The notes: a model not told the origin generated them from the sequence alone. A stretch of 64,000 nt of DNA from an uncultured Acidobacteriaceae bacterium (GCA_963773675.1 CAVZCG010000016.1:232745-296744), one strand, 5' to 3'; counted from the first letter of the stretch, positions 1 through 64,000 are shown. Translations and numbers: made by a program.

Positions 1-150
1 CTAGTCTCTCGGTTACCGGTCGCAGTCAGTTCGCGGAGAGCCTCACGCTCTCCGCGTTTTTTTGCAGCTTTTTTTGGCATGATGAAGGCAACTTCTACAT
101 ACGCCCGCCCGAGCTTACGCGTATCTGTCTGATTCTTATCACTCCCGATC

Positions 151-165
151 TGGTATTTCACTTGC
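151..165 (+). promoter_or_regulatory. candidate sigma-54 (-24/-12) promoter
   Basis: TGGTAT-N5-TTGC at 151-165 (consensus TGGCAC-N5-TTGC), 40 nt upstream of the ATG at 205. A sigma-54 activator gene lies 2.3 kb downstream. The bare pattern TGG-N9-TTGC is expected several times by chance in 64 kb. Confidence 0.4.
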
Positions 166-204
166 CACTACCCAGCGCTGGAGGATCGAGCAACCATACC
201 CTGT

Positions 205-924
205 ATGGAGAACCATCAAGGCCGCGAACGTTGCAAATTGGGATACACGCTGCTCGCCCTCTGCCTTGGACTCGCTGTCAACCAGGGATGCGGCGGTCCT
301 GATGGACCCAACCAGACCCAGATCAGCGCGGCTCCCCCCGCCCAGCAGAATCTCCCCTTCCATCAAAATCCTGATCATGCCTCCGACGACAGCGCGCACC
401 CGGCAGTGCCCGCCGATCGCCCGTCGAGCAGCAGTACGCCTTTTCGAACCGGATCGCGTTCCAACGCTCACAGCCTGCCGGCCGGAACCCTCATCACTGT
501 TCGCTTAGATAGCTCCCTGCCCATCTCTCGAGTCCGTGCGGGCGACACATTTTCAGCGTCGCTGGCCGGCCCTGTTACCGTGGATGGAGACACAGCCATC
601 GAACGCGGCACGCCCGTCAGCGGGTGCGTTGAGTCTGCCCAACCGGCCGTCGATCGCCCCGGGTTGAGCCCTGATCCCGGATTTCTCCGCCTGACTTTGA
701 AGACTGTCACTGTCGATGGCAGCACCCTCGCTCTTCAGACTTCCAGCCTGTTCGCCAAAGCCACGTTGCAGCCGCAGGTTGGATCCGTTGCCGACGGTTC
801 CAACGCAGGATCGAGAGGCTTCTGGGTGCAAAAAGGACGCCGCCTGACTTTCAGGCTCACCGCCCCTGTCTCATTAGCCGGTTCCAATTCCATCGCCAAA
901 TATAGCAATGCTTCGAGCGAATGA
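205..924 (+). CDS. putative secreted lipoprotein, function unknown
   Basis: 239-aa ORF. The N-terminus LLALCLGLAVNQGC looks like a signal peptide with a lipobox-type Cys. No recognisable catalytic motif. Confidence 0.5.
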   Translation: MENHQGRERCKLGYTLLALCLGLAVNQGCGGPDGPNQTQISAAPPAQQNLPFHQNPDHASDDSAHPAVPADRPSSSSTPFRTGSRSNAHSLPAGTLITVRLDSSLPISRVRAGDTFSASLAGPVTVDGDTAIERGTPVSGCVESAQPAVDRPGLSPDPGFLRLTLKTVTVDGSTLALQTSSLFAKATLQPQVGSVADGSNAGSRGFWVQKGRRLTFRLTAPVSLAGSNSIAKYSNASSE

Positions 925-1198
925 TCCCCTAGCCTCGGCATCGCAAACCGCCCTTCCAACTAATTTGCTAGCCCCTTAAGCTGCACAATCAAAGTCTCTT
1001 TGCCTGTTTTCCACAGGCGAATTCTCCGCTTGAGTGACATATGCCCTTCGCAGTCTAGGATTGGCCCTCCTATAGTGGGAATCGAAATGTGGAGGCAAGT
1101 CAAACGAAGACCTGCCAATCCCATTTCGGGAACACCGAGGTATCAGGGAAGTAGTCCCGGGGTTCCTTTCGGCACCCTCCCCCGGCAAAGTATCAGTT

Positions 1199-2443
1199 AT
1201 GAACACTGCCACTCCATTTCCGTGGTCAGAGGTTTCCGCAACAGAGAACGCGCCGCCTGGTTTTCGTTCCATCTTCGAACTCGCTCCCATCGCGGCAGCC
1301 CGCTGTGACCGCGAAGGAGTGATCATCGAAATGAATCCCGCCTTTGAACAGGCACTGGAGCCTGATTTGGCGGAGCAAGAAGTATTGCGGCTCTGCGATT
1401 TGGTTTCTGCCGAAGATCGCGACACCACGGAGTCACTTCTGCGCCCCCTTCTGGATTCCACGTGCGACAGCATCCGCGTCGAAGCAAGACGAAAAAGCTG
1501 TGGCGCCGACGGCTTGGCAATCACCAACTGGACCGCATGGCGCTTGCCCGCTTCCGGCGATGCCCTCCCTCACGCTTTACTGATCGGCGAACCCAATCAC
1601 GAGATCGCTCCCGTAAACGAGAGTCTTCTGCAAACCCAGCGATGGGAAGCAGTAGGACGCCTGGCTGGAGGCATCGTTCATGACTTCAATAACGTCCTGA
1701 CCGGCGTCATGCTCTACTGTGATCTCTTACTCTCCAGCCTGGATGCGCGCGACTGCCGGCGCCGCTACGCCGTCGAAATTCGTTCCGCCATTCTGCAAGC
1801 CACCGGCTTGGTGCGCCAGTTGCTGGTCTTTGCCCGCCCGCAATCCAGCCAGGTCCGCGCTCTGTGCCTCAATCAAATTGCCCAGGACATGCAGGATCTG
1901 CTGACCCGTATGGTCGGCGGAAATATTAAGCTGGAGTTCCGCCTCGATCCGGACTTGGGCTTGGTCAAGATCGATCAGGCGCAAGCCCAGCAAATCATCC
2001 TCAACCTGGTTCTTAACGCCCGCGATGCTTTGACCGACGGCGGGAGCATCGTAGTGGAGACTGGCAACTGCAGATTTCAAACCGTGACAGGATCTTCGCT
2101 GGCTCGGCACGGTAACTCTGCCTTCCCCTGCGTTCTGCTGGTTGTCTCTGACAACGGCCGCGGCATGGACGCGAAAACTCGACAGCGTCTCTTCGAGCCT
2201 TTCTTCACTACCAAGAGTGCGGGCCAAGGCACCAGCTTGGGGCTCACCACGGTTCGCAGCATTGTCACCAATAACCGCGGACTGATCCACATCGAAAGTG
2301 AACCTGGCCAGGGAACGCGAGTCATGATTCTGCTGCCTCGGGCGTCCCAGTCGGCCGAAGCCGAGGTTCTGCAGACGGTCCATGCCCGTCCCGATTCATC
2401 ACCTACGCCACTTCAAGCAGTCAAAAAGGAATCACTCACATGA
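1199..2443 (+). CDS. PAS-domain sensor histidine kinase
   Basis: H-box GGIVHDFNNVLTGV, N-box LNLVLNARDA, G-boxes SDNGRGMD and GQGTSLGLTTV. Its stop overlaps the start of the downstream response regulator (ATGA at 2440-2443). Confidence 0.85.
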   Translation: MNTATPFPWSEVSATENAPPGFRSIFELAPIAAARCDREGVIIEMNPAFEQALEPDLAEQEVLRLCDLVSAEDRDTTESLLRPLLDSTCDSIRVEARRKSCGADGLAITNWTAWRLPASGDALPHALLIGEPNHEIAPVNESLLQTQRWEAVGRLAGGIVHDFNNVLTGVMLYCDLLLSSLDARDCRRRYAVEIRSAILQATGLVRQLLVFARPQSSQVRALCLNQIAQDMQDLLTRMVGGNIKLEFRLDPDLGLVKIDQAQAQQIILNLVLNARDALTDGGSIVVETGNCRFQTVTGSSLARHGNSAFPCVLLVVSDNGRGMDAKTRQRLFEPFFTTKSAGQGTSLGLTTVRSIVTNNRGLIHIESEPGQGTRVMILLPRASQSAEAEVLQTVHARPDSSPTPLQAVKKESLT

Positions 2444-3864
2444 CGTCAGCAGCTGTAAGTCCGTTAGTCGCTCAGCCCCAAATCCTGGCCGCCAACTATC
2501 TCAACCTTCTAATCGTCGACGACGAACGATCCATCCGCGAGGCTTGCCGCGAAGTCGCTCTGTCCCTCGGTTTCAACGCCTACGTCGCCGATTCCGCGGA
2601 GCACGCATTTCGTTTGCTGCAAACTCAATCTATCGATGCCGTTCTGCTCGATTTGCGCCTGCCCGGCGCAAGCGGCCTGGAGGCTCTACGCCAGATCAAG
2701 GCCCAACGTCCGGAAGCGCTGGTGATCGTCGTGACCGGCTACGGAACGGTGCAGTCGGCGGTACAAGCCATGAAGCACGGCGCCTACGAATACGTCACTA
2801 AGCCCTTCAGTATTGACGAACTCAAGCTGCTGCTGGAGCGCGTCTCCAACCATCTCAAACTGAAGACCGAAAACCGGATTCTGCGCGAGAAGCTGAAGTC
2901 CAAGCAGGGCTATGGTGGCCTCGTCGGCCGTGCTCCGGAGATGGAGAAGCTTTACCGCATCATCGCCAAGGCTGCCAACAGCTCGCATCCCGTGCTGATT
3001 CTCGGAGAAAGCGGCACCGGGAAGGAAATGGTCGCGCGCTCCATCCATTATTCCGGACCTTTTCACGACAAGCCGTTCATCCCCGTCGATTGCGGCTCCC
3101 TCGTCCCCACGCTGATTGAAAGCGAACTCTTCGGCTATGTCCGCGGCGCATTCACCGGCGCCAATCAAGCCAAGGACGGCCTGCTCGCGATCGCCGAGGG
3201 TGGCACCATATTTCTCGACGAAGTCGGCGAGCTTCCCGTCGATCTTCAATCCAAACTGCTGCGTGCGATTCAGGAAAAGGAGATTCGTCCCGTCGGCAGC
3301 ACGCGCCGCATTCCCATCAACGTCCGCATCCTGGCTGCCACCAACCGCGATCTGGAGCAGGCCGTGACCGAAGGCGCGTTCCGCCGCGACCTCTATTTCC
3401 GCCTGAACGTTCTCAGCTTGCGCATCCCGCCGCTGCGCGAACGCCGCGAGGATATCGCTCTGCTCGTCGCGCACTTTATGGAGCGTGCCTCCCGCGCCTC
3501 CGCACAAGAAAAAGTCCTCAGCGACGAAGCCCTCAAAGTCATGCTGGCCTATGACTGGCCGGGCAATGTCCGTGAACTCGAAAACTGTCTGGAACGCACC
3601 TGCGCCTTTACCAGCGGACCAGTCCTCCATGTTGCCGACCTACCTCCAGCCATCGCTTGCATCGCCGCGGTGGTCCCGGCGAACGGAAATGGGAACGGCA
3701 CCAGTCCCAACAGGATCGTACCTATGGCCGAGTTGGAGAAACAGACCATTCTCAGCGCTATCGCAGAACTGAACGGCGACAAGTTGCAAGCCGCTCGACT
3801 GCTCGGCATCGGCAAGACCACCCTATACCGCAAGCTGAAGGACTATGCCGAGCACGCTTATTAG
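2440..3864 (+). CDS. sigma-54-dependent Fis-family response regulator (NtrC type)
   Basis: Receiver domain (LLIVDDERSIRE ... AVLLDLRLPG). AAA+ sigma-54 interaction domain (GESGTGKE Walker A, GAFTGA loop, LFLDEVGEL Walker B). C-terminal Fis-type HTH (AARLLGIGKTTLYRKLK). Confidence 0.92.
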   Translation: MTSAAVSPLVAQPQILAANYLNLLIVDDERSIREACREVALSLGFNAYVADSAEHAFRLLQTQSIDAVLLDLRLPGASGLEALRQIKAQRPEALVIVVTGYGTVQSAVQAMKHGAYEYVTKPFSIDELKLLLERVSNHLKLKTENRILREKLKSKQGYGGLVGRAPEMEKLYRIIAKAANSSHPVLILGESGTGKEMVARSIHYSGPFHDKPFIPVDCGSLVPTLIESELFGYVRGAFTGANQAKDGLLAIAEGGTIFLDEVGELPVDLQSKLLRAIQEKEIRPVGSTRRIPINVRILAATNRDLEQAVTEGAFRRDLYFRLNVLSLRIPPLRERREDIALLVAHFMERASRASAQEKVLSDEALKVMLAYDWPGNVRELENCLERTCAFTSGPVLHVADLPPAIACIAAVVPANGNGNGTSPNRIVPMAELEKQTILSAIAELNGDKLQAARLLGIGKTTLYRKLKDYAEHAY

Positions 3865-3970
3865 GCGAGAAGTTCAATTGTGAAATGAATGCGGTGGCTT
3901 GAGCGATCCGCAACGGGAAGGGTGTCCTCAGCGCGACCCGTAACTCCCGTGTTTTCATCGCGAATTTTGT

Positions 3971-3985
3971 TGGAGGTCCGCTTGC
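3971..3985 (+). promoter_or_regulatory. weak candidate sigma-54 promoter
   Basis: TGGAGG-N5-TTGC. It would place the transcription start almost on the ATG at 3998 (a leaderless mRNA), so it is doubtful. Confidence 0.2.
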
Positions 3986-3997
3986 TACAGAACCGGC

Positions 3998-4483
3998 ATG
4001 ATCTTACTCATCACACCATCAGCACGCGGTCCAGAGTGCGCTACCACGGTGCAAGACTCCACCGGCAATGAAACCCATTGGGCTCAAAATCTTCAGCAAG
4101 CCTTGGCACGGCTGCGGGAGCAGTCCTACTCCGCAGTAGTGATCGATCAATTCCTTCTCGAAAACGAGCCCGCCGAAAGCGATCAGGTCCTCGAACATTT
4201 GGGCACAGCCTTCCCCGTCTACCTGAACTTCGCAATCAGCGGCATGGAACGCTTGCTCCGCGAAGTTCGTTCCGCTTTGCACCGTCGCAAACGTGAGGAA
4301 ACTCAGGCCCGCCGCTCCGTTGAGCAACAATTCCGTAGCGAAATGTGTGAAAGCCTGACTGCGATGTTGCTCTCCTGCGAACTCGCGATGGCCGTTCCCA
4401 ACGTTCCCGCCCCCGCCGCGGAGAAAATCCTCTCGGTAGACAATCTGGCACGCGAAATGCGGCAACGGTTAGGCGTCAGCTGA
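3998..4483 (+). CDS. receiver-like (possibly pseudo-receiver) protein with a C-terminal helical region
   Basis: 161-aa ORF. MILLITPS...AVVIDQFL has the layout of a CheY-like receiver but lacks the N-terminal acidic pair. The C-terminal FRSEMCESLTAMLLSCELA resembles a HisKA H-box with Cys in place of His. Confidence 0.45.
   Translation: MILLITPSARGPECATTVQDSTGNETHWAQNLQQALARLREQSYSAVVIDQFLLENEPAESDQVLEHLGTAFPVYLNFAISGMERLLREVRSALHRRKREETQARRSVEQQFRSEMCESLTAMLLSCELAMAVPNVPAPAAEKILSVDNLAREMRQRLGVS
4446..4460 (+). promoter_or_regulatory. candidate sigma-54 promoter upstream of the glycosyltransferase gene
   Basis: TGGCACG-N4-ATGC (one mismatch to TGGCACG-N4-TTGC) inside the 3' end of the preceding ORF, about 195 nt upstream of the ATG at 4654. 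Confidence 0.3.
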
Positions 4484-4653
4484 TCCCCTGATCTTCACCT
4501 GAGCCTCGAATCGTCTGTGGAGATGCAATCGTCTGGGGTCGGCTGTGAGTCGTTCCTAAAGCCATCCCAAGAATTCTTCGACTCCTCGCCCTGATTCGCA
4601 TTAGAATAGGCGAGCGCGACTCGCTGGGTGCCGCTTCCACCGCGGCATCCCGC

Positions 4654-5790
4654 ATGCTCCCCGGAGGCGCTTTGCACGTTCTCGTCACTGCCGATACCAT
4701 GTCCGGCTCCTGGACCTATGCTCGCGAGCTGGTCACCGGACTGGTCACGCGCGGAGTGCGCGTCACGCTAGTCACCTTCGGCGAGATTCCCCTACCCGAT
4801 CAGATTGCATGGATGGACCATCTCCATGGCCTCGAGTATCGTCCCACCGCTTTTCGCCTTGAGTGGATGGACGAGGCCCCGCAGGACCTGCTCGATTCTT
4901 CGCAATTCCTCGCGACCCTGGTAGGCGAAGTTCAGCCCGACCTGCTTCATCTGCATCAATTCTGCCACGGCGATCTTCAAGTCGATGTTCCCCGCGTGAT
5001 TATGGCCCACGGCGATCTCATTACCTGGAGCGAGGCCGTTCAAGGCTGTATGCCGCGCCCCACGCCTTGGCTCAAGTGGTACCGCGAGACCGTCGTCCGC
5101 GGCATCGCGGCCGCCGATGCGGTGATTGCGCCCTCGGTCTGGATGCTCGACGCTCTTCGCTCCACCTACACCGAGCCCCGCCGCGAGGTGGTGATTTACC
5201 CAGGCCGCAATCCCATCTTCTTCAATCCCTACATCAGCAAGGACGACTCCGTGCTTTCCGTTGGCCGCCTGGTCGATGCCGGCAAGCAAGTCTTCCTTCT
5301 CACCCAGCACGCTCATCCATTCCCAGTGTGTATTGTCGGTGCGGAGCAAACTGTGCCCGTCCCGCGCATCCCGATCCGTGCCGACGTAAAAGTTGCGACC
5401 GCCGAAGCCAGCGTCGCCATTCGCGGCCCTCAGACCGAAGCGCAACTCCGCTCGCTGTACAGCCGTGCCGCGGTCTATGCCGCCACTCCCCGTTACGAGC
5501 CTCTCGGCATGGCGCCGCTCGACGCTGCCTTCTCCCGCTGCGCCATCGTCGCCAATGACATCCCCAGCTTCCGCGAAGTCTGGGGCGATGCCGCCCTCTA
5601 CTTCCGCACCAACAACGCCGGAAGCCTGGCCTCAATCCTCCGCCAGTTGGATGCCGACCGGCCCCTGCGCCAGGCCTATGCCGACCGCGCCTTTGCCCGC
5701 GCCCGCGAGCGCTTCACCGCCCAGCGCATGATCGATCACCATCTCGATCTTTACCGCAGCCTCGTCAACACCAATTCTCTAGCCGCCTGA
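4654..5790 (+). CDS. glycosyltransferase, GT4/GT-B family
   Basis: 378 aa. The C-terminal motif PRYEPLGMAPLDAAFSRCAIVANDIPSFREVWG fits the E-x7-E type GT4 signature. Confidence 0.8.
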   Translation: MLPGGALHVLVTADTMSGSWTYARELVTGLVTRGVRVTLVTFGEIPLPDQIAWMDHLHGLEYRPTAFRLEWMDEAPQDLLDSSQFLATLVGEVQPDLLHLHQFCHGDLQVDVPRVIMAHGDLITWSEAVQGCMPRPTPWLKWYRETVVRGIAAADAVIAPSVWMLDALRSTYTEPRREVVIYPGRNPIFFNPYISKDDSVLSVGRLVDAGKQVFLLTQHAHPFPVCIVGAEQTVPVPRIPIRADVKVATAEASVAIRGPQTEAQLRSLYSRAAVYAATPRYEPLGMAPLDAAFSRCAIVANDIPSFREVWGDAALYFRTNNAGSLASILRQLDADRPLRQAYADRAFARARERFTAQRMIDHHLDLYRSLVNTNSLAA

Positions 5791-5803
5791 CGTCAGCAAG
5801 AAT

Positions 5804-5869
5804 GGGAAGGGCACGACTTCAGTCGTGCCACAAATGCTGCCTAGTCCATCCCGCCTTCAGGCGCTGAGG
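5804..5869. repeat. REP-like double-hairpin element (family A)
   Basis: GGGAAGGGCACGACTTCAGTCGTGCC hairpin followed by CGCCTTCAGGCGCTGAGG hairpin. The same architecture recurs at 9201, 40336, 42582, 42960 and 43330. Confidence 0.8.
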
Positions 5870-5996
5870 TTGAGAGGCCGGAATCCGGTAGTGGACTGTT
5901 TTAACCCCGAATCCGCCACCCCGCGACACGCACCCTCCCTTGGTGGTATCTTCTTATCCTTACTAGAAACCCGTAAGGTTGGAGGAATTACCACTC

Positions 5997-6227
5997 ATGG
6001 CTCAGGTAAAAATCACCGTCCGTCCCAATGGCCCGTTCCGTGTGGAGGCGCCCGAAGGTTCGGTCGAACTCGTCGACGCCAACGGCACTCCGTACGACCT
6101 GACCGGCAAGCCCGCCTTTTCGCTCTGCCGCTGCGGAGGCTCGGTCAACAAGCCTTTCTGCGACGGCACCCACAGCCGCATCGGATTCCAGGGCGCGGAA
6201 TTAGCCGTCAAAAAAGCCGACGGCTAG
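5997..6227 (+). CDS. CDGSH iron-sulfur domain protein
   Basis: CRCGGSVNKPFCDGTH matches the CDGSH 2Fe-2S motif C-x-C-x2-S-x3-P-x-C-D-G-x-H. GGAGGA lies 10 nt upstream of the ATG at 5997. The ORF track starts at a TTG at 5979. Confidence 0.8.
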   Translation: MAQVKITVRPNGPFRVEAPEGSVELVDANGTPYDLTGKPAFSLCRCGGSVNKPFCDGTHSRIGFQGAELAVKKADG

Positions 6228-6243
6228 AGAATCGGGGATCCAG

Positions 6244-8205
6244 ATGACCGACCGAACCGACCGCGAACTGGGCGACCGCGAACTAGGAATGAATCGCAGC
6301 ATCACGCGCCGCGACTTTCTCAACGGCGTGGCCGTCACCGCAGCCGCCACCCTGATGCCGTGGCATCTTTTCGCGGACGGCGATCCAGAGAAGGCGCCCG
6401 CCTACTACCCGCCCGCGCTCACCGGAATGCGCGGCAGCCATCCCGGCTCGTTTGACGCCGCACACGCCTTGCGTGATGGAACTTTCTGGGACACCGCCGG
6501 CACGCCCCAAGACACCGCCGAAACCTACGACCTCATCATCGTAGGCGGCGGCATCAGCGGCCTCTCCGCCGCGCATTTTTATCGCAAAACTGCGGGCACG
6601 AACGCCCGCATCCTCATCCTCGACAATCACGATGATTTCGGCGGACACGCCAAGCGCAACGAGTTCCGCGTCGGTAACGCATTCCGCCTCGGTTTTGGTG
6701 GAACGTATTCCATCGAAAGCCCCGCGCCCTACAGCAAGGAAGCTCGCGGCCTGATCGAAGAATTGGGCATCGACGTGGCATCGTACCCCAAGTATCACGA
6801 TGCCAAGCTGTATCGCTCTCTCGGCTTGCGTCCGAAAATCTTCTTCGATAAGGAAACCTTCGGCGAAGATCGTCTGGTCACCAGTCCCGCGTCGTTCGGC
6901 GGCGGTGAAAAAGATTACGCCAATGCCGTTAAGATCGAAGCCTGGAAGCAAATGCTCGCCGGGGCGCCCATCGCCCCGCAAGCCAAAATCGATTTCGATC
7001 GCCTGCTGCGCGATGAGCAGGATTATTTTCCCGGCCTCACCTCCACCGATAAAAAAGCTAAGCTCGCGCGCATCAGTTATGCCAGCTTCCTCACCGACGT
7101 CGTAAAAGTTCATCCCGATGTCGTAAAAGTTTTCCAGGCTGTGCCGCATCCCTTGTTTGGTGTAGGAATCGACGCGGTTTCGGCGCAGGATGCCTGGGGA
7201 TTCGATCTGCCCGGCTTCGAAGGAATGAAGCTCGATCCCGCGCCAGGCAAGGGCATGAATCGCGACGCAATCCCGAATGAAGAAGCCGAGAAATATTTCT
7301 TCCACTTCCCCGATGGCAACGCGACCATCGCGCGCCTTCTGGTGCGCAAGCTGATTCCGGATGCGATCGCAGGAAGCTCCGCCGCCGACATGGTGCTCGC
7401 AAAAGCAAATTACTCCAAGCTGGACTCGTCCGCATCACCCGTAAAGATTCGCCTCAACAGTACCGCGGTTCGCGTGAAGCACGTCGGCGATGCAACTGCC
7501 GCGAAGGAAGTCGAAGTAGCCTACGCCCGCGGCGGAAAGGGGTACACCGTTAAAGGGAAGAACTGCATTCTAGCCTGCTGGCACGTGGTCATCCCGTACA
7601 TCTGCGCAGAACTGCCGCAAAAACAGCTGGACGCGCTCGCCTCGGCGCAAAAAGTTCCATTGCTCTATACCAATGTCGCGCTCCGCAACTGGACGTCATT
7701 TCAGAAGCTGAATACGAATGCGGTTTACGCGCCCGGCTGTTATCACACCCGCGTCGGCCTCGATCTGGCGGTCAGCATCGGCGGCTACGAATGCGCCCGC
7801 AAGCCTGAAGAACCGATCGTGGTTCACATGATGAAGGCTGCCTGCCAGCCCGGCCGTCCGGCCCGCGAGCAGCACATGCTGGGCCGGATTGAATTGTTCC
7901 AAACGTCCTTTGAAACCATGGAGCGCGAGATTCGCTCCCAACTGGTGCGCACGCTCGCTGCTGGAGGCTTCGATCCGGCGCGCGACATTGCCGCGATTAC
8001 CGTCAACCGCTGGCCCCATGGTTACGCCTACGAATACAACTCGCTGTTTGATTCGTTCTGGCTGGAAGGCGGGGAGACTCCGTGCGAAGTGGCTAGAAAA
8101 CCCTTCGGCCGAATCGCTATTGCTAACGCCGATGCCGGCGCCTACGCCTACACAGATGAAGCCATCAACCAGGCATGGCGCGCGGTGGGTGAGTTGAAGA
8201 CCTAG
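6244..8205 (+). CDS. Tat-exported FAD/NAD(P)-dependent oxidoreductase (possibly spermidine dehydrogenase-like)
   Basis: Twin-arginine signal SITRRDFLNGVAVTAAA. Dinucleotide fold IIVGGGISGLSAA. 653 aa. The substrate assignment is only a recollection of family resemblance. Confidence 0.75.
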   Translation: MTDRTDRELGDRELGMNRSITRRDFLNGVAVTAAATLMPWHLFADGDPEKAPAYYPPALTGMRGSHPGSFDAAHALRDGTFWDTAGTPQDTAETYDLIIVGGGISGLSAAHFYRKTAGTNARILILDNHDDFGGHAKRNEFRVGNAFRLGFGGTYSIESPAPYSKEARGLIEELGIDVASYPKYHDAKLYRSLGLRPKIFFDKETFGEDRLVTSPASFGGGEKDYANAVKIEAWKQMLAGAPIAPQAKIDFDRLLRDEQDYFPGLTSTDKKAKLARISYASFLTDVVKVHPDVVKVFQAVPHPLFGVGIDAVSAQDAWGFDLPGFEGMKLDPAPGKGMNRDAIPNEEAEKYFFHFPDGNATIARLLVRKLIPDAIAGSSAADMVLAKANYSKLDSSASPVKIRLNSTAVRVKHVGDATAAKEVEVAYARGGKGYTVKGKNCILACWHVVIPYICAELPQKQLDALASAQKVPLLYTNVALRNWTSFQKLNTNAVYAPGCYHTRVGLDLAVSIGGYECARKPEEPIVVHMMKAACQPGRPAREQHMLGRIELFQTSFETMEREIRSQLVRTLAAGGFDPARDIAAITVNRWPHGYAYEYNSLFDSFWLEGGETPCEVARKPFGRIAIANADAGAYAYTDEAINQAWRAVGELKT

Positions 8206-9113
8206 CTACGAGCAGCGCTTGGCGTGCGCCGAGGCTGCGCGAGATTGCGCGTCACACGAGAAGGGGTTCTTCCCAGGCGCAAAGGAACGCCGTAGTGGTG
8301 CGCAACTTCAGCCGCGCCACCGGCCAGAGCGACCGCCATAACAAGAAAGATCGCAACGCGGCGCGGAGCCTGCTCCCGGAACGGTGCGACGAGAGCGATG
8401 ATGGCGCCCACGATCAATCCCGTGATCAGCCCACCAATGTGCGCGGCGTTGTCGATGCCGGGCATTGCCGCTCCGAAGACAAGATTGTAAAAAACAAAAG
8501 CGCCCAGGCTGCGCAGCGTCCCAGAAAGCGCTGCCCGCGGCACAGAAAATTCTCCCAGTTTAAATGCGGCAAGCAGTGCGCCGGCGAGTCCAAAGATGGC
8601 CCCCGAAGCGCCCACGCTCGGCCCGTAGGGATGCCACGCAACGCTGGTCAAACTGGATCCCACGCCGCAGACAAGATAGATCGCCACGTAGGTCCAGCGT
8701 CCGTAGAGCGACTCGGCCAGCGCACCTAGATTCCACAGGCACCACATGTTGAATGCGATGTGAATGATCCCGCCATGAACGAACACGCAGGTGAGCAACC
8801 GCCACCATTCGCCGCTCAGCGTGAGCGGTCCCCAGTTGGCGCCCCAGAGAATGGTCTCCTGAGGCGAGAAATCCATGATGGTGGAACCGGCGAGGGCCAT
8901 GCCCAGAAACACCGCAACGCAAATGCCGAAGATGATCTGCGTAACGCCGATCGTGGATTCGCCACCCCGGACCCAAGGCGTGCGCATGACGGGTTGCGGT
9001 GCGTCGACGATTTCTCCGCGCTGTGCAGCCTCATGCTGCACGCACCACTGGCAAATCTTCTTGCCAAAAGAAAAGCCGGGGAGCTGTCGACCACATCGAA
9101 TGCAGTTTGCCAT
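8202..9113 (-). CDS. rhomboid-family intramembrane serine protease with an N-terminal zinc ribbon
   Basis: Motifs HGGIIHIAFNM, GASGAIFGL (GxSG) and AHIGG. N-terminal CIRCG...CQWC. Confidence 0.85.
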   Translation of the reverse strand: MANCIRCGRQLPGFSFGKKICQWCVQHEAAQRGEIVDAPQPVMRTPWVRGGESTIGVTQIIFGICVAVFLGMALAGSTIMDFSPQETILWGANWGPLTLSGEWWRLLTCVFVHGGIIHIAFNMWCLWNLGALAESLYGRWTYVAIYLVCGVGSSLTSVAWHPYGPSVGASGAIFGLAGALLAAFKLGEFSVPRAALSGTLRSLGAFVFYNLVFGAAMPGIDNAAHIGGLITGLIVGAIIALVAPFREQAPRRVAIFLVMAVALAGGAAEVAHHYGVPLRLGRTPSRVTRNLAQPRRTPSAARS

Positions 9114-9200
9114 GAATATTAAAGAGTATCAGCACTTGTCAGAATTTGGGGAAGTTGACCCGGTCTTGGGAAGAGTTGGCCAGGTCAGATTGGCAGGTTC

Positions 9201-9267
9201 GGGAAGGGCACGGCTTTTAGCCGTGCCGGTCAAGCCGGGGACGAATTTCGGGCTTCAGCCCCTGAGG
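9201..9267. repeat. REP-like double-hairpin element (family A)
   Basis: GGGAAGGGCACGGCTTTTAGCCGTGCC plus GGGCTTCAGCCCCTGAGG, in the intergenic space between the rhomboid and VWA genes. Confidence 0.8.
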
Positions 9268-9281
9268 GACATCCTTGCAAA

Positions 9282-10520
9282 TCAATGAATCGTCTTCGTC
9301 TTCCGGGACATGTAATCCATCAGCAGATATTGCCCGAGCGTATAGGGAGTCGTGAAGTACGCTTTTCCGCGGCACATCTCCGTGACTTTCTGAACGAATT
9401 GCACCAAGCCATAATCGGACGCGAGCATGAACGTATTGATCAGGACGCCGGCACGCTTGCACTTCGAGACTTCTTCCAGCGTCTGGCTGACCACCAGCGG
9501 ATCGAGGCCGAAGGCGTTTTTGTAAATGCGTCCATCCTCCAGCGTGAGCGCGGAGGGTTTCCCGTCGGTGATCATGACAATCTGCTTCATGTCTTTTCTC
9601 TGCCGCTGCAAAATCCGCTGCGCCAGCCGCAAGCCTTCGCGCGTGTTCGTGTAATACGGTCCAACTTTCACGCGCGCGAGCTGCGAGAGCGGCACCTCTT
9701 CAGCGGAATCATGGAAGAGCACCAGCGACAGCGAGTCGCCGGGATACTGGGTGCGGATTAAATGAGACAGCGCCATGGCTACTTTTTTCGCGGGCGTGAA
9801 CCGGTCTTCGCCGTAGAGAATCATCGAATGCGAACAGTCGAGCATAAGCACCGTCGCGCAGGAAGATTGATACTCACACTGATGAACCTGCAGGTCGGAG
9901 TATTCGATGTTGAGCGGCAGGGAGAGCCCCTCGCGCTGGATGGCGCTCGAGAGCGTGGCCGTGATATCGAGGTTGAGTGTGTCGCCGAATTCGTACCTTT
10001 TGGAAGCCCCGCTGGCTTCAATGCCAGTGGCGAGATCGCGCGTGTCGTGGCGTCCAAAGCTGGATTTGCCCAGCGAGCCGAGCAAATTGCGCAGCGATTT
10101 AAATCCAAGAAAGTCGAGGCTCTTATCGGTGATTTCGAACTTGGCCTGCTGCTGGTTTTCACCAACCTGCCCGCCCACGCCCGACGGCCGTGAAGGGTCC
10201 GGCGGCTGATCGACGGAAATGTAATCCTCCTGCTGCATGCGCTCGATCAGTTTTTCGATAAGTTCATCGAGTTCACCGTCCGCCGCCATTTGCTCGAGGC
10301 GCTCGCGCATCTCGTCGTCGAACGCGTCGCCATCCATCAGAGCCTGCTCGATCGCGCGCCGAAGATCATCGAGCGTCTGCTCGCCCTCCGGCATCTCGTA
10401 CCACATGTCGCTCTGGAAGCCGCTCTGCAGCAGGTAATCAGAGAGCGCGCCGAGCAAGTCTTCCATGCTCATCTCGCCCGCGGGATCGGGAACGTATTTG
10501 GTGTAGCGAATGCGTTTCAT
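9282..10520 (-). CDS. VWA domain-containing protein
   Basis: 412 aa. The C-terminal half has MIDAS-like [10 protein letters not shown] and a von Willebrand A layout. It lies directly downstream of an Mg-chelatase-like AAA+ gene. Confidence 0.75.
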
Positions 10521-10596
10521 AAAAGCGGTGATCAGTGGTTAGTGATCGGTGGCCAGTCAGAACAAAACCTCGCGCTAATTTCTGGCCACTGACCAC

Positions 10597-12093
10597 TTAA
10601 TTGAACTGCCTTCTCTGCCGGTACGGTGGTTCCTCCTTGTCGAACCCTTTCTCGCGCACCGGTTCCGGCTTTTTCTCTCCGGCTTTGAAGACTCGCTCTT
10701 CATTGCGCCCGATGCGTTTGTGGGCGTGCAGGCCTTCAAGGATGAATTCCGCAGCCGACACCTGTTGCTCCGGACTTTCCTTCTGCGAAACCCCGAGCGG
10801 CCCGAGTTTATCGATCAGGCCCTGAATTTCCTTAAGATTTTCCAGCGCTTCGAGGGCGGGGACGGAATCCGAAAGCTGAATCTCCCCCCCGAGGTCGAAC
10901 CACTGCACGATCTGCTGCACATTCGCGCCGGTAAAGTATTCGTCGTAGGTTTTCGCGATGGCCGCGCGAATAAGTTCTCGTCCAACAAAGTCCGCGCCTT
11001 TCATTTCGCCTTCGTATTCGAGTTCAAGTTTTCCGGTGATGGCAGGCAGCGCTGCGTAGACATCGCTGATGCGCGGCACAACAAGTTTTTCGTCATTGCG
11101 CAAAGCGCGTCGCTCCGCATTCGAAATCACATTCTCCATCGCCGAAATCGGCAGTCGCTGGCTGACACCGCTACGCTTGTCGATCTTCTTGTCTTCGCGA
11201 GCGGCGAACGCGATGCGCTCGATCACTTCCTGAATGTAGGTTGGCAGGTGCATGGCGTGCCCATTGCGATTCGTCCAAGCTTCCTGCGCAGTGATCGCGA
11301 TGCCTTCATCCACCGTTGCGGGATAGTGCGTCCGAATCTCCGATCCGATGCGGTCTTTGAGCGGCGTGATGATTTTTCCGCGAGCCGTGTAGTCCTCCGG
11401 ATTCGCGCTGAACACGATCGCGAGATCGAGCGGCAGACGGATCGGATATCCCTTAATCTGCACGTCGCCTTCCTGCATGATGTTGAATAGGCCAACCTGG
11501 ATTTTTCCCGCGAGGTCAGGAAGTTCGTTGACCGCGAAGATGCCGCGATTGGCACGAGGCAGCAGGCCGTAGTGCACCGTGAATTCGCTCGAGAGTTCGT
11601 GGCCGCCGCGCGCGGCTTTAATGGGATCGATATCACCGATAAGGTCGGCAATGGTGACGTCGGGCGTGGCCAGCTTTTCCACGTAGCGATCGTCGGGAGT
11701 GAGATAAGCGATGGGAGTAGCGTCGCCGAGCCGCGCCACTTCTTCACGGCAGCGGCGGCAGATCGGCGAATAAGGATTATCGCGGATCTCACAGCCGAGA
11801 AGGTAAGGCATTTGCGGATCCAGCAGCGTCGTCAACGCCCGCAGGATGCGGCTTTTGGCCTGGCCACGCAAGCCGAGCAAAATGAAATTGTGCCGCGAAA
11901 GAACAGCGTTTACGATCTGCGGCACTACGGTGTCGTCGTAGCCGACGATGCCGGGAAAAAGGCTGGCGTCATCGCTCTGCCGCAAGCGGGCGATGAGATT
12001 CTCCCGGAGTTCATCTTTCACCCGGCGGCTGCGCAAACGTTCTTCGGAAAAGGGACTGCGACGCAGTTCGCCAAGTGTGCGAGGAAGACTCAT
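10597..12093 (-). CDS. Mg-chelatase (BchI/ChlI)-like AAA+ ATPase
   Basis: 498 aa. Walker A-like LLGLRGQAKS and Walker B-like IFAVNELPDL. Overall BchI-like arrangement, paired with the VWA gene. Confidence 0.75.
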   Translation of the reverse strand: MSLPRTLGELRRSPFSEERLRSRRVKDELRENLIARLRQSDDASLFPGIVGYDDTVVPQIVNAVLSRHNFILLGLRGQAKSRILRALTTLLDPQMPYLLGCEIRDNPYSPICRRCREEVARLGDATPIAYLTPDDRYVEKLATPDVTIADLIGDIDPIKAARGGHELSSEFTVHYGLLPRANRGIFAVNELPDLAGKIQVGLFNIMQEGDVQIKGYPIRLPLDLAIVFSANPEDYTARGKIITPLKDRIGSEIRTHYPATVDEGIAITAQEAWTNRNGHAMHLPTYIQEVIERIAFAAREDKKIDKRSGVSQRLPISAMENVISNAERRALRNDEKLVVPRISDVYAALPAITGKLELEYEGEMKGADFVGRELIRAAIAKTYDEYFTGANVQQIVQWFDLGGEIQLSDSVPALEALENLKEIQGLIDKLGPLGVSQKESPEQQVSAAEFILEGLHAHKRIGRNEERVFKAGEKKPEPVREKGFDKEEPPYRQRRQFN

Positions 12094-12153
12094 GGAACCC
12101 CCAGAAATACTTTCCTGGATTATACGCGGGTTTGCGGCGGTCCGATTTCGGGC

Positions 12154-12762
12154 TCAGTGCACGTGTCCATTGCCGCCAGCCTTTTCCCGGGCGCGGGCGG
12201 CGCGATGCAGGTTCGGAATCAGTTTTTCCAGATAAGTGATAAGCAGGGAAAGGCGTTCCGCTTCCGAGCGCAGCGAGAGCAACTTCTGTTTGAAATCCAG
12301 ATCGAGGGGCAGGGATCCGGCAAGATAAAAAGACAGGGACGACGGGTCAGCGCCGGAGATATCCTGCTGCGCTCCCGCGATCGCCAGCAGTTCTGCGTGC
12401 AACTGAACCGCACGATCCGTGTCTTCTTTCGGCGGCGCGCCGGGTTCATCGTCGATCATCACAACTTCCGCTTGTAGGAAGGAACGCTCCTGATTCACTC
12501 CCAGAAGTTCGAAACGCCGGCGCCCTTCAGTAACGAGGTCGAGGCGTCCATCGGAATATTCTTTGACCACGGTCACGATTTCGGCGGTGCATCCCACTTC
12601 AGCCAGACTCTGCTCCACCGCGCGGATGACGCCAAACAATCGATTCTGCGCCAGGCATTCGCCAATCATCTCTTTGTAGCGCGGTTCGAAAATATGCAGC
12701 GGCAGTGGAGTGCCGGGAAACAGCACGACATCCAGCGGGAACAAGGGAATGAAGGTGGCCAA
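12154..12762 (-). CDS. LON N-terminal (substrate-binding) domain protein
   Basis: IPLFPLDVVLFPGTPLPLHIFEPRYKEMI is the hallmark start of the LON N-terminal domain. No ATPase or protease domain is present (202 aa). Confidence 0.85.
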   Translation of the reverse strand: MATFIPLFPLDVVLFPGTPLPLHIFEPRYKEMIGECLAQNRLFGVIRAVEQSLAEVGCTAEIVTVVKEYSDGRLDLVTEGRRRFELLGVNQERSFLQAEVVMIDDEPGAPPKEDTDRAVQLHAELLAIAGAQQDISGADPSSLSFYLAGSLPLDLDFKQKLLSLRSEAERLSLLITYLEKLIPNLHRAARAREKAGGNGHVH

Positions 12763-12864
12763 GCAGTCTCCGTGAGCGCGGGAATCCGCACAAAAATGAG
12801 CAGGCTAACCCTGATTGTACCGCAGCGCTTGACTTCGCCAGTTGCGTAGGAATAAAAGCGCGCT

Positions 12865-13647
12865 ATGGAACTTGCAGGAAAAATTGTGGTGGTCACAGGC
12901 GCTTCCATGGGTATCGGGGAAGCGATTGCCAAACTTTTCGCCGACCGGGGGGCGACGTTAGTGATGCTGTCGCGCGATTCCGGCCGCGTGGAAGCGGCGC
13001 GTGCCCGCGTGGGACACAGCGAGCGAACGCTGGCGATGGCCTGTGATGTACGCCATCGCGAGGAAATTGACCGCGCGGTCGGCCTGACGCTGCATCACTA
13101 CCAGCGCATCGATGTCTGGGTCAATAACGCCGGGCATGGGCTGCTGGACTCTGTCGCCCAAATGGAGATGGCGGCGTGCCGCGAGATGTTCGACACGAAT
13201 TTCTTTGGCGCGGTGATGGGCATGCAGGCTGTCGTTCCGATCATGCGCCAGCAGGGCGGCGGCGCCATCATCAACATTTCCAGCGTAGCCGGCCATATTC
13301 CGCTGCCCTTTCATGCCGCCTACAGCGCCACCAAGTTTGCCATGAATGCCATCGGCAAGGCGGCGGGCGTCGAATTGAAAAAGGATGGCATTCATGTCCT
13401 GACCGTCTGCCCTGGCTACGTGCGGACGGCCTTCGGCGAGAACGTGGTGCTTGGCAATGAACGGAAAAAAGTGCGCCCGAATTCCGTGCAAGGAATCACC
13501 GCCGAGCGCGTGGCGAGGGCTACGCTGCAAGGATATCTGAAGCAGAAAAGGGAAGTCATCGTGCCCTGGACGATGTATGCGCCGCAGAAGATTTATCAGT
13601 TGTTCCCAGCAGCGGTGGAATGGACGATGCAGAGAATGGCGAAGTAA
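12865..13647 (+). CDS. SDR-family oxidoreductase
   Basis: VTGASMGIGEAIA (TGxxxGxG), NNAG, and the YSATK catalytic YxxxK. Confidence 0.9.
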   Translation: MELAGKIVVVTGASMGIGEAIAKLFADRGATLVMLSRDSGRVEAARARVGHSERTLAMACDVRHREEIDRAVGLTLHHYQRIDVWVNNAGHGLLDSVAQMEMAACREMFDTNFFGAVMGMQAVVPIMRQQGGGAIINISSVAGHIPLPFHAAYSATKFAMNAIGKAAGVELKKDGIHVLTVCPGYVRTAFGENVVLGNERKKVRPNSVQGITAERVARATLQGYLKQKREVIVPWTMYAPQKIYQLFPAAVEWTMQRMAK

Positions 13648-13680
13648 TGTCCGTCTCTTCGCTATGCTTGAACGGCGGAA

Positions 13681-13989
13681 TTATCCCAACTCCGCTAGCA
13701 TGGCTTCCATCTCCGACTGCGCATGCAAGTTGCCGCTCCGCCGGGCCGAGGCGATTCCTTCACCCAGCATCGTCTTCGCTTCGGCGGCGCGGTCGGCCCG
13801 AACCAGCGCTTGCGCGGCCATGAAATATCCGGGCGTGTAGTCGGGATTGGCCTTGAGCAGGATGGAGAATTCCGCCAGTGCGCGATCCAAATCGCCCTGC
13901 TTCGAATATTCCATCGCCAACCCGTAGCGGGCAAACGTGTCGTTCGGATCCTGTGTAAGAATTTCGTTGAGCGCGGCGATGCGGTCCAT
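13681..13989 (-). CDS. small tetratricopeptide-repeat protein
   Basis: 102 aa with TPR-like periodicity (ARYGLAMEYSKQGDLDRALAEF..., GYFMAAQALVRADRAAEAK). Confidence 0.65.
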   Translation of the reverse strand: MDRIAALNEILTQDPNDTFARYGLAMEYSKQGDLDRALAEFSILLKANPDYTPGYFMAAQALVRADRAAEAKTMLGEGIASARRSGNLHAQSEMEAMLAELG

Positions 13990-14121
13990 AGGCAGATCTC
14001 GTTTATGACGAGGTTAGTATAAACGCCATCCTCGTGCATGGTTTCCGGACAGTGGCTTGCGTTCAGTACCATGAGTAGAATGGACGCTCCTGGAAATTCT
14101 TGGTGTTGAGGGAGGCCTGCG

Positions 14122-14580
14122 TTGGCGTGTCCGTTTTTTATGCCGGTGGAGAAGTTGGAGAATGGAACTTGGCTGCATGCGACTCGCCTGCCACTGGGAT
14201 GCGGGTGGAGTGGGCTCTGCACCGCGCCCGGACACGAGAATGAGACGCCATCCGTCGACGATCTACAGCAGTTCTGCAATCTGGGTTACGCCGAAGGCTG
14301 CGGTCGTTTGCCCAGGGATCGCGAGTGGGATTCGATCCGCTTCGGAGCAAGAACCTTGGGCGGCGACAAACAGAATGGTACAGCCAGCCGTATTCAACTT
14401 CGCTACGTGTGCGAGCGCGATCATCGTCCGACCGAACACGGAATCATTGAATTTGATGCGGCGGGGAATCGGCAGGAACCGCGACATCACGACCCCCGCT
14501 TACAACGGATGGCGGAGTGCTTCGTAGAGTCCTACGTCGAAAAACGGAGGCGGCAAACAACTGCCGCACTCGCAAGTTGA
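14122..14580 (+). CDS. Cys-rich hypothetical protein
   Basis: 152-aa ORF with a TTG start 6 nt after GAGGGAGG. No recognisable domain. Confidence 0.4.
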   Translation: MACPFFMPVEKLENGTWLHATRLPLGCGWSGLCTAPGHENETPSVDDLQQFCNLGYAEGCGRLPRDREWDSIRFGARTLGGDKQNGTASRIQLRYVCERDHRPTEHGIIEFDAAGNRQEPRHHDPRLQRMAECFVESYVEKRRRQTTAALAS

Positions 14581-14593
14581 GGATAAGCAAGCT

Positions 14594-15100
14594 ATGAGCG
14601 AAGAGACGTTAACCCTAACGCCCCGCCCAGTGCGGGATTCGCAATCGGAAATGGCAGAGATTGTTCTGCCTAATGACGCCAATCCGCTGGGCGCGCTGCT
14701 CGGCGGCCGCTTGATGCACTGGATCGATCTAGCCGGCGCGATGGCCGTGCATCGTCATTCGCGCAGCTACGCGGTAACCGCGTCGGTCGATCACATCGAC
14801 TTTCTGGTGCCGGTGCGAGTGGGCGATCTGGTAATTCTCAAGTCGTCCGTGAACCGGGTTTTTCAGACCTCGATGGAAGTCGGGGTCAAGGTTTTCGTCG
14901 AGAACTACCTCGCCGACACCGCGCAACACGTGGCCTCGGCTCACTTGACGTTCGTGGCTGTAGACGCCAAAGGAAATCGCTTGAAGGTCGCGCCCGTCAT
15001 CCCCGAGACAGATGAGCAACGGCGCCGCTATGACGACGCCGGACGCCGACGCGAGAATCGTCGCGCCGAGATGGAACGGCGGCGCAAGGCCAAGCGATAA
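14594..15100 (+). CDS. acyl-CoA thioesterase (hotdog fold, YciA-like)
   Basis: PNDANPLGALLGGRLMHWIDLAG and VTASVDHIDFLVPVRVGD are typical of 4HBT/YciA-type thioesterases. Confidence 0.8.
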   Translation: MSEETLTLTPRPVRDSQSEMAEIVLPNDANPLGALLGGRLMHWIDLAGAMAVHRHSRSYAVTASVDHIDFLVPVRVGDLVILKSSVNRVFQTSMEVGVKVFVENYLADTAQHVASAHLTFVAVDAKGNRLKVAPVIPETDEQRRRYDDAGRRRENRRAEMERRRKAKR

Positions 15101-15177
15101 TCCACAGCTCGATGTGACCGCCGTCACATCAGACTTTGAACGGACTGAATAGGCTGTTTGGTTCTTCAGGATTTCCT

Positions 15178-16515
15178 ATGGACAGTGCCCTCCTCGTTCA
15201 TCGCATTCACTTCGCCTTCACCGTTACCTTCCACTATCTCTTCCCGCAGCTGACCATGGGGCTGGCCCCGCTCATCGTAGTGCTCAAGACCCTGGGCCTT
15301 CGGCGCAACGATGAGACTTACCATCAGGCGGCGCGCTTCTGGGCGAAGATTTTTGGCATCAACTTTCTTCTGGGTGTGGTCACTGGAATTCCCATGGAAT
15401 TTCAGTTTGGCACCAACTGGTCGCATTTCTCGCGCTACGCCGGCGGGGTGATCGGGCAGACGCTGGCCATGGAAGGCATGTTCGCGTTTTTCCTGGAGTC
15501 GGCGTTTCTTGGCCTCTTTCTCTACGGAGAGAAGCGCCTCAGCCCTCGCGCTCATTGGTGGTCGGCGGTCGCTGTCTTCGCGGGATCATGGTTGTCCGGT
15601 TATTTCATCATTGCCACGGATGCCTGGATGCAGCATCCCGTGGGCTATTCCAAAGCGGCGGATGGCTCGTTGCAACTCTCCAGCTTTTGGGCTCTGGTGA
15701 TGAATCCCTGGGCTTGGTGGCAGTATGCGCACAATATGAGTGGCGCTGTGATCACCGGTTCTATTGTGATGGCGTCCGTGGGTGCGTTTTACTTGCTTTG
15801 GGGGAAATTCGAGGCGCACGGGCGAATTTTCGTACGCACCGGCGTGATCGCTGGACTGATCTTCAGCGTGTTGCAGTTATTTCCCACCGGCGATGGTCAG
15901 GGCCGCATGATTGCCGCTAACCAACCCGTCACACTCGCCGCTATGGAAGCGCTCTTCGTCGGCCAGTCCGGTGCGCCGCTCGTCATCCTGGGACAACCAA
16001 ACGTCGCCGAGCGAAAAATCGATAACCCCTTGGAGGTCCCTTCCGCGCTCAGCTTTTTGACCTACCGCGAATGGGCAGCCAATGTGAAAGGTTTGGACTC
16101 GTTCCCGCAAGACCTTTGGCCGGAGAACGTCGCGCTACTTTATTACAGCTACCACATCATGGTGGGCTTAGGGACGATCTTCATCGCCATTATGGCTGTG
16201 TCCGCGTTCCTGCTGTGGCGTGGCAAGTTGTTTTCCGCTCACTGGATGCTGTGGATTCTGCTGCTCGCCCTGCCATTCCCCTACATTGCCAACACGGCAG
16301 GTTGGATGACCGCAGAACTGGGCCGGCAGCCGTGGCTGGTGTACGGCCTGATGCGCACGGCAGACGGATATTCGAAGATGGTTTCGGCGGGCAACGGGAT
16401 GTTTACCCTCCTGGGCTTCCTCGGCATGTACACCGTGCTCGGCATTCTGTTTTTGTTCCTGGTACGGCGCGAAATCGAGCATGGGCCGGTTGCCGAAGCA
16501 AGTTCGCAGCACTAG
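15178..16515 (+). CDS. cydA: cytochrome bd ubiquinol oxidase subunit I
   Basis: N-terminus MDSALLVHRIHFAFTVTFHYLFPQLTMGL, GRQPW motif (AELGRQPWLVYG), multi-TM protein. The start was chosen at ATG 15178 rather than the TTG at 15136. Confidence 0.9.
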   Translation: MDSALLVHRIHFAFTVTFHYLFPQLTMGLAPLIVVLKTLGLRRNDETYHQAARFWAKIFGINFLLGVVTGIPMEFQFGTNWSHFSRYAGGVIGQTLAMEGMFAFFLESAFLGLFLYGEKRLSPRAHWWSAVAVFAGSWLSGYFIIATDAWMQHPVGYSKAADGSLQLSSFWALVMNPWAWWQYAHNMSGAVITGSIVMASVGAFYLLWGKFEAHGRIFVRTGVIAGLIFSVLQLFPTGDGQGRMIAANQPVTLAAMEALFVGQSGAPLVILGQPNVAERKIDNPLEVPSALSFLTYREWAANVKGLDSFPQDLWPENVALLYYSYHIMVGLGTIFIAIMAVSAFLLWRGKLFSAHWMLWILLLALPFPYIANTAGWMTAELGRQPWLVYGLMRTADGYSKMVSAGNGMFTLLGFLGMYTVLGILFLFLVRREIEHGPVAEASSQH

Positions 16516-16621
16516 TTTTGCAGGAGCAGTTTCGCAACGCTAGACTTTGGGTCGCAGGAGCAGTTTCGCAACGCTAGACTTTGGGTCGCCGCAGCAGTTT
16601 CGCAGCACTAGCGTTTGGGTG
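16498..16621 (+). repeat. tandem 34-bp repeat (about 3.5 copies) starting inside the cydA stop region
   Basis: GCAGGAGCAGTTTCGCAACGCTAGACTTTGGGTC at 16520-16553 and 16554-16587 (identical). Degenerate copies at 16498-16519 (includes the cydA stop, CACTAG) and 16588-16621. Confidence 0.9.
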
Positions 16622-16681
16622 GCGCAGCGGTTCACCGCTGCGATAACGGTCGGTTAAAGATGCGGGCTTTAGCCCCTGAGG
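16614..16681. repeat. REP-like double-hairpin element (family B)
   Basis: TTTGGGTGGCGCAGCGGTTCACCGCTGCGATAA ... GCGGGCTTTAGCCCCTGAGG. Near-identical architecture occurs at 42393-42465. Confidence 0.75.
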
Positions 16682-16700
16682 CATCGCTGTAAGGAGCGCA

Positions 16701-17741
16701 ATGGAAACGTTATGGTTCATGATCGTCGCCGTGATGGTTGCGGCTTACGTGGTTCTCGATGGATTCGATCTGGGCGCGGGCGCAATTTACCTCGGCGCCG
16801 CCCGCACCAGCGACGAGCGGCGAAAGATTCTGCGCGCCATCGGTCCCGTCTGGGACGGCAATGAAGTCTGGCTGCTAGCCGCCGGTGGAACGCTGTACTT
16901 CGCATTCCCGCTGCTCTATGCCTCCAGCTTCAGCGGCTTCTATCTGCCTCTCATGATGGTGCTCTGGCTCCTCATGCTGCGCGGCATCGGAATCGAACTC
17001 CGCGCACACATGGAACATCCCGTCTGGATGGGCTTCTTCGATTTAATCTTCTGCGTGTCCAGTGTGCTGCTCGCCATCTTTTTTGGCGCAGCTCTGGGCA
17101 ACGTAGTTCGCGGCGTGCCTCTCGGAGCCGACGGCTATTTCTTCGAGCCGCTCTGGACAAATTTCCGCGTCGGCGCCAACACCGGAATTCTCGACTGGTA
17201 CACTATCCTCACCGGCGTCATTGCGCTGGTCACGCTGACCGCACACGGCGCGTTATATATCGCAGTGAAAACCGAGGATGATCTAGGCCATCGCGCCCGC
17301 ACCGTGGCGCTGTGGGCGTGGCCTCTGCAGTTAGTCCTGACCATCGTCGGCCTGGTTGCAACTACCTACATTCGTCCCACGGTTCTCGATAACTACAAAC
17401 AGCACGCCATCGGATATTTCATTCCCGTGGTTGTCTTCGGCAGTCTCAGCCTGATGATCTACGCCATCCGCAAGGGGCAGGACAAGCTCGCCTTCGTCGG
17501 CTCGGCCCTCTACATCGTCGGAATGCTGGTAGGCGCAGCCTTCGCGCTCTATCCCGTGGTCTTGCCGTCGAGCAGCAATCCCGCCTACAACCTCACCATC
17601 TACAACACTGCCGCTGGCCGCCACGGCCTCACCGTCGGCTTCACCTGGTGGGCTATCGGCATGGTTCTGGCTCTCGGCTACTTCACCCTTCTGTTCCGCA
17701 TGTTTCGAGGCAAAGTGCGGCTCGAAGGCGAAGGCTACTAG
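16701..17741 (+). CDS. cydB: cytochrome bd ubiquinol oxidase subunit II
   Basis: 346-aa polytopic protein. The start METLWFMIVAVMVAAYVVLDGFDLGAG is the typical CydB N-terminus. Confidence 0.9.
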   Translation: METLWFMIVAVMVAAYVVLDGFDLGAGAIYLGAARTSDERRKILRAIGPVWDGNEVWLLAAGGTLYFAFPLLYASSFSGFYLPLMMVLWLLMLRGIGIELRAHMEHPVWMGFFDLIFCVSSVLLAIFFGAALGNVVRGVPLGADGYFFEPLWTNFRVGANTGILDWYTILTGVIALVTLTAHGALYIAVKTEDDLGHRARTVALWAWPLQLVLTIVGLVATTYIRPTVLDNYKQHAIGYFIPVVVFGSLSLMIYAIRKGQDKLAFVGSALYIVGMLVGAAFALYPVVLPSSSNPAYNLTIYNTAAGRHGLTVGFTWWAIGMVLALGYFTLLFRMFRGKVRLEGEGY

Positions 17742-18526
17742 AAACCGTTGCAAGTCGGCATCGGGACGAAAGGATCGACGTGTGTCCGCGATTTCACCTC
17801 TATGCATTCAAGTACGTTACTTGCCAGAAGGGCCGAGATCAGTTCCTTGCAGCCACCCACGACCGTGACATCAAGGTCAAAATCCGCGCAGACGCACCAA
17901 GCATGGTCCGACGGCCACCAATATTCGAAGCCGTACCGGTAGGTTCCGGTCTTCAGAAAATCGCTTACCCCTCCTATCGAGCCTTTGAAAAGGGGCGGCT
18001 TGCTTTTACCGACGAACGGGATGTCAGAGAATCGAAAGAAGCACTGCGCATCACCTGTATACGGGCTCAGGCTCGAAACCAGTTCCTTACACTCCTCTCC
18101 CACAGGCCACGCCCCGCCAGAACGAAGAAATCTCGACAAGCACCATCCTTCTAACTTCGAGCGATACCACTCGAAGCTTATCTCGGCGGCAAACGGAACA
18201 TTCAGTAGCGTCGCCAGTTCTTTCCACCTGACTCCTGTCCCCTGCCCACTGGCTCGCCGCCGTTCGACAAACGATTTCAATGGCTCACACGGCGGAATCT
18301 TCAGAACGGCGATCTCGGCCGCCGAGAGCGGATTGTCGATGACGTCATAGCGAGCTTCGACGCGATGTAGAATTCTGGCGTATGCTTCAAATACCTCTGG
18401 CATCAAATGGGAAACAAACACCCCGGGCAGTCCAGGAGATAAGACGCTCCTTTTCTCAGGCGCTCCCAGTTCGTCGCGTCCACTACGAATCCACTCAAAC
18501 GCGGTCTCGTCCTGTTCTGGCTCCAT
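17738..18526 (-). CDS. hypothetical protein
   Basis: 262-aa ORF convergent with cydB. Trp/Cys-rich C-terminus (FEYWWPSDHAWCVCADFDLDVTVVGG). No motif I can assign. Confidence 0.5.
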   Translation of the reverse strand: MEPEQDETAFEWIRSGRDELGAPEKRSVLSPGLPGVFVSHLMPEVFEAYARILHRVEARYDVIDNPLSAAEIAVLKIPPCEPLKSFVERRRASGQGTGVRWKELATLLNVPFAAEISFEWYRSKLEGWCLSRFLRSGGAWPVGEECKELVSSLSPYTGDAQCFFRFSDIPFVGKSKPPLFKGSIGGVSDFLKTGTYRYGFEYWWPSDHAWCVCADFDLDVTVVGGCKELISALLASNVLECIEVKSRTHVDPFVPMPTCNGF

Positions 18527-18638
18527 GAGCGAATATCAAGGCATCGTATGCAAGTCTACTAGTCGGCGTCCCTGTATAATCGAACCTTCGGATAATTAGT
18601 GTTCGATCCATCCTGACTTTTTCCTGGAGTGTGATCCC

Positions 18639-19490
18639 TTGAATGCACATATGCCTGCTCATCCCGGCCAGCCTGCACAGGGGCCGCAACCGTTGCCTGG
18701 AGTGGATGCCATCATTGCTGTCGGTTCCGGCAAGGGCGGTGTCGGCAAGACCACGCTCTCGGTAAACCTTGCCGTTGCCCTGGCCAAGATGGGCCACAAA
18801 GTCGGCCTGCTCGACGCCGATGTCTACGGTCCGAACGTCCCTCTAATGCTCGGCATGACCGGCCAGCCCAAGATGGTCGGAGAAAACCGCATCGAACCGC
18901 TGCAAGCCTACGGCCTGAAAGTAATCTCCGTGGGATTTCTGAATCCCGGCGACAAGCCCGTCATATGGCGCGGTCCCATGCTGCACCAGATCGTGAAGCA
19001 GTTCCTGGGCATGGTGGAGTGGGGACATCTCGATTACATGATCGTCGACCTTCCGCCAGGTACAGGCGATATCGCGCTCTCACTGGTGCAAAATGTTCCC
19101 CTGACCGGAGCTGTGGTCGTCTCAACGCCCTCCGATGTTTCTCTGCAAGACGCGCGCAAAGCCATCGAAATGTTCCGCCAAATGAAGGTGGATCTCATCG
19201 GCGTTGTCGAGAACATGAGCTACTTCGTTTGCCCGCATTGCAGCCACGAAATCGATATTTTTTCTCGCGGCGGCGCCGAAAACATGGCCAAGCAATTCGG
19301 CGTTTCGTTTCTGGGGAACATCGCCCTCGATCCCGAGGTGCGCAAGTCCGGCGATGGCGGCAAGCCGGTCGTGCTGGAGGGCGAAAACTCCCCGCACGCG
19401 AAATCAATCTTCGAATTCGCGCAGCGCGTCGCGGCGCGCGTGGCAGAGATCAAAGCCGGCGAAGGCGCCAGCGTCATTCAGATTCAGTAA
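18639..19490 (+). CDS. Mrp/NBP35-family Fe-S cluster carrier ATPase (ApbC-like)
   Basis: Deviant Walker A GSGKGGVGKTT and the CPHC motif (FVCPHCSHEIDIF). Confidence 0.9.
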   Translation: MNAHMPAHPGQPAQGPQPLPGVDAIIAVGSGKGGVGKTTLSVNLAVALAKMGHKVGLLDADVYGPNVPLMLGMTGQPKMVGENRIEPLQAYGLKVISVGFLNPGDKPVIWRGPMLHQIVKQFLGMVEWGHLDYMIVDLPPGTGDIALSLVQNVPLTGAVVVSTPSDVSLQDARKAIEMFRQMKVDLIGVVENMSYFVCPHCSHEIDIFSRGGAENMAKQFGVSFLGNIALDPEVRKSGDGGKPVVLEGENSPHAKSIFEFAQRVAARVAEIKAGEGASVIQIQ

Positions 19491-19499
19491 GGCTCGGGC

Positions 19500-19833
19500 C
19501 TACTTTTCGTCGCCGACCTGAATAATCTCTCCTGGCTTGATCGCAGATATGGCGGTGCGGCAGGCCTCTGCGTCCAGAAGCAGATCCGCTAGGCGCCTTG
19601 ATTTCGCGCGAATGAGAAGGATGGCAATCCGTCCGCCCCGTCAAATTCTGCTGGTAGGCAAAGCCCTTGTCGAGGGTAATGAAAACATCGAAACTTGTCT
19701 CCGCCAGTCCGAGCAGTTCGCCATTTGTCTTGCCCGCAAAGCCCGCTTCAGGTACGGTCACGCACTGATGCTCGTCGGTTGATAAGCTTGACCTAAACCC
19801 GCGCGGTACGCACTCGTCGAGCAAGAGTTTCAT
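19500..19833 (-). pseudogene. DUF5615-type PIN-like toxin gene with a +1 frameshift
   Basis: The N-terminal part MKLLLDECVP...FITLDKGFAYQQNLTGR is in one frame. The expected continuation RIAILLIRAKSRRLADLL...IKPGEIIQVGDEK* is in the +1 frame, ending at TAG (19500-19502). The switch lies in the G-run near 19627-19640. Confidence 0.6.
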
Positions 19834-19862
19834 TGCAGGTGAGCAACCAGTAGAGACTTAGC

Positions 19863-20060
19863 TTATTCCAACCCGGCGATTGCCGCTTCCCGGCTGACCG
19901 TCGGGAAATCGGCGAGGAACTCATCGAGTGTTTGTCCTTCTTCGAGGTAGTCCAGCAGGGCTTGATAGGGAACGCGGGTCCGCCTGAAAACCGGGGTTCC
20001 TCCAAGGATGTTAGGGTCTCTAACAATAGCGTGATCCATTCTCGTCACCCCCATTTCCAT
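19863..20060 (-). CDS. DUF433-type antitoxin
   Basis: IVRDPNILGGTPVFRRTRVPYQALLDYLEEGQTLDEFLADFP is the typical DUF433 core. It sits directly upstream of the DUF5615 gene. The true start is probably M8 (20039). Confidence 0.7.
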   Translation of the reverse strand: MEMGVTRMDHAIVRDPNILGGTPVFRRTRVPYQALLDYLEEGQTLDEFLADFPTVSREAAIAGLE

Positions 20061-20133
20061 TGCAGTTTACAACCAATCCCGGCCCGGCACGAACATTGAA
20101 TGAGGCGCCGGCCATTATCCGCAATACTTGACT

Positions 20134-21273
20134 TTAAGAGCGCTTAAATCGCGATAGCCGCCAACTCGCATCCGTCTCACCTTCATTCAAAACCAACTCC
20201 GCCGCCATCTCCCCCAGCGCCGGCCCGTGCTTGAACCCGTGCCCCGACCCTCCGCCCAGTATCCAAACGTTTTCCATTTTCGGATGCCGGTCGAGAATAA
20301 AGTTGCTGTCCGGAGTCTGCTCGTATTGGCATACGCGCATCTCAATCAGCGGTGCGTCTTTCATCGCCGGAAACCGAAGTTCCAAATATTCCCGAACGCG
20401 TTTCAAGGTTGCCATGCTGACCACCCGCTCGCCCCGCGTAGGGTCGAAAGCCGCGCCGCGCGTGTCATCTGCCATCTTGAAGCCGCGCCGGTCACTTCCT
20501 GGAATGCCGTAGAAAAAACGTTTGCCGTGATCGCCCCACACAGGCATATGCGCGTCAGTGAAATAATTAGCGTGGCGGGCCGGCGGGCCGAAGAAAAAGA
20601 TGTCCTGCTTCGTGGGACGAATCAAGTCTCCGATAGTTTTTCGAAACAGTTCACCCAGCCACGGCCCGCAGGCGAAGACATATTGATCGGCCTTGAGCCT
20701 CGCGCCGTCGGAGAGTCTCAGATGGGGAACAGAAGCTTCTAACCCGCCGCGCAACACTTGGGCTTGGCGATATTCGCCGCCCTGCGCGACAAAAGCGTCC
20801 ACTACTGCCTGGCAACTGGCGCGCGCATCAAGATACCCACACTCCGGTTCGAAGATTCCCCAATGCACCCCGTCGAAGTTAATCTGCGGCCATCGCTTCT
20901 TCATCTCCGCGGTAGAGAATTCCCGAAACTTGATTCGAGCCTCCCGCAGCATCCCGAGCGACCCGCGCTCGTAAGCGTCGTCGCGGCTGCTCACCATCCA
21001 CAGAACGCCCGTGCGATGCAGAAACTGCTGTTTCCATCGCCGTTCATATTTCTCCCATAGCTTAAGCGCACGCGCCGCAAGTTCACTGTAAGGCTGATCT
21101 GGACCATAGGTCCCGCGCATGATCCGCGTCTCGCCTCCCGACGAGGCCCGCGAGTTTCCCGGTCCCCAGGCATCGAGCAGCGTCACCCGCGCTCCGCGTT
21201 CAAGAAGATGAAGGGCGGTCCAGCCTCCAAAAGCCCCCGCTCCGATGACGGCCAGATGCGGTTTCAGTTTCAT
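20134..21273 (-). CDS. FAD-dependent oxidoreductase (DAO/sarcosine-oxidase-like)
   Basis: MKLKPHLAVIGAGAFGGWTA gives a GxGxxG fold. C-terminal GGGSGHGFKHGPALG. The start was set at ATG 21273, since the longer ORF to 21423 has no domain content. Confidence 0.85.
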   Translation of the reverse strand: MKLKPHLAVIGAGAFGGWTALHLLERGARVTLLDAWGPGNSRASSGGETRIMRGTYGPDQPYSELAARALKLWEKYERRWKQQFLHRTGVLWMVSSRDDAYERGSLGMLREARIKFREFSTAEMKKRWPQINFDGVHWGIFEPECGYLDARASCQAVVDAFVAQGGEYRQAQVLRGGLEASVPHLRLSDGARLKADQYVFACGPWLGELFRKTIGDLIRPTKQDIFFFGPPARHANYFTDAHMPVWGDHGKRFFYGIPGSDRRGFKMADDTRGAAFDPTRGERVVSMATLKRVREYLELRFPAMKDAPLIEMRVCQYEQTPDSNFILDRHPKMENVWILGGGSGHGFKHGPALGEMAAELVLNEGETDASWRLSRFKRS

Positions 21274-21520
21274 AAGTTCGGTTTTCGCAGCCCGGCAATT
21301 GAGGATACCCGGAGCGACCGCACCGCGGAAGATACGAGCCGAGGTTCCCTGCAGAGCAAGGATCAGTTCTCGAGGTCGTGCGCGCCGTCCTTGACAGGAC
21401 GAGCACGCGTTCCTAGAATCCAAGCAGGAACCGCTGTCTGCGTCTTTCAGCTAAGTTTCTGCATCTAAAATACTTAAGCGGGAACCTCGCTGTCTGCAAC
21501 CGGCGACCCCTTTTTACAGA

Positions 21521-22561
21521 ATGCCTACTGATCCCCATATCGGCAAGCGCGAACGCGAAGTTCTAACCGCGATCGTGGAGACTTTTATTTCCACGGGAGA
21601 GCCGGTTGGCTCGCGCACGCTCTCGCGCTCGAACCGCGAAGGCCTCAGCCCGGCCAGCATTCGCAACGTAATGGCGGATCTCTCGGATGCTGGATTCCTT
21701 GAGCAGCCCCATGCCTCAGCCGGTCGCGTGCCCACCACCGAGGCCTACCGCTATTACGTCGAGCAGATTTCCGGAACCGCTAAGCTCGCGCCCCAGGAAG
21801 AGAGCATGATTTCCGACTCGCTCGCGGGCGTGAGCGATGTGCAGGAGTTCATGGAGCGCACTTCGCATGTGCTGTCGCTGATCTCAAAGAATGTCGGTGT
21901 CACCGTGGCCTCCAGCGGTACCCGCAATGCGCTCGAGCATGTCTACTTCTCGCGCCTCGGCGATCAGAAAGTCTTGGCCGTGTTGGTGACGCGCTCCGGA
22001 TTGGTGCGCGACCGCGTGTTGCGCCTCGACCTGCCGCAAGCCGAACTCGATCTTGCCGCCCGCTACATCAACGAGAATTTTCGCGGTTGGACGATGGAAT
22101 CGATGCGCGCCGAACTGTCGCGGAGGATCGAGCAGGAACGCAGCGAATACGATCGCCTGATGAATTCCATCGAGCAACTTTACAAGCAAGGTGCGCTTGC
22201 CTCCGAAACTGGAACTCAAGTTGTCTTCGTCGAAGGTGCGGCCAACCTGGTAACCGGTCAGGAAGATCGCAAGCGTCTGCAGGAGATGCTGCAAACTCTC
22301 GAGGAGAAGGAAAAGGTTGCGCAGCTGCTCTCCGCCTACCTCGACGTGAAGCAGGAAGCGGTGCGCGTGGTCATCGGGCTGGATGACGCGCTGCCTTCCA
22401 TGCAAAACTTTGTGTTGATCGGTGCTCCCGCGCGCTCGGGAACGGACATGTTCGGATCGCTCGCCGTAATCGGTCCTACGCGCATGGACTATCAGCACAC
22501 CATGACGGCAGTCTCCTATATCGCGCGCCTGTTCGACAAAATTTTGAATGAATCGGAGTAA
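21521..22561 (+). CDS. hrcA: heat-inducible transcription repressor HrcA
   Basis: N-terminal winged helix REREVLTAIVETFISTGEPVGSRTL. Size and position upstream of grpE-dnaJ fit. Confidence 0.9.
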   Translation: MPTDPHIGKREREVLTAIVETFISTGEPVGSRTLSRSNREGLSPASIRNVMADLSDAGFLEQPHASAGRVPTTEAYRYYVEQISGTAKLAPQEESMISDSLAGVSDVQEFMERTSHVLSLISKNVGVTVASSGTRNALEHVYFSRLGDQKVLAVLVTRSGLVRDRVLRLDLPQAELDLAARYINENFRGWTMESMRAELSRRIEQERSEYDRLMNSIEQLYKQGALASETGTQVVFVEGAANLVTGQEDRKRLQEMLQTLEEKEKVAQLLSAYLDVKQEAVRVVIGLDDALPSMQNFVLIGAPARSGTDMFGSLAVIGPTRMDYQHTMTAVSYIARLFDKILNESE

Positions 22562-22570
22562 TCAGTTTTT

Positions 22571-23146
22571 ATGGGGAAATCAAATGGAAGATCGGAAGTC
22601 GAGAAGCCAAATCTCGACCTGGAGCACGAACTGCCATCCGGCGATGGCAGGGAGAGCCCTGCCCAAGCCGTGGCGGGCGAGTCGTCGGCTCCGGATTCGG
22701 AGTTGCAAAAAATAACAGCGGAGCGTGACTCCCTCCTCGACCGCTTGGCTCGAGCCCAGGCTGAGTTCGAAAATGCGCGCCGCCGCACCGTCAAGGAACA
22801 GCAGGATTTTCGCGACTACGCTGCCGCTGACGCGATCAAGTCTTTATTGCCCGTCCTCGACAGCTTCGAGCGCGCCCTGCAGGTAAAGTCCAACGCGGCC
22901 GAATTCCGCAACGGAATCGATTTGATTTACAAGCAGCTGCAGACAGCCTTGGGAAAGCTGTCGTTGCAGCCGATCGCCGCCAAGGGCCAGCCGTTTGACC
23001 CGCACTATCACGAGGCCATCGAAATGGTGGATACCGCCGACGCCCCCGATCATCAGGTGATCGAGGAGCTGCAGCGCGGCTACAAGTTAAAGGACCGTCT
23101 GCTGCGTCCCGCGATGGTGAAGGTTGCCAGGAATCCCGGGAAATAA
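22571..23146 (+). CDS. grpE: nucleotide exchange factor GrpE
   Basis: RAQAEFENARRR coiled-coil signature and C-terminal FDPHYHEAI...GYKLKDRLLRPAMVKV. Confidence 0.9.
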   Translation: MGKSNGRSEVEKPNLDLEHELPSGDGRESPAQAVAGESSAPDSELQKITAERDSLLDRLARAQAEFENARRRTVKEQQDFRDYAAADAIKSLLPVLDSFERALQVKSNAAEFRNGIDLIYKQLQTALGKLSLQPIAAKGQPFDPHYHEAIEMVDTADAPDHQVIEELQRGYKLKDRLLRPAMVKVARNPGK

Positions 23147-24320
23147 TTTCCAATCCTGTTTTATCTCTCATGAAGGAAAGGCGCCAATTCTGACCACGAA
23201 CGCAAAACGCGATTATTACGAAGTGCTGGGCGTCAGCCGCACCGTGACCGAAGTTGAACTTAAGAGCGCGTATCGCAAGCTCGCCATGCAGTGGCATCCC
23301 GATCGCAATCCGAACAATCCGGATGCGGAGGAGCGATTTAAGGAAGTCACTGAAGCGTACGCGATCCTCGCCGATTCCGAGAAACGTTCTCTCTACGACC
23401 GCTACGGTCACGCCGGCGTTGGCGGCGCAGCTTCGCCGGGCGTCGGTTTTGACGCCACCGTGTTCCAGGACTTCGGCGAAATCTTTGGCGAGTTCTTCGG
23501 CTTCGGAGATGCCTTCGGCGGGGGTGGCCGCCGCCGCAGTCGCGTGCAGCGCGGCGCGGATCTGCGCGAAGACATCACCATCGAGTTCGAAGAAGCCGTC
23601 TTCGGCACCGAAACGCAAGTGATGGTGCGCCGTCACGAAGCCTGCGAGGACTGCCACGGCTCCGGCGCCGCCCCAGGCAAAGGTCCCACAACCTGCCGCT
23701 CCTGCTCCGGCCGCGGCCAGGTTCGCTACCAGCAGGGTTTTTTCAGCATCGCGCGAACTTGCCCCACGTGTCAGGGAACCGGCAACGTAATCACCGATCC
23801 CTGCTCTAAGTGCAAAGGCGAAGGCCGCCTGTTGCGTCAGCGCTCCATCGACGCGAAGATTCCCGCCGGGGTCGAAGACGGTACGCGCATTCGCTTCTCC
23901 GGCGGAGGCGAAGCCGGTCCTTTCGGTGGCCCCGCCGGCGATCTCTACGTCGTCTTGCACGTGAAGGAGCACCCATTCTTTATTCGCGAGGGCAATGATC
24001 TGCACTGCGTTGTGCCGCTTTCCGTGACCCAGGCGGCGATAGGCGCGGAGATTCGCGTGCCCACGCTCGAAGGCGAGCACTCTCTCAAGATTCCCGATGG
24101 CACCCAGCCCGGCACCACCTTTCGCATTCGCAACAAGGGCGTGCCCGTCCTGAATGGTCACGGCAAGGGCGACTTGTACGTCGAAGTGCGCGTGCAGATT
24201 CCCAGCAAGCTGAGCAAGCGCCAGAAAGAATTGCTGCAAGAGCTCGAGACCACCACTAAGGTCGACAACCAGCCGATGATGCGATCGCTACTCGGCAAAG
24301 TCAAAGACATGTTCGGCTAG
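23124..24320 (+). CDS. dnaJ: molecular chaperone DnaJ
   Basis: J-domain KRDYYEVLGV...HPDRN, Gly/Phe region, and four CxxCxGxG repeats (CEDCHGSG, CRSCSGRG, CPTCQGTG, CSKCKGEG). The true start is probably a non-ATG codon near 23187-23192 after GAAGGAAAGG; the annotated 5' end overlaps grpE. Confidence 0.9.
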   Translation: MPGIPGNNFQSCFISHEGKAPILTTNAKRDYYEVLGVSRTVTEVELKSAYRKLAMQWHPDRNPNNPDAEERFKEVTEAYAILADSEKRSLYDRYGHAGVGGAASPGVGFDATVFQDFGEIFGEFFGFGDAFGGGGRRRSRVQRGADLREDITIEFEEAVFGTETQVMVRRHEACEDCHGSGAAPGKGPTTCRSCSGRGQVRYQQGFFSIARTCPTCQGTGNVITDPCSKCKGEGRLLRQRSIDAKIPAGVEDGTRIRFSGGGEAGPFGGPAGDLYVVLHVKEHPFFIREGNDLHCVVPLSVTQAAIGAEIRVPTLEGEHSLKIPDGTQPGTTFRIRNKGVPVLNGHGKGDLYVEVRVQIPSKLSKRQKELLQELETTTKVDNQPMMRSLLGKVKDMFG

Positions 24321-24325
24321 CGGAC

Positions 24326-25045
24326 ATGACCCGCCGCCGCTGGATTGCCGACGAAGTCTCCGGGGATCGCGCCGCTCTCGTCGGAGAGCACGCCGATCAC
24401 CTGGTCCGCGTCCTTCGAGCCCGCGTCGGAGAGGACTTCGATATTGCCACCGGCCAAGCCGTTCGCCGCGGCCGGATCACATCGGTAACGCCAGATCGAG
24501 TCGAGTTTGACCTCGCCGAAGAAATTACCACTCCAACCTTGATCGAGATTACTCTCGTTCTCGCCATCTTCAAGTTCGACCGCATGGAGTGGGCCATCGA
24601 GAAGTGCACCGAGCTTGGCGTCTCGCGGATCGTCCCGGTGATCGCACGCCGCACCGATTCTCACCTTGCAGCGGCTTCAGCCAAGCGTCTTGAGCGTTGG
24701 CAGCGCATCGCCCGCCAAGCCGCGGAACAATCTCGCCGCACCGCGCCCCCGGAGATTACCGCGCCTGTCAAACTCTCCGACGCTCTAAATCCCACTCAAG
24801 CTTTGCGAGTCGTCCTGTCAGAATCAGAAGGGCAAACCCTGCTTCGCGATGTGCTGAAGTCTCACGTGTCGGCGTCCGAAATCGCCCTCGCCGTCGGCCC
24901 CGAGGGCGGTTGGACTGAAGGCGAGTTGCATTCCTTTCATCAAGCCGGATGGATTTCCGCTTCCCTAGGCAACACGATCCTCCGCGCCGAGACCGCCGCC
25001 GTCGCCGCCACGGCAATCGTCGCCGCAAACTTATTCTCCTTCTGA
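24326..25045 (+). CDS. rsmE: 16S rRNA (uracil1498-N3)-methyltransferase
   Basis: RsmE-size SPOUT protein with VGPEGGWTEGE and LGNTILRAETAA motifs. Confidence 0.85.
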   Translation: MTRRRWIADEVSGDRAALVGEHADHLVRVLRARVGEDFDIATGQAVRRGRITSVTPDRVEFDLAEEITTPTLIEITLVLAIFKFDRMEWAIEKCTELGVSRIVPVIARRTDSHLAAASAKRLERWQRIARQAAEQSRRTAPPEITAPVKLSDALNPTQALRVVLSESEGQTLLRDVLKSHVSASEIALAVGPEGGWTEGELHSFHQAGWISASLGNTILRAETAAVAATAIVAANLFSF

Positions 25046-25101
25046 ATCCGCCGTCTCTCCGTGCCCACGCGTTCGTGGCTGCGGTGTTATTCTGAGCCCG
25101 A

Positions 25102-28080
25102 ATGGCTGTCTCCAAAATAAAGTCTCGTCCCTTTGTCGCCGACGAACATCAGCGCCAAGCGATCGACCATGTTCACGGCCCGATGTTGGTCATCGCGGGT
25201 GCTGGTACAGGCAAAACTTCGGTCCTCATTCATCGTATCGCCCGCCTGGTGCAAGAGGGACACGCGAAGCCCAACGAAATTATCGCCCTCACCTACACCG
25301 TGGCCGCCGCCGGCGAGATGCGGGATCGCGTCAGTGCCCTCCTCGGCCACAAAATTCATTCCGCCACGTTCCACGACTATTGCAATACCCTCCTGAAGCG
25401 CGCCGGCAAAGATTTCGGCGTCCTCGACGAGAAAGATCTCTGGATCTACCTCCGCAAAAGGGTTCACGAGCTTCGCCTCGAACACTACGTCCGGGCAGCC
25501 AACGTAGGAAAGTTTCTCAACGACCTGCTGGATTTCCTCAGCCGCTGTCACGACGAAATGGTGACTCCCGAAAGATACGCGGACTACGTCGCACAGCTCG
25601 AACGTGGCGAACTTCCGGTTCCGCGCGTTGCGAAATCGAAAGAAGAGTTGAGCGACGCCGAAGTAATCGGTCGCTGCCAGGAGATTGCCCGTGTCTTCGC
25701 CACCACCGAGCGCTGGCTGCGTGAAGCGAACTACGGCACCTTCAGCCACATGATTACCCGCGCCCACGAACTGCTCGTGAATGACGATGATCTTTTGGCT
25801 TCCGAACGCGCCCGCGCCCGCTTCATTCTGGTCGACGAATTTCAGGACGCCAACTTCGCGCAGATCGAAGTTCTCTCAGCCCTCGCCGGAAATGCTGGAA
25901 ATGTTTTCGCTGTCGGCGATCCCGATCAGGGTATTTACCGCTTCCGTGGCGCTTCCAGCGCCGCGTTCCATCTCTTCCGCCGGCATTTCCCCGAGTCCAA
26001 GTTCGTTGTCCTCGGCAAGAATCGCCGCTCGACCACTCCCATTCTGCAATGCGCTTTTGCCATCATCGACAAAAATCCTCCGGTCTTTGGCACGAACGAG
26101 CGCGCCACGCTCGCCTACCGCCGCACTCCTCTGCAATCGGCGCGCGAAGAGGACGCGAAAAAAGAAGGACAGCCTCTACCCACTTTCCCTGTGGAAGCTA
26201 TCGCCTTTAGCGGCAAAGATGCCGAAGCTCCCGATGTGGTCAGCATCATCGAGGACGTCAAACGGCGCTCGCGCTGTAAATGGAAAGACTTCGGCATCCT
26301 GTACCGCTCCCACATTCACCGTGACGACGTGGTGCAACATCTGGCCGAGCGCGACATTCCCTTCTCCATCGAGAACATGGACGTGAGCGATACCCCCGAA
26401 GTCCGGGACCTGTTTGCCTGTGTTGCCGCGGTCGTGGACCTCACCACCGATGCCAGTCTCTTTCGCGTCGCGGCACTACCCCAGTTCAATGTCGACCCGG
26501 AACAACTCCGCACTGCGCTTCGTGCGATAGCGAAAGATTCCAGGGACGGCGTGACCGTTCCGCTCGCCTCCGTTCTGGGTAGCGTCGCCGGAGGGGCCGA
26601 AGTGTTGGCCGCGGTTCGCCTGGCCCGTGATGAAGTCACCCAGAAGAAAGCGAAAGCACGCACGGCGCTGCAGTTAATCGGGAAAAAGTTCCAACTCCCT
26701 CTCCATTCACCCGTTCTCCAGGCAGCCCTGAAGTTCGCCGCCGAGTGGGAAAACAAGTGCACCACCGACACTGGAGAACTCGGCGAATGGATCGAATATC
26801 TGAATTATTTTCGCGAAGCCTGCGGAGTGATTCCGATGGCGTCCAAGGGAGACGAGGACGCCGTACGCCTCATGACTGCCCACGGCGCCAAGGGTCTCGA
26901 GTTTCCTCACGTTTTTGTTCTGCGAGCAACCAAGGGCTCATTCCCCGCCAGTTATCGGGAGACTCTCGTGGAGTTCCCCGCCGAGTTGCGTGACCCCGAT
27001 TCCGCCGCTGCGGGCGACGATAAGACCCTCCACGACCAGGAAGAGCGCCGCCTTTTTTACGTGGCAATGACGCGCGCCAAAGATTCGCTGCACATCTATG
27101 GCAAGCAGGGAATCGGCCGCGACAAAACTCCGGCCGGGCTGATGCGTGAACTCATCGGCAACGCAGTCTTGCATCCTTATCTCAGATCGCGGCCGGCGCT
27201 ACCCTCGCAACCGGAACTGATCGAGATCGCCGCCGCCGCCGACACCGCTCAGACCGAAGGCTCTCGTTTGCCCGCATGGCTCGCCCTTCCAGCCATCGAT
27301 GGGTTGGACGCGCGCCTGAGCGCCACGGCAGTGGAAACTTATGAAACCTGTCCCCTGCAGTTTAAATTTGAACGCGAATGGAAGTTGTCGCGGCAACTTC
27401 ACGCAGCCGTCCAATATGGTGCCGCCATGCATCGCATATTGCGCACCTACTACGACTCCGTCCGCTTGGGCAGGACAAAGACCGACAACGAGCTTCTACA
27501 ACTCTTTCGTGATGACCTGGCCGCATCCGGAATCCAGGACGACTACCAGCGGGATTTGTACCTGAAGCAAGGACTGCAGCAGCTGAACGACTTCCTGGCC
27601 GCTACGCATTCAGCCCCCGCGCCCGAGGTTCTGCACACGGAAGAATGGTTTGACGTTCAAATCGCCGGAACTAAGGTTGCTGGACGAATCGATCGCATGG
27701 ATCGAACGTCCGATGGAAGCGTCGCGATTATCGACTACAAAACCGGCAAGGCTCGGTCACAGGAGGATGCGGACGAAAGCCTGCAACTCTCCATCTACGC
27801 CATGGCCGCACAACAGAAGTGGGGATACCGGGTGGGTGCGCTTGCGTTTCATAATCTGGAAGGAAACATCGCTATCATTTCAAGGCGAGCTGAGTTTCAA
27901 CTGGAAGAAGCGCGCGAGCGGGTGCAGGCTGTAGCGCGTGGTATTGCCGAAGGAAACTTTAAACCAAAGCCCGACTTTCACTGCACCTTCTGCGCCTTTC
28001 GCGGCTTATGTCCCGCCCGTGAAAAGCAGGCGCCAAATGTTTCTTCAAATTCGAAGAGTGCAGCCTCTTCCTTGGATTAA
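25102..28080 (+). CDS. UvrD/Rep-family helicase fused to a C-terminal PD-(D/E)XK (Cas4/AddB-like) nuclease domain
   Basis: Helicase motifs AGAGTGKT, LVDEFQD and VGDPDQGIYRFRGA. C-terminal GRIDRMD...VAIIDYKTGK plus Cys cluster CTFCAFRGLC. Confidence 0.85.
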   Translation: MAVSKIKSRPFVADEHQRQAIDHVHGPMLVIAGAGTGKTSVLIHRIARLVQEGHAKPNEIIALTYTVAAAGEMRDRVSALLGHKIHSATFHDYCNTLLKRAGKDFGVLDEKDLWIYLRKRVHELRLEHYVRAANVGKFLNDLLDFLSRCHDEMVTPERYADYVAQLERGELPVPRVAKSKEELSDAEVIGRCQEIARVFATTERWLREANYGTFSHMITRAHELLVNDDDLLASERARARFILVDEFQDANFAQIEVLSALAGNAGNVFAVGDPDQGIYRFRGASSAAFHLFRRHFPESKFVVLGKNRRSTTPILQCAFAIIDKNPPVFGTNERATLAYRRTPLQSAREEDAKKEGQPLPTFPVEAIAFSGKDAEAPDVVSIIEDVKRRSRCKWKDFGILYRSHIHRDDVVQHLAERDIPFSIENMDVSDTPEVRDLFACVAAVVDLTTDASLFRVAALPQFNVDPEQLRTALRAIAKDSRDGVTVPLASVLGSVAGGAEVLAAVRLARDEVTQKKAKARTALQLIGKKFQLPLHSPVLQAALKFAAEWENKCTTDTGELGEWIEYLNYFREACGVIPMASKGDEDAVRLMTAHGAKGLEFPHVFVLRATKGSFPASYRETLVEFPAELRDPDSAAAGDDKTLHDQEERRLFYVAMTRAKDSLHIYGKQGIGRDKTPAGLMRELIGNAVLHPYLRSRPALPSQPELIEIAAAADTAQTEGSRLPAWLALPAIDGLDARLSATAVETYETCPLQFKFEREWKLSRQLHAAVQYGAAMHRILRTYYDSVRLGRTKTDNELLQLFRDDLAASGIQDDYQRDLYLKQGLQQLNDFLAATHSAPAPEVLHTEEWFDVQIAGTKVAGRIDRMDRTSDGSVAIIDYKTGKARSQEDADESLQLSIYAMAAQQKWGYRVGALAFHNLEGNIAIISRRAEFQLEEARERVQAVARGIAEGNFKPKPDFHCTFCAFRGLCPAREKQAPNVSSNSKSAASSLD

Positions 28081-28113
28081 TCCCATCGCAGAATCTTTCG
28101 CGCAAAAAACTGA

Positions 28114-28134
28114 GGGGACGCTTTTGGCGTCCCC
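28114..28134. terminator. GC-rich hairpin, probable intrinsic terminator (stronger for minus-strand transcripts)
   Basis: GGGGACGC-TTTTG-GCGTCCCC. On the minus strand it is followed by TCAGTTTTTT; on the plus strand only by CTTTGA. It lies 34 nt after the helicase stop. Confidence 0.5.
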
Positions 28135-28563
28135 CTTTGACTTCATACTGACCTCTTAGTGCTTCTTTTTCTTCTTTGCCTTTTTCTTGGTTGCCATTGG
28201 TTCTATTCTCCCTTCCATTTTTCATGGAAAAATCTGCAACGCTGTTTTGTTGCAACTATTTGATTGTATAGAGTTAATGAAAAATGAAGTCAAGAAAAAA
28301 ATGCATGTATGGTAGCGAGCGATGCTGTACCAAAGTCACAGCATGATGCGAGTCAACAAGAAAATCTCGACGCCGCAGCGCCGAAACGCCTCGCGAACAC
28401 GTCAACGCATACGATGAATACCCCAGGTGATGTTCGCGCTCGACTCAATTTTCTCGCAACCTGACGAGCGTGCAGCAACCGAAACCATAGCCCAGAAGTT
28501 GATCGTTTCCGCTCACGTCTGCATCTATAATGAAGCTGCGAAATCTTCGCGGGAGCATGATCA

Positions 28564-29760
28564 ATGGCGGCTTTCGATGAGGTTGTCATCATTTCCGGTT
28601 GTCGTACACCAGTAGGAAAATTTCAGGGAAGCCTCACTGATTTAAGTGCTACCCAATTGGGTGCCATCGTCGTGCGCGAGGCGGTCAAGCGCGCCGGATT
28701 GAATTCCGGTCAGGTCGACGAATGCATCATGGGCAACGTTCTCCCCGCCGGACTGGGACAAAATCCCGCGCGGCAGGCTGCCATCTTCGCCGGATTGTCC
28801 CCCGCCACAGGTGCCATGACAATCAACAAAGTTTGTGGCTCCGGATTGAAAGCAGTCGCCCTCGCAGCGCAAGCCGTGCAAACCGGAAACAGTTCCATCG
28901 TGGTTGCCGGCGGCATGGAATCGATGACCAATGCTCCTTACCTTCTTCCGCAGGCGCGCAAAGGTTACCGGCTCGGAAATGGAAAAGTGATCGATTCCAT
29001 GGTGCACGATGGCCTCTGGGATATTTACAACGACTATCACATGGGCATCACCGGAGAGAATGTCGCCGAGAAATACGGCATCACCCGCGAAGAGCAGGAC
29101 GAGTTTGCCGTGAACTCTCACCGCAAGGCTGTCGCCGCAATGAAAGAGTGCCGCTTCAAATCGCAAATCGTTCCGGTCGAACTTCCCGCGAAGAAAAAAG
29201 GCGAAGCCCCGGTGCTTTTTGAAAAGGATGAATCCCCGCGCGAAGATACGACCATCGAAGCTCTGCGTGCATTAAAGCCCGCGTTTAAGAAAGATGGCAC
29301 CGTAACCGCCGGCAACGCGCCCGGAGTGAACGACGGAGCCGCGGCCGTTGTCGTGACCAGCGCGCATCGGGCGAAGGAACTCGGCGCTCAACCCATGGTC
29401 CGCATCGTGGCCCAGGCCACCAGCGGCGTCGAACCCAAATGGGTCATGATGGCGCCCGTCGATGCGGTTCGCAAGATCTGGGAAAAGACGGGATGGAAAA
29501 ATGAAGACGTCGACCTCTACGAACTGAACGAGGCATTCTCCGTACAGGCGCTGGGCGTCATGCGAGAGCTCGGCCTTGATCCCAGCAAGGTCAACGTGAA
29601 TGGCGGCGCCGTGGCTATCGGCCATCCCATCGGAGCCAGCGGTGCTCGCGTGCTCGTGACTTTAATTTATGAGATGACGCGCCGCAACGTGAAACGTGGA
29701 ATCGCCGCCCTCTGCCTCGGTGGTGGCAACGCAGTCGCCATGGCCGTCGAGAGAAACTGA
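28564..29760 (+). CDS. acetyl-CoA C-acetyltransferase (thiolase II)
   Basis: Active-site region [14 protein letters not shown]-terminal [17 protein letters not shown]-type motif and [10 protein letters not shown]. Confidence 0.92.
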
Positions 29761-29792
29761 GAAATAGAAGCTGAAGAAGTAGATCAGAGAAT

Positions 29793-31913
29793 CTAGCTCA
29801 TTGCAGGAGCCGCAGGCAGAGTAACTGTGAAGACAGCTCCGCCGCCCGGTGCGTTGGCGGCTTCGATTGTGCCGTTGTGTTCCTTCATTACCGACTTGCA
29901 GATGCTAAGCCCAAGCCCAGTCCCGCGTCCCGGACGCTTGGTCGTGTAAAACGGATCAAAGATGCTTGCCAAGGCCTCCGCCGGAATTCCCGGACCATCG
30001 TCCAGAAAACTCGCCCAAACCGATTCTCCGCTCGTTCCCAGGCGGATGCGCAAGGTCCCGCGGTCGTGCGCCTCACGAATCGCCTGCTCCGCGTTCATCA
30101 CCAGATTCAGGAAAACTTGCATCAGTTGATGCGGGTCACCCAGAACCTGCGGCAGCCCGGCCTCGCGAACGAAGTCCACGGTTATGTTATTTTTCCGCAA
30201 CGAGTAAGCGTGCAGATTGAGCGTCCGTTCCACCACATCTCCAAGATTCACCCGAGTCTTGCCTGGCGTTGGAGGAGTTGCAAAATAAGTCAGGTTGCGG
30301 ACAATCTCCGCCGCGCGTCGTGCTTGCTGCTGCAGCATGGCGATCTGCTTTCGCGCCGAGTCTGTAGTTTGACTGTCCTGCAAAAGTTCGCTCACCCCCA
30401 GGATGCTGGTAAGGGGATTGTTCAATTCGTGGGCCACGCCGCCGATCATCGCGCCCATGGCCGCCAGCCGTTCGCTCTGCACCACCTGGTGCTCAAACTT
30501 CTTTTCCGTCGTGATGTCGCGAACACAAATGATTACTCCGCCCAGCTTGGAGTCCGCGTCAAAAAACTGGCTGGCCGAAGCGCGCATCGTCCGTCCGCTC
30601 CCATCGTGGCGCCTGGCGCCGTATTCCGCCGATCCAAAAATCCGCTTGCCCGTGGCCACGTCGCTGTAAAGCGCGATCAGTTCTGGGGATTCAGCCGGCG
30701 TTCCCGATATCTTCTTCCCCAACAAGTCTTCGGACTGGCATCCCAGCAAATCGCGCACTCGCGAACTCACAAAGGTGAATCGCTCTTCCAGATCCACCAC
30801 CAGGATAAGGTCGGGAAAGCTTTCCAGCAGCCGTCGTCGGAATTCTTCCTGCTGCAACACTTGCCGCTCGAGTTTGCGTCTCTCCGTGACGTCAATCAGC
30901 GTTCCCTGGTACCGAATCAACTTGCCGGCCGTATCCCACACCGCACGCGACGATTCCAGAAACACGGCCGGCGTTCCATCCTTTTTCCGCAATGTAATCT
31001 CTCGGGCGCGCACCCCTCCGCGGTCGTCCGGAGCTCGCCCTAGCACCGCCGGCTGTCCTGGGTCGAGGTTCAGCCGGCCTGGATCGAGCGCCAGTAAGTC
31101 CTCCTTAGTCGCATAACCCAGAATGCTCACCAGCGCTGGATTCGCGTCCAGCAATCTGCCCTCCGGCGTGCTGAAATACGCACCCTCCTGCAGCGTCTCG
31201 AACAGTTCCGTGAAGCGCAACTCCTTCTCGTGCTGCCCGGTCACATCGCGCCCCAGCACGCTCAGTCCGACCACCTCGCCGCTTTTGACGATTGCATTCA
31301 GGACGCATTCGAAAAAAAGTGGCCGGGCGTTGTTCTTGATACGCAGGCGCACCGTGCCCGCCCAGTGCCTTTTCTCCAGAAAACGCATGAGTCCGGCTTC
31401 CACGCTGGCCTGCGTTGGTTCTTCCACAAACTCGAAGAATTTCTTTCCAACGATGTCGGTGTAGGGAAGTCCCAGCAGTTCGCTGACGCGCTTGTTTACC
31501 GTCCGCAGTGTGCCGTCCAGGGAGACGGCGCAAGCCGCATCATCAAAGGAGTCAATCAACTCCTTGAAACTGCGCTGCGAACGCGCAATCATCTCGTTCA
31601 GTTGATCGAGTTGCTCTTCCGACGGAGCGGCGCCCACATGTTCCTGCAAATCCTGAAGCAGCAGCTTGAGCTCGACCACCTCTCGCCGTCGCCCGTAGGC
31701 ATAAACCGCCAGCAGGATCGACAACACCAGCACGCCCACCGCCAGTGGGCCCAGATGATATGGCAAACTCTCCAGCCGCTCCCAGGCCAGCACCGCGAAG
31801 CCCGTAGCCAGTAAAACCATGAACAAAAGAATCCAGCGCCAAAGCTGAGATTCTTCGCGCTCCAGGTTTTGCGGAGGCCGAGACGGTCGAGGGCTACCAG
31901 ACGAGGCTTGCAT
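29793..31913 (-). CDS. membrane-anchored multi-PAS sensor histidine kinase
   Basis: Two N-terminal TM segments and several PAS-like blocks. H-box GGVAHELNNPLTSI, N-box LNLVMNAEQA, G-boxes DDGPGI and GRGTGLGLSICK. Confidence 0.85.
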   Translation of the reverse strand: MQASSGSPRPSRPPQNLEREESQLWRWILLFMVLLATGFAVLAWERLESLPYHLGPLAVGVLVLSILLAVYAYGRRREVVELKLLLQDLQEHVGAAPSEEQLDQLNEMIARSQRSFKELIDSFDDAACAVSLDGTLRTVNKRVSELLGLPYTDIVGKKFFEFVEEPTQASVEAGLMRFLEKRHWAGTVRLRIKNNARPLFFECVLNAIVKSGEVVGLSVLGRDVTGQHEKELRFTELFETLQEGAYFSTPEGRLLDANPALVSILGYATKEDLLALDPGRLNLDPGQPAVLGRAPDDRGGVRAREITLRKKDGTPAVFLESSRAVWDTAGKLIRYQGTLIDVTERRKLERQVLQQEEFRRRLLESFPDLILVVDLEERFTFVSSRVRDLLGCQSEDLLGKKISGTPAESPELIALYSDVATGKRIFGSAEYGARRHDGSGRTMRASASQFFDADSKLGGVIICVRDITTEKKFEHQVVQSERLAAMGAMIGGVAHELNNPLTSILGVSELLQDSQTTDSARKQIAMLQQQARRAAEIVRNLTYFATPPTPGKTRVNLGDVVERTLNLHAYSLRKNNITVDFVREAGLPQVLGDPHQLMQVFLNLVMNAEQAIREAHDRGTLRIRLGTSGESVWASFLDDGPGIPAEALASIFDPFYTTKRPGRGTGLGLSICKSVMKEHNGTIEAANAPGGGAVFTVTLPAAPAMS

Positions 31914-32273
31914 TATGGGGGACCGACCTGTTTTTCCGCAGCGGGACAGAAAAACGGTTTATCGCTCGGTTCATCGTAATGCCCCCGGCCTGCCTGAACA
32001 ACCATTCTTGTTGGAGAAGTAGGTACGTCGGGCCAATACGGGCCGGACCTTCTGATTTAGAGGCGAACTTCGCCCGTCAGCCCTGCCAATGAACATAGAT
32101 CTACCCTGTGATCCTCTGTGCCCTCTGTGTTAAAGACGTTGATTCCAGTTCTCCACAGCCCCGCCGCGTGACATCTGTCACCGCGCACCGCTAACCCCGG
32201 CGCTTAACCTAGTACTTCTCGGATCAGGCCTTCGTGTGCCGACCGTGGCACCTAAGGTTCCCGCGCATCGCCG

Positions 32274-33821
32274 ATGCTCTACAAGACCCTCAGCGCCGCC
32301 GTGTATGGCATTGACGCCAACATTATTCAGGTAGAAGTTGACTGCTCCGGCATCAAGACCGACCAGGACCACTTCCACACCGTCGGCCTGCCCGATGCCG
32401 CCGTCCGCGAAAGCCGCGACCGCGTCCGCGCCGCGCTCAAGAATTGCGGCTACGACATTCCGCCCACTCACATCACCATCAATCTCGCACCCGCGGATAT
32501 AAAGAAGGAAGGCTCCGGCTTCGACTTGCCCATGGCCCTCGGCATCGTCGGCGCCTACGGCGGTCTTACAAAGAAGGAAATCTCCGACTGCCTGTTCGTA
32601 GGCGAGCTTTCCCTCGACGGTGGCGTTCGTGGTATCCGAGGCACCCTCCCCATTGCCCTCGAAGCCCGCACCCGCAAGATTTCCCGACTCGTCGTCCCTG
32701 AGGCCAATGCCCGTGAAGCCGCCATGGTCGGCGGCGTCGATGTCTATCCAGTCCGCTCTTTGCTGGATGTAATCCACTTCGTAAACTCCGGCAACGGAAT
32801 CGTCCCCTTGAAGGCCGATGGCGACGCCCTTCTTCGCGAGAATCAGGAATTCCTGGTCGACTTCAAAGACGTACGCGGCCAGCAAACTGCCAAGCGCGCC
32901 ATCGAAATCTCCTGCGCCGGAGGCCACAACATATTAATGATTGGCCCCCCCGGTTCCGGCAAAACCATGCTCGCCAAGCGCATGCCCACCATCCTCCCTC
33001 CGCTCACCTTCGAAGAAGCGCTCGAAACCACCAAAATCCACAGCGTCGCCGGAGTGCTCGATCCCGGCAGTGGCCTCGTCGGCAAACGCCCCTATCGTTC
33101 GCCGCATCACACTATTTCCGATGCCGGACTGATCGGCGGCGGCGCCATCCCGCGCCCCGGCGAGGTTTCGCTCTCTCACAACGGCCTGCTTTTTCTCGAC
33201 GAGCTCCCCGAGTTTCCCCGCAACGTTCTCGAAGTCCTGCGCCAGCCGCTCGAAGATGGCACCGTTACTATCTCCCGCGCCGCTATGTCGCTGATGTTTC
33301 CTGCGCGCTTTATGCTCGCCGCCGCCATGAATCCCTGTCCCTGCGGCTTCCGCAATGACCGAACTCGCGAGTGCAACTGCACCACGCCCATGATCCAGCG
33401 CTACATTTCGAAAATCTCCGGTCCCCTCATGGATCGCATCGACATTCATATCGACGTCCCAGCCGTGAACTACAAAGAGATGCGCTCCACCGCTGAACCT
33501 GAGGGTTCCGCGAAAATTCGTGAGCGCGTCATCCGCACCCGCCAAAAACAATTGGACCGCTTCTCGTCCTCCCGTGAAAAAATCTATTGCAACGCCCAGA
33601 TGTCCTCACGCCACATCCGCACCTTCTGCGAACTCTCGGCCGACTGCGAACGTCTGCTCGAGCGCGCCATGACCCAGCAAGGCCTCAGCGCCCGCGCCCA
33701 CGACCGCATCCTGAAAGTCGCCCGCACTATTGCCGACATCGAAGACACTCCGCAAATCGAACCCAAACACATCGCCGAAGCCATCCAATACCGCTCCCTC
33801 GACCGCACTTACTGGACCTGA
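32274..33821 (+). CDS. YifB/ComM-family Mg-chelatase-like ATPase
   Basis: Lon-protease-like N-domain start [15 protein letters not shown], Walker A GPPGSGKT, Walker [11 protein letters not shown], and a C-terminal ChlI-C region. Confidence 0.9.
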
Positions 33822-34142
33822 CTCCACAAAACCCGTCCATTTCGGCACCGGAATCCTCCATCCCTCCACCCCACTCTCGTTTGGCGATTGACCCTTTCGT
33901 TGCAACATGTTATAAATGCCCGTTTTGCGCTACTCCATCCGGATCACACAGCTACTCTCCGGCTGGCAGTAGGCAAACTCCGACGCGGCCAAGCTCCAAC
34001 ACTCCGTTAAGGTCTTGCGGTGGAAGCGTGTTCGGAATTCCGGCGATCGTCCCCGATGTGGCACAGGCGTGCTCGGACGCGAGGGTTTCGCTGGAAGGCG
34101 GTCTCTAAACACGTTTGTAGTTCGGTAGGGGCACAGTTTGAT

Positions 34143-34250
34143 TGTCATCCTGAGCAAGCGTTCTTTGCGCAGCGAAGGATCTGGGCGAGCCGCGCGACGT
34201 GTCGCGTTTTTTGCGACACATTACTCGCGCGTCTGGCTCGCTTCCTTAAA
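34143..34250. repeat. MITE/REP-like element upstream of the pyrophosphatase gene
   Basis: It starts with TGTCATCCTGAGC, the same opening as the TGTCATTCCGAGC module in the 42.6-43.5 kb array, and contains an internal palindrome CGCGCGACGTGTCGCG-TTTTTT-GCGACAC. It is read through by the spurious 5' extension of the ORF at 34020. Confidence 0.6.
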
Positions 34251-34304
34251 CTGCACCACTACCGCATATTCCTGAAAACCGATTCATTTTTTGGAGGACT
34301 CATT

Positions 34305-36794
34305 ATGCGCACCTGGCTCGCCACTGCTGCGTTCCAAGGACGCCGCGTGGTTACCGGTTTCCTAAGTAAGACTCTCGCCCTGGCCACGCTGCTCACCGTC
34401 AGCGCCGCCTCGGCCTTGGCTCAACCTTCTGGCGAATCCACCGGCGGCGAAGCCTCGCTGAAACTTCCTGATCTCTCTTCCGTCAGGTTCCTGAACGGAG
34501 CCATCGACGGCCATCGTTTGTTGATGATTGGCATCCTGTTCTGCATCTTCGGGCTCGGCTTCGGCATGGTCATCTTCATGCGCCTCAAGAATCTGCCCGT
34601 CCATAGCTCCATGCGCGAAATCTCGGAACTCATCTACGAGACCTGCAAAACCTACCTTGTCACTCAAGGCAAATTCATCCTGTTCCTCTGGGCCTTCATC
34701 GCTGTCATCATCCTGCTTTATTTCGGCATGCTTGAGCACATGGAAGCCATGCGCGTCGCTATCATTCTTGCCTTCAGCCTGGTCGGTATCGCGGGCAGCT
34801 ACGGTGTGGCCTGGTTCGGCATCCGCGTCAACACCTTCGCTAACTCTCGCACCGCCTTCGCATCCTTGCCCGGCAAGCCGTTCCCCGTCTACCAGATTCC
34901 TCTGGAAGCCGGCATGAGCATCGGCATGATGCTGATCAGCGTCGAGCTCCTCATCATGCTGATCATCCTTCTCTTCGTCCCCGGTGACTATGCTGGCCCC
35001 TGCTTCATCGGATTCGCCATCGGCGAGTCGCTCGGCGCGGCCGCCCTCCGTATCGCTGGCGGCATCTTCACCAAAATCGCCGACATCGGCTCCGACTTGA
35101 TGAAGATCGTCTTCAAGATTAAAGAAGACGACGCCCGCAACCCCGGCGTCATCGCGGATTGCACCGGCGACAACGCTGGCGATTCCGTTGGCCCCTCCGC
35201 CGACGGCTTCGAAACTTACGGCGTTACCGGCGTTGCCCTGATTACTTTCATCCTTCTCGGCGTCAAGAATCCCGCCGTGCAAGTCCAACTCCTGGTCTGG
35301 ATCTTCGTCATGCGCGTCATGATGCTCGTGGCCAGCTCATTGTCCTATTTCCTCAACGCAATCGTCGCCAAAGCCCGCTTCGGCAACGCCGATGAGATGG
35401 ACTTCGAGCATCCACTCACTTCGCTGGTGTGGCTCACCTCGCTTGTCTCCATCGCTCTCACCTACTTGGTTTCTCACTTCATCATTCCCGAGCTCGGCGG
35501 AGATGGCACCCAGTGGTGGAAGCTGGCGACCATCATCTCCTGCGGCACTTTAGCGGGAGCGATCATCCCTGAACTGGTGAAGGTTTTCACCTCGGTCAAT
35601 TCGCGGCACGTAAAGGAAGTCGTCATCTCCGCGGAGGAAGGCGGCGCTTCGCTCGGAATTTTGTCCGGCTTTGTGGCCGGCAACTTCTCCGGCTACTACC
35701 TCGGCCTGTCCATGATGGGTTTGATGGCGGTCGCCTACTACATGAGTACGATGGGCCTCGCCGGTGCAGCAACCATGTTGGCTCCCGCGGTCTTCGCCTT
35801 CGGCCTCGTAGCCTTCGGCTTCCTCGGTATGGGCCCGGTCACCATCGCCGTCGATTCTTACGGCCCCGTTACCGACAACGCACAATCAGTCTACGAACTT
35901 TCTCTGATCGAACAGGTTCCCAACGTTGAAGCCGAAATCAAGAAAGACTTCAATATGGGAGTCAACTTCGACCGCGCCAAGCATCTTCTCGAAGCCAATG
36001 ACGGTGCTGGCAATACCTTCAAAGCCACCGCGAAACCCGTCCTCATCGGCACTGCCGTCGTTGGCGCCACCACCATGATTTTCTCCATCATCATGGCGCT
36101 CACCAACGGCCTCACCGAAAATGTGGACAAACTTTCGCTCCTCCACGCTCCCTTCTTCCTCGGCCTGATTACCGGCGGCGCCATGATTTACTGGTTCACC
36201 GGCGCATCCACGCAGGCCGTCACCACCGGCGCCTACCGCGCCGTCGAGTTCATCAAAGCCAACATCAAGCTCGAAGGCGTCGTAAAGGCTTCCGTCACCG
36301 ATAGCAAGAAAGTGGTGGAGATCTGCACCAAGTATGCGCAGAAAGGCATGTTGAACATCTTCATCGCTGTCTTCTTTGGCACGCTGGCTTTCGCCTTCGT
36401 CGAACCGTTCTTCTTCGTCGGCTATTTGATCTCGATCGCCATCTTCGGCCTGTATCAAGCCATCTTCATGGCCAACGCCGGCGCGGCCTGGGACAACGCC
36501 AAGAAGATCGTCGAAGTTGTGATGAAGCAGAAAGGAACTCCGCTGCACGATGCCACCGTCATCGGTGATACCGTTGGCGATCCCTTCAAGGACACGTCCT
36601 CGGTGGCCCTGAATCCTGTCATCAAATTCACCACCCTGTTCGGCCTGCTCGCCGTCGAACTAGCCGTCACTCTTACCCGCGATCAGGGCCCCACCATCAC
36701 GAACGTATTGGCCTTGGTCTTCTTCGTCATCTCCTTTTGCTTCGTCTACCGTTCCTTCTACGGCATGCGAATTCGTAGCGGCAAAGCCGAATAG
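34305..36794 (+). CDS. hppA: membrane-bound proton/sodium-translocating pyrophosphatase
   Basis: Motifs GGIFTKIADIGSDLMKI, DNAGDSVGP, DSYGPVTDNA and GDTVGDPFKDT. ATG 34305 follows GGAGGA. The N-terminal ~60 aa look like a signal-peptide-bearing extension. Confidence 0.92.
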   Translation: MRTWLATAAFQGRRVVTGFLSKTLALATLLTVSAASALAQPSGESTGGEASLKLPDLSSVRFLNGAIDGHRLLMIGILFCIFGLGFGMVIFMRLKNLPVHSSMREISELIYETCKTYLVTQGKFILFLWAFIAVIILLYFGMLEHMEAMRVAIILAFSLVGIAGSYGVAWFGIRVNTFANSRTAFASLPGKPFPVYQIPLEAGMSIGMMLISVELLIMLIILLFVPGDYAGPCFIGFAIGESLGAAALRIAGGIFTKIADIGSDLMKIVFKIKEDDARNPGVIADCTGDNAGDSVGPSADGFETYGVTGVALITFILLGVKNPAVQVQLLVWIFVMRVMMLVASSLSYFLNAIVAKARFGNADEMDFEHPLTSLVWLTSLVSIALTYLVSHFIIPELGGDGTQWWKLATIISCGTLAGAIIPELVKVFTSVNSRHVKEVVISAEEGGASLGILSGFVAGNFSGYYLGLSMMGLMAVAYYMSTMGLAGAATMLAPAVFAFGLVAFGFLGMGPVTIAVDSYGPVTDNAQSVYELSLIEQVPNVEAEIKKDFNMGVNFDRAKHLLEANDGAGNTFKATAKPVLIGTAVVGATTMIFSIIMALTNGLTENVDKLSLLHAPFFLGLITGGAMIYWFTGASTQAVTTGAYRAVEFIKANIKLEGVVKASVTDSKKVVEICTKYAQKGMLNIFIAVFFGTLAFAFVEPFFFVGYLISIAIFGLYQAIFMANAGAAWDNAKKIVEVVMKQKGTPLHDATVIGDTVGDPFKDTSSVALNPVIKFTTLFGLLAVELAVTLTRDQGPTITNVLALVFFVISFCFVYRSFYGMRIRSGKAE

Positions 36795-36917
36795 TTCCCA
36801 GACTCGGTGCCAACAACAAACGCCATCCGGTTCTCCGGATGGCGTTCTTATTTCCGTCCGCTTCCGCGTCGGGTTTTCAATCCCCCGATCGCCAAATCGC
36901 CCAATCACTCAATTCCC

Positions 36918-37169
36918 CTACCGCCGATCCCAGTACAGATCCCTCCGATCCCGATTCACATCCCGGTGCTCTCGTCGCAACTCTCTCCGTTCATGCCGCG
37001 CCGCTCCATAATCTCCACAATTCAGATCACGCCGCAACTCCCGCCGGTTCTGCGCGATCCTGACTTCATCATGACGAATGTCGCGCCGGTCGCGCCATCC
37101 ATCATCGGCAAACATTGTTCCTGCACCCAACCCCACCAGCAAAAGAACTCCTGCAATCGTCCGTTTCAT
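36918..37169 (-). CDS. small secreted Arg/Asp-rich protein
   Basis: 83 aa. Signal peptide MKRTIAGVLLLVGLGAG, then repetitive RRELRR/DRRD low-complexity sequence. Confidence 0.4.
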   Translation of the reverse strand: MKRTIAGVLLLVGLGAGTMFADDGWRDRRDIRHDEVRIAQNRRELRRDLNCGDYGAARHERRELRREHRDVNRDRRDLYWDRR

Positions 37170-37322
37170 ATCCGTACCCTCCTCCGCACCTCGCGGATTC
37201 TACAGAATGAAAACACGACCACGCCCACAGAGTTGCGCCCGGCAAGCGCTCCGACAATCAATTCCGTGGGCAACTTTTTTCGCGCACCGCACATCGGCGC
37301 TGCAGCCGCGCATCCCAATCAC

Positions 37323-39635
37323 TCAAAATTCAAAGACCAATCCTGCCGTCGGTACTACCGGCAATTCCTGCTGCGTTTGGATCTTGCTCTGCAGAGTGCT
37401 GGGGTTCACCCCGGTGCTGTAGATGTAAATCCGGTTGTCATGATTGGTTACATTCAACACTTCGCCGTAGAGCGTGAACTTCCAGCGCGTGAATGCCAAA
37501 CTTTTGTCGCACCGCAAATCCAGCCGAATATAAGCCGGCAAGCGCACGGAATTACTTACTCCGATCTCCTCATACGTATTTCCCACCTGCACGAAATCTC
37601 CACTGGGTACGGGATATCCCGAGCCATACAGAAACTTTCCGCTCAAATTAATCGTGGGCCTCAACCGGTACGTGCCGAAGGCATTCAACGAATGCCGTTG
37701 ATCCTGCAAAGTAGGGAAGTAAGGCGTATTGAAGGAAAGCTGCTCCGCCGCACTTGACGACAGTGGAAGCAGAACAAAATATTCTCTTTGCCGCGCGCGT
37801 GCCAGCGTATATCCCACCCAGCCCGATAAACGGTTCGCACTTCTCCGCTGCAAAACCAGTTGTACTCCCCGCGAGTAATCTCGCTGATACGTGGAATTCT
37901 CGCCGCTCAGCGGTTCCAGCGCGCCACAAGGTGGATTCACGCCCGGGGGCTCCGCCGCGAAGCCACTCGGAGAGCCGACCAGATCGCTGTTCTGCCGGTC
38001 AAACGCCTGCAAGCGGACGCGCGTCGACTCGCCCAATCGCTGCTCGATCGCAGCCGTGAAATGATCGGAACGTTGCAGCAGGTTTCCAAACGGCAAACAG
38101 TAAGGCGTTGCCACTCCCTGAAAATCGGGAAACTGCGCGTAGCGCCCCACTCCAAACTGCAACTCCGTCGCTGCCAACACTCGGATCGCCGTCGAGATCT
38201 GCTCCGAGAAAGGATGGACTCCAATCCTCTGCAGGTTATCCCCGCGCACTCCGCCGATTACGTGCACCCGATTCTTCCATAGCGTCGAAGCCTGTTGCAG
38301 GTAAAGGTCGCCTCTTATCCCGGTTCCATTCGCGTACGCCGAAAACGCCGGCCCCGGGCTCCCGTAGAACACGCTGTACCCATCGTCGCGCAGCCGCCGC
38401 AACGTGGCGCCGCCCTCCAGTACGTCGTCGCTTTTCCACGCCCAGTTCAGATTGCTCCCTCCCAGCCACTCGCCGTAGGCATAGCTGTCGAGAATCTGCC
38501 CGAAGGAATTGTGCGAGTCGTAAGGCTCGCTCAGATACGCCGCGTGGCTGTCCAGCAACAGGTGAGGACCAATGCTCCAGCGCCAGCCCGCGCGCGCCAG
38601 TGTAAACGCGCTGTTGCCGGCGGCAAATACATCGGGGTCGTTGCTGGTTGTGAGTTGCGTCGAGGTCTGCCCGCCCAGGGCATGGATGCTCACGCTCTGC
38701 TTCGCCGTGAGATCGTAAGTCAGCTTCACATCTCCGTCGTAGAACGATGCGTTCTGCACATCGTCCTCGCGATTGCGAATCAGATATCCGATATAGCTTT
38801 TTCGCGCCGATGCGATCCACGAGCCCCGTGACGACCCGCGGTCCGACGTGCCCAGGTCTCCCTCGCCCAGAATCTCACTATCCGCAATTCCCGCCGAGAC
38901 TCGGAACATCGGCGTCGATCGGCTGCCTTCGCGCGTGCGAATATCGAGCGCCGCTCCAACGCCGTCCGCAAATTTCACCGGATACGCCACCGGCATCAAC
39001 TTCATTTCTTCGACCGTCTCGCTCGTAAGAAAGCTTAGCGAAGCTCCGTTCGAAATGTCAGGGATGCTGTGGAACGGCGACGCCAGCACGTCATCGAGAT
39101 AGATAGAAACATTCTGGAACGGCGTCCCCATCACCGAGAACTGCGCGTAAAACTCGTTGTTTCCGGGCGCGGAGACTCCCGGCAAGGCCTGAATGGCGCG
39201 GAAAGGATCGTCGGCAAATACCGTTGACGCGGCCCTGATCTCCGCCGCTGTCAGGTTGCTCTCGCTGATTGCGGGCGTATCCTCTTGCTGAAAAACATCG
39301 CCCGTCACTCGCACACTTTCTGTGTGGCGGAAGTTATCGGGAACCAGTGTGAGATCAAATTCTTTGGATTCTGCTGCCGATAACGAAAAGGAAAAAGTCG
39401 ACAGTCGATAGCCGACTGCGCTCACTCGAAGCGTGTACTTGCCAGGCGCAAGGTTTTGTATGTTGAAAGTACCGTCGGCGCCGGTCTTCGTTTCGCGGCC
39501 GGCTTCGAGAATGCTAACCTGTACGCGCTCCAGTCGCTCGCCACCGGCCACATTCCTGACGGTTCCTTTAATTTCGGAAGCATGCAGGGTCAGGCAAGAG
39601 AACAAAACGAGGGCGGCAAGGCGGGCGATCATCAA
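37323..39635 (-). CDS. TonB-dependent receptor-like outer-membrane protein with an N-terminal carboxypeptidase-regulatory-like domain
   Basis: Signal peptide, then a CarboxypepD_reg-like beta sandwich (IKGTVRNVAGGERLERVQVS...GKYTLRVSAVGY), a plug-like region, and a C-terminal aromatic residue (…GLVFEF). Confidence 0.75.
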   Translation of the reverse strand: MMIARLAALVLFSCLTLHASEIKGTVRNVAGGERLERVQVSILEAGRETKTGADGTFNIQNLAPGKYTLRVSAVGYRLSTFSFSLSAAESKEFDLTLVPDNFRHTESVRVTGDVFQQEDTPAISESNLTAAEIRAASTVFADDPFRAIQALPGVSAPGNNEFYAQFSVMGTPFQNVSIYLDDVLASPFHSIPDISNGASLSFLTSETVEEMKLMPVAYPVKFADGVGAALDIRTREGSRSTPMFRVSAGIADSEILGEGDLGTSDRGSSRGSWIASARKSYIGYLIRNREDDVQNASFYDGDVKLTYDLTAKQSVSIHALGGQTSTQLTTSNDPDVFAAGNSAFTLARAGWRWSIGPHLLLDSHAAYLSEPYDSHNSFGQILDSYAYGEWLGGSNLNWAWKSDDVLEGGATLRRLRDDGYSVFYGSPGPAFSAYANGTGIRGDLYLQQASTLWKNRVHVIGGVRGDNLQRIGVHPFSEQISTAIRVLAATELQFGVGRYAQFPDFQGVATPYCLPFGNLLQRSDHFTAAIEQRLGESTRVRLQAFDRQNSDLVGSPSGFAAEPPGVNPPCGALEPLSGENSTYQRDYSRGVQLVLQRRSANRLSGWVGYTLARARQREYFVLLPLSSSAAEQLSFNTPYFPTLQDQRHSLNAFGTYRLRPTINLSGKFLYGSGYPVPSGDFVQVGNTYEEIGVSNSVRLPAYIRLDLRCDKSLAFTRWKFTLYGEVLNVTNHDNRIYIYSTGVNPSTLQSKIQTQQELPVVPTAGLVFEF

Positions 39636-39724
39636 TTCGTCACAGCGAGAATGCGCTAGTATAGCTGGCGGGCACGCAGTTGGCGATTTTCAATTGCGCA
39701 ATCGCCGGATCGCCCAATTCCTCT

Positions 39725-40069
39725 TCAGTTCGGCCCCTTCATCTTGTCCTTCACGCTGTGGGCCAGCTTCTCGATCTCCTCAGCCTTCTTCAGCACGTCG
39801 ACCGAAAGCACGTTTTCATTCGACTTGTCCACGTATTCTTTCAGCTCCCCGGCCAGCTTCACCAGCTTGTCGGTATCGGCCTTGAGCGCGGCCTGCCGCT
39901 GCAGATTGATTCTCCTGGCCAGTTCGCTGGAGATGCGATCCCGGGTCGCGTCGTCCGCAGTCGGTGCTGCGTCGATCCTCTGCGACGGTCCCTGATGGGT
40001 TTGCGCCGCTCCCGGTATCGGGAGCCACAAAAACAGAAACAGACTGCAAGCCAACCATTTCGCTCGCAC
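39725..40069 (-). CDS. secreted hypothetical protein
   Basis: 114 aa. Signal peptide MRAKWLACSLFLFLWLPIPGAAQ followed by a helical, charged remainder. Confidence 0.4.
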   Translation of the reverse strand: MRAKWLACSLFLFLWLPIPGAAQTHQGPSQRIDAAPTADDATRDRISSELARRINLQRQAALKADTDKLVKLAGELKEYVDKSNENVLSVDVLKKAEEIEKLAHSVKDKMKGPN

Positions 40070-40335
40070 GGTGTCCTCGAAACGGACGCGATCGTTCTGC
40101 CCGTTCCTAAAGTATGGCCATTTTTCTTGGAGACAGCAACGGAAATTGCTCAGGATAAAAGAAGGTCCCAGGAGGGATGCAGTCGGGAAAATTCGAAAGG
40201 AGTTAAGGAGGGGAGGCTCGGGAAGCGATGGCGGAAAAGCTCCTGGTTTGGGAAAGCCTCAGGAAAGGGGAAGGGACGGGAAGGGAAGCTACGGAAGACT
40301 TGGAAGACTTGGAAAGTTTGGGGAGGGGAGGGCTC

Positions 40336-40401
40336 GGGAAGGGCACGACTTTAGTCGTGCCGCCTCCGCGCCAAAATTGACTGCGGCTTTAGCCGCTGAG
40401 G
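40336..40401. repeat. REP-like double-hairpin element (family A)
   Basis: GGGAAGGGCACGACTTTAGTCGTGCC plus GCGGCTTTAGCCGCTGAGG, immediately 3' of the rho stop codon. Confidence 0.8.
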
Positions 40402-40412
40402 TTAGCCGTCGC

Positions 40413-41663
40413 CTACAGCGAACTCATGTTCGACAAGAACTCGCCATTCGACTTCGTTTTGCTCAACTTGTCGATCAGCAACTCCATCGCTTCCACCGGC
40501 GAGAGCGGGTTCAGCACCTTCCGCAGCACCCATATTCGCGACAGATCTTCCCGCGGGATCAGCAACTCTTCCTTACGCGTGCCCGAGCGCTGTATGTCGA
40601 TCGCCGGGAACACGCGCTTATCCACCAGCTTTCGCTCGAGTATAATTTCCGAATTGCCCGTGCCTTTGAACTCTTCAAAGATCACGTCATCCATGCGCGA
40701 CCCGGTATCGATCAGCGCCGTCGCGATAATCGTCAGCGACCCGCCTTCTTCAATATTTCGCGCCGAGCCAAAGAACCGCTTCGGCCGCTGCAACGCGTTC
40801 GAATCCACGCCGCCCGATAGCACCTTGCCCGAGGGCGGAACAATCGTGTTGTAAGCTCGCGCCAACCGCGTAATCGAATCCAGCAGAATCACCACATCGC
40901 GCTTGTGCTCGACCAGTCGCTTCGCCTTCTCGATCACCATCTCCGCAACTTGCACGTGGCGCGCCGCAGGTTCATCGAACGTAGACGAAATTACCTCGCC
41001 CTTCACTGACCGCTGCATGTCCGTCACTTCTTCCGGACGCTCGTCGATCAGCAGCACCATCAGCACCACTTCCGGATGATTCGTCGTAATCGAGTTAGCC
41101 ACATTCTGCAGCAACATCGTCTTGCCGGCGCGCGGCGGAGAAACAATCAGCCCGCGCTGTCCCTTACCAAGCGGTGTCAGCAAATCCATCACCCGCGCGC
41201 TCGAGTTTTCCCGCGTCGTCTCCAGCTTCAGCCGCTCCTGCGGATACAGCGGCGTCAAATTGTCGAACAGAATCTTGTTGCGCGCTTCGTCGGGCGACTC
41301 AAAATTCACCGCCTCGATCTTCACCAGCGCAAAATATTTCTCGCCCTCATGCGGAGGCCTTACCTGCCCGCTGATCGTGTCACCGGTTTTCAGATCAAAC
41401 TTGCGAATTTGCGACGGCGACACATAAATGTCATCCGGCCCGGGCAAATAGTTGTAGTCCGGCGACCGCAGAAAGCCGTAGCCGTCCGGCAGTATTTCCA
41501 GCACGCCTTCGGCAAAAATGTGTCCTTCTTTTTCGCTCTGCGCCTGCAAGATTTTAAAGATGAGGTCCTGCTTGCGCAGTCCGCTGGCACCGGGCAGCTC
41601 CAGGGTCCTTGCGATCTTGGTCAGCTCGGTGATGTTCTTTTCTTTTAGTTCAGCAATGGTCAT
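40413..41663 (-). CDS. rho: transcription termination factor Rho
   Basis: N-terminal [21 protein letters not shown]-binding domain [14 protein letters not shown], Walker A SPPRAGKT, Walker [11 protein letters not shown], and C-terminal RKEELL. Confidence 0.95.
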
Positions 41664-41776
41664 GATTCACCTAAACCCGATTCACTCAAACGGAAAGTTT
41701 CAGCGTTTTCGGGAGATTTTCAAAGGAGGGTATTCAGGGAAGACAAAACACCACGAGGCAGGCGGGCGGGGCTGTT

Positions 41777-41992
41777 TTATGCAGCCCGCCGTTGTGCCTC
41801 GGCAAAATTCTCTGGCTCCGACAGGATTTCCTGTCGCTCCGCGCCTGCGATCCGGTCCAACACTCCATTCATTGTTTCCTGAATTCTGGTGCTGGGCCGA
41901 TGGAACTTCCGCGTGGCCTTGGAGGCGAGCTGGCAAAGCATATAACGATTCCGTAATGTCTGTAAAGCGTCAAACACACGATCCGATCGCAT
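41777..41992 (-). CDS. possible RNA polymerase omega-like small protein
   Basis: 71 aa. RNRYMLCQLASKATRKF resembles the RpoZ core NRF-x-L-x3-A-x-R-A-x-Q. Same strand as rho and upstream of it. Weak call. Confidence 0.35.
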   Translation of the reverse strand: MRSDRVFDALQTLRNRYMLCQLASKATRKFHRPSTRIQETMNGVLDRIAGAERQEILSEPENFAEAQRRAA

Positions 41993-42289
41993 GTGTGTCT
42001 TTCCCCTTCCTTATAAGTATGGGCATCCGCTTTCGCCCTGGTCCCTCGTAGAATCGTAACAAACCCACGCTGCGTTCTAAGTTGCTGATTCTACTAAGAT
42101 TTTTAGGAGTTAGCGCAATTCCCTACTCAGAATAGATGCGCGACCGCACTCCGAAGATGCTCACTTTTCCTGATTGGACTCGCGGTCGAGGTAACTCAGA
42201 ACGAACCTTGAGGCTTCGGAATGTCCCTGGAACTAAACAATGTACTCGGAATGCCCAAACCGGTCAATACCTTTTACGTATCTTTACCG

Positions 42290-42581
42290 GTTCCCCGGGT
42301 TCCCCGTCCTCGTCTCTCCAGCGGCGAGACCGGCGAGGAATCTGCTGTTGTGTTGGGATCGTTCAACTCATGCGAGCGGACCCCCGCATCTGATTTTGGG
42401 TGGCGCAGCGCCTTCAGCGCTGCGATCAAGACCATTCATCTAGAACAGGGCTTCAGCCCCCGAGGCCCGGCCATTGCACGCTTCATCAGCCGAGCGCGCA
42501 AACCGCACCAACCCCACTCCAGCCCCGCAGGGGCGGCAGATCACAGCCCCGGACGTAAGCGCGGGGTAAGTTCACGAAATC
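42290..42581. repeat. mosaic of partial REP/MITE modules
   Basis: CTCCAGCGGCGAGACCGGCGAGGAATCTGCTGTTG (42317-42351) matches a module of the downstream tandem units. 42393-42465 is a family-B double hairpin. 42500-42570 is another short module (CCCGCAGGGGCGGCAGATCACAGCCCCGGACGTAAGCGCGGGGTAAG). Confidence 0.7.
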
Positions 42582-43500
42582 GGGAAGGGCACGACTTCCA
42601 GTCGTCCCAATATCGCGCCCCCTCCATCAACCTTGTCATTCCGAGCCCGTCGTAGCCGCGACCAGCGGCGAGGACGGCGAGGAATCCGCTGTTGCCGAAG
42701 CCATCTATGACGCGGGTGCCCCACCTCTCGCCTCTTTTGCGAAACGTGGGAACCACGACCGTCCGCAGCGCTGTTCTTGCCCTTGGCGTTGCCCGTGTGG
42801 AGCGGACACTCTTGTCCGCTGCCTTTGACGTTGCTCCTGATCTTGATTTAGTCCTGCCCGCAAACAGGCCCGTGATAACACCGTGGAAGAGCGGTGCTTC
42901 CAGCGCCGCGTAAAGTTCCAGAAAATGACGCGGGCTTCAGCCCCCGAGAAGATAGCGCCGGGAAGGGCACGACCTTCAGTCGTGCCAATATCGCATCCCC
43001 TCCATCAACCTTGTCATTCCGACCCCTTCGCAGCCGCGTCCAGCGGCGAGACCGGCGAGGAATCTGCTTTCGCTGGAAGCCGTCTAAGACTGGGGTGCCC
43101 CATCTTTCGCCTCTTTTGCGAAAGGTGGGAACCACGCCCGCCCGCAGCGCCGTTGTTGCCGTTGCCCGTGTGGAGCGGACACTCTTGTCCGCTGCCTTTG
43201 ACGTTGCTCCTGATCTTGATTTAGTCCTGCCCGCAACGGACCGTGATAATACCGTGGAAGAGCGGCGCCTTCAGCGCCGCGTAAAGTTTGAGAAATGATG
43301 CGGGCTTCAGCCCATGAGGAGCCAGCGACGGGAAGGGCACGACCTTCAGTCGTGCCAATATCGCGTCCCCTTCATCAACCTTGTCATTCCGAGCCCTTCG
43401 TAGCCGCGTCCAGCGGCGAGACCGGCGAGGAATCCGCTGTTGCCGGAAGCCATCCAAGACTGGGGTGCCCCATTTCTCGCTTCCTTTGCGAGAAGTGGGG
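42582..43500. repeat. tandem array of a ~375-bp composite repeat (2 full copies plus 1 partial)
   Basis: Units start with GGGAAGGGCACGAC at 42582, 42960 and 43330 (378 and 370 bp apart). Each full unit concatenates the same hairpin modules in the same order, with scattered substitutions. Confidence 0.9.
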
Positions 43501-43531
43501 CCTTTCGCCGCCGGGATCGCGCATCGTCACC

Positions 43532-43651
43532 ATGCGCCTCGACGCCGACCTGCTCCGCTGCTTCCGCCAACAGCGCGGCTACCAAACCCGCATCAATGCC
43601 ATCCTGCGCGCTTACATGAAGGCCAGTCCACGGTTTAGGAGGGTGCTATGA
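43532..43651 (+). pseudogene. remnant of a BrnA/DUF4415-type antitoxin C-terminus
   Basis: MRLDADLLRCFRQQRGYQTRINAILRAYMKA matches the conserved C-terminal RHH-like end of BrnA-family antitoxins (…IRLDADVLEWFK…GYQTRINAVLRAYM…). Only 39 codons remain and there is no partner toxin. Confidence 0.45.
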
Positions 43652-43697
43652 CTCCAGGCCCAGCAGGACACTCCAGCTAAGCGTGCTGGTACCCTGA

Positions 43698-44426
43698 TTA
43701 CGCCTCGTCCTTATTCGCTTTACCCGCGCCAGATTCTTTGGGCAGTCGCATGGTTTTTTCAGCGAGAAGGTAGACCGTATTCAACAAGTGCTCGACTACA
43801 TCAAAGGCAAGGTTCAATTCGTCAGACTTATGGCCCTTCACTTTATGGGCGGCTTCGTTACCCATGAATCGCAAATCGTGCAGGACCGTTGCCTCTTGTT
43901 GTGTAATCAGTTTTAGGGTGACCAGTGAATTAATTTTCTGGAACAGGTTAGCCCCAGTTGCACCCCTATCGTTACAAACCGTCTCAACTATCGCGCGAAT
44001 GCCAATTCCGGTAAGGACTGGCAGGCCTTGCATGAGCGCCGATCTGGCTTCTTCATAGATTTTCTGAAGCTCCCATGGGAGATAATAGATGTCGCCTAAT
44101 GGAGGGCGCCCGGCGATCCGGCCAGGGAACAGATCCCTTCGGGTGAGCAACTGACCTTCGGGGTCGGAATCCTCGCTGCACTGTGACTCCTTACAGAAAC
44201 TCAGAGTGAGACAACCCCGGCATTGCACAATCGAGTACGACTCCCACACCTGAATATCACCACTATCGTTTTCGTCGTCTGACGCAACGTTCGTGAGAAT
44301 TTCGTGGACGGTCGAACGACTGCATTCGCCACAAACGACGACGATGGTTTTGCCGCTTCTGTTGTTCAATGTGCGCTTCGCTGTGTGGCTCATCTTCACC
44401 TCGTTAGTGTTGCCGGACGAAATCAA
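43698..44426 (-). CDS. zinc-ribbon + DUF4145 domain protein (paralogue 2)
   Basis: N-terminal CGEC...CRGC ribbon. Helical C-terminal domain with LRFMGNEAAH, the (R/K)xxGNxxAH core also present in the neighbouring gene and in the HsdR N-terminus. Locally AT-richer than its surroundings by eye. Confidence 0.7.
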   Translation of the reverse strand: MISSGNTNEVKMSHTAKRTLNNRSGKTIVVVCGECSRSTVHEILTNVASDDENDSGDIQVWESYSIVQCRGCLTLSFCKESQCSEDSDPEGQLLTRRDLFPGRIAGRPPLGDIYYLPWELQKIYEEARSALMQGLPVLTGIGIRAIVETVCNDRGATGANLFQKINSLVTLKLITQQEATVLHDLRFMGNEAAHKVKGHKSDELNLAFDVVEHLLNTVYLLAEKTMRLPKESGAGKANKDEA

Positions 44427-44536
44427 AAACCTGTGCCGGCTGCCGCCATTCCTTAAGACCGGAAAGCTCGTAGTGTCCGCGTCAATGATGCCTCTTTGGG
44501 TACAATTTCACTACTTCCGGACGGAGAAACCCCGCC

Positions 44537-45169
44537 CTAGGCTGGCCCCACTGCCCCGGACTTCTTTCTGTATTTTTGGAGCAGAAATGGAGCGACATAT
44601 ACGTACTCGGCTAGAGCACGAAAAAACTCCTCCATTGCCCATGTCATAGGCACCGTAAGTTTCTGGGTCGTGTTGTGTGCCCCAGAGTTGCCAAGACTGC
44701 GAAGTACCGAGGTTATCTCGGCGAGTACTGGCGGAATCTCGCCCTTATTGGCGAGCGTCTCCAGACGCTTCGCTAGGACTCCGGGTGGGACACCGCGGTC
44801 GTCGCACATTGCTTCTAACGCACGCCGAACCAGCACGGCAAATGCATTCGGCGAAATGTTCTGAATTCTTTTCGCCTCTTCGAAATTGGAAGCCACTGAA
44901 CGCGGGACGGACTCGTGTAGCGAGGCCCTATCAGGGTAAACGAGCGTCGCGAAATCAAATCCCGGTGGCAAGGGGCCGTCGTAGAGTGAGATATCATGGC
45001 ACGTTCCGCATTCGAAAGCTGTATAGATCGAAGGCGGGTCCGGCCCTTCGCTCAGGGTGCCATCTTCGTTGTAATAGCGGCTATCGTACTCGTGCTCGAA
45101 CACAACCTTTTGTGGGGTTTGATTACCACAGTGCGGGCAGATTAGAATACGCGACTTTTCAGCGTCCAT
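44537..45169 (-). CDS. zinc-ribbon + DUF4145 domain protein (paralogue 1)
   Basis: N-terminal CPHCG...CGTC ribbon. C-terminal helical domain EEAKRI...AFAVLVRRALEAMC...LRSLGNSGAH. Confidence 0.7.
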   Translation of the reverse strand: MDAEKSRILICPHCGNQTPQKVVFEHEYDSRYYNEDGTLSEGPDPPSIYTAFECGTCHDISLYDGPLPPGFDFATLVYPDRASLHESVPRSVASNFEEAKRIQNISPNAFAVLVRRALEAMCDDRGVPPGVLAKRLETLANKGEIPPVLAEITSVLRSLGNSGAHNTTQKLTVPMTWAMEEFFRALAEYVYVAPFLLQKYRKKSGAVGPA

Positions 45170-45207
45170 AACATTTCCTCGGACGGCGTCGACGGGAGGT
45201 CATCGCG

Positions 45208-47361
45208 CTACTCCTTCACCCCCAGCTGCCAAAACAAAAACGAATACACATCCGTGAACTCTTCAATCTGCTTGGTCACCGGTTTCCCCGCGCCATGCCC
45301 CGCCTTCGATTCGATTCTTAACAAAATCGGACGCGTCTTGCTCGCTCCATTCTTCGCTTCATCTTGCATCTCCGCCGCCATTTTCTTCGCGTGCATGGGA
45401 TCGACGCGCGTATCCGTATCCGCCGTCATGAACAAGATCGCGGGATATTCCGTTCCCGCCTTCACGTGGTGATACGGCGAATAGGCATAGAGCCACTTGA
45501 ACTGCTCGGGATTGTCGGCACTGCCGTATTCCGGAATCCACAACTTGGCGATCTGGAAATTCTGGTAGCGCAGCATGTCGAGCAGCGGAACCTGGCACAC
45601 CACGGCGCGAAACAGATCCGGGCGCTGCGTGATCATCGCTCCCATCAGCAGCCCGCCATTCGAGCCGCCCTGAATCGCCAGATGATCCGTGTCTGTATAT
45701 TTTTCCGCAATCAGATGTTCCGCGGCCGCGATCATGTCATCGAAAACATTCTGCTTCTTGTCGAGCATTCCGGCGCGATGCCAGTCTTCGCCAAACTCCG
45801 CACCGCCGCGTAAATTCGCAACTGCATAAACTCCGCCATGCTCCATCCACAAATACGCTGTGCGGCTGAACGAGGGCGTCAGGCTCACGTTGAATCCGCC
45901 ATACGCTGTGAGCAGCGTGGGATTATGCCCGTCTTTCTTCAATCCCTTTTTGTTGACGATGAACATGGGCACGCGCGTCCCATCCTTCGAGTGGAACCAC
46001 TCCTGATTCACCTCGTAGGCCGCGGGATCGATCGCCGGCGCATCCACCTTGGCCCATAGCGTGGTTGCTTTGGTCTTCAGGTTGTAACGGTAAACCGTGG
46101 GAGGAACCGTGAAGGACATGAACCCATAAAAGATTTCGTCGCGATCCCACTTCCCGTCCGACTGGTAAACCGTTCCGATCGAGGGCAGCATGAGATCGCT
46201 GAGATGATCTCCATTCAGATCGAAAATCTTGAGCTGGGAAGTTGCATTCTGCTCGTACTGCGCAAACAATTTCCCGCCCCACACCGACGCGCCCTGTAAA
46301 ACCGCATCGCTCTGCGGAATGATTTCTCTCCAGTCGTCGCGCTCGTAGTTGCCCGCTTCCGCTGCGAAGACGCGGTAACGCGGCGCATCTTCATTGGTGA
46401 CGATGTAAAGCCTGCCGTTATAAATGCTCCCGCCATATAGAAAATTCTTGCCGGTAGTAATGCGCTCGGGCGGCGTGCCCTTTTTCAAATCCATCAGGTA
46501 CAACTCGGTCTTGGTCCAGCCCTCCTGCACCGTGATCAACAGCAAGCGTCCATCGTTGTCGAGACTCACGCCGGGCCAGTCTTCCGGATCGCGACCCTCG
46601 CCAAAAATTTTCGTATCGGTCTCGGGATCGGTTCCCAGTTCGTGATAGAACACGTGCCGGTTGTACATCTCCTGGCCTTCGGGGACGTCTCCCTTCTTCG
46701 GATAGCGCGTGTAATAAAAACCGGAGTTGTCGAGCAGCCAGGCAATGCTCGCCGCGCGGGTGCGCTCGATTGTGTCGGGAAGCATTTTGCCGGTCTTGGT
46801 TTCAATGATGTGCAGCGTGCTCATCTCCGATCCACTCGGCGACGTGCCGTACGCCAGATATTTTCCATTCTCCGAAGGCTGGTACCAATCGAGCGCAATC
46901 GTTCCATCCGCTGCCAGTTGATTCACATCCACCAGCACGCGATCTTTTCCATCGTTTTTTCCCTCGACTCCGCCTTCGCGCACATAAACGATGGGCTGGT
47001 TCTGCATCCCTTCGCGGCGTGTATAGAAATAATATTTTCCGCCAATCAACGGCGCGCTGATGCTTCCGATGCTCAGCAATTCTGTCAGCCGCTTGTGAAT
47101 CGCATCCCGCCCGGGCAGCGGATCGAGCAGAGAGTTGGTGTACGCCATCTCCGCCGCTACCCACTTCTGCGTCTCCGGACTGTCGGCATCTTCCAGCCAG
47201 CGGTAGTTATCGACAATCTTCACGCCATGCAGCGCCTCCTCCAGCGGACGCTTCTCCGCCTTCGGCACCGTCGCACTCGCCGTAGTTTTCACATCGTCCC
47301 CCGCAAACACCGCACCCAGCAGAAGAAGAACCGAAGCCACAATCAACCCCGCTGCACTCAT
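45208..47361 (-). CDS. prolyl oligopeptidase (S9A serine peptidase), secreted
   Basis: Signal peptide after ATG 47361, beta-propeller region, and catalytic GGSNGGLL. The ORF-track extension to 47556 reads through the tRNA gene and is spurious. Confidence 0.9.
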   Translation of the reverse strand: MSAAGLIVASVLLLLGAVFAGDDVKTTASATVPKAEKRPLEEALHGVKIVDNYRWLEDADSPETQKWVAAEMAYTNSLLDPLPGRDAIHKRLTELLSIGSISAPLIGGKYYFYTRREGMQNQPIVYVREGGVEGKNDGKDRVLVDVNQLAADGTIALDWYQPSENGKYLAYGTSPSGSEMSTLHIIETKTGKMLPDTIERTRAASIAWLLDNSGFYYTRYPKKGDVPEGQEMYNRHVFYHELGTDPETDTKIFGEGRDPEDWPGVSLDNDGRLLLITVQEGWTKTELYLMDLKKGTPPERITTGKNFLYGGSIYNGRLYIVTNEDAPRYRVFAAEAGNYERDDWREIIPQSDAVLQGASVWGGKLFAQYEQNATSQLKIFDLNGDHLSDLMLPSIGTVYQSDGKWDRDEIFYGFMSFTVPPTVYRYNLKTKATTLWAKVDAPAIDPAAYEVNQEWFHSKDGTRVPMFIVNKKGLKKDGHNPTLLTAYGGFNVSLTPSFSRTAYLWMEHGGVYAVANLRGGAEFGEDWHRAGMLDKKQNVFDDMIAAAEHLIAEKYTDTDHLAIQGGSNGGLLMGAMITQRPDLFRAVVCQVPLLDMLRYQNFQIAKLWIPEYGSADNPEQFKWLYAYSPYHHVKAGTEYPAILFMTADTDTRVDPMHAKKMAAEMQDEAKNGASKTRPILLRIESKAGHGAGKPVTKQIEEFTDVYSFLFWQLGVKE

Positions 47362-47479
47362 CCCACACCTCGCAACCCGATAGCCTACCAAACTCTCGCC
47401 CCGCAGGTTTTCACCCGCCCTCCAAAATGTTATGATTGAAGCGCTCAAGAAGCGCGCGCTCCGCGCGCGCTTCCCCACA

Positions 47480-47555
<76 letters not shown>

Positions 47556-47655
47556 TTCTTTCAATCAGTTACGAATCTCAAGAACAAAACTTCGCCGCAC
47601 TTCGCCGCATTTGAGATAAAACGTTGAGGTTATGCCAGCCGGTTGGGCTCGCCCG

Positions 47656-47973
47656 TCAGGGTCGCGGCCGGGATTGGGCGATGGCATTGCGTACAGCGTT
47701 TTCGATTCGAACTCCCCTACGGGTGAACCCGAGTATGGGTACGATCTCAGCAATGATCTGGTCATCAGTTCTCAACTGACCATACAAACCGATCCAACTG
47801 ACCAGTTGGATCAATTCACTACTGCGATACTCGCCAATCGAGGTACGTACTGGAATTGGAAGACGAGGACCTCGTTGAGGTGCTGGGGATGCCGTGCTGT
47901 GATGATCACCGTTGCCATGATTCGATTCATCGAATTGTTCGGATGTCGTAATCATTGGGTCCTTTTTGTGCAA
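47656..47973 (-). CDS. hypothetical protein, possibly a gene remnant
   Basis: 105-aa ORF. Only the C-terminal ~45 aa (TDDQIIAEIVPILGFTRRGVRIENAVRNAI) look like a folded helical module; the rest is low-complexity. Confidence 0.3.
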   Translation of the reverse strand: MHKKDPMITTSEQFDESNHGNGDHHSTASPAPQRGPRLPIPVRTSIGEYRSSELIQLVSWIGLYGQLRTDDQIIAEIVPILGFTRRGVRIENAVRNAIAQSRPRP

Positions 47974-48019
47974 TAGATCTCATTCTGGGGTAGCATAATC
48001 GGTCCCCCAATGAAAACTT

Positions 48020-49558
48020 ATGCTTACTGGTGAGATTCGCAGTCAGATCGATCAGATTTGGAATGCCTTTTGGACCGGCGGTATTTCTAATCCCTTGGAG
48101 GTAATAGAGCAGATCACGTATCTGCTTTTTCTCAAGCGGCTGGATGAACTGGAAACTGCTGACGAACTCAAGGCCAATCGTGAAAGGAAGCCGCCACAGT
48201 ATCGCTTCTTTCCTCCGGGGAAAGATAGCAAGAAGCGTCCCTATCAGGACTTCCGCTGGAACCGGTTCAAGAATTTCGAAGGGCGAGAGATGTACACCGT
48301 CATCAGCGAGCATGTTTTTCCTTGGCTGAGGACGCTCGGGGGAGGCAAGACTACGTACTCGAAGCACATGGAGGGTGCACGCTTCACCATTCCAACTCCG
48401 GCTCTGCTCTCCAAGGTTGTGGACATGATCGACAAGGTGCCGATGGAAGACCGAGACACTAAGGGCGATCTTTACGAATACATGCTGGGCAAGATTGCCA
48501 GCGCGGGGCAGAACGGTCAGTTTCGCACGCCAAGGCACATCATCCGGCTGATGGTGGAAATGGTCGAGCCCAAGCCTAACGACGTTGTCTGCGATCCGGC
48601 ATGTGGAACGTGCGGGTTTCTGGTGGCTGTGGGGGAATCGCTGCGCGAGCGGCATCCGGAAGTAGTGCTGAAGGAGAAGCTGAGAGAGCATTTTCATCGC
48701 GAACTGTTTCACGGGTTTGACTTCGACAACACGATGCTGCGCATCGGCAGCATGAACATGCTGCTGCACGGAGTGGAGAACCCGGACATCACTTATCGCG
48801 ATTCGCTCGCGCAGGATCACGCGGGAGAAGAAGAGAAGTACACGCTGGTGCTAGCCAATCCGCCGTTCGCCGGGTCGCTCGATTATGAGAGCTGCGCGAA
48901 GGACTTGCAGCAGGTGGTCAAGACCAAGAAGACCGAACTGCTTTTTCTGGCGCTGTTTCTGCGACTACTCAAACCCGGCGGGCGAGCTGCCGTCATCGTG
49001 CCAGATGGAGTTCTCTTCGGGTCAAGCAATGCGCACAAGAGCCTGCGCAAGATGCTCATCGAAGATCAGAAGCTCGACGCGGTGATCTCGCTGCCCGGCG
49101 GTGTGTTCAAGCCCTACGCCGGAGTCTCCACCGCCATCCTGCTCTTCACCAAGACCAACTCCGGCGGCACCGATCAGGTGTGGTTTTACGACGTGGAAGC
49201 GGACGGCATGTCGCTGGACGACAAGCGCACGCCGCTACTTAGCGAAGACAAACTGGGTGCGATGCCAAGAACGGAGCTGACCGCGACCGAGCACGATAAG
49301 AATAACCTGCCCGACATTCTCGCCCGGTGGAGAAGACGCGACGGTAGCGAAGGCAAGCGTCCGCGCACTGCGCAGAGCTTCTGCGTGCCCAAGGCCGACT
49401 TGGTAGCGCAAGGCTACGACCTCAGCCTCAACCGCTATAAAGAGGTTGTGCACGAGGATGTGGCGCATCGCCCTCCGAAGGAGATTCTTGCGGACCTTGC
49501 CAAGCTGGAGGTGGAGATTCAGCAGGGGATGAAGGAGTTGGAGGGGATGCTGGGATGA
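48020..49558 (+). CDS. hsdM: type I restriction-modification system methyltransferase subunit
   Basis: HsdM N-terminal domain (IWNAFWTGGISNPLEVIEQITYLLFLKRLDE), SAM motif VCDPACGTCGF, catalytic NPPF (LANPPFAG). Confidence 0.95.
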   Translation: MLTGEIRSQIDQIWNAFWTGGISNPLEVIEQITYLLFLKRLDELETADELKANRERKPPQYRFFPPGKDSKKRPYQDFRWNRFKNFEGREMYTVISEHVFPWLRTLGGGKTTYSKHMEGARFTIPTPALLSKVVDMIDKVPMEDRDTKGDLYEYMLGKIASAGQNGQFRTPRHIIRLMVEMVEPKPNDVVCDPACGTCGFLVAVGESLRERHPEVVLKEKLREHFHRELFHGFDFDNTMLRIGSMNMLLHGVENPDITYRDSLAQDHAGEEEKYTLVLANPPFAGSLDYESCAKDLQQVVKTKKTELLFLALFLRLLKPGGRAAVIVPDGVLFGSSNAHKSLRKMLIEDQKLDAVISLPGGVFKPYAGVSTAILLFTKTNSGGTDQVWFYDVEADGMSLDDKRTPLLSEDKLGAMPRTELTATEHDKNNLPDILARWRRRDGSEGKRPRTAQSFCVPKADLVAQGYDLSLNRYKEVVHEDVAHRPPKEILADLAKLEVEIQQGMKELEGMLG

Positions 49559-50685
49559 GTCCCGTCTCAACTCCATGGCCTATTGTCCCCCTTCACGAGA
49601 TTTGCAGTCCGAAGCAGTGGCCGACAATTCCACAGACCGCTTTCCTACCGGAAGGCTATCCCGTCTACGGCGCAAACGGGGTGATTGGTTACTACTCCGA
49701 GTTTAATCATGAGAAGCCGACGGTACTGATAACTTGTCGCGGCGCTACATGTGGGACGATTAATTTGTGCGCCCCGAAATCGTACGTGACCGGCAATGCG
49801 ATGGCGCTTGACGATTTAGATGAGACTAGAGTTGAGCTCCGATATTTGGTCCGAGCGCTTCGGAACGGAAGTCTGCGCAAAGCGATAAGCGGTACGGCAC
49901 AACCTCAGATCACTCGACAAGGGCTGACGGTGATTTCAATCCCGCTCCCGCCTTTGCCACAGCAGCGGCGGATTGCCGAGGTGCTGGATCGGGCGGAGGC
50001 GTTGCGGGCCAAGCGCCGCGCCGTCCTCGCCAAACTCGATACCCTCACCCAATCCATCTTCCTCGACCTCTTCGGCGACCCCGCTACGAATCCGAAGGGC
50101 TGGCCGGTTCACTTGCTTTATGAGGTCGTGAAACAGGGAACCATCGTAACCTACGGCATCGTGCAAGCTGGGGAAGAATATCCGGCTGGGATTCCTTACA
50201 TTCGGACGGGCGACATCGTAGATGGAGAAATAGTACAACACGATTTGCGCCATACAGATCCCGCAATCGCCGCGAGATTTCTCAGGTCTCGGGTCGAAGC
50301 GGGCGAGATCGTAATTAGCATCCGCGCCACTGTCGGGACGACCGCTGTGGTCCCGCCGGAACTGGACGGAGCGAACCTTACCCAAGGTACTGCCCGTATT
50401 GCGCCGGGAAGTCTTGTCGACAGGACATACTTGCTCTACTATTTGCGCGCTTCTGGAACGCAGCACTGGATAAGCCTTCAAATCAAGGGCGCGACGTTTC
50501 GGGAAATTACCCTAACTCGACTCAGAGAGCTTCCGGTTCAAGTTCCGCCCATGTCTCTGCAGTGCGACTTCGCCCGTCGCATCGCCGCAGTTGAAACATT
50601 GAGAACTGTGCACAGGGCCTCCATCGCCAAACTGGACGCGCTCTTCGCCGTCCTTCAGCATCGCTCCTTCCAAGGGGAGCTGTGA
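49555..50685 (+). CDS. hsdS: type I restriction-modification system specificity subunit
   Basis: ATGA overlap with hsdM. Two target-recognition domains separated by the conserved helical spacer LPPLPQQRRIAEVLDRAEALRAKRR, with a matching C-terminal helix. Confidence 0.9.
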   Translation: MSPVSTPWPIVPLHEICSPKQWPTIPQTAFLPEGYPVYGANGVIGYYSEFNHEKPTVLITCRGATCGTINLCAPKSYVTGNAMALDDLDETRVELRYLVRALRNGSLRKAISGTAQPQITRQGLTVISIPLPPLPQQRRIAEVLDRAEALRAKRRAVLAKLDTLTQSIFLDLFGDPATNPKGWPVHLLYEVVKQGTIVTYGIVQAGEEYPAGIPYIRTGDIVDGEIVQHDLRHTDPAIAARFLRSRVEAGEIVISIRATVGTTAVVPPELDGANLTQGTARIAPGSLVDRTYLLYYLRASGTQHWISLQIKGATFREITLTRLRELPVQVPPMSLQCDFARRIAAVETLRTVHRASIAKLDALFAVLQHRSFQGEL

Positions 50686-50686
50686 A

Positions 50687-51481
50687 ATGAAGCTCTTCTT
50701 CGACAATCAGCCGGTAGCTCAACTGAATGACGCACTTTGCCGCTACAGGCCGGAGGAATTTGAATCGCCGACACGTTCGACCGTCCCACTTATCTCTTCA
50801 CTCAGCGATGGTAACGTGTGGAACACGATTTCGGGACAGTTGGCTGTAGAGTACTGTTCCGTCGAGGCGCATCTAGAATACAAAGTGAAACCTCCCCTGG
50901 GCCACGGCACCGCGTCGCATACCGATGTGATGTTGATCGATGGAAGCCGCGCCATCGCCATCGAAGCGAAATGGACAGAACCGCGATACGGCGAGGTGGG
51001 CGATTGGGTCAATCAAGTTCGCGAAGGGGTCAATCACGACAAAGATGCGCAAAACCGGCGCGACGTAATGAACGGCTGGCTCTCACTGCTGCAGCTTCAT
51101 GCAAATAAGAAGCTGTGCTTGGAGGATTTCAGTTCCGCCGTCTACCAGATGGTTCACCGAGCGGCATCTGCGTGTCATCCGGGACGGCTACCTACTCTGG
51201 TCTATCTTCAGTTTTGTCCCCTACCCGACGGGTGTGGTCTGGAATCCCGCGTAATGGATGATCTACGCTATCTTCATTCGCTGCTTGGGACGCCAGCAGG
51301 CTTTCCTTTCTGGCTGGTGAAGGTGGAGGCCAAGCCCAATACCGCGTTCGAGCGGATCAGAAAACTGCCTAAAGGCTCGCCGAACACTGCTGATGCTGTG
51401 CGCGCGGCCTTGTTGGGTGAGTTGCTTTTCGATTTCACAGACATTTCCGTCTTTCCCGTGCAGGAGGCAGATTGCCGTTAA
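50687..51481 (+). CDS. uncharacterised PD-(D/E)XK-like protein embedded between hsdS and hsdR
   Basis: 264 aa. Candidate nuclease core E(YKV)...SHTDVMLI...AIAIEAKW (E / D / ExK). No P-loop. The ATG is 1 nt after the hsdS stop, and the stop overlaps the hsdR TTG start by 10 nt. Confidence 0.6.
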   Translation: MKLFFDNQPVAQLNDALCRYRPEEFESPTRSTVPLISSLSDGNVWNTISGQLAVEYCSVEAHLEYKVKPPLGHGTASHTDVMLIDGSRAIAIEAKWTEPRYGEVGDWVNQVREGVNHDKDAQNRRDVMNGWLSLLQLHANKKLCLEDFSSAVYQMVHRAASACHPGRLPTLVYLQFCPLPDGCGLESRVMDDLRYLHSLLGTPAGFPFWLVKVEAKPNTAFERIRKLPKGSPNTADAVRAALLGELLFDFTDISVFPVQEADCR

Positions 51482-54400
51482 GCGCTTCCAACTTCAGCTT
51501 TCTCCAAGCGGAGTGGCCGCAGCTCTTTGCCGAAGGGCAAAAGGCTGAAGCGCTGGTCGTCCCCGATCCACGCACCGCTTGTTTCTACGCCCGACGGACG
51601 CTGGAGCTAGCTGTAACGTGGCTCTACAAGAGCGACTCGGCGCTCAAGTTGCCCTATCAGGACAATCTCAGCGCGCTCATCCACGAGCCGAGCTTCAAAG
51701 CCACAGTCGGACAGAAAATCTTCATCAAGGCAAAGCTGATCAAGGATTTGGGCAATCTGGCAGCGCACAGCCACAAGCCTTTGCAGCAACTGGACTCGAT
51801 GACCTCGGTGCGAGAGCTGTTTCATATTTGCTTCTGGCTGGCGCGAACATATTCGAAGGCGGAGAAGCCAGCCGATGGCCTGACTTTCAATCCGATGCTG
51901 CTGCCGAAGACTTCACCCGTCCCGCCGCAGACTTTGGCGCAATTGCAGCTACTCGAAAAGCAATTGGCGGAGAAAGACTCCAAACTCGGCGAACTGTTAA
52001 CGGGCAAAGCCACGCTGGATGCCGAACTCGAACGCCTGCGCACCGAAATTGCCGCGATCAAGAAGCAGAACGAAGCCACTCCGGACGAACACAACTACTC
52101 CGAAGCCGAGACACGCGACTACTTCATTGACTTGCTGCTGAAGGAAGCAGGCTGGGCGCTGGACAAGAAGCAAGATCGGGAATATCCGGTCACGGGCATG
52201 CCCAATGAAAAAGGCGAGGGCTTCGTTGACTATGTGCTTTGGGGTGACGACGGCAAGCCGCTGGGTCTGGTCGAGGCCAAGCCCACCAAGCGCGATGCCC
52301 GCGTGGGCCAGCAGCAGGCACGACTCTACGCCGATTGCTTGGAGAAGCGGTTCGGTCAGCGCCCCGTCATTTTCTACAGCAATGGCTACGAGCATTGGAT
52401 TTGGGACGACCGAAATTATCCCCCGCGCTCTGTTCAGGGCTTCTACACAAAAGATGAGCTGGAACGACTGATTCAGCGGAGAAGCACGCGGACGCCGTTG
52501 GGCGCTACGGAACTCAACAAGGAAATCGTTGAGCGCTTCTATCAGGAGCGGGCCATCCGGCGTATTGGCGAAGCATTTGAGAAGGACCACGAGCGCAAAG
52601 CTTTGGTGGTGATGGCCACCGGCGCTGGCAAGACTCGCACAGTGGTTGCATTGTGCGATCTCATGATGCGCTGCAACTGGGTAAAGCGCGTGTTGTTTCT
52701 GGCCGACCGTGTTGCTCTCGTGAAACAAACGACGAACGTCTTCAAGCGCTTCTTACCATCGGCCGCGGCAGTGAACGTGCTGGAGAATCCCGACGAGATG
52801 GCAGATGCGCGAGTGCTGGTGTCGACGTACCCCACCATGCTGCGACTTATCGACGAGACAAAAGAAGGCAAGAAACAGTTTGGTCCTGGGCATTTTGATC
52901 TAGTTGTCATTGACGAGGCGCACCGATCGGTCTACCAAAAGTACAAAGCCATCTTTGAATATTTCGACTCCTTCCTTATAGGTCTTACGGCAACACCTAA
53001 AGATGAGGTCGATCACAACACATACGGTCTCTTCGACCTGGAAGATGGCGTACCGACGGACGCTTACGGTCTGGAGGAGGCAGTGCGGGATCGGTTCCTC
53101 GTCCCGCCAAAGGCTGTGTCGGTGCCTTTGAAATTTCAACGCGAGGGGATGAAATACGACCAGCTCAGCAAAGAGGAGCAAGAGCGATGGGACGAGATCG
53201 AGTGGGATGAGGACGGAAATGTCCCCCGAACCGTTGAACCAGAGGCTCTGAACCGTTGGTTATTCAATAAGGACACTGTGGATAAGGTCCTTGAACACCT
53301 CATGAGATCCGGGCAGAAGGTGGCGGACGGAGATCGGCTAGGCAAGACGATCATTTTTGCGAAGAACCACGATCACGCCGTATTTATAGCCGAACGATTT
53401 GATGTGAATTATCCGCGCTATGCCGGTCATTTTGCTCGGGTAATTGATTTCAAGGTGGAGTACGCGCAGTCGTTGATTGACGACTTCTCTACCGTCTCGA
53501 AAAGCCCGCACATCGCCATATCGGTCGACATGCTCGATACCGGCATCGACATCCCAGAGATTGTTAATCTTGTCTTTTTCAAGATGGTACGGTCAAAAAC
53601 CAAGTTCTGGCAGATGGTGGGACGGGGTACACGCCTGCGGCCGGACCTATTCGGACCGGGCCGCAACAAGCAATATTTCTACGTCTTCGACTATTGCCAG
53701 AACCTCGAATTCTTCAACCAGAATCCCGAAACGGTCCCTGGCGCCGGCAGCGAGTCCCTGACGAAAAAACTATTTGCCAGCCGGGTGGAATTGATCACCG
53801 AACTGGACAAACATGCCGACCGCGAGGCGGGATCGGAGTTGCGAAGTGAGGTGGCAGAGCGATTGCGGCAGGAAGTGGAGAAGATGAATGTCGGTAACTT
53901 CATCGTTCGTCCCAAACGAAAGCTGGTGGAAAAATATGCCGACGCCAAGGCTTGGGAAACCGTCGGGTCGGATGAACAAGCGGAGCTGGTCAACGATGTG
54001 GCCGGTCTACCCTCCGAGTTGTTGGATGAGGATCAGGAAGCAAAGCAGTTCGATTTGTTGATGTTGCGTTTGCAGCTAGGACTTCTGCGACATGAGAAGT
54101 CGTTTGTACGGTGGAGCAATGATGTCCGCGAGATCGCTGGCGCGGTTGGGGAGAAGATAAGCATTCCTATGGTCCGCGCAGAACTGGAGCTCATTATCGA
54201 GGTACAGACGGATGAATTCTGGCAGGACGTTACCACCTCAATGTTGGAGAATGTCCGCAAACGGTTACGCAGTCTGGTGAAATTTGTTGAAAAGACCAGG
54301 CGTCCTCGGATCTATACAGACTTTGTCGATGAGATGGGCGAGGGCACTGTTGTTGAGCTAACCGGATTCGACGCTGGGCATGATGTCGAGCGCTTCCGTG

Positions 54401-54849
54401 ACAAAACTCAGCAGTTTCTGAAGGCTCATGGCGATGACCCGGTGATTCACAAGCTGCGGTGGAACGAACGGTTGAGCAAGGAAGACCTCGACATACTGGA
54501 ACAGATCCTGATTGAGGCCGGCGCGGGGACGAAGCAAGACCTGCTAAAGGCACGAGCAGCCGGAGAGTTGGGGTTGTTAGTGCGGTCGATGGTGGGCATG
54601 GACCGCGAAGCAGCGAAAAGAGCATTTGATGGCTTCCTGGCGGGCAAAACTCTAAGTGCAAACCAAATCCAATTCATCAACTTGATCGTGGACTACCTGA
54701 CTCAAAGCGGCTGGATGCGAGCGGGCCAACTCTACGAGTCGCCCTTCACCGACCGTAACTCCAAAGGAGTCGAAGGGATATTCAACTCCGAACAAGTGGA
54801 CCAGTTGGTAGGGATACTGGATGATATCCGGATGAGGGCGATCGTTTAG
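51472..54849 (+). CDS. hsdR: type I restriction endonuclease subunit R with an N-terminal DUF4145 domain and an EcoEI-type C-terminal domain
   Basis: AGGAGG precedes the TTG start. DUF4145-like N-terminus (…IKDLGNLAAH…), coiled coil, nuclease domain (GFVDYVLW...LGLVEAKPTKRD), SF2 motor (MATGAGKT, DEAH), and a C-terminal domain resembling EcoEI_R_C (…MVGMDREAAKRAFDGFL…QIQFINLIVDYL…). Confidence 0.93.
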   Translation: MPLSASNFSFLQAEWPQLFAEGQKAEALVVPDPRTACFYARRTLELAVTWLYKSDSALKLPYQDNLSALIHEPSFKATVGQKIFIKAKLIKDLGNLAAHSHKPLQQLDSMTSVRELFHICFWLARTYSKAEKPADGLTFNPMLLPKTSPVPPQTLAQLQLLEKQLAEKDSKLGELLTGKATLDAELERLRTEIAAIKKQNEATPDEHNYSEAETRDYFIDLLLKEAGWALDKKQDREYPVTGMPNEKGEGFVDYVLWGDDGKPLGLVEAKPTKRDARVGQQQARLYADCLEKRFGQRPVIFYSNGYEHWIWDDRNYPPRSVQGFYTKDELERLIQRRSTRTPLGATELNKEIVERFYQERAIRRIGEAFEKDHERKALVVMATGAGKTRTVVALCDLMMRCNWVKRVLFLADRVALVKQTTNVFKRFLPSAAAVNVLENPDEMADARVLVSTYPTMLRLIDETKEGKKQFGPGHFDLVVIDEAHRSVYQKYKAIFEYFDSFLIGLTATPKDEVDHNTYGLFDLEDGVPTDAYGLEEAVRDRFLVPPKAVSVPLKFQREGMKYDQLSKEEQERWDEIEWDEDGNVPRTVEPEALNRWLFNKDTVDKVLEHLMRSGQKVADGDRLGKTIIFAKNHDHAVFIAERFDVNYPRYAGHFARVIDFKVEYAQSLIDDFSTVSKSPHIAISVDMLDTGIDIPEIVNLVFFKMVRSKTKFWQMVGRGTRLRPDLFGPGRNKQYFYVFDYCQNLEFFNQNPETVPGAGSESLTKKLFASRVELITELDKHADREAGSELRSEVAERLRQEVEKMNVGNFIVRPKRKLVEKYADAKAWETVGSDEQAELVNDVAGLPSELLDEDQEAKQFDLLMLRLQLGLLRHEKSFVRWSNDVREIAGAVGEKISIPMVRAELELIIEVQTDEFWQDVTTSMLENVRKRLRSLVKFVEKTRRPRIYTDFVDEMGEGTVVELTGFDAGHDVERFRDKTQQFLKAHGDDPVIHKLRWNERLSKEDLDILEQILIEAGAGTKQDLLKARAAGELGLLVRSMVGMDREAAKRAFDGFLAGKTLSANQIQFINLIVDYLTQSGWMRAGQLYESPFTDRNSKGVEGIFNSEQVDQLVGILDDIRMRAIV

Positions 54850-54862
54850 GAACGCAATTTGT

Positions 54863-55180
54863 TTGGGGAGGCGGATAGTGAGGACTGAATACGAAAGGCT
54901 GACCACAACCATCAAGCGGCCATGGCTGGCAGAAATTATCGCGGGTACGAAAAAGATCGAATACCGCGCGATCAAACCTTATTGGACAGAGCGGCTGAAT
55001 AATGTTGCGAAGCCGTTTGAGCTTCGTTTGCTGAATGGAATGAATCCGCCTGTCCCGGAAGTGACAGTGCTGATCCATAAGGTCACGAAGAATCGCCGCG
55101 AAAGAGTTTACGAACTGCACATCAAGAAGGTGCTCGGATATAAGCATTGGGACAAGCGGACGAAGAGCGTTAGGAAGTAG
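54863..55180 (+). CDS. ASCH (PUA-like) domain protein
   Basis: IKRPWLAEIIAGTKKIEYRAIKPYW matches the N-terminal ASCH pattern (…qPwa.lI..G.KtiE.R…). The probable start is GTG 54878 after GGGGAGG. It begins 14 nt after the hsdR stop. Confidence 0.55.
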   Translation: MGRRIVRTEYERLTTTIKRPWLAEIIAGTKKIEYRAIKPYWTERLNNVAKPFELRLLNGMNPPVPEVTVLIHKVTKNRRERVYELHIKKVLGYKHWDKRTKSVRK

Positions 55181-55221
55181 TTTCATTTTCGGCTGACCTT
55201 GCCGCGATAGTTACACCTCCC

Positions 55222-56400
55222 TCACAATTTTTCCTCAGTGCTGGAAAAGACCGCGGCCGTGCGGGAATTAAGAGCGGTCCTCACGCTCGCTGGCACAGAT
55301 TGCATGTACACATCAGAGGTTGTCTTCGCGCTCTTGTGTCTCAGTGCTCCTTGAGCATCTTTAACAGTCCCGTGAAATTGAAGATCAGTTCCAACAGTCC
55401 TGCGCATCACCTGAAACGTAACCAGGCGGCGAGGAATGCCTAGCTTGTCCGCGATCGGGTGGATTCGCCTTTCCACAAAGTTGGTTGAATCGAATGGAAC
55501 AGCCTGTCCTTTTCGCAGACCTTTGCCTTTTGTAGGAAACATTAGGGCTTGTGGACTCGCGTCAGGGCAGACAGCCTGCCAACGGGCAATTATCGGTTGG
55601 ATCAAATCGGGGACCGGGACCAGAGCTCGGCTTTCGACAGTTTTGAGTTTGCCCTCCTGCAAGTGGCCCTCAAAAGCCGTGCTCTCGATGGCAAGATAAT
55701 GGTGTTGCCACGATTCCCACTTCAGACCAAATACTTCGCCGGTCCGCAGGGCACAGAATACACCGACTGCGAAAACGCATCTGTCCATCGGATGCTCGAT
55801 CGCGTTGAGCAGAGCCATGATCGTCCGTGCCTCCAGAACGCTCCTGTCCGGCGACTTAGTCTCCGGCATCCTTAATCTTCGAGCTGGACTTTTAGCCAAG
55901 AAATCGAGATCTACGGCATTGTTGTAGATTGAGCGCATATTTACATATGTATGTCGAACAACCGAATCAGAGAAGGTCTTTGCCAGGCTGTTCAGGTGCG
56001 TTTGCAGCTCAAAAAGGCCGATGGAACTCAGATTACGATCCCCAAACTTCTCCAAAATGTAGCGATGAATTTCGTATGTTGTCGTCTTCTTGGTGGTGGC
56101 ACGGCACGTCATCATTGGAAGATGACGCTCGTTCACAAACCATCTCAGTGTGGAGTTGCCATCGGCTGCCTCGGCTGGGGCTATTTGAGCCGAATTGTTG
56201 TCTGCGGCAATTGCTTCATGCAGTTTTCTCTGCGCCTCAAACTTGGTCATCTCGGACTTTGGTCCGATCGCTTTATTTTTCTGCTTAACGGTCCAACTTT
56301 CGGTTAGCGGATCCTTACACCAAACGCGATACTTGCCATACCACATTTTGCGGCGCTTTCCATGTAGGTACACAGAGCCGCGCTGAAATTCCAGAGGCAT
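55222..56400 (-). CDS. site-specific tyrosine integrase
   Basis: Start ATG 56400 after AAGGAA. Catalytic residues are in the expected order: ALRTGEVFGLKWES (Arg I), HVMRRTVGT-like H-x-x-R (FQVMRRTVGTDL), LRHKSAKTTSDVYMQ (His II / Tyr). Confidence 0.85.
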   Translation of the reverse strand: MPLEFQRGSVYLHGKRRKMWYGKYRVWCKDPLTESWTVKQKNKAIGPKSEMTKFEAQRKLHEAIAADNNSAQIAPAEAADGNSTLRWFVNERHLPMMTCRATTKKTTTYEIHRYILEKFGDRNLSSIGLFELQTHLNSLAKTFSDSVVRHTYVNMRSIYNNAVDLDFLAKSPARRLRMPETKSPDRSVLEARTIMALLNAIEHPMDRCVFAVGVFCALRTGEVFGLKWESWQHHYLAIESTAFEGHLQEGKLKTVESRALVPVPDLIQPIIARWQAVCPDASPQALMFPTKGKGLRKGQAVPFDSTNFVERRIHPIADKLGIPRRLVTFQVMRRTVGTDLQFHGTVKDAQGALRHKSAKTTSDVYMQSVPASVRTALNSRTAAVFSSTEEKL

Positions 56401-56462
56401 ATCAGGTTCCTTTTTGAGATGGAGAGGAGGGCTGAGGATTACCAGCCCTCTATGACATGAAG

Positions 56463-56990
56463 CTAGGAATTGTTCGCACGGGTTGACTGATGAGCCCTGG
56501 ACAAGAAAGTCAAGCGCAGACATCGGGCCCTCACAGGTGCGATTCCAATACGCTTGCACACTGCCAGCAGCGCGCGGTTGAGAGAGGACGCCAGCGATTG
56601 GAAGCCGGAATTAAACAGGCGGGCGCTTCCGGGATCCTTTGTGCGAATCTGCATCAGTCGAGTGACAAGCGGATCTGGAATCTGGAACGCACGGATGCCG
56701 GCTTTCCCATTAACTGTCATAACTTTCTGGCCTAGGTCGATATCGGCCCACCTCAGAGCTGCGATTTCCTGCATTCGCAATCCTGTCTGGACTGCAATGA
56801 GAGCGATATCTGCCAGTGAAGAATCGGATTCCTTTCCAAGTTCGTCGATAATGCGTTCGGCTTGTTCAAAACCAAGCGCTTCAGCCTTGCTCGACAGCTT
56901 TTTAGGATGTGAGACGTGATCAGCGTGCCGGACAAGGCGAGCGAGGCCTTTGCAGTACTTGCACATGTTGATTTCCTTTCTGTAGTCCAT
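56463..56990 (-). pseudogene. truncated/degenerate tyrosine-recombinase-like gene (no catalytic Tyr region)
   Basis: Box I is present (TGLRMQEIAALRWADIDL). The H-x-x-R box is degenerate (RCLRLTFLS) and the ORF stops about 10 codons later. The start is ambiguous (56990 or 56966). Confidence 0.5.
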
Positions 56991-57024
56991 GAGCGTGCAG
57001 CTGTGACTATGTGATTTCTGAGTG

Positions 57025-57327
57025 CTAGTGGCGCCGGGAGGCGCCGGAATGGTCGTCGCGTTGCGATTCAATAAACTGCTGTACATCGGTGGGACGGAAG
57101 CGAAGAAGAGGACCGAGCTTCACTACAGGTATTTTGGGGGAGCGACGGGTAGCATGGTCGCGGACCCAGCGTTCCGATACACCAAGGAGTTCCGCAGCCT
57201 GCAGGGCGTTCCACAGATGTTCGGAGGCTGATAAAGAGGAGGGTGAATTCACGTAGGTTCCTTTCGGAGAGATGGCAGTTTGTAAGTCGAGGAGGTTGGG
57301 TGGGGCCATCGAATGGCTCGATGACAA
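57025..57327 (-). CDS. excisionase/AlpA-like helix-turn-helix protein
   Basis: LQAAELLGVSERWVRDHATRRSPKIPVVKLGPLLRFRPTDVQQFIE is the MerR/AlpA-type excisionase HTH pattern. Confidence 0.55.
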   Translation of the reverse strand: MSSSHSMAPPNLLDLQTAISPKGTYVNSPSSLSASEHLWNALQAAELLGVSERWVRDHATRRSPKIPVVKLGPLLRFRPTDVQQFIESQRDDHSGASRRH

Positions 57328-57336
57328 AAATCAGGG

Positions 57337-58212
57337 CTAGGAGAAGTCCCAGTTATTCCACATTCCATCCTCGTTGAACGATGTTTCGTCGTTGAGGATG
57401 CTATTGATTAGTCCATCCGTGCCGCGGGCGAGGAAGCGTTCGTATTCCAAGGAGACGAGTTGGTCACGGTAGCGCGGGAAGAGACGCAGATTCAAAGCAT
57501 CGTTGGATCTCAATCCCGCTTCAAAATCCATTAAACGATTGAAGAGCGCGCAATCCTTGCACCCTGTGGCACCCTTCGCAGGACGAGGGGACTCCCAGAC
57601 CTTCTTCATTTCAACGAGGCACTTGGCAAAACGCGGGTAATCCAGTTCGACTTCCGTTGCACGGAAATTGAATGGAACTGTAATCCCAGTGTCTGTCATA
57701 TGAGAAAGGGGGTCTGTCTTGAAGAACTCATGTTGAATCTCACAGAAAATAAGGCCAGCGCTCCCAACCTCACCGATCTCCACAGCTTCAGTGACCCAAC
57801 TGTATCCAATCAGCTGGATGTGATATTGCGGATGAAATTTCGCGCCACCACCATCGGCCCGCGCGGTCTTCAGGTCTATCAGCGCAATGGTTTCGTCCTT
57901 GTTGTAAAGCATCATGTCCGGCCGTGCGGTTACAAGAACACCTGTCTCGTGCATCGCTTCCATGCTGAAAGGAAATGTCACCGGTTCGGTGCAATTGGAG
58001 AAAAGGCCGAAGCCCTTCGGCAGGTGTTTATGCTTCTGAAGGTAGGTAAGGATGAAGGCTTTTTCAACGGCCTCCAGGTAGAACATCACTCCGGGCATGC
58101 CCATTTGGAACGGCAGCTTCTTCAGGCGCAAGAGATACCAGGCGCAGCGTGGACAGTATGTTTCTAACTCAACCTGGCCCGCGTTGCGGGCACTGAGTTT
58201 TAGTGTGGCCAT
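57337..58212 (-). CDS. PD-(D/E)XK nuclease, Cas4/RecB-like
   Basis: Motifs RPDMMLY (D), ALIDLKT (D/ExK) and YHIQLIGY (QxxxY). Cys pairs at both ends (CPRC near the N-terminus, CKDC near the C-terminus) are compatible with an Fe-S or Zn site. Confidence 0.65.
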   Translation of the reverse strand: MATLKLSARNAGQVELETYCPRCAWYLLRLKKLPFQMGMPGVMFYLEAVEKAFILTYLQKHKHLPKGFGLFSNCTEPVTFPFSMEAMHETGVLVTARPDMMLYNKDETIALIDLKTARADGGGAKFHPQYHIQLIGYSWVTEAVEIGEVGSAGLIFCEIQHEFFKTDPLSHMTDTGITVPFNFRATEVELDYPRFAKCLVEMKKVWESPRPAKGATGCKDCALFNRLMDFEAGLRSNDALNLRLFPRYRDQLVSLEYERFLARGTDGLINSILNDETSFNEDGMWNNWDFS

Positions 58213-58455
58213 CGATTCACCTCAGTTAGGACGTTAAGTTGCACGAGACGCAGAAAAGTCAAAGGAGGGAGCTTGAACATAAGGACAGAAACCCGAGACC
58301 GGCCTGGCACTCGGGCATTTAATTTCAATGCTGGTCATGGCGAAGATTCTTCATGTTGGGTGATTGCTGACGTGTGGTTCGAACCGCTTTTATCGGAATG
58401 GTGAAGCAGCAGCAGGAAAGTTTGGAGACCAGCGATTTTTTCCGCCTTCTGTTTG

Positions 58456-58473
58456 TGGGTAGTATAGGGTTCT
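58456..58473. repeat. 18-bp direct repeat, left copy
   Basis: TGGGTAGTATAGGGTTCT, identical to 61213-61230. It lies 31 bp beyond the 3' end of the 297-aa recombinase gene. Confidence 0.9.
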
Positions 58474-58504
58474 TTAGGACCTTCCCCGGGACGCTAAAAG
58501 CTTT

Positions 58505-59398
58505 TTAGTCATTGATCAGCTCCATAGCTGCAAAGTAGTCCGCGGAGAGTTTCTGCCGTTTGATTTTGAAATATCCCTGGGTGGTATTAAATGAGGCGTG
58601 CCCCATCAGGTCCTTCAATGTGATCGAGGGTAAACCTGCATTTGCCAATCTGGTTGCATACGTGTGCCGTAAAGAATGTATATGGACAGGCGGGAGCCCT
58701 AGGCGCTTGCACCAGCGTTCCAGGATGTATTGGATCTCGCGGCGGCTCACTCTCATTCCACGATTGGAGATGAACAAAGCATTGCAGCTGTCTTGTCTTG
58801 TACGAAGGTAGTCACCCAGAACCTGGAGTGTAGGTAGATCCGTCAGAAACGCGCGCTCTTTATTTCCTTTGCCAATGACAGAACCAGAACCAAGGACGCG
58901 AACACTACCATCCGGTTGCTGCTTTCGCTCGACGTTTATTGAGTCCCGGTTCAATTGATGCAGTTCAGCAAGGCGCAGCCCTGTGGTAACGATGAGCGTG
59001 ATGATTGCCTTATCACGAAGGTTGGCGATGCCAGAAAGCAGGCGCTCTAGAGGTTCGTCTTCGATTCCCTTGGGATCGGCCCGGCGGCGACGAGGACGCG
59101 CGACAGCCCTCACCGGGTTACGCACTCTGCCATCGGTTTGCACTCTCAGAAACTCATAGTAGCTCGACAACGTGGCGAGCTTCCGCCAGATGGTGCTTGG
59201 GCTGAGCTTCTCTGCGTCTGTTCTCGATCCCAATTCCCGGACATACTCCTGGATCAACTGTGGCCGAGCCGCAGTGGCTCGCACATGCCGCTCCCGGAGA
59301 AACGCTTCGAAATCGGAAAGGTCAGACTTATAGGCGTTGACGGTATTGGCCGAATAACCTCTAGCTGCGATGTAATCAAGAAACTCTTTGGTATTCAT
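58505..59398 (-). CDS. tyrosine recombinase (XerC/D-like)
   Basis: SAM-like N-domain (YSANTVNAYKSDLSDFEAFL), TGLRLAELHQL (Arg I), HSLRHTYAT (H-x-x-R), LMGHASFNTTQGYF (His/Tyr). Confidence 0.9.
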   Translation of the reverse strand: MNTKEFLDYIAARGYSANTVNAYKSDLSDFEAFLRERHVRATAARPQLIQEYVRELGSRTDAEKLSPSTIWRKLATLSSYYEFLRVQTDGRVRNPVRAVARPRRRRADPKGIEDEPLERLLSGIANLRDKAIITLIVTTGLRLAELHQLNRDSINVERKQQPDGSVRVLGSGSVIGKGNKERAFLTDLPTLQVLGDYLRTRQDSCNALFISNRGMRVSRREIQYILERWCKRLGLPPVHIHSLRHTYATRLANAGLPSITLKDLMGHASFNTTQGYFKIKRQKLSADYFAAMELIND

Positions 59399-59529
59399 AG
59401 TGGATCGTTCCTTGTGTTGAAGGCGGACGTGGGAGGAATTGGCTTCGGAGGGTAGGTACTGGTCTGTAATCTGCCTGTTTTGTGCACCGTGGACGAATTG
59501 CGCATAAACGCTCTTATGTGCAATTCCGG

Positions 59530-60951
59530 CTAGGCCGCAGAATCGAGAGGCTTTGTTGAAGGAGTGGAATTCTTCCTGGCAAATTCCTCCAGGGACTGCG
59601 TGATTGTGCCACCCTCGTCAGCCGATTCCTTGATGCGCTGCATCGCGCGATCGAAGTCACGCCGGATTGTGCCCTTTTGCAGCCTCACGTATTTTTGCAT
59701 CGAGTCAAAACTCTTCCATCCGCCAACGGCCATGATGGTTGAAACGTCCGCTCCGGCATTGGCTAACGAACTGGCAGCCGTGTGGCGCATACGATGGTAG
59801 CTAAATTTCTCCAGACCGAATTCGTGGGCGTGATGCCTCGATTTCTTGCAAAGGATCGTGTTGAATTTGTCTTGAAGCTGCATGACTCTCACGGGTCTCT
59901 TGAGGCTGTTGTAGAACAGTCCGTCGTGACCGCAGGTGGGATCGCGCTCGGCCAGCCACTCTTCCAGGTAGCTTCGGGTTTTTTCCGCAAATGGAACCCA
60001 CCGCTCAGTCTCCGTCTTGTTTGGCAAACGGATAAAGAGCTGTTGCCCTTTGAGATCGACGTCTTGCAGACGCAGCCGTGCCAGCTCACCGATCCGCACT
60101 CCCGATTCTTGTCCGATAGCGATGGCCAGCTTCGCTTGAGTATCGCCCCGATCCTCTAAGACCCTCCAGATCAGAGCCAGATCATCTTGGGAGTAAGGAC
60201 GAGCTGTGTGCTTGCCGCACGTTTGCTTGTGAAAACCCGCGATTATGGGATTCGACCTAGAGCGACGGCCCTCGACGATCATCCAATTGAAGAAAATCAC
60301 GAGGAAGCGGACTGCCCGGTTGGGGGTAGATCCCCGTGCGTTCGACCAAGCAATGAACCTGGTAATCAGTTTCGGGTCAACCCTGTTGAGGGATCGAACC
60401 CTCTGAGCGTTAAGGTACTCGAAAAACAGGAGCAAATCGCAACGAACAGCCCGAATGCTGGCAGGTTTGTAATGTCCCGGGCAAAACGTCGACAGATATT
60501 CGTTCAGGATTGCGAGGAATCGCCCGGCGCGCGCGATCATATTTTGGGTTCTGAGATGCTGACCAAAGTGATCCTGACCGCAGTAAGTAGGTTTTTCCGC
60601 ACGACAAGGGGGGCGCTCGACGAGTTTGCCGCAGACGAGACAAGGCACCTCCACTGAGCCGGCGCCGCAACCAGCCTTACTTTCACATTTCTTGCTGCAG
60701 TAAAAAAAGCGGCGATTTGGATAGAAGCTACCGGCACGGGCGAACTCCGTACAGCCCTCCCGGTCGCATTTCCTTTCACCAGGTTGAACGACAATCAAAG
60801 TCCGGTCACCAGCGTGCACCGTCCGGCGGCACTCGGGATTGTCACAGGTAAAATGCTTCTTGCCTAAGTAATAGTCCATCTCTGGTAGAGGAGTGTGGCA
60901 GGCATCACACTCCTTTTCTCCAAGAGAAGCATGACGCTTACGGTTATACAT
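59530..60951 (-). CDS. tyrosine recombinase with an N-terminal Cys-rich (multi zinc-ribbon) extension
   Basis: Start ATG 60951. N-terminal CDAC...CDNPEC...CDREGC...CSKKC...CLVCG. Catalytic SGVRIGELARLRLQDVD, HRMRHTAAS, and GGWKSFDSMQKYVR (Tyr). Confidence 0.85.
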   Translation of the reverse strand: MYNRKRHASLGEKECDACHTPLPEMDYYLGKKHFTCDNPECRRTVHAGDRTLIVVQPGERKCDREGCTEFARAGSFYPNRRFFYCSKKCESKAGCGAGSVEVPCLVCGKLVERPPCRAEKPTYCGQDHFGQHLRTQNMIARAGRFLAILNEYLSTFCPGHYKPASIRAVRCDLLLFFEYLNAQRVRSLNRVDPKLITRFIAWSNARGSTPNRAVRFLVIFFNWMIVEGRRSRSNPIIAGFHKQTCGKHTARPYSQDDLALIWRVLEDRGDTQAKLAIAIGQESGVRIGELARLRLQDVDLKGQQLFIRLPNKTETERWVPFAEKTRSYLEEWLAERDPTCGHDGLFYNSLKRPVRVMQLQDKFNTILCKKSRHHAHEFGLEKFSYHRMRHTAASSLANAGADVSTIMAVGGWKSFDSMQKYVRLQKGTIRRDFDRAMQRIKESADEGGTITQSLEEFARKNSTPSTKPLDSAA

Positions 60952-61150
60952 TTTTGGTCCTTTCTTGGACTCGTTTGTAAGTTTCCACAAGTCGGACAAG
61001 GTCGCGTTCGTCGAAGCGGCGCTGATGTTCGATATGGAGATCGGGTAACTGTCCGGTGGCAACCAGGTGCTCTATTTGAGGCTCATCGAGGTTCAGAGCC
61101 TGGGCCACTTGGTCCAGAGTCAACAACTGGAGGCGGCGTGTTCGCTCCAT
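60944..61150 (-). CDS. small MerR/excisionase-type HTH protein
   Basis: MERTRRLQLLTLDQVAQALNLDEPQIEHLVATGQLP... It overlaps the start of the 474-aa recombinase gene by 8 nt. The longer ORF to 61351 would read through the 18-bp repeat. Confidence 0.55.
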   Translation of the reverse strand: MERTRRLQLLTLDQVAQALNLDEPQIEHLVATGQLPDLHIEHQRRFDERDLVRLVETYKRVQERTKNV

Positions 61151-61212
61151 CCAACCCTCCTGGGAGGGCCGCCGTGCATGCCAATAACGAGCGCACTCGG
61201 CCCTCACAAGTC

Positions 61213-61230
61213 TGGGTAGTATAGGGTTCT
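61213..61230. repeat. 18-bp direct repeat, right copy
   Basis: TGGGTAGTATAGGGTTCT, identical to 58456-58473. It lies 62 bp upstream of the HTH gene start. Confidence 0.9.
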
Positions 61231-61424
61231 GACGAAACGCAACCCTGTTGCTCTTGTTTTTCTTCGAATCTCCTTTCTCCATCCTCCCACTGACGAGGAA
61301 GAGCGAAGACCATTCGGCGTGAGGAGAAACCTCGGAGGCAGGTGAACACACCGGTGGTTTTCCCGTAGCGGTAGAGGCAGGTTGGGAGTTGGTCTGCCCT
61401 GGAGGATCTGACGGGGAAATGGGT

Positions 61425-62087
61425 CTACTGCAGTACTAGGGTTGTTGTTGAATTTTCGGAAGACTGGGGCGCGCTGTTACATCCCTCAAGATTTGTTTTC
61501 TCGGTAGCGGATCGGTAGCGTTCCGGAATCGGCTGAAACATAAGTTTGCAGAATACCCGATACGTAAGCCGAACGTCTTCGCGGCAATACTCTGCGATAC
61601 GCTGAAGGTCGTCGGCCGCCCACCAGTTCGCCACATCCGCTCCGTGTCCGGTCTTGCCGCCCACGGTCAGAAGAGTGCCGAGTTTATCGAGACCGATGAA
61701 CTTGGAGCTTCCCCAGTTACTCCAGACTTCCATCGTGTCGACGATGTCATTTGTATAAAAGCGGCGCAGATCGATCCGGCGCGACGGTCGAATCCCGAGG
61801 ATCCACGAGCGCTGTCGTATAAACGGCAAGTCAAAGCCGAAAGCGTTGTGGCCAATAAACACATCGCCGCGGTAAACAACCTCCCAGAAGCTACGAATGA
61901 TCGTAGCTTCATCGTGGTCAACGAAAGACTCCTCAAGAATCGTTTGGCCGTCATCGACCAACAGGCATACGCACACAACCCGGCCAGTGGCGGCGGACAA
62001 GGCGCCCTTGGGATCAGCCGGGTCCAGGGTGACGGTTTCAATATCTAGGAAAATGTTTCTACGGTTGCAGCTTGGGGTGATTCGCAT
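61425..62087 (-). CDS. DEDD-type 3'-5' exonuclease (RNase H-like fold, PolB-exonuclease-like)
   Basis: Start ATG 62087 after GAGGAA. Exo I FLDIETV, Exo II GHNAFGFDLPFI, Exo III HGADVANWW...YCREDV. Confidence 0.7.
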   Translation of the reverse strand: MRITPSCNRRNIFLDIETVTLDPADPKGALSAATGRVVCVCLLVDDGQTILEESFVDHDEATIIRSFWEVVYRGDVFIGHNAFGFDLPFIRQRSWILGIRPSRRIDLRRFYTNDIVDTMEVWSNWGSSKFIGLDKLGTLLTVGGKTGHGADVANWWAADDLQRIAEYCREDVRLTYRVFCKLMFQPIPERYRSATEKTNLEGCNSAPQSSENSTTTLVLQ

Positions 62088-62436
62088 TTTAAGTTCCTCG
62101 TAAACGGAAAAAGCGGCCTCGAAAGGCCGCTGGATTGACGGTGGAGTTCCAGCTTGCAAGCCGGAACAGTTCAAACACATTCGTGCTGAGAGTGAGGTCG
62201 CTGGCAAATCAGCCTAGGCGGTAGGGCACACGATCACCGCCCGGAGCGACCCAAATTTCTAACGTGGCGGGCAGGGAACGGGTGGTCAAAAGTCACTGAG
62301 AAGCGTGAGTGGAATTACAGCCTGGGACTGAACTGGCCCGGATAATATGAATTTCTATGCGGGCTGGCGGCGCTTACGCATTCTCGCGGCGCGGGTGAAG
62401 TCTTACAGATTAAGCAAGTGAGCTACGGAGAAGCGT

Positions 62437-63030
62437 ATGAGCCCAGAGGACACTTTTCATTCCTGTTCTTGCGGAGGATCAAATGAAAATTGTTACCGCT
62501 GCGCGGGGACCGGAATTTCTGGCGTAATGCCCGGGAAGCCGGGCGCACCATTGACAGCCGGGGAGGACACGCGGAAGTCAGCCTGCTACAGTCGGCCGAA
62601 TCCCGAGTTCAAATCTGTTACCGAACAAATTAATTCCATCTACTGTTCAGCCTGCAAAGCAAACTTCAACCGGTTGTACTGGAAGAAGCACTTGCGCACT
62701 GTGCATGGAACTCCGGGTCGATCGCACAGTCGGCCAGACCGTAAATCGAAAGCACCGGTCCTATACTTCTGTTCGATGTGCCGGAAAAAGTTTCGTGCGA
62801 AGGAATTCAACGAACATATGAAGCTGGTACACCGGTCACAACCGCGAGGCAGGTTGAGAGTCACCCGGCAGGAGGCGAATAGCGTCGAGGCCCAGCTCGG
62901 CAGTATCGACAACGACCGCCAGGAACGGCTTCTGGACCGCACGAAGAACTATGGCTTTCCGTGCCGGGAAAACGGTCGGTACGGGTCGCATCCGTCTCAC
63001 GACGGATTTGACGATGAATCAAAACCGTAG
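62437..63030 (+). CDS. zinc-finger protein with one CxxCxGxG motif and two C2H2-like fingers
   Basis: CYRCAGTG. Two fingers, YCSACKANFNRLYWKKHLRTVH and FCSMCRKKFRAKEFNEHMKLVH, share the spacing C-x2-C-x11-H-x4-H. Basic linkers and an acidic C-terminus. Confidence 0.55.
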   Translation: MSPEDTFHSCSCGGSNENCYRCAGTGISGVMPGKPGAPLTAGEDTRKSACYSRPNPEFKSVTEQINSIYCSACKANFNRLYWKKHLRTVHGTPGRSHSRPDRKSKAPVLYFCSMCRKKFRAKEFNEHMKLVHRSQPRGRLRVTRQEANSVEAQLGSIDNDRQERLLDRTKNYGFPCRENGRYGSHPSHDGFDDESKP

Positions 63031-63072
63031 ACCGATCGACGACCGATCGTTTGATCTGGAAAAGTTATTGTC

Positions 63073-63564
63073 TTGGAAGAAAGGTGGCTTGTCATGAAGT
63101 GGAAAGACGTAGTTCTGGCATACCCAGCGAACTGTTCCCTTGAAATTAGCGAGCGCTATGCGTTATTTCCGCAGGATGAAGACCCAGCCCCTCCTATAGC
63201 GTGGCCCCAGCAATATCCGCACAGCGACCAGAGGGGCGTATACCTCATCCTGTCGAAAGCGGAGGATCCGCTCAGTATTGGCGGTACGGAGTGCCCCTTC
63301 TACATTGGCAAGGCTTCCAAACAACGGTTGGGTAACCGACTAGGGGTGTATTTTGGAACGGATCGCAAGACTAAGGGATGTCGGATAAAGCATCCCGTTA
63401 GCGTCGGAAAAGGATGGAGTGAGCGACCCGCTTATATTGTGACTATCGCAGTCCCAGAGGACATGGGAGATGAGGCTTCAAAACTGGAAAAATACTTGAT
63501 AGACAAACTCCAGCCGAGAGACAACATCGTTGGAATATTGCGGGGTAAGAAAAAGGCAGCGTAA
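63073..63564 (+). CDS. GIY-YIG-like nuclease domain protein
   Basis: RGVYLIL (GIY-like), FYIGKAS (YIG), RLGNRL (Arg), and E in ASKLEKYLIDKLQPRDN. It begins 42 nt after the zinc-finger gene. The start may be 63094. Confidence 0.55.
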   Translation: MEERWLVMKWKDVVLAYPANCSLEISERYALFPQDEDPAPPIAWPQQYPHSDQRGVYLILSKAEDPLSIGGTECPFYIGKASKQRLGNRLGVYFGTDRKTKGCRIKHPVSVGKGWSERPAYIVTIAVPEDMGDEASKLEKYLIDKLQPRDNIVGILRGKKKAA

Positions 63565-63732
63565 CAGCGTGTCTTGGGATGTTCGCCTTTTGTCCGGGGT
63601 ATTGGGCTGACTTAGGGGGCGGGAGGGACTGAACCGAGAAAGCATATGTGAACATGCCCCTAGCAGGTTGCGGAAAAACTCGGTTCGAAGCGTTGGTAGG
63701 AACCGATTTATCCTCGGCAGCGCAGTTTCAGT

Positions 63733-63966
63733 CTATCGGAAGTTGTTGTCAACCCTTTTGTTCTCGATGACGATGCAGTAGAGCCCGCTCCAATTCCGTT
63801 GCCAACGCCAGCCTTTCTTAGTACCCGGCGCATTACTCTCGATGTAGGAAGTTGCAAGTTCAGCGGATAAAGGTTCATTACAGTGTGGGCACCGTGGTGC
63901 CGAATCCCTCCTGAAACTGCCACCGCACTCGCAAGGCTGCACGTATTGCTCCATGGCAGAACACAT
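63733..63966 (-). CDS. small zinc-ribbon hypothetical protein
   Basis: 77 aa with CECGG...CPHC. Convergent with the GIY-YIG gene. Confidence 0.35.
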   Translation of the reverse strand: MCSAMEQYVQPCECGGSFRRDSAPRCPHCNEPLSAELATSYIESNAPGTKKGWRWQRNWSGLYCIVIENKRVDNNFR

Positions 63967-64000
63967 CTCTTGTTGGCCCGGGCAGTCCGGCAGTTTCGGC

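Follow-up and report, generated by a model that had tools for sequence, protein, structure and literature searches.

Type I restriction-modification (R-M) operons are known for nested accessory defense genes, few of which have been characterized. Mrr, a PD-(D/E)XK type IV enzyme encoded beside the hsd genes in the immigration control region of E. coli, has an N-terminal winged-helix reader domain and adjoins the operon rather than lying inside it. PrrC is encoded between hsdS and hsdR and is co-expressed with the R-M genes of EcoprrI, a type IC system (PMC12707154). TgvAB, a GmrSD-like type IV system carried in a type I operon of Vibrio cholerae VPI-2, works without HsdR activity and is thought to complement the type I system by attacking modified DNA; it is more common outside type I operons, with 79 five-gene operons set against 1,341 tgvAB matches (PMC11411939). 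Payne et al. 2024 applied the principle of "guilt-by-embedding", by which the nesting of an uncharacterized gene within a type I, BREX or DISARM system is taken to predict a role in defense (bioRxiv 10.1101/2024.01.29.577857). The family DUF6946 (PF22187), published in 2023, was built by Durairaj et al. from the "dark" AlphaFold-DB component 6,732 and assigned to the PD-(D/E)XK clan CL0236 as "putative restriction endonucleases"; when the structure was compared with that of EndoMS, a conserved (E/D)-Xn-(E/D)XK active site emerged, and the publication reports no genomic-context link between the family and type I R-M systems (PMC10584680).

The locus described here lies in a 64-kb window, by which we mean the whole stretch of DNA that was analyzed. 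It is an operon of four co-directional, tightly packed genes in the order hsdM-hsdS-X-hsdR, where X stands for the gene of interest. Its features are as follows.

47481..47555, plus strand, tRNA-Asn(GTT), called by ARAGORN.
48020..49558, plus strand, hsdM, type I methyltransferase subunit of 512 aa, with Pfam matches to HsdM_N (3.6e-18) and N6_Mtase (3.4e-61).
49555..50685, plus strand, hsdS, specificity subunit of 376 aa, with a Pfam match to Methylase_S (2.8e-24) in 2 stretches.
50674..50679, plus strand, GGGGAG, a Shine-Dalgarno-like sequence within the 3' end of hsdS, 7 nt before the ATG of X, from sequence reading.
50683-50685, plus strand, TGA stop of hsdS, with the ATG of X at 50687.
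50687..51481, plus strand, X, a DUF6946-related PD-(D/E)XK putative endonuclease of 264 aa, assigned from its PF22187 match, alignment and AlphaFold model.
51462..51467, plus strand, AGGAGG, the Shine-Dalgarno sequence of hsdR, within the 3' end of X, from sequence reading.
51472..54849, plus strand, hsdR, 1125 aa, with a TTG start and a 10-nt overlap with X, from Pfam, translation and public gene calls.
51479-51481, plus strand, TAA stop of X, overlapped by hsdR, which starts with TTG at 51472.

The junctions are exactly those described in an earlier note on this DNA: hsdM and hsdS share a 4-nt ATGA overlap, a single nucleotide separates hsdS from X, and X overlaps hsdR by 10 nt. Direct reading of the sequence likewise finds the two Shine-Dalgarno sequences it had named, GGGGAG before X and AGGAGG before hsdR. 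Independent gene calls on public contigs of identical sequence give the same starts (in L046, X at 4360-5154 and hsdR at 5145-8522). No terminator-like site was found on the plus strand within 47500-55300. A scan for sigma-70 promoters returned no sites in the operon, a result that is uninformative for a probably acidobacterial sequence.

A complete type I set is present in this one operon, as HsdM, HsdS and HsdR all carry their characteristic Pfam domains. Those of HsdR are an N-terminal DUF4145 followed by HSDR_N, ResIII, Helicase_C and EcoEI_R_C. The HsdR nuclease motif is intact, reading VDYVL...LVEAKP in translation, with the D...EAK of the motif in HSDR_N. There is, therefore, no missing activity for X to supply, and the idea that X provides a nuclease lost from HsdR was rejected. 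The operon begins 465 nt downstream of the tRNA-Asn gene and is followed by several tyrosine-recombinase genes (Pfam integrase matches, on an identical public contig), from which we place it in an integrative island flanked by a tRNA gene. The tRNA-Asn 3' end, a second copy of which would delimit the island, occurs only once in the 64-kb window.

The X protein matches DUF6946 at residues 59-163 with a borderline score of 28.4 bits against a cutoff of 27 (E 1.3e-6), and most of the 120 homologs listed carry a precomputed PF22187 match. While X shares the (E/D)-Xn-(E/D)XK motif of DUF6946 and passes the gathering threshold, its branch differs from the rest of the family by a conserved N-terminal SPTRST motif and by a C-terminal alpha/beta extension of about 90 residues. 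In an alignment of 40 homologs with 44-89% identity, the candidate catalytic residues E64 (in HLEY), D80 (in SHTD) and E93-x-K95 (in IEAKW) are invariant, with the spacing D-x12-E-x-K. Invariant in the same 40 sequences are S27, S31, T32, W96, E98, Y101, Y153, Q154, H157 and R158. The PD-(D/E)XK-like signature recognized in the earlier note is thus upheld by a DUF6946 match above the gathering score, by membership of clan CL0236 and by invariant D...ExK residues, and the family in which profile searches place X belongs to a nuclease clan.

The AlphaFold model of X, predicted with confidence (pLDDT 93.3, pTM 0.90), is a single alpha/beta domain. Its elements near the motif run in the order H42-51, E60-67, E77-85, E88-95, helices, and E168-177, which fits a PD-(D/E)XK core. 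The C-terminal half, which had been described as helical, does contain helices, but in the model these alternate with strands: H117-136, H153-163, E168-177, H188-199, E208-217, H232-244 and E248-257. A Foldseek comparison of the kind proposed in the earlier note found no significant solved relative in the PDB (best E 0.3) and one marginal match among viral models (E 8.8e-4, TM 0.25-0.29); the weak structural matches in the viral library mostly carry the names restriction endonuclease, exonuclease or DUF2726. Searches of PDB chains with the X sequence and with the 40-sequence profile gave chance-level matches only, to metallo-beta-lactamases and one uncharacterized protein. With no significant solved structure from Foldseek and an empty PDB profile search, the fold assignment of X rests on the borderline Pfam score together with the motif. 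Taken with the published structural argument for DUF6946, this profile match and the invariant motif make the assignment of X as a predicted nuclease well motivated.

Homologs of X number 588 by word-indexed search. At 50% identity, an exhaustive profile search yields 775 clusters with E<=1e-3, 348 of them with E<=1e-30. Almost all members of the family come from uncultured environmental bacteria. The one cultured strain found to carry an intact embedded X is Paludisphaera soli JC670 (L027, contig NZ_JAALJI010000007.1); in Bradyrhizobium the copies are broken. Loci for the study of gene context were retrieved with two conserved peptide patterns, 44 from species-representative genomes, 80 from metagenomes and 15 from exact-protein look-ups. 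Because of this mode of retrieval, the loci sample the subfamily of X itself and not all of DUF6946, and most of the contigs are metagenome-assembled genome (MAG) or metagenome fragments. ORFs were called mechanically and searched with profiles for HsdM, HsdS and HsdR that were built iteratively from seeds in several type I families. A filter at 90% identity, with at least 1.5 kb of flank required on each side, left 47 non-redundant homologs.

X lies between hsdM/S and hsdR, all on one strand, in 20 of these 47. In a further six it sits beside type I genes in other arrangements, so that the type I-associated homologs come to 26: M-S-X at a contig end, X-M-S, S-R...X and X...R are each represented once, and an hsdR-like gene occurs upstream only in two. 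The remaining 21 have no hsd gene nearby. The recurrence of the hsdS to X to hsdR placement is far beyond chance. Homologs of X are thus found repeatedly in the interval from hsdS to hsdR, and the family as sampled does not live mostly outside R-M contexts, 26 of the 47 being associated with type I genes.

Embedded copies of X occur with two HsdR architectures. One has EcoEI_R_C and the N-terminal DUF4145, as in the window; the other is composed of HSDR_N, SWI2_SNF2, T1R_D3-like and T1RH-like_C. Pfam identified the large ORFs downstream of X as HsdR subunits of this second type, so the distinct type I lineages that carry X within them number at least two. The junction with hsdS is tight: among the 33 non-redundant loci with hsdS upstream, 24 place the start of X between -4 and +6 nt relative to the hsdS stop, while one or two other genes lie between hsdS and X in seven. 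At the other end, the hsdR start in relatives is often overlapped by X, by 4 or 10 nt. The clade to which the X of the window belongs (56-89% identity) shows a consistent order of M-S-X-(extra cargo)-R, and extra cargo usually comes after X, with X staying beside hsdS (L054, L059, L013, L017).

Rates of divergence differ between X and its host operon. Between the window operon and that of its relative L057, identity is 90% for HsdM, 83% for HsdR and 56% for X. Mean pairwise identity within one R-M family is 77% for HsdM and 49% for X, while between the two type I lineages X retains 41% identity as against 23% for HsdM. Distances for X and HsdM are correlated (Mantel rho 0.44, a value reached by 0 of 2000 permutations). 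That X is less similar than HsdM within a family and more similar between families points to transfer of X between operon families combined with fast evolution of X. We read the whole pattern as probable partial co-inheritance with the operon, along with inter-family transfer and rapid evolution.

The same slot receives other cargo. In relatives it also holds DUF3800, GmrSD with DUF5655, and YhcG/DUF1016, and further a NucS_C/YhcG-like nuclease, DUF6088 with AbiEii, and small proteins of no assigned family. To call X a new type of cargo, as the earlier note did, is accordingly an overstatement, first because GmrSD, YhcG/DUF1016, NucS-like, AbiEii and DUF3800 genes occupy the identical position in relatives, and second because nuclease cargo in type I operons is already documented (PMC11411939; bioRxiv 10.1101/2024.01.29.577857).

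X also keeps company with specific genes other than hsd genes. It forms a two-gene operon with DUF429, with a 4-nt overlap, in one unlinked clade (L008, L009, L082, L085), and a DUF429 gene precedes it inside a type I operon with the order M-S-DUF429-X-R (L114). Two DUF429-X fusion proteins (P0163, P0165) look real, as does a fusion of X to an N-terminal domain of no known family (P0121). A protein of about 180 aa without a Pfam match, here called Y, abuts X in nine loci, and GmrSD genes directly adjoin X in several relatives. Other apparent long fusions were discarded as artifacts of ORF extension: those in L038/L039 are caused by an IS (DDE_3) insertion and a frameshift, and that in L109 by an ORF running into the neighboring SDR gene.

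The 21 homologs without an hsd gene also have no R-M or methyltransferase gene nearby, a count to be read with the fact that these stand-alone copies are mostly on MAG contigs, from genomes that could have a type I system elsewhere. Their settings vary. One copy has been inserted into the mur/fts cell-wall cluster of Terracidiphilus, where its neighbor is a RES-Xre toxin-antitoxin pair, and another setting has a Gp49/HTH pair. X directly follows McrBC in L016, comes after a SIR2 gene in L023 and is near GmrSD in L044, and in L030, L036 and L053 it is found among housekeeping genes. A pooled Pfam scan was made of 79 neighbors from 12 loci, consisting of eight unlinked loci, three with hsdR only (L034, L134, L135) and one with no hsd gene (L018). 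It found integrases, transposases, HsdR fragments, GmrSD and a TOTE-system primase, and none of the 25 families listed for these 79 neighbors is a DNA methyltransferase family. The possibility that X is a classical type II restriction enzyme with a protecting methyltransferase was rejected for the stand-alone copies, as no methyltransferase is seen near them.

In a simple neighbor-joining tree, unlinked copies of X are nested and interleaved among embedded ones, and the stand-alone proteins P0020, P0032, P0045 and P0063 keep E64, D80, E93 and K95. From the interleaving and from the retention of catalytic residues it follows that X can persist, and stay conserved, with neither an R-M system nor a methyltransferase next to it.

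The reading that we tentatively prefer, and regard as quite possible while short of probable, is that X is an autonomous accessory PD-(D/E)XK nuclease, of a divergent branch of DUF6946, carried as cargo in the hsdS-hsdR slot much as TgvAB/GmrSD is. X would be a self-contained gene, for a catalytically competent nuclease, that repeatedly settles in a permissive position. In this operon it is co-transcribed with the hsd genes, and its translation is coupled to that of hsdS across the 1-nt gap and into hsdR through the 10-nt overlap, so that production of the R-M complex entails production of X. The island would thereby gain a second nuclease activity, independent of HsdR. This activity would have to spare normal host DNA, because many relatives live without any methyltransferase, and the target would most probably be DNA beyond the reach of restriction by the type I enzyme, for instance modified DNA or other non-canonical or foreign DNA structures. 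Most simply, we infer a substrate range that is modification-dependent or otherwise specific to foreign DNA. On these grounds X is a credible, putative accessory defense gene.

Against the autonomous reading, no modified-base reader domain (DUF262, SRA, EVE, YTH or Mrr_N) is detectable in X by Pfam, which finds DUF6946 alone, and the embedded fraction of X is higher than that of TgvAB. The near-invariant place of X right after hsdS and the way its divergence tracks that of HsdM are also compatible with a link, functional or physical, to the type I complex. That X is wired to this complex in one way or another, co-assembled with HsdM2S1 by way of translational coupling and acting either as a back-up or suicide DNase, analogous to PrrC, upon release by phage anti-restriction proteins or as a second nuclease subunit brought in by the methyltransferase core, nevertheless seems doubtful to us.

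The first form of such wiring, a guard on the model of PrrC as put forward in the earlier note, is unlikely, and less likely than an autonomous accessory nuclease. On this view the type I complex would bind X, a toxic nuclease, and keep it latent until a phage anti-restriction protein of the Ocr, ArdA or Stp type disables the complex; the release of X would then lead to abortive infection. In favor of a guard, X occupies the same operon position as prrC, and its tight coupling to hsdS and hsdR would favor co-assembly. The high embedded fraction (20-26 of 47) is in keeping with this model, as are the correlated divergence of X and HsdM and the pace of evolution of X, 2-3 times that of HsdM/HsdR in the operon lineage, which is expected of a sensor or effector in an arms race. 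An unguarded toxin, however, should kill or decay, and the 21 homologs without a nearby hsd gene are nested among embedded copies and keep their catalytic residues. PrrC, moreover, has been described as embedded almost without exception (bioRxiv 10.1101/2024.01.29.577857), and X is not; X has partners and fusions outside the Hsd proteins (DUF429, protein Y, GmrSD); and it bears no similarity to PrrC or RloC, having no P-loop and no PADLOC or NCBIfam match.

A role outside defense is still less probable. X might be an endonuclease of a selfish or mobility-associated kind that just tolerates the slot, or a structure-specific repair nuclease resembling EndoMS/NucS that is co-transferred with islands. 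The structural link of DUF6946 to the mismatch endonuclease EndoMS (PMC10584680) lends itself to this view, as do the housekeeping neighborhoods of some homologs (L030, L036, L053), the decayed or IS-disrupted state of several copies (L028, L031, L035, L038/L039) and the integrases and transposases common near X. Against it, the neighbors of non-embedded copies are enriched for defense and toxin-antitoxin genes (RES-Xre, Gp49/HTH, McrBC, SIR2, GmrSD, TOTE primase and hsdR), and a tblastn search with X of 72,556 plasmids and 50,697 phage records returned no matches. That X is placed so precisely, and with translational coupling, in two operon families speaks for selection on co-expression and against random insertion.

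Least likely of all is that X belongs to the type I enzyme as an additional or alternative nuclease subunit, docked on HsdM2S1 to supplement HsdR by cutting near the recognition site or processing translocation-stalled DNA: its start at -4 to +6 nt relative to the end of hsdS in 24 of the 33 loci with hsdS upstream, across two type I lineages, its habit of keeping the hsdS-adjacent place when other cargo is present (L054, L059, L013, L017) and its tracking of HsdM divergence are all in line with docking, but most type I systems lack X, stand-alone genes and X-DUF429 operons and fusions exist, and in seven loci hsdS and X are separated by other genes. The subunit and non-defense readings both lose ground because the HsdR nuclease motif is intact and the contexts of X are rich in defense genes.

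Like PrrC, X is encoded by one additional gene in the interval from hsdS to hsdR, and it differs in kind: PrrC is an ABC-ATPase-type tRNA nuclease, whereas X has no P-loop and has a predicted DNA-nuclease fold. The statement in the earlier note that X is not PrrC-like agrees with the sequence, in which no P-loop or Walker A motif occurs, and with searches of PADLOC (PADLOC-DB v2.0.0), NCBIfam and PHROGs, in which X has no matches; Pfam, NCBIfam and PADLOC detect no ABC-ATPase/P-loop or anticodon-nuclease domain. PrrC is also almost exclusively R-M-embedded, whereas about 45% of the X relatives are not R-M-linked. TgvAB/GmrSD and X are both cargo of type I operons, found embedded and stand-alone, and stand-alone X, like type IV enzymes, has no cognate methyltransferase among its neighbors. 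TgvAB/GmrSD, however, pairs a DUF262 NTPase with a His-Me nuclease and has a proven function, while X has another predicted fold and no recognizable modification sensor, and the embedded fraction of X (about 45-55%) is much higher. X and Mrr are alike in being PD-(D/E)XK proteins without a cognate methyltransferase and linked to type I R-M, with X inside the operon; Pfam detects no similarity of X to Mrr_cat.

The candidates obtained through guilt-by-embedding follow the same logic and have the same architecture as X. The portions of the supplementary tables of Payne et al. available to us contain no entry for DUF6946, PF22187 or PDDEXK, which is weak evidence (bioRxiv 10.1101/2024.01.29.577857). 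With no match in those portions and none in PADLOC, X is apparently not among the 145 curated candidates of that work. The family already has a Pfam entry and a nuclease fold predicted for it, and that type I operons can carry nuclease cargo is established. What our analysis adds is the strong, position-specific tie of the X family to two type I lineages, and with it the partnerships of X with DUF429, protein Y and GmrSD, associations that are absent from the literature and databases searched.

With an unusually high rate of embedding, about half, and a coupled place right after hsdS that is kept in two type I lineages, X is one of the better candidates for asking whether the cargo of type I operons acts independently, as TgvAB does, or is wired to the R-M system, as PrrC is. 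A function for X would also be the first for this DUF family. Should X be only an autonomous nuclease, the result would be incremental; proof of wiring to the complex, on the other hand, would make X the first PD-(D/E)XK DNase to guard a type I R-M system, in a form conserved across two lineages.

The type I restriction-modification operon of the window, in which the gene for X (a putative PD-(D/E)XK nuclease) lies between hsdS and hsdR, sits in a tRNA-flanked integrative island, since a tRNA-Asn(GTT) gene precedes hsdM by 465 nt and at least four tyrosine-recombinase genes, all on the minus strand (55222-61062), follow hsdR. A PDDEXK_1 gene and two HTH_17 genes are also found downstream of hsdR. 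A search across the window for a second copy of the tRNA-Asn 3' end found none.

Features flanking the operon (window coordinates)
47481-47555, tRNA-Asn(GTT)
55222-56559, minus, tyrosine recombinase
56463-57086, minus, tyrosine recombinase
57337-58212, minus, PDDEXK_1 protein
58505-59398, minus, tyrosine recombinase
59530-61062, minus, tyrosine recombinase

The HsdR protein of the window carries an N-terminal DUF4145 fusion (residues 25-111), and this N-terminal domain is common to all HsdR proteins of X-carrying operons of the EcoEI_R_C type, one of two HsdR architectures among such operons. The window also encodes an adjacent paralogous pair with CxxC zinc-ribbon-like N-termini followed by DUF4145.

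DUF4145 paralogues (window coordinates)
43698-44426, minus
44537-45169, minus

On another contig, L045, which encodes an identical X protein, the region 10786-14162, compared to hsdR of the window at 51472-54849, is called as two genes, one of 332 aa (DUF4145 plus HSDR_N) and one of 783 aa (the helicase part). The split call suggests a frameshift variant or an assembly error in that sample.

DUF429 (PF04250), which we take to be RNase H-like, is a recurring partner of X, encoded beside it at five loci and fused N-terminal to it in the proteins P0163 and P0165, whose lengths are about 540-560 aa. In a clade of X loci unlinked to hsd genes, DUF429 lies immediately 3' of X with a 4-nt overlap; in L114, it lies upstream of X, within a type I operon. 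GmrSD-family type IV restriction genes directly adjoin X at five loci, some of them inside type I operons and others on short contigs where no hsd gene is visible. A Pfam check of two of the GmrSD proteins, those of L007 and L059, shows a C-terminal DUF5655 in both.

Partner genes of X (coordinates of each locus)
L008 8744-9772, DUF429
L009 2759-3685, DUF429
L082 6019-6945, DUF429
L085 7767-8693, DUF429
L114 1563-2642, DUF429
L007 8765-10888, GmrSD
L059 8285-10396, GmrSD
L081 50-2158, GmrSD
L092 3-1022, GmrSD
L121 2078-4288, GmrSD

P0121, an X homologue of 555 aa, has an uncharacterised N-terminal domain of about 290 residues, with no match in Pfam and with motifs that include FVSSNPS and EAVHCKS. 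In Terracidiphilus (L050/L051, 6923-8795), a stand-alone X, its start overlapped by a 71-aa ORF, and a RES-Xre toxin-antitoxin pair form a joint insertion between mraY and murF/murE in an otherwise conserved dcw cell-wall cluster. The sole X matches in the cultured rhizobia Bradyrhizobium centrolobii and B. neotropicale are broken copies, into which a DDE_3 transposase has inserted and which also carry a frameshift (L038 6780-8629; L039 1620-3469).

Nine loci have, directly next to X or overlapping it, upstream or downstream, a gene for an uncharacterised protein of about 160-195 aa, which has no match in Pfam and is absent from the window. A type I gene is present on the contig in all of these except L092, a contig of 2.1 kb.

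Genes for the 160-195-aa protein at six of the nine loci (coordinates of each locus)
L013 3503-4042
L059 7768-8298
L069 3158-3745
L074 2774-3319
L087 898-1380
L092 1802-2146

This protein may belong with X in a module, as its second component.
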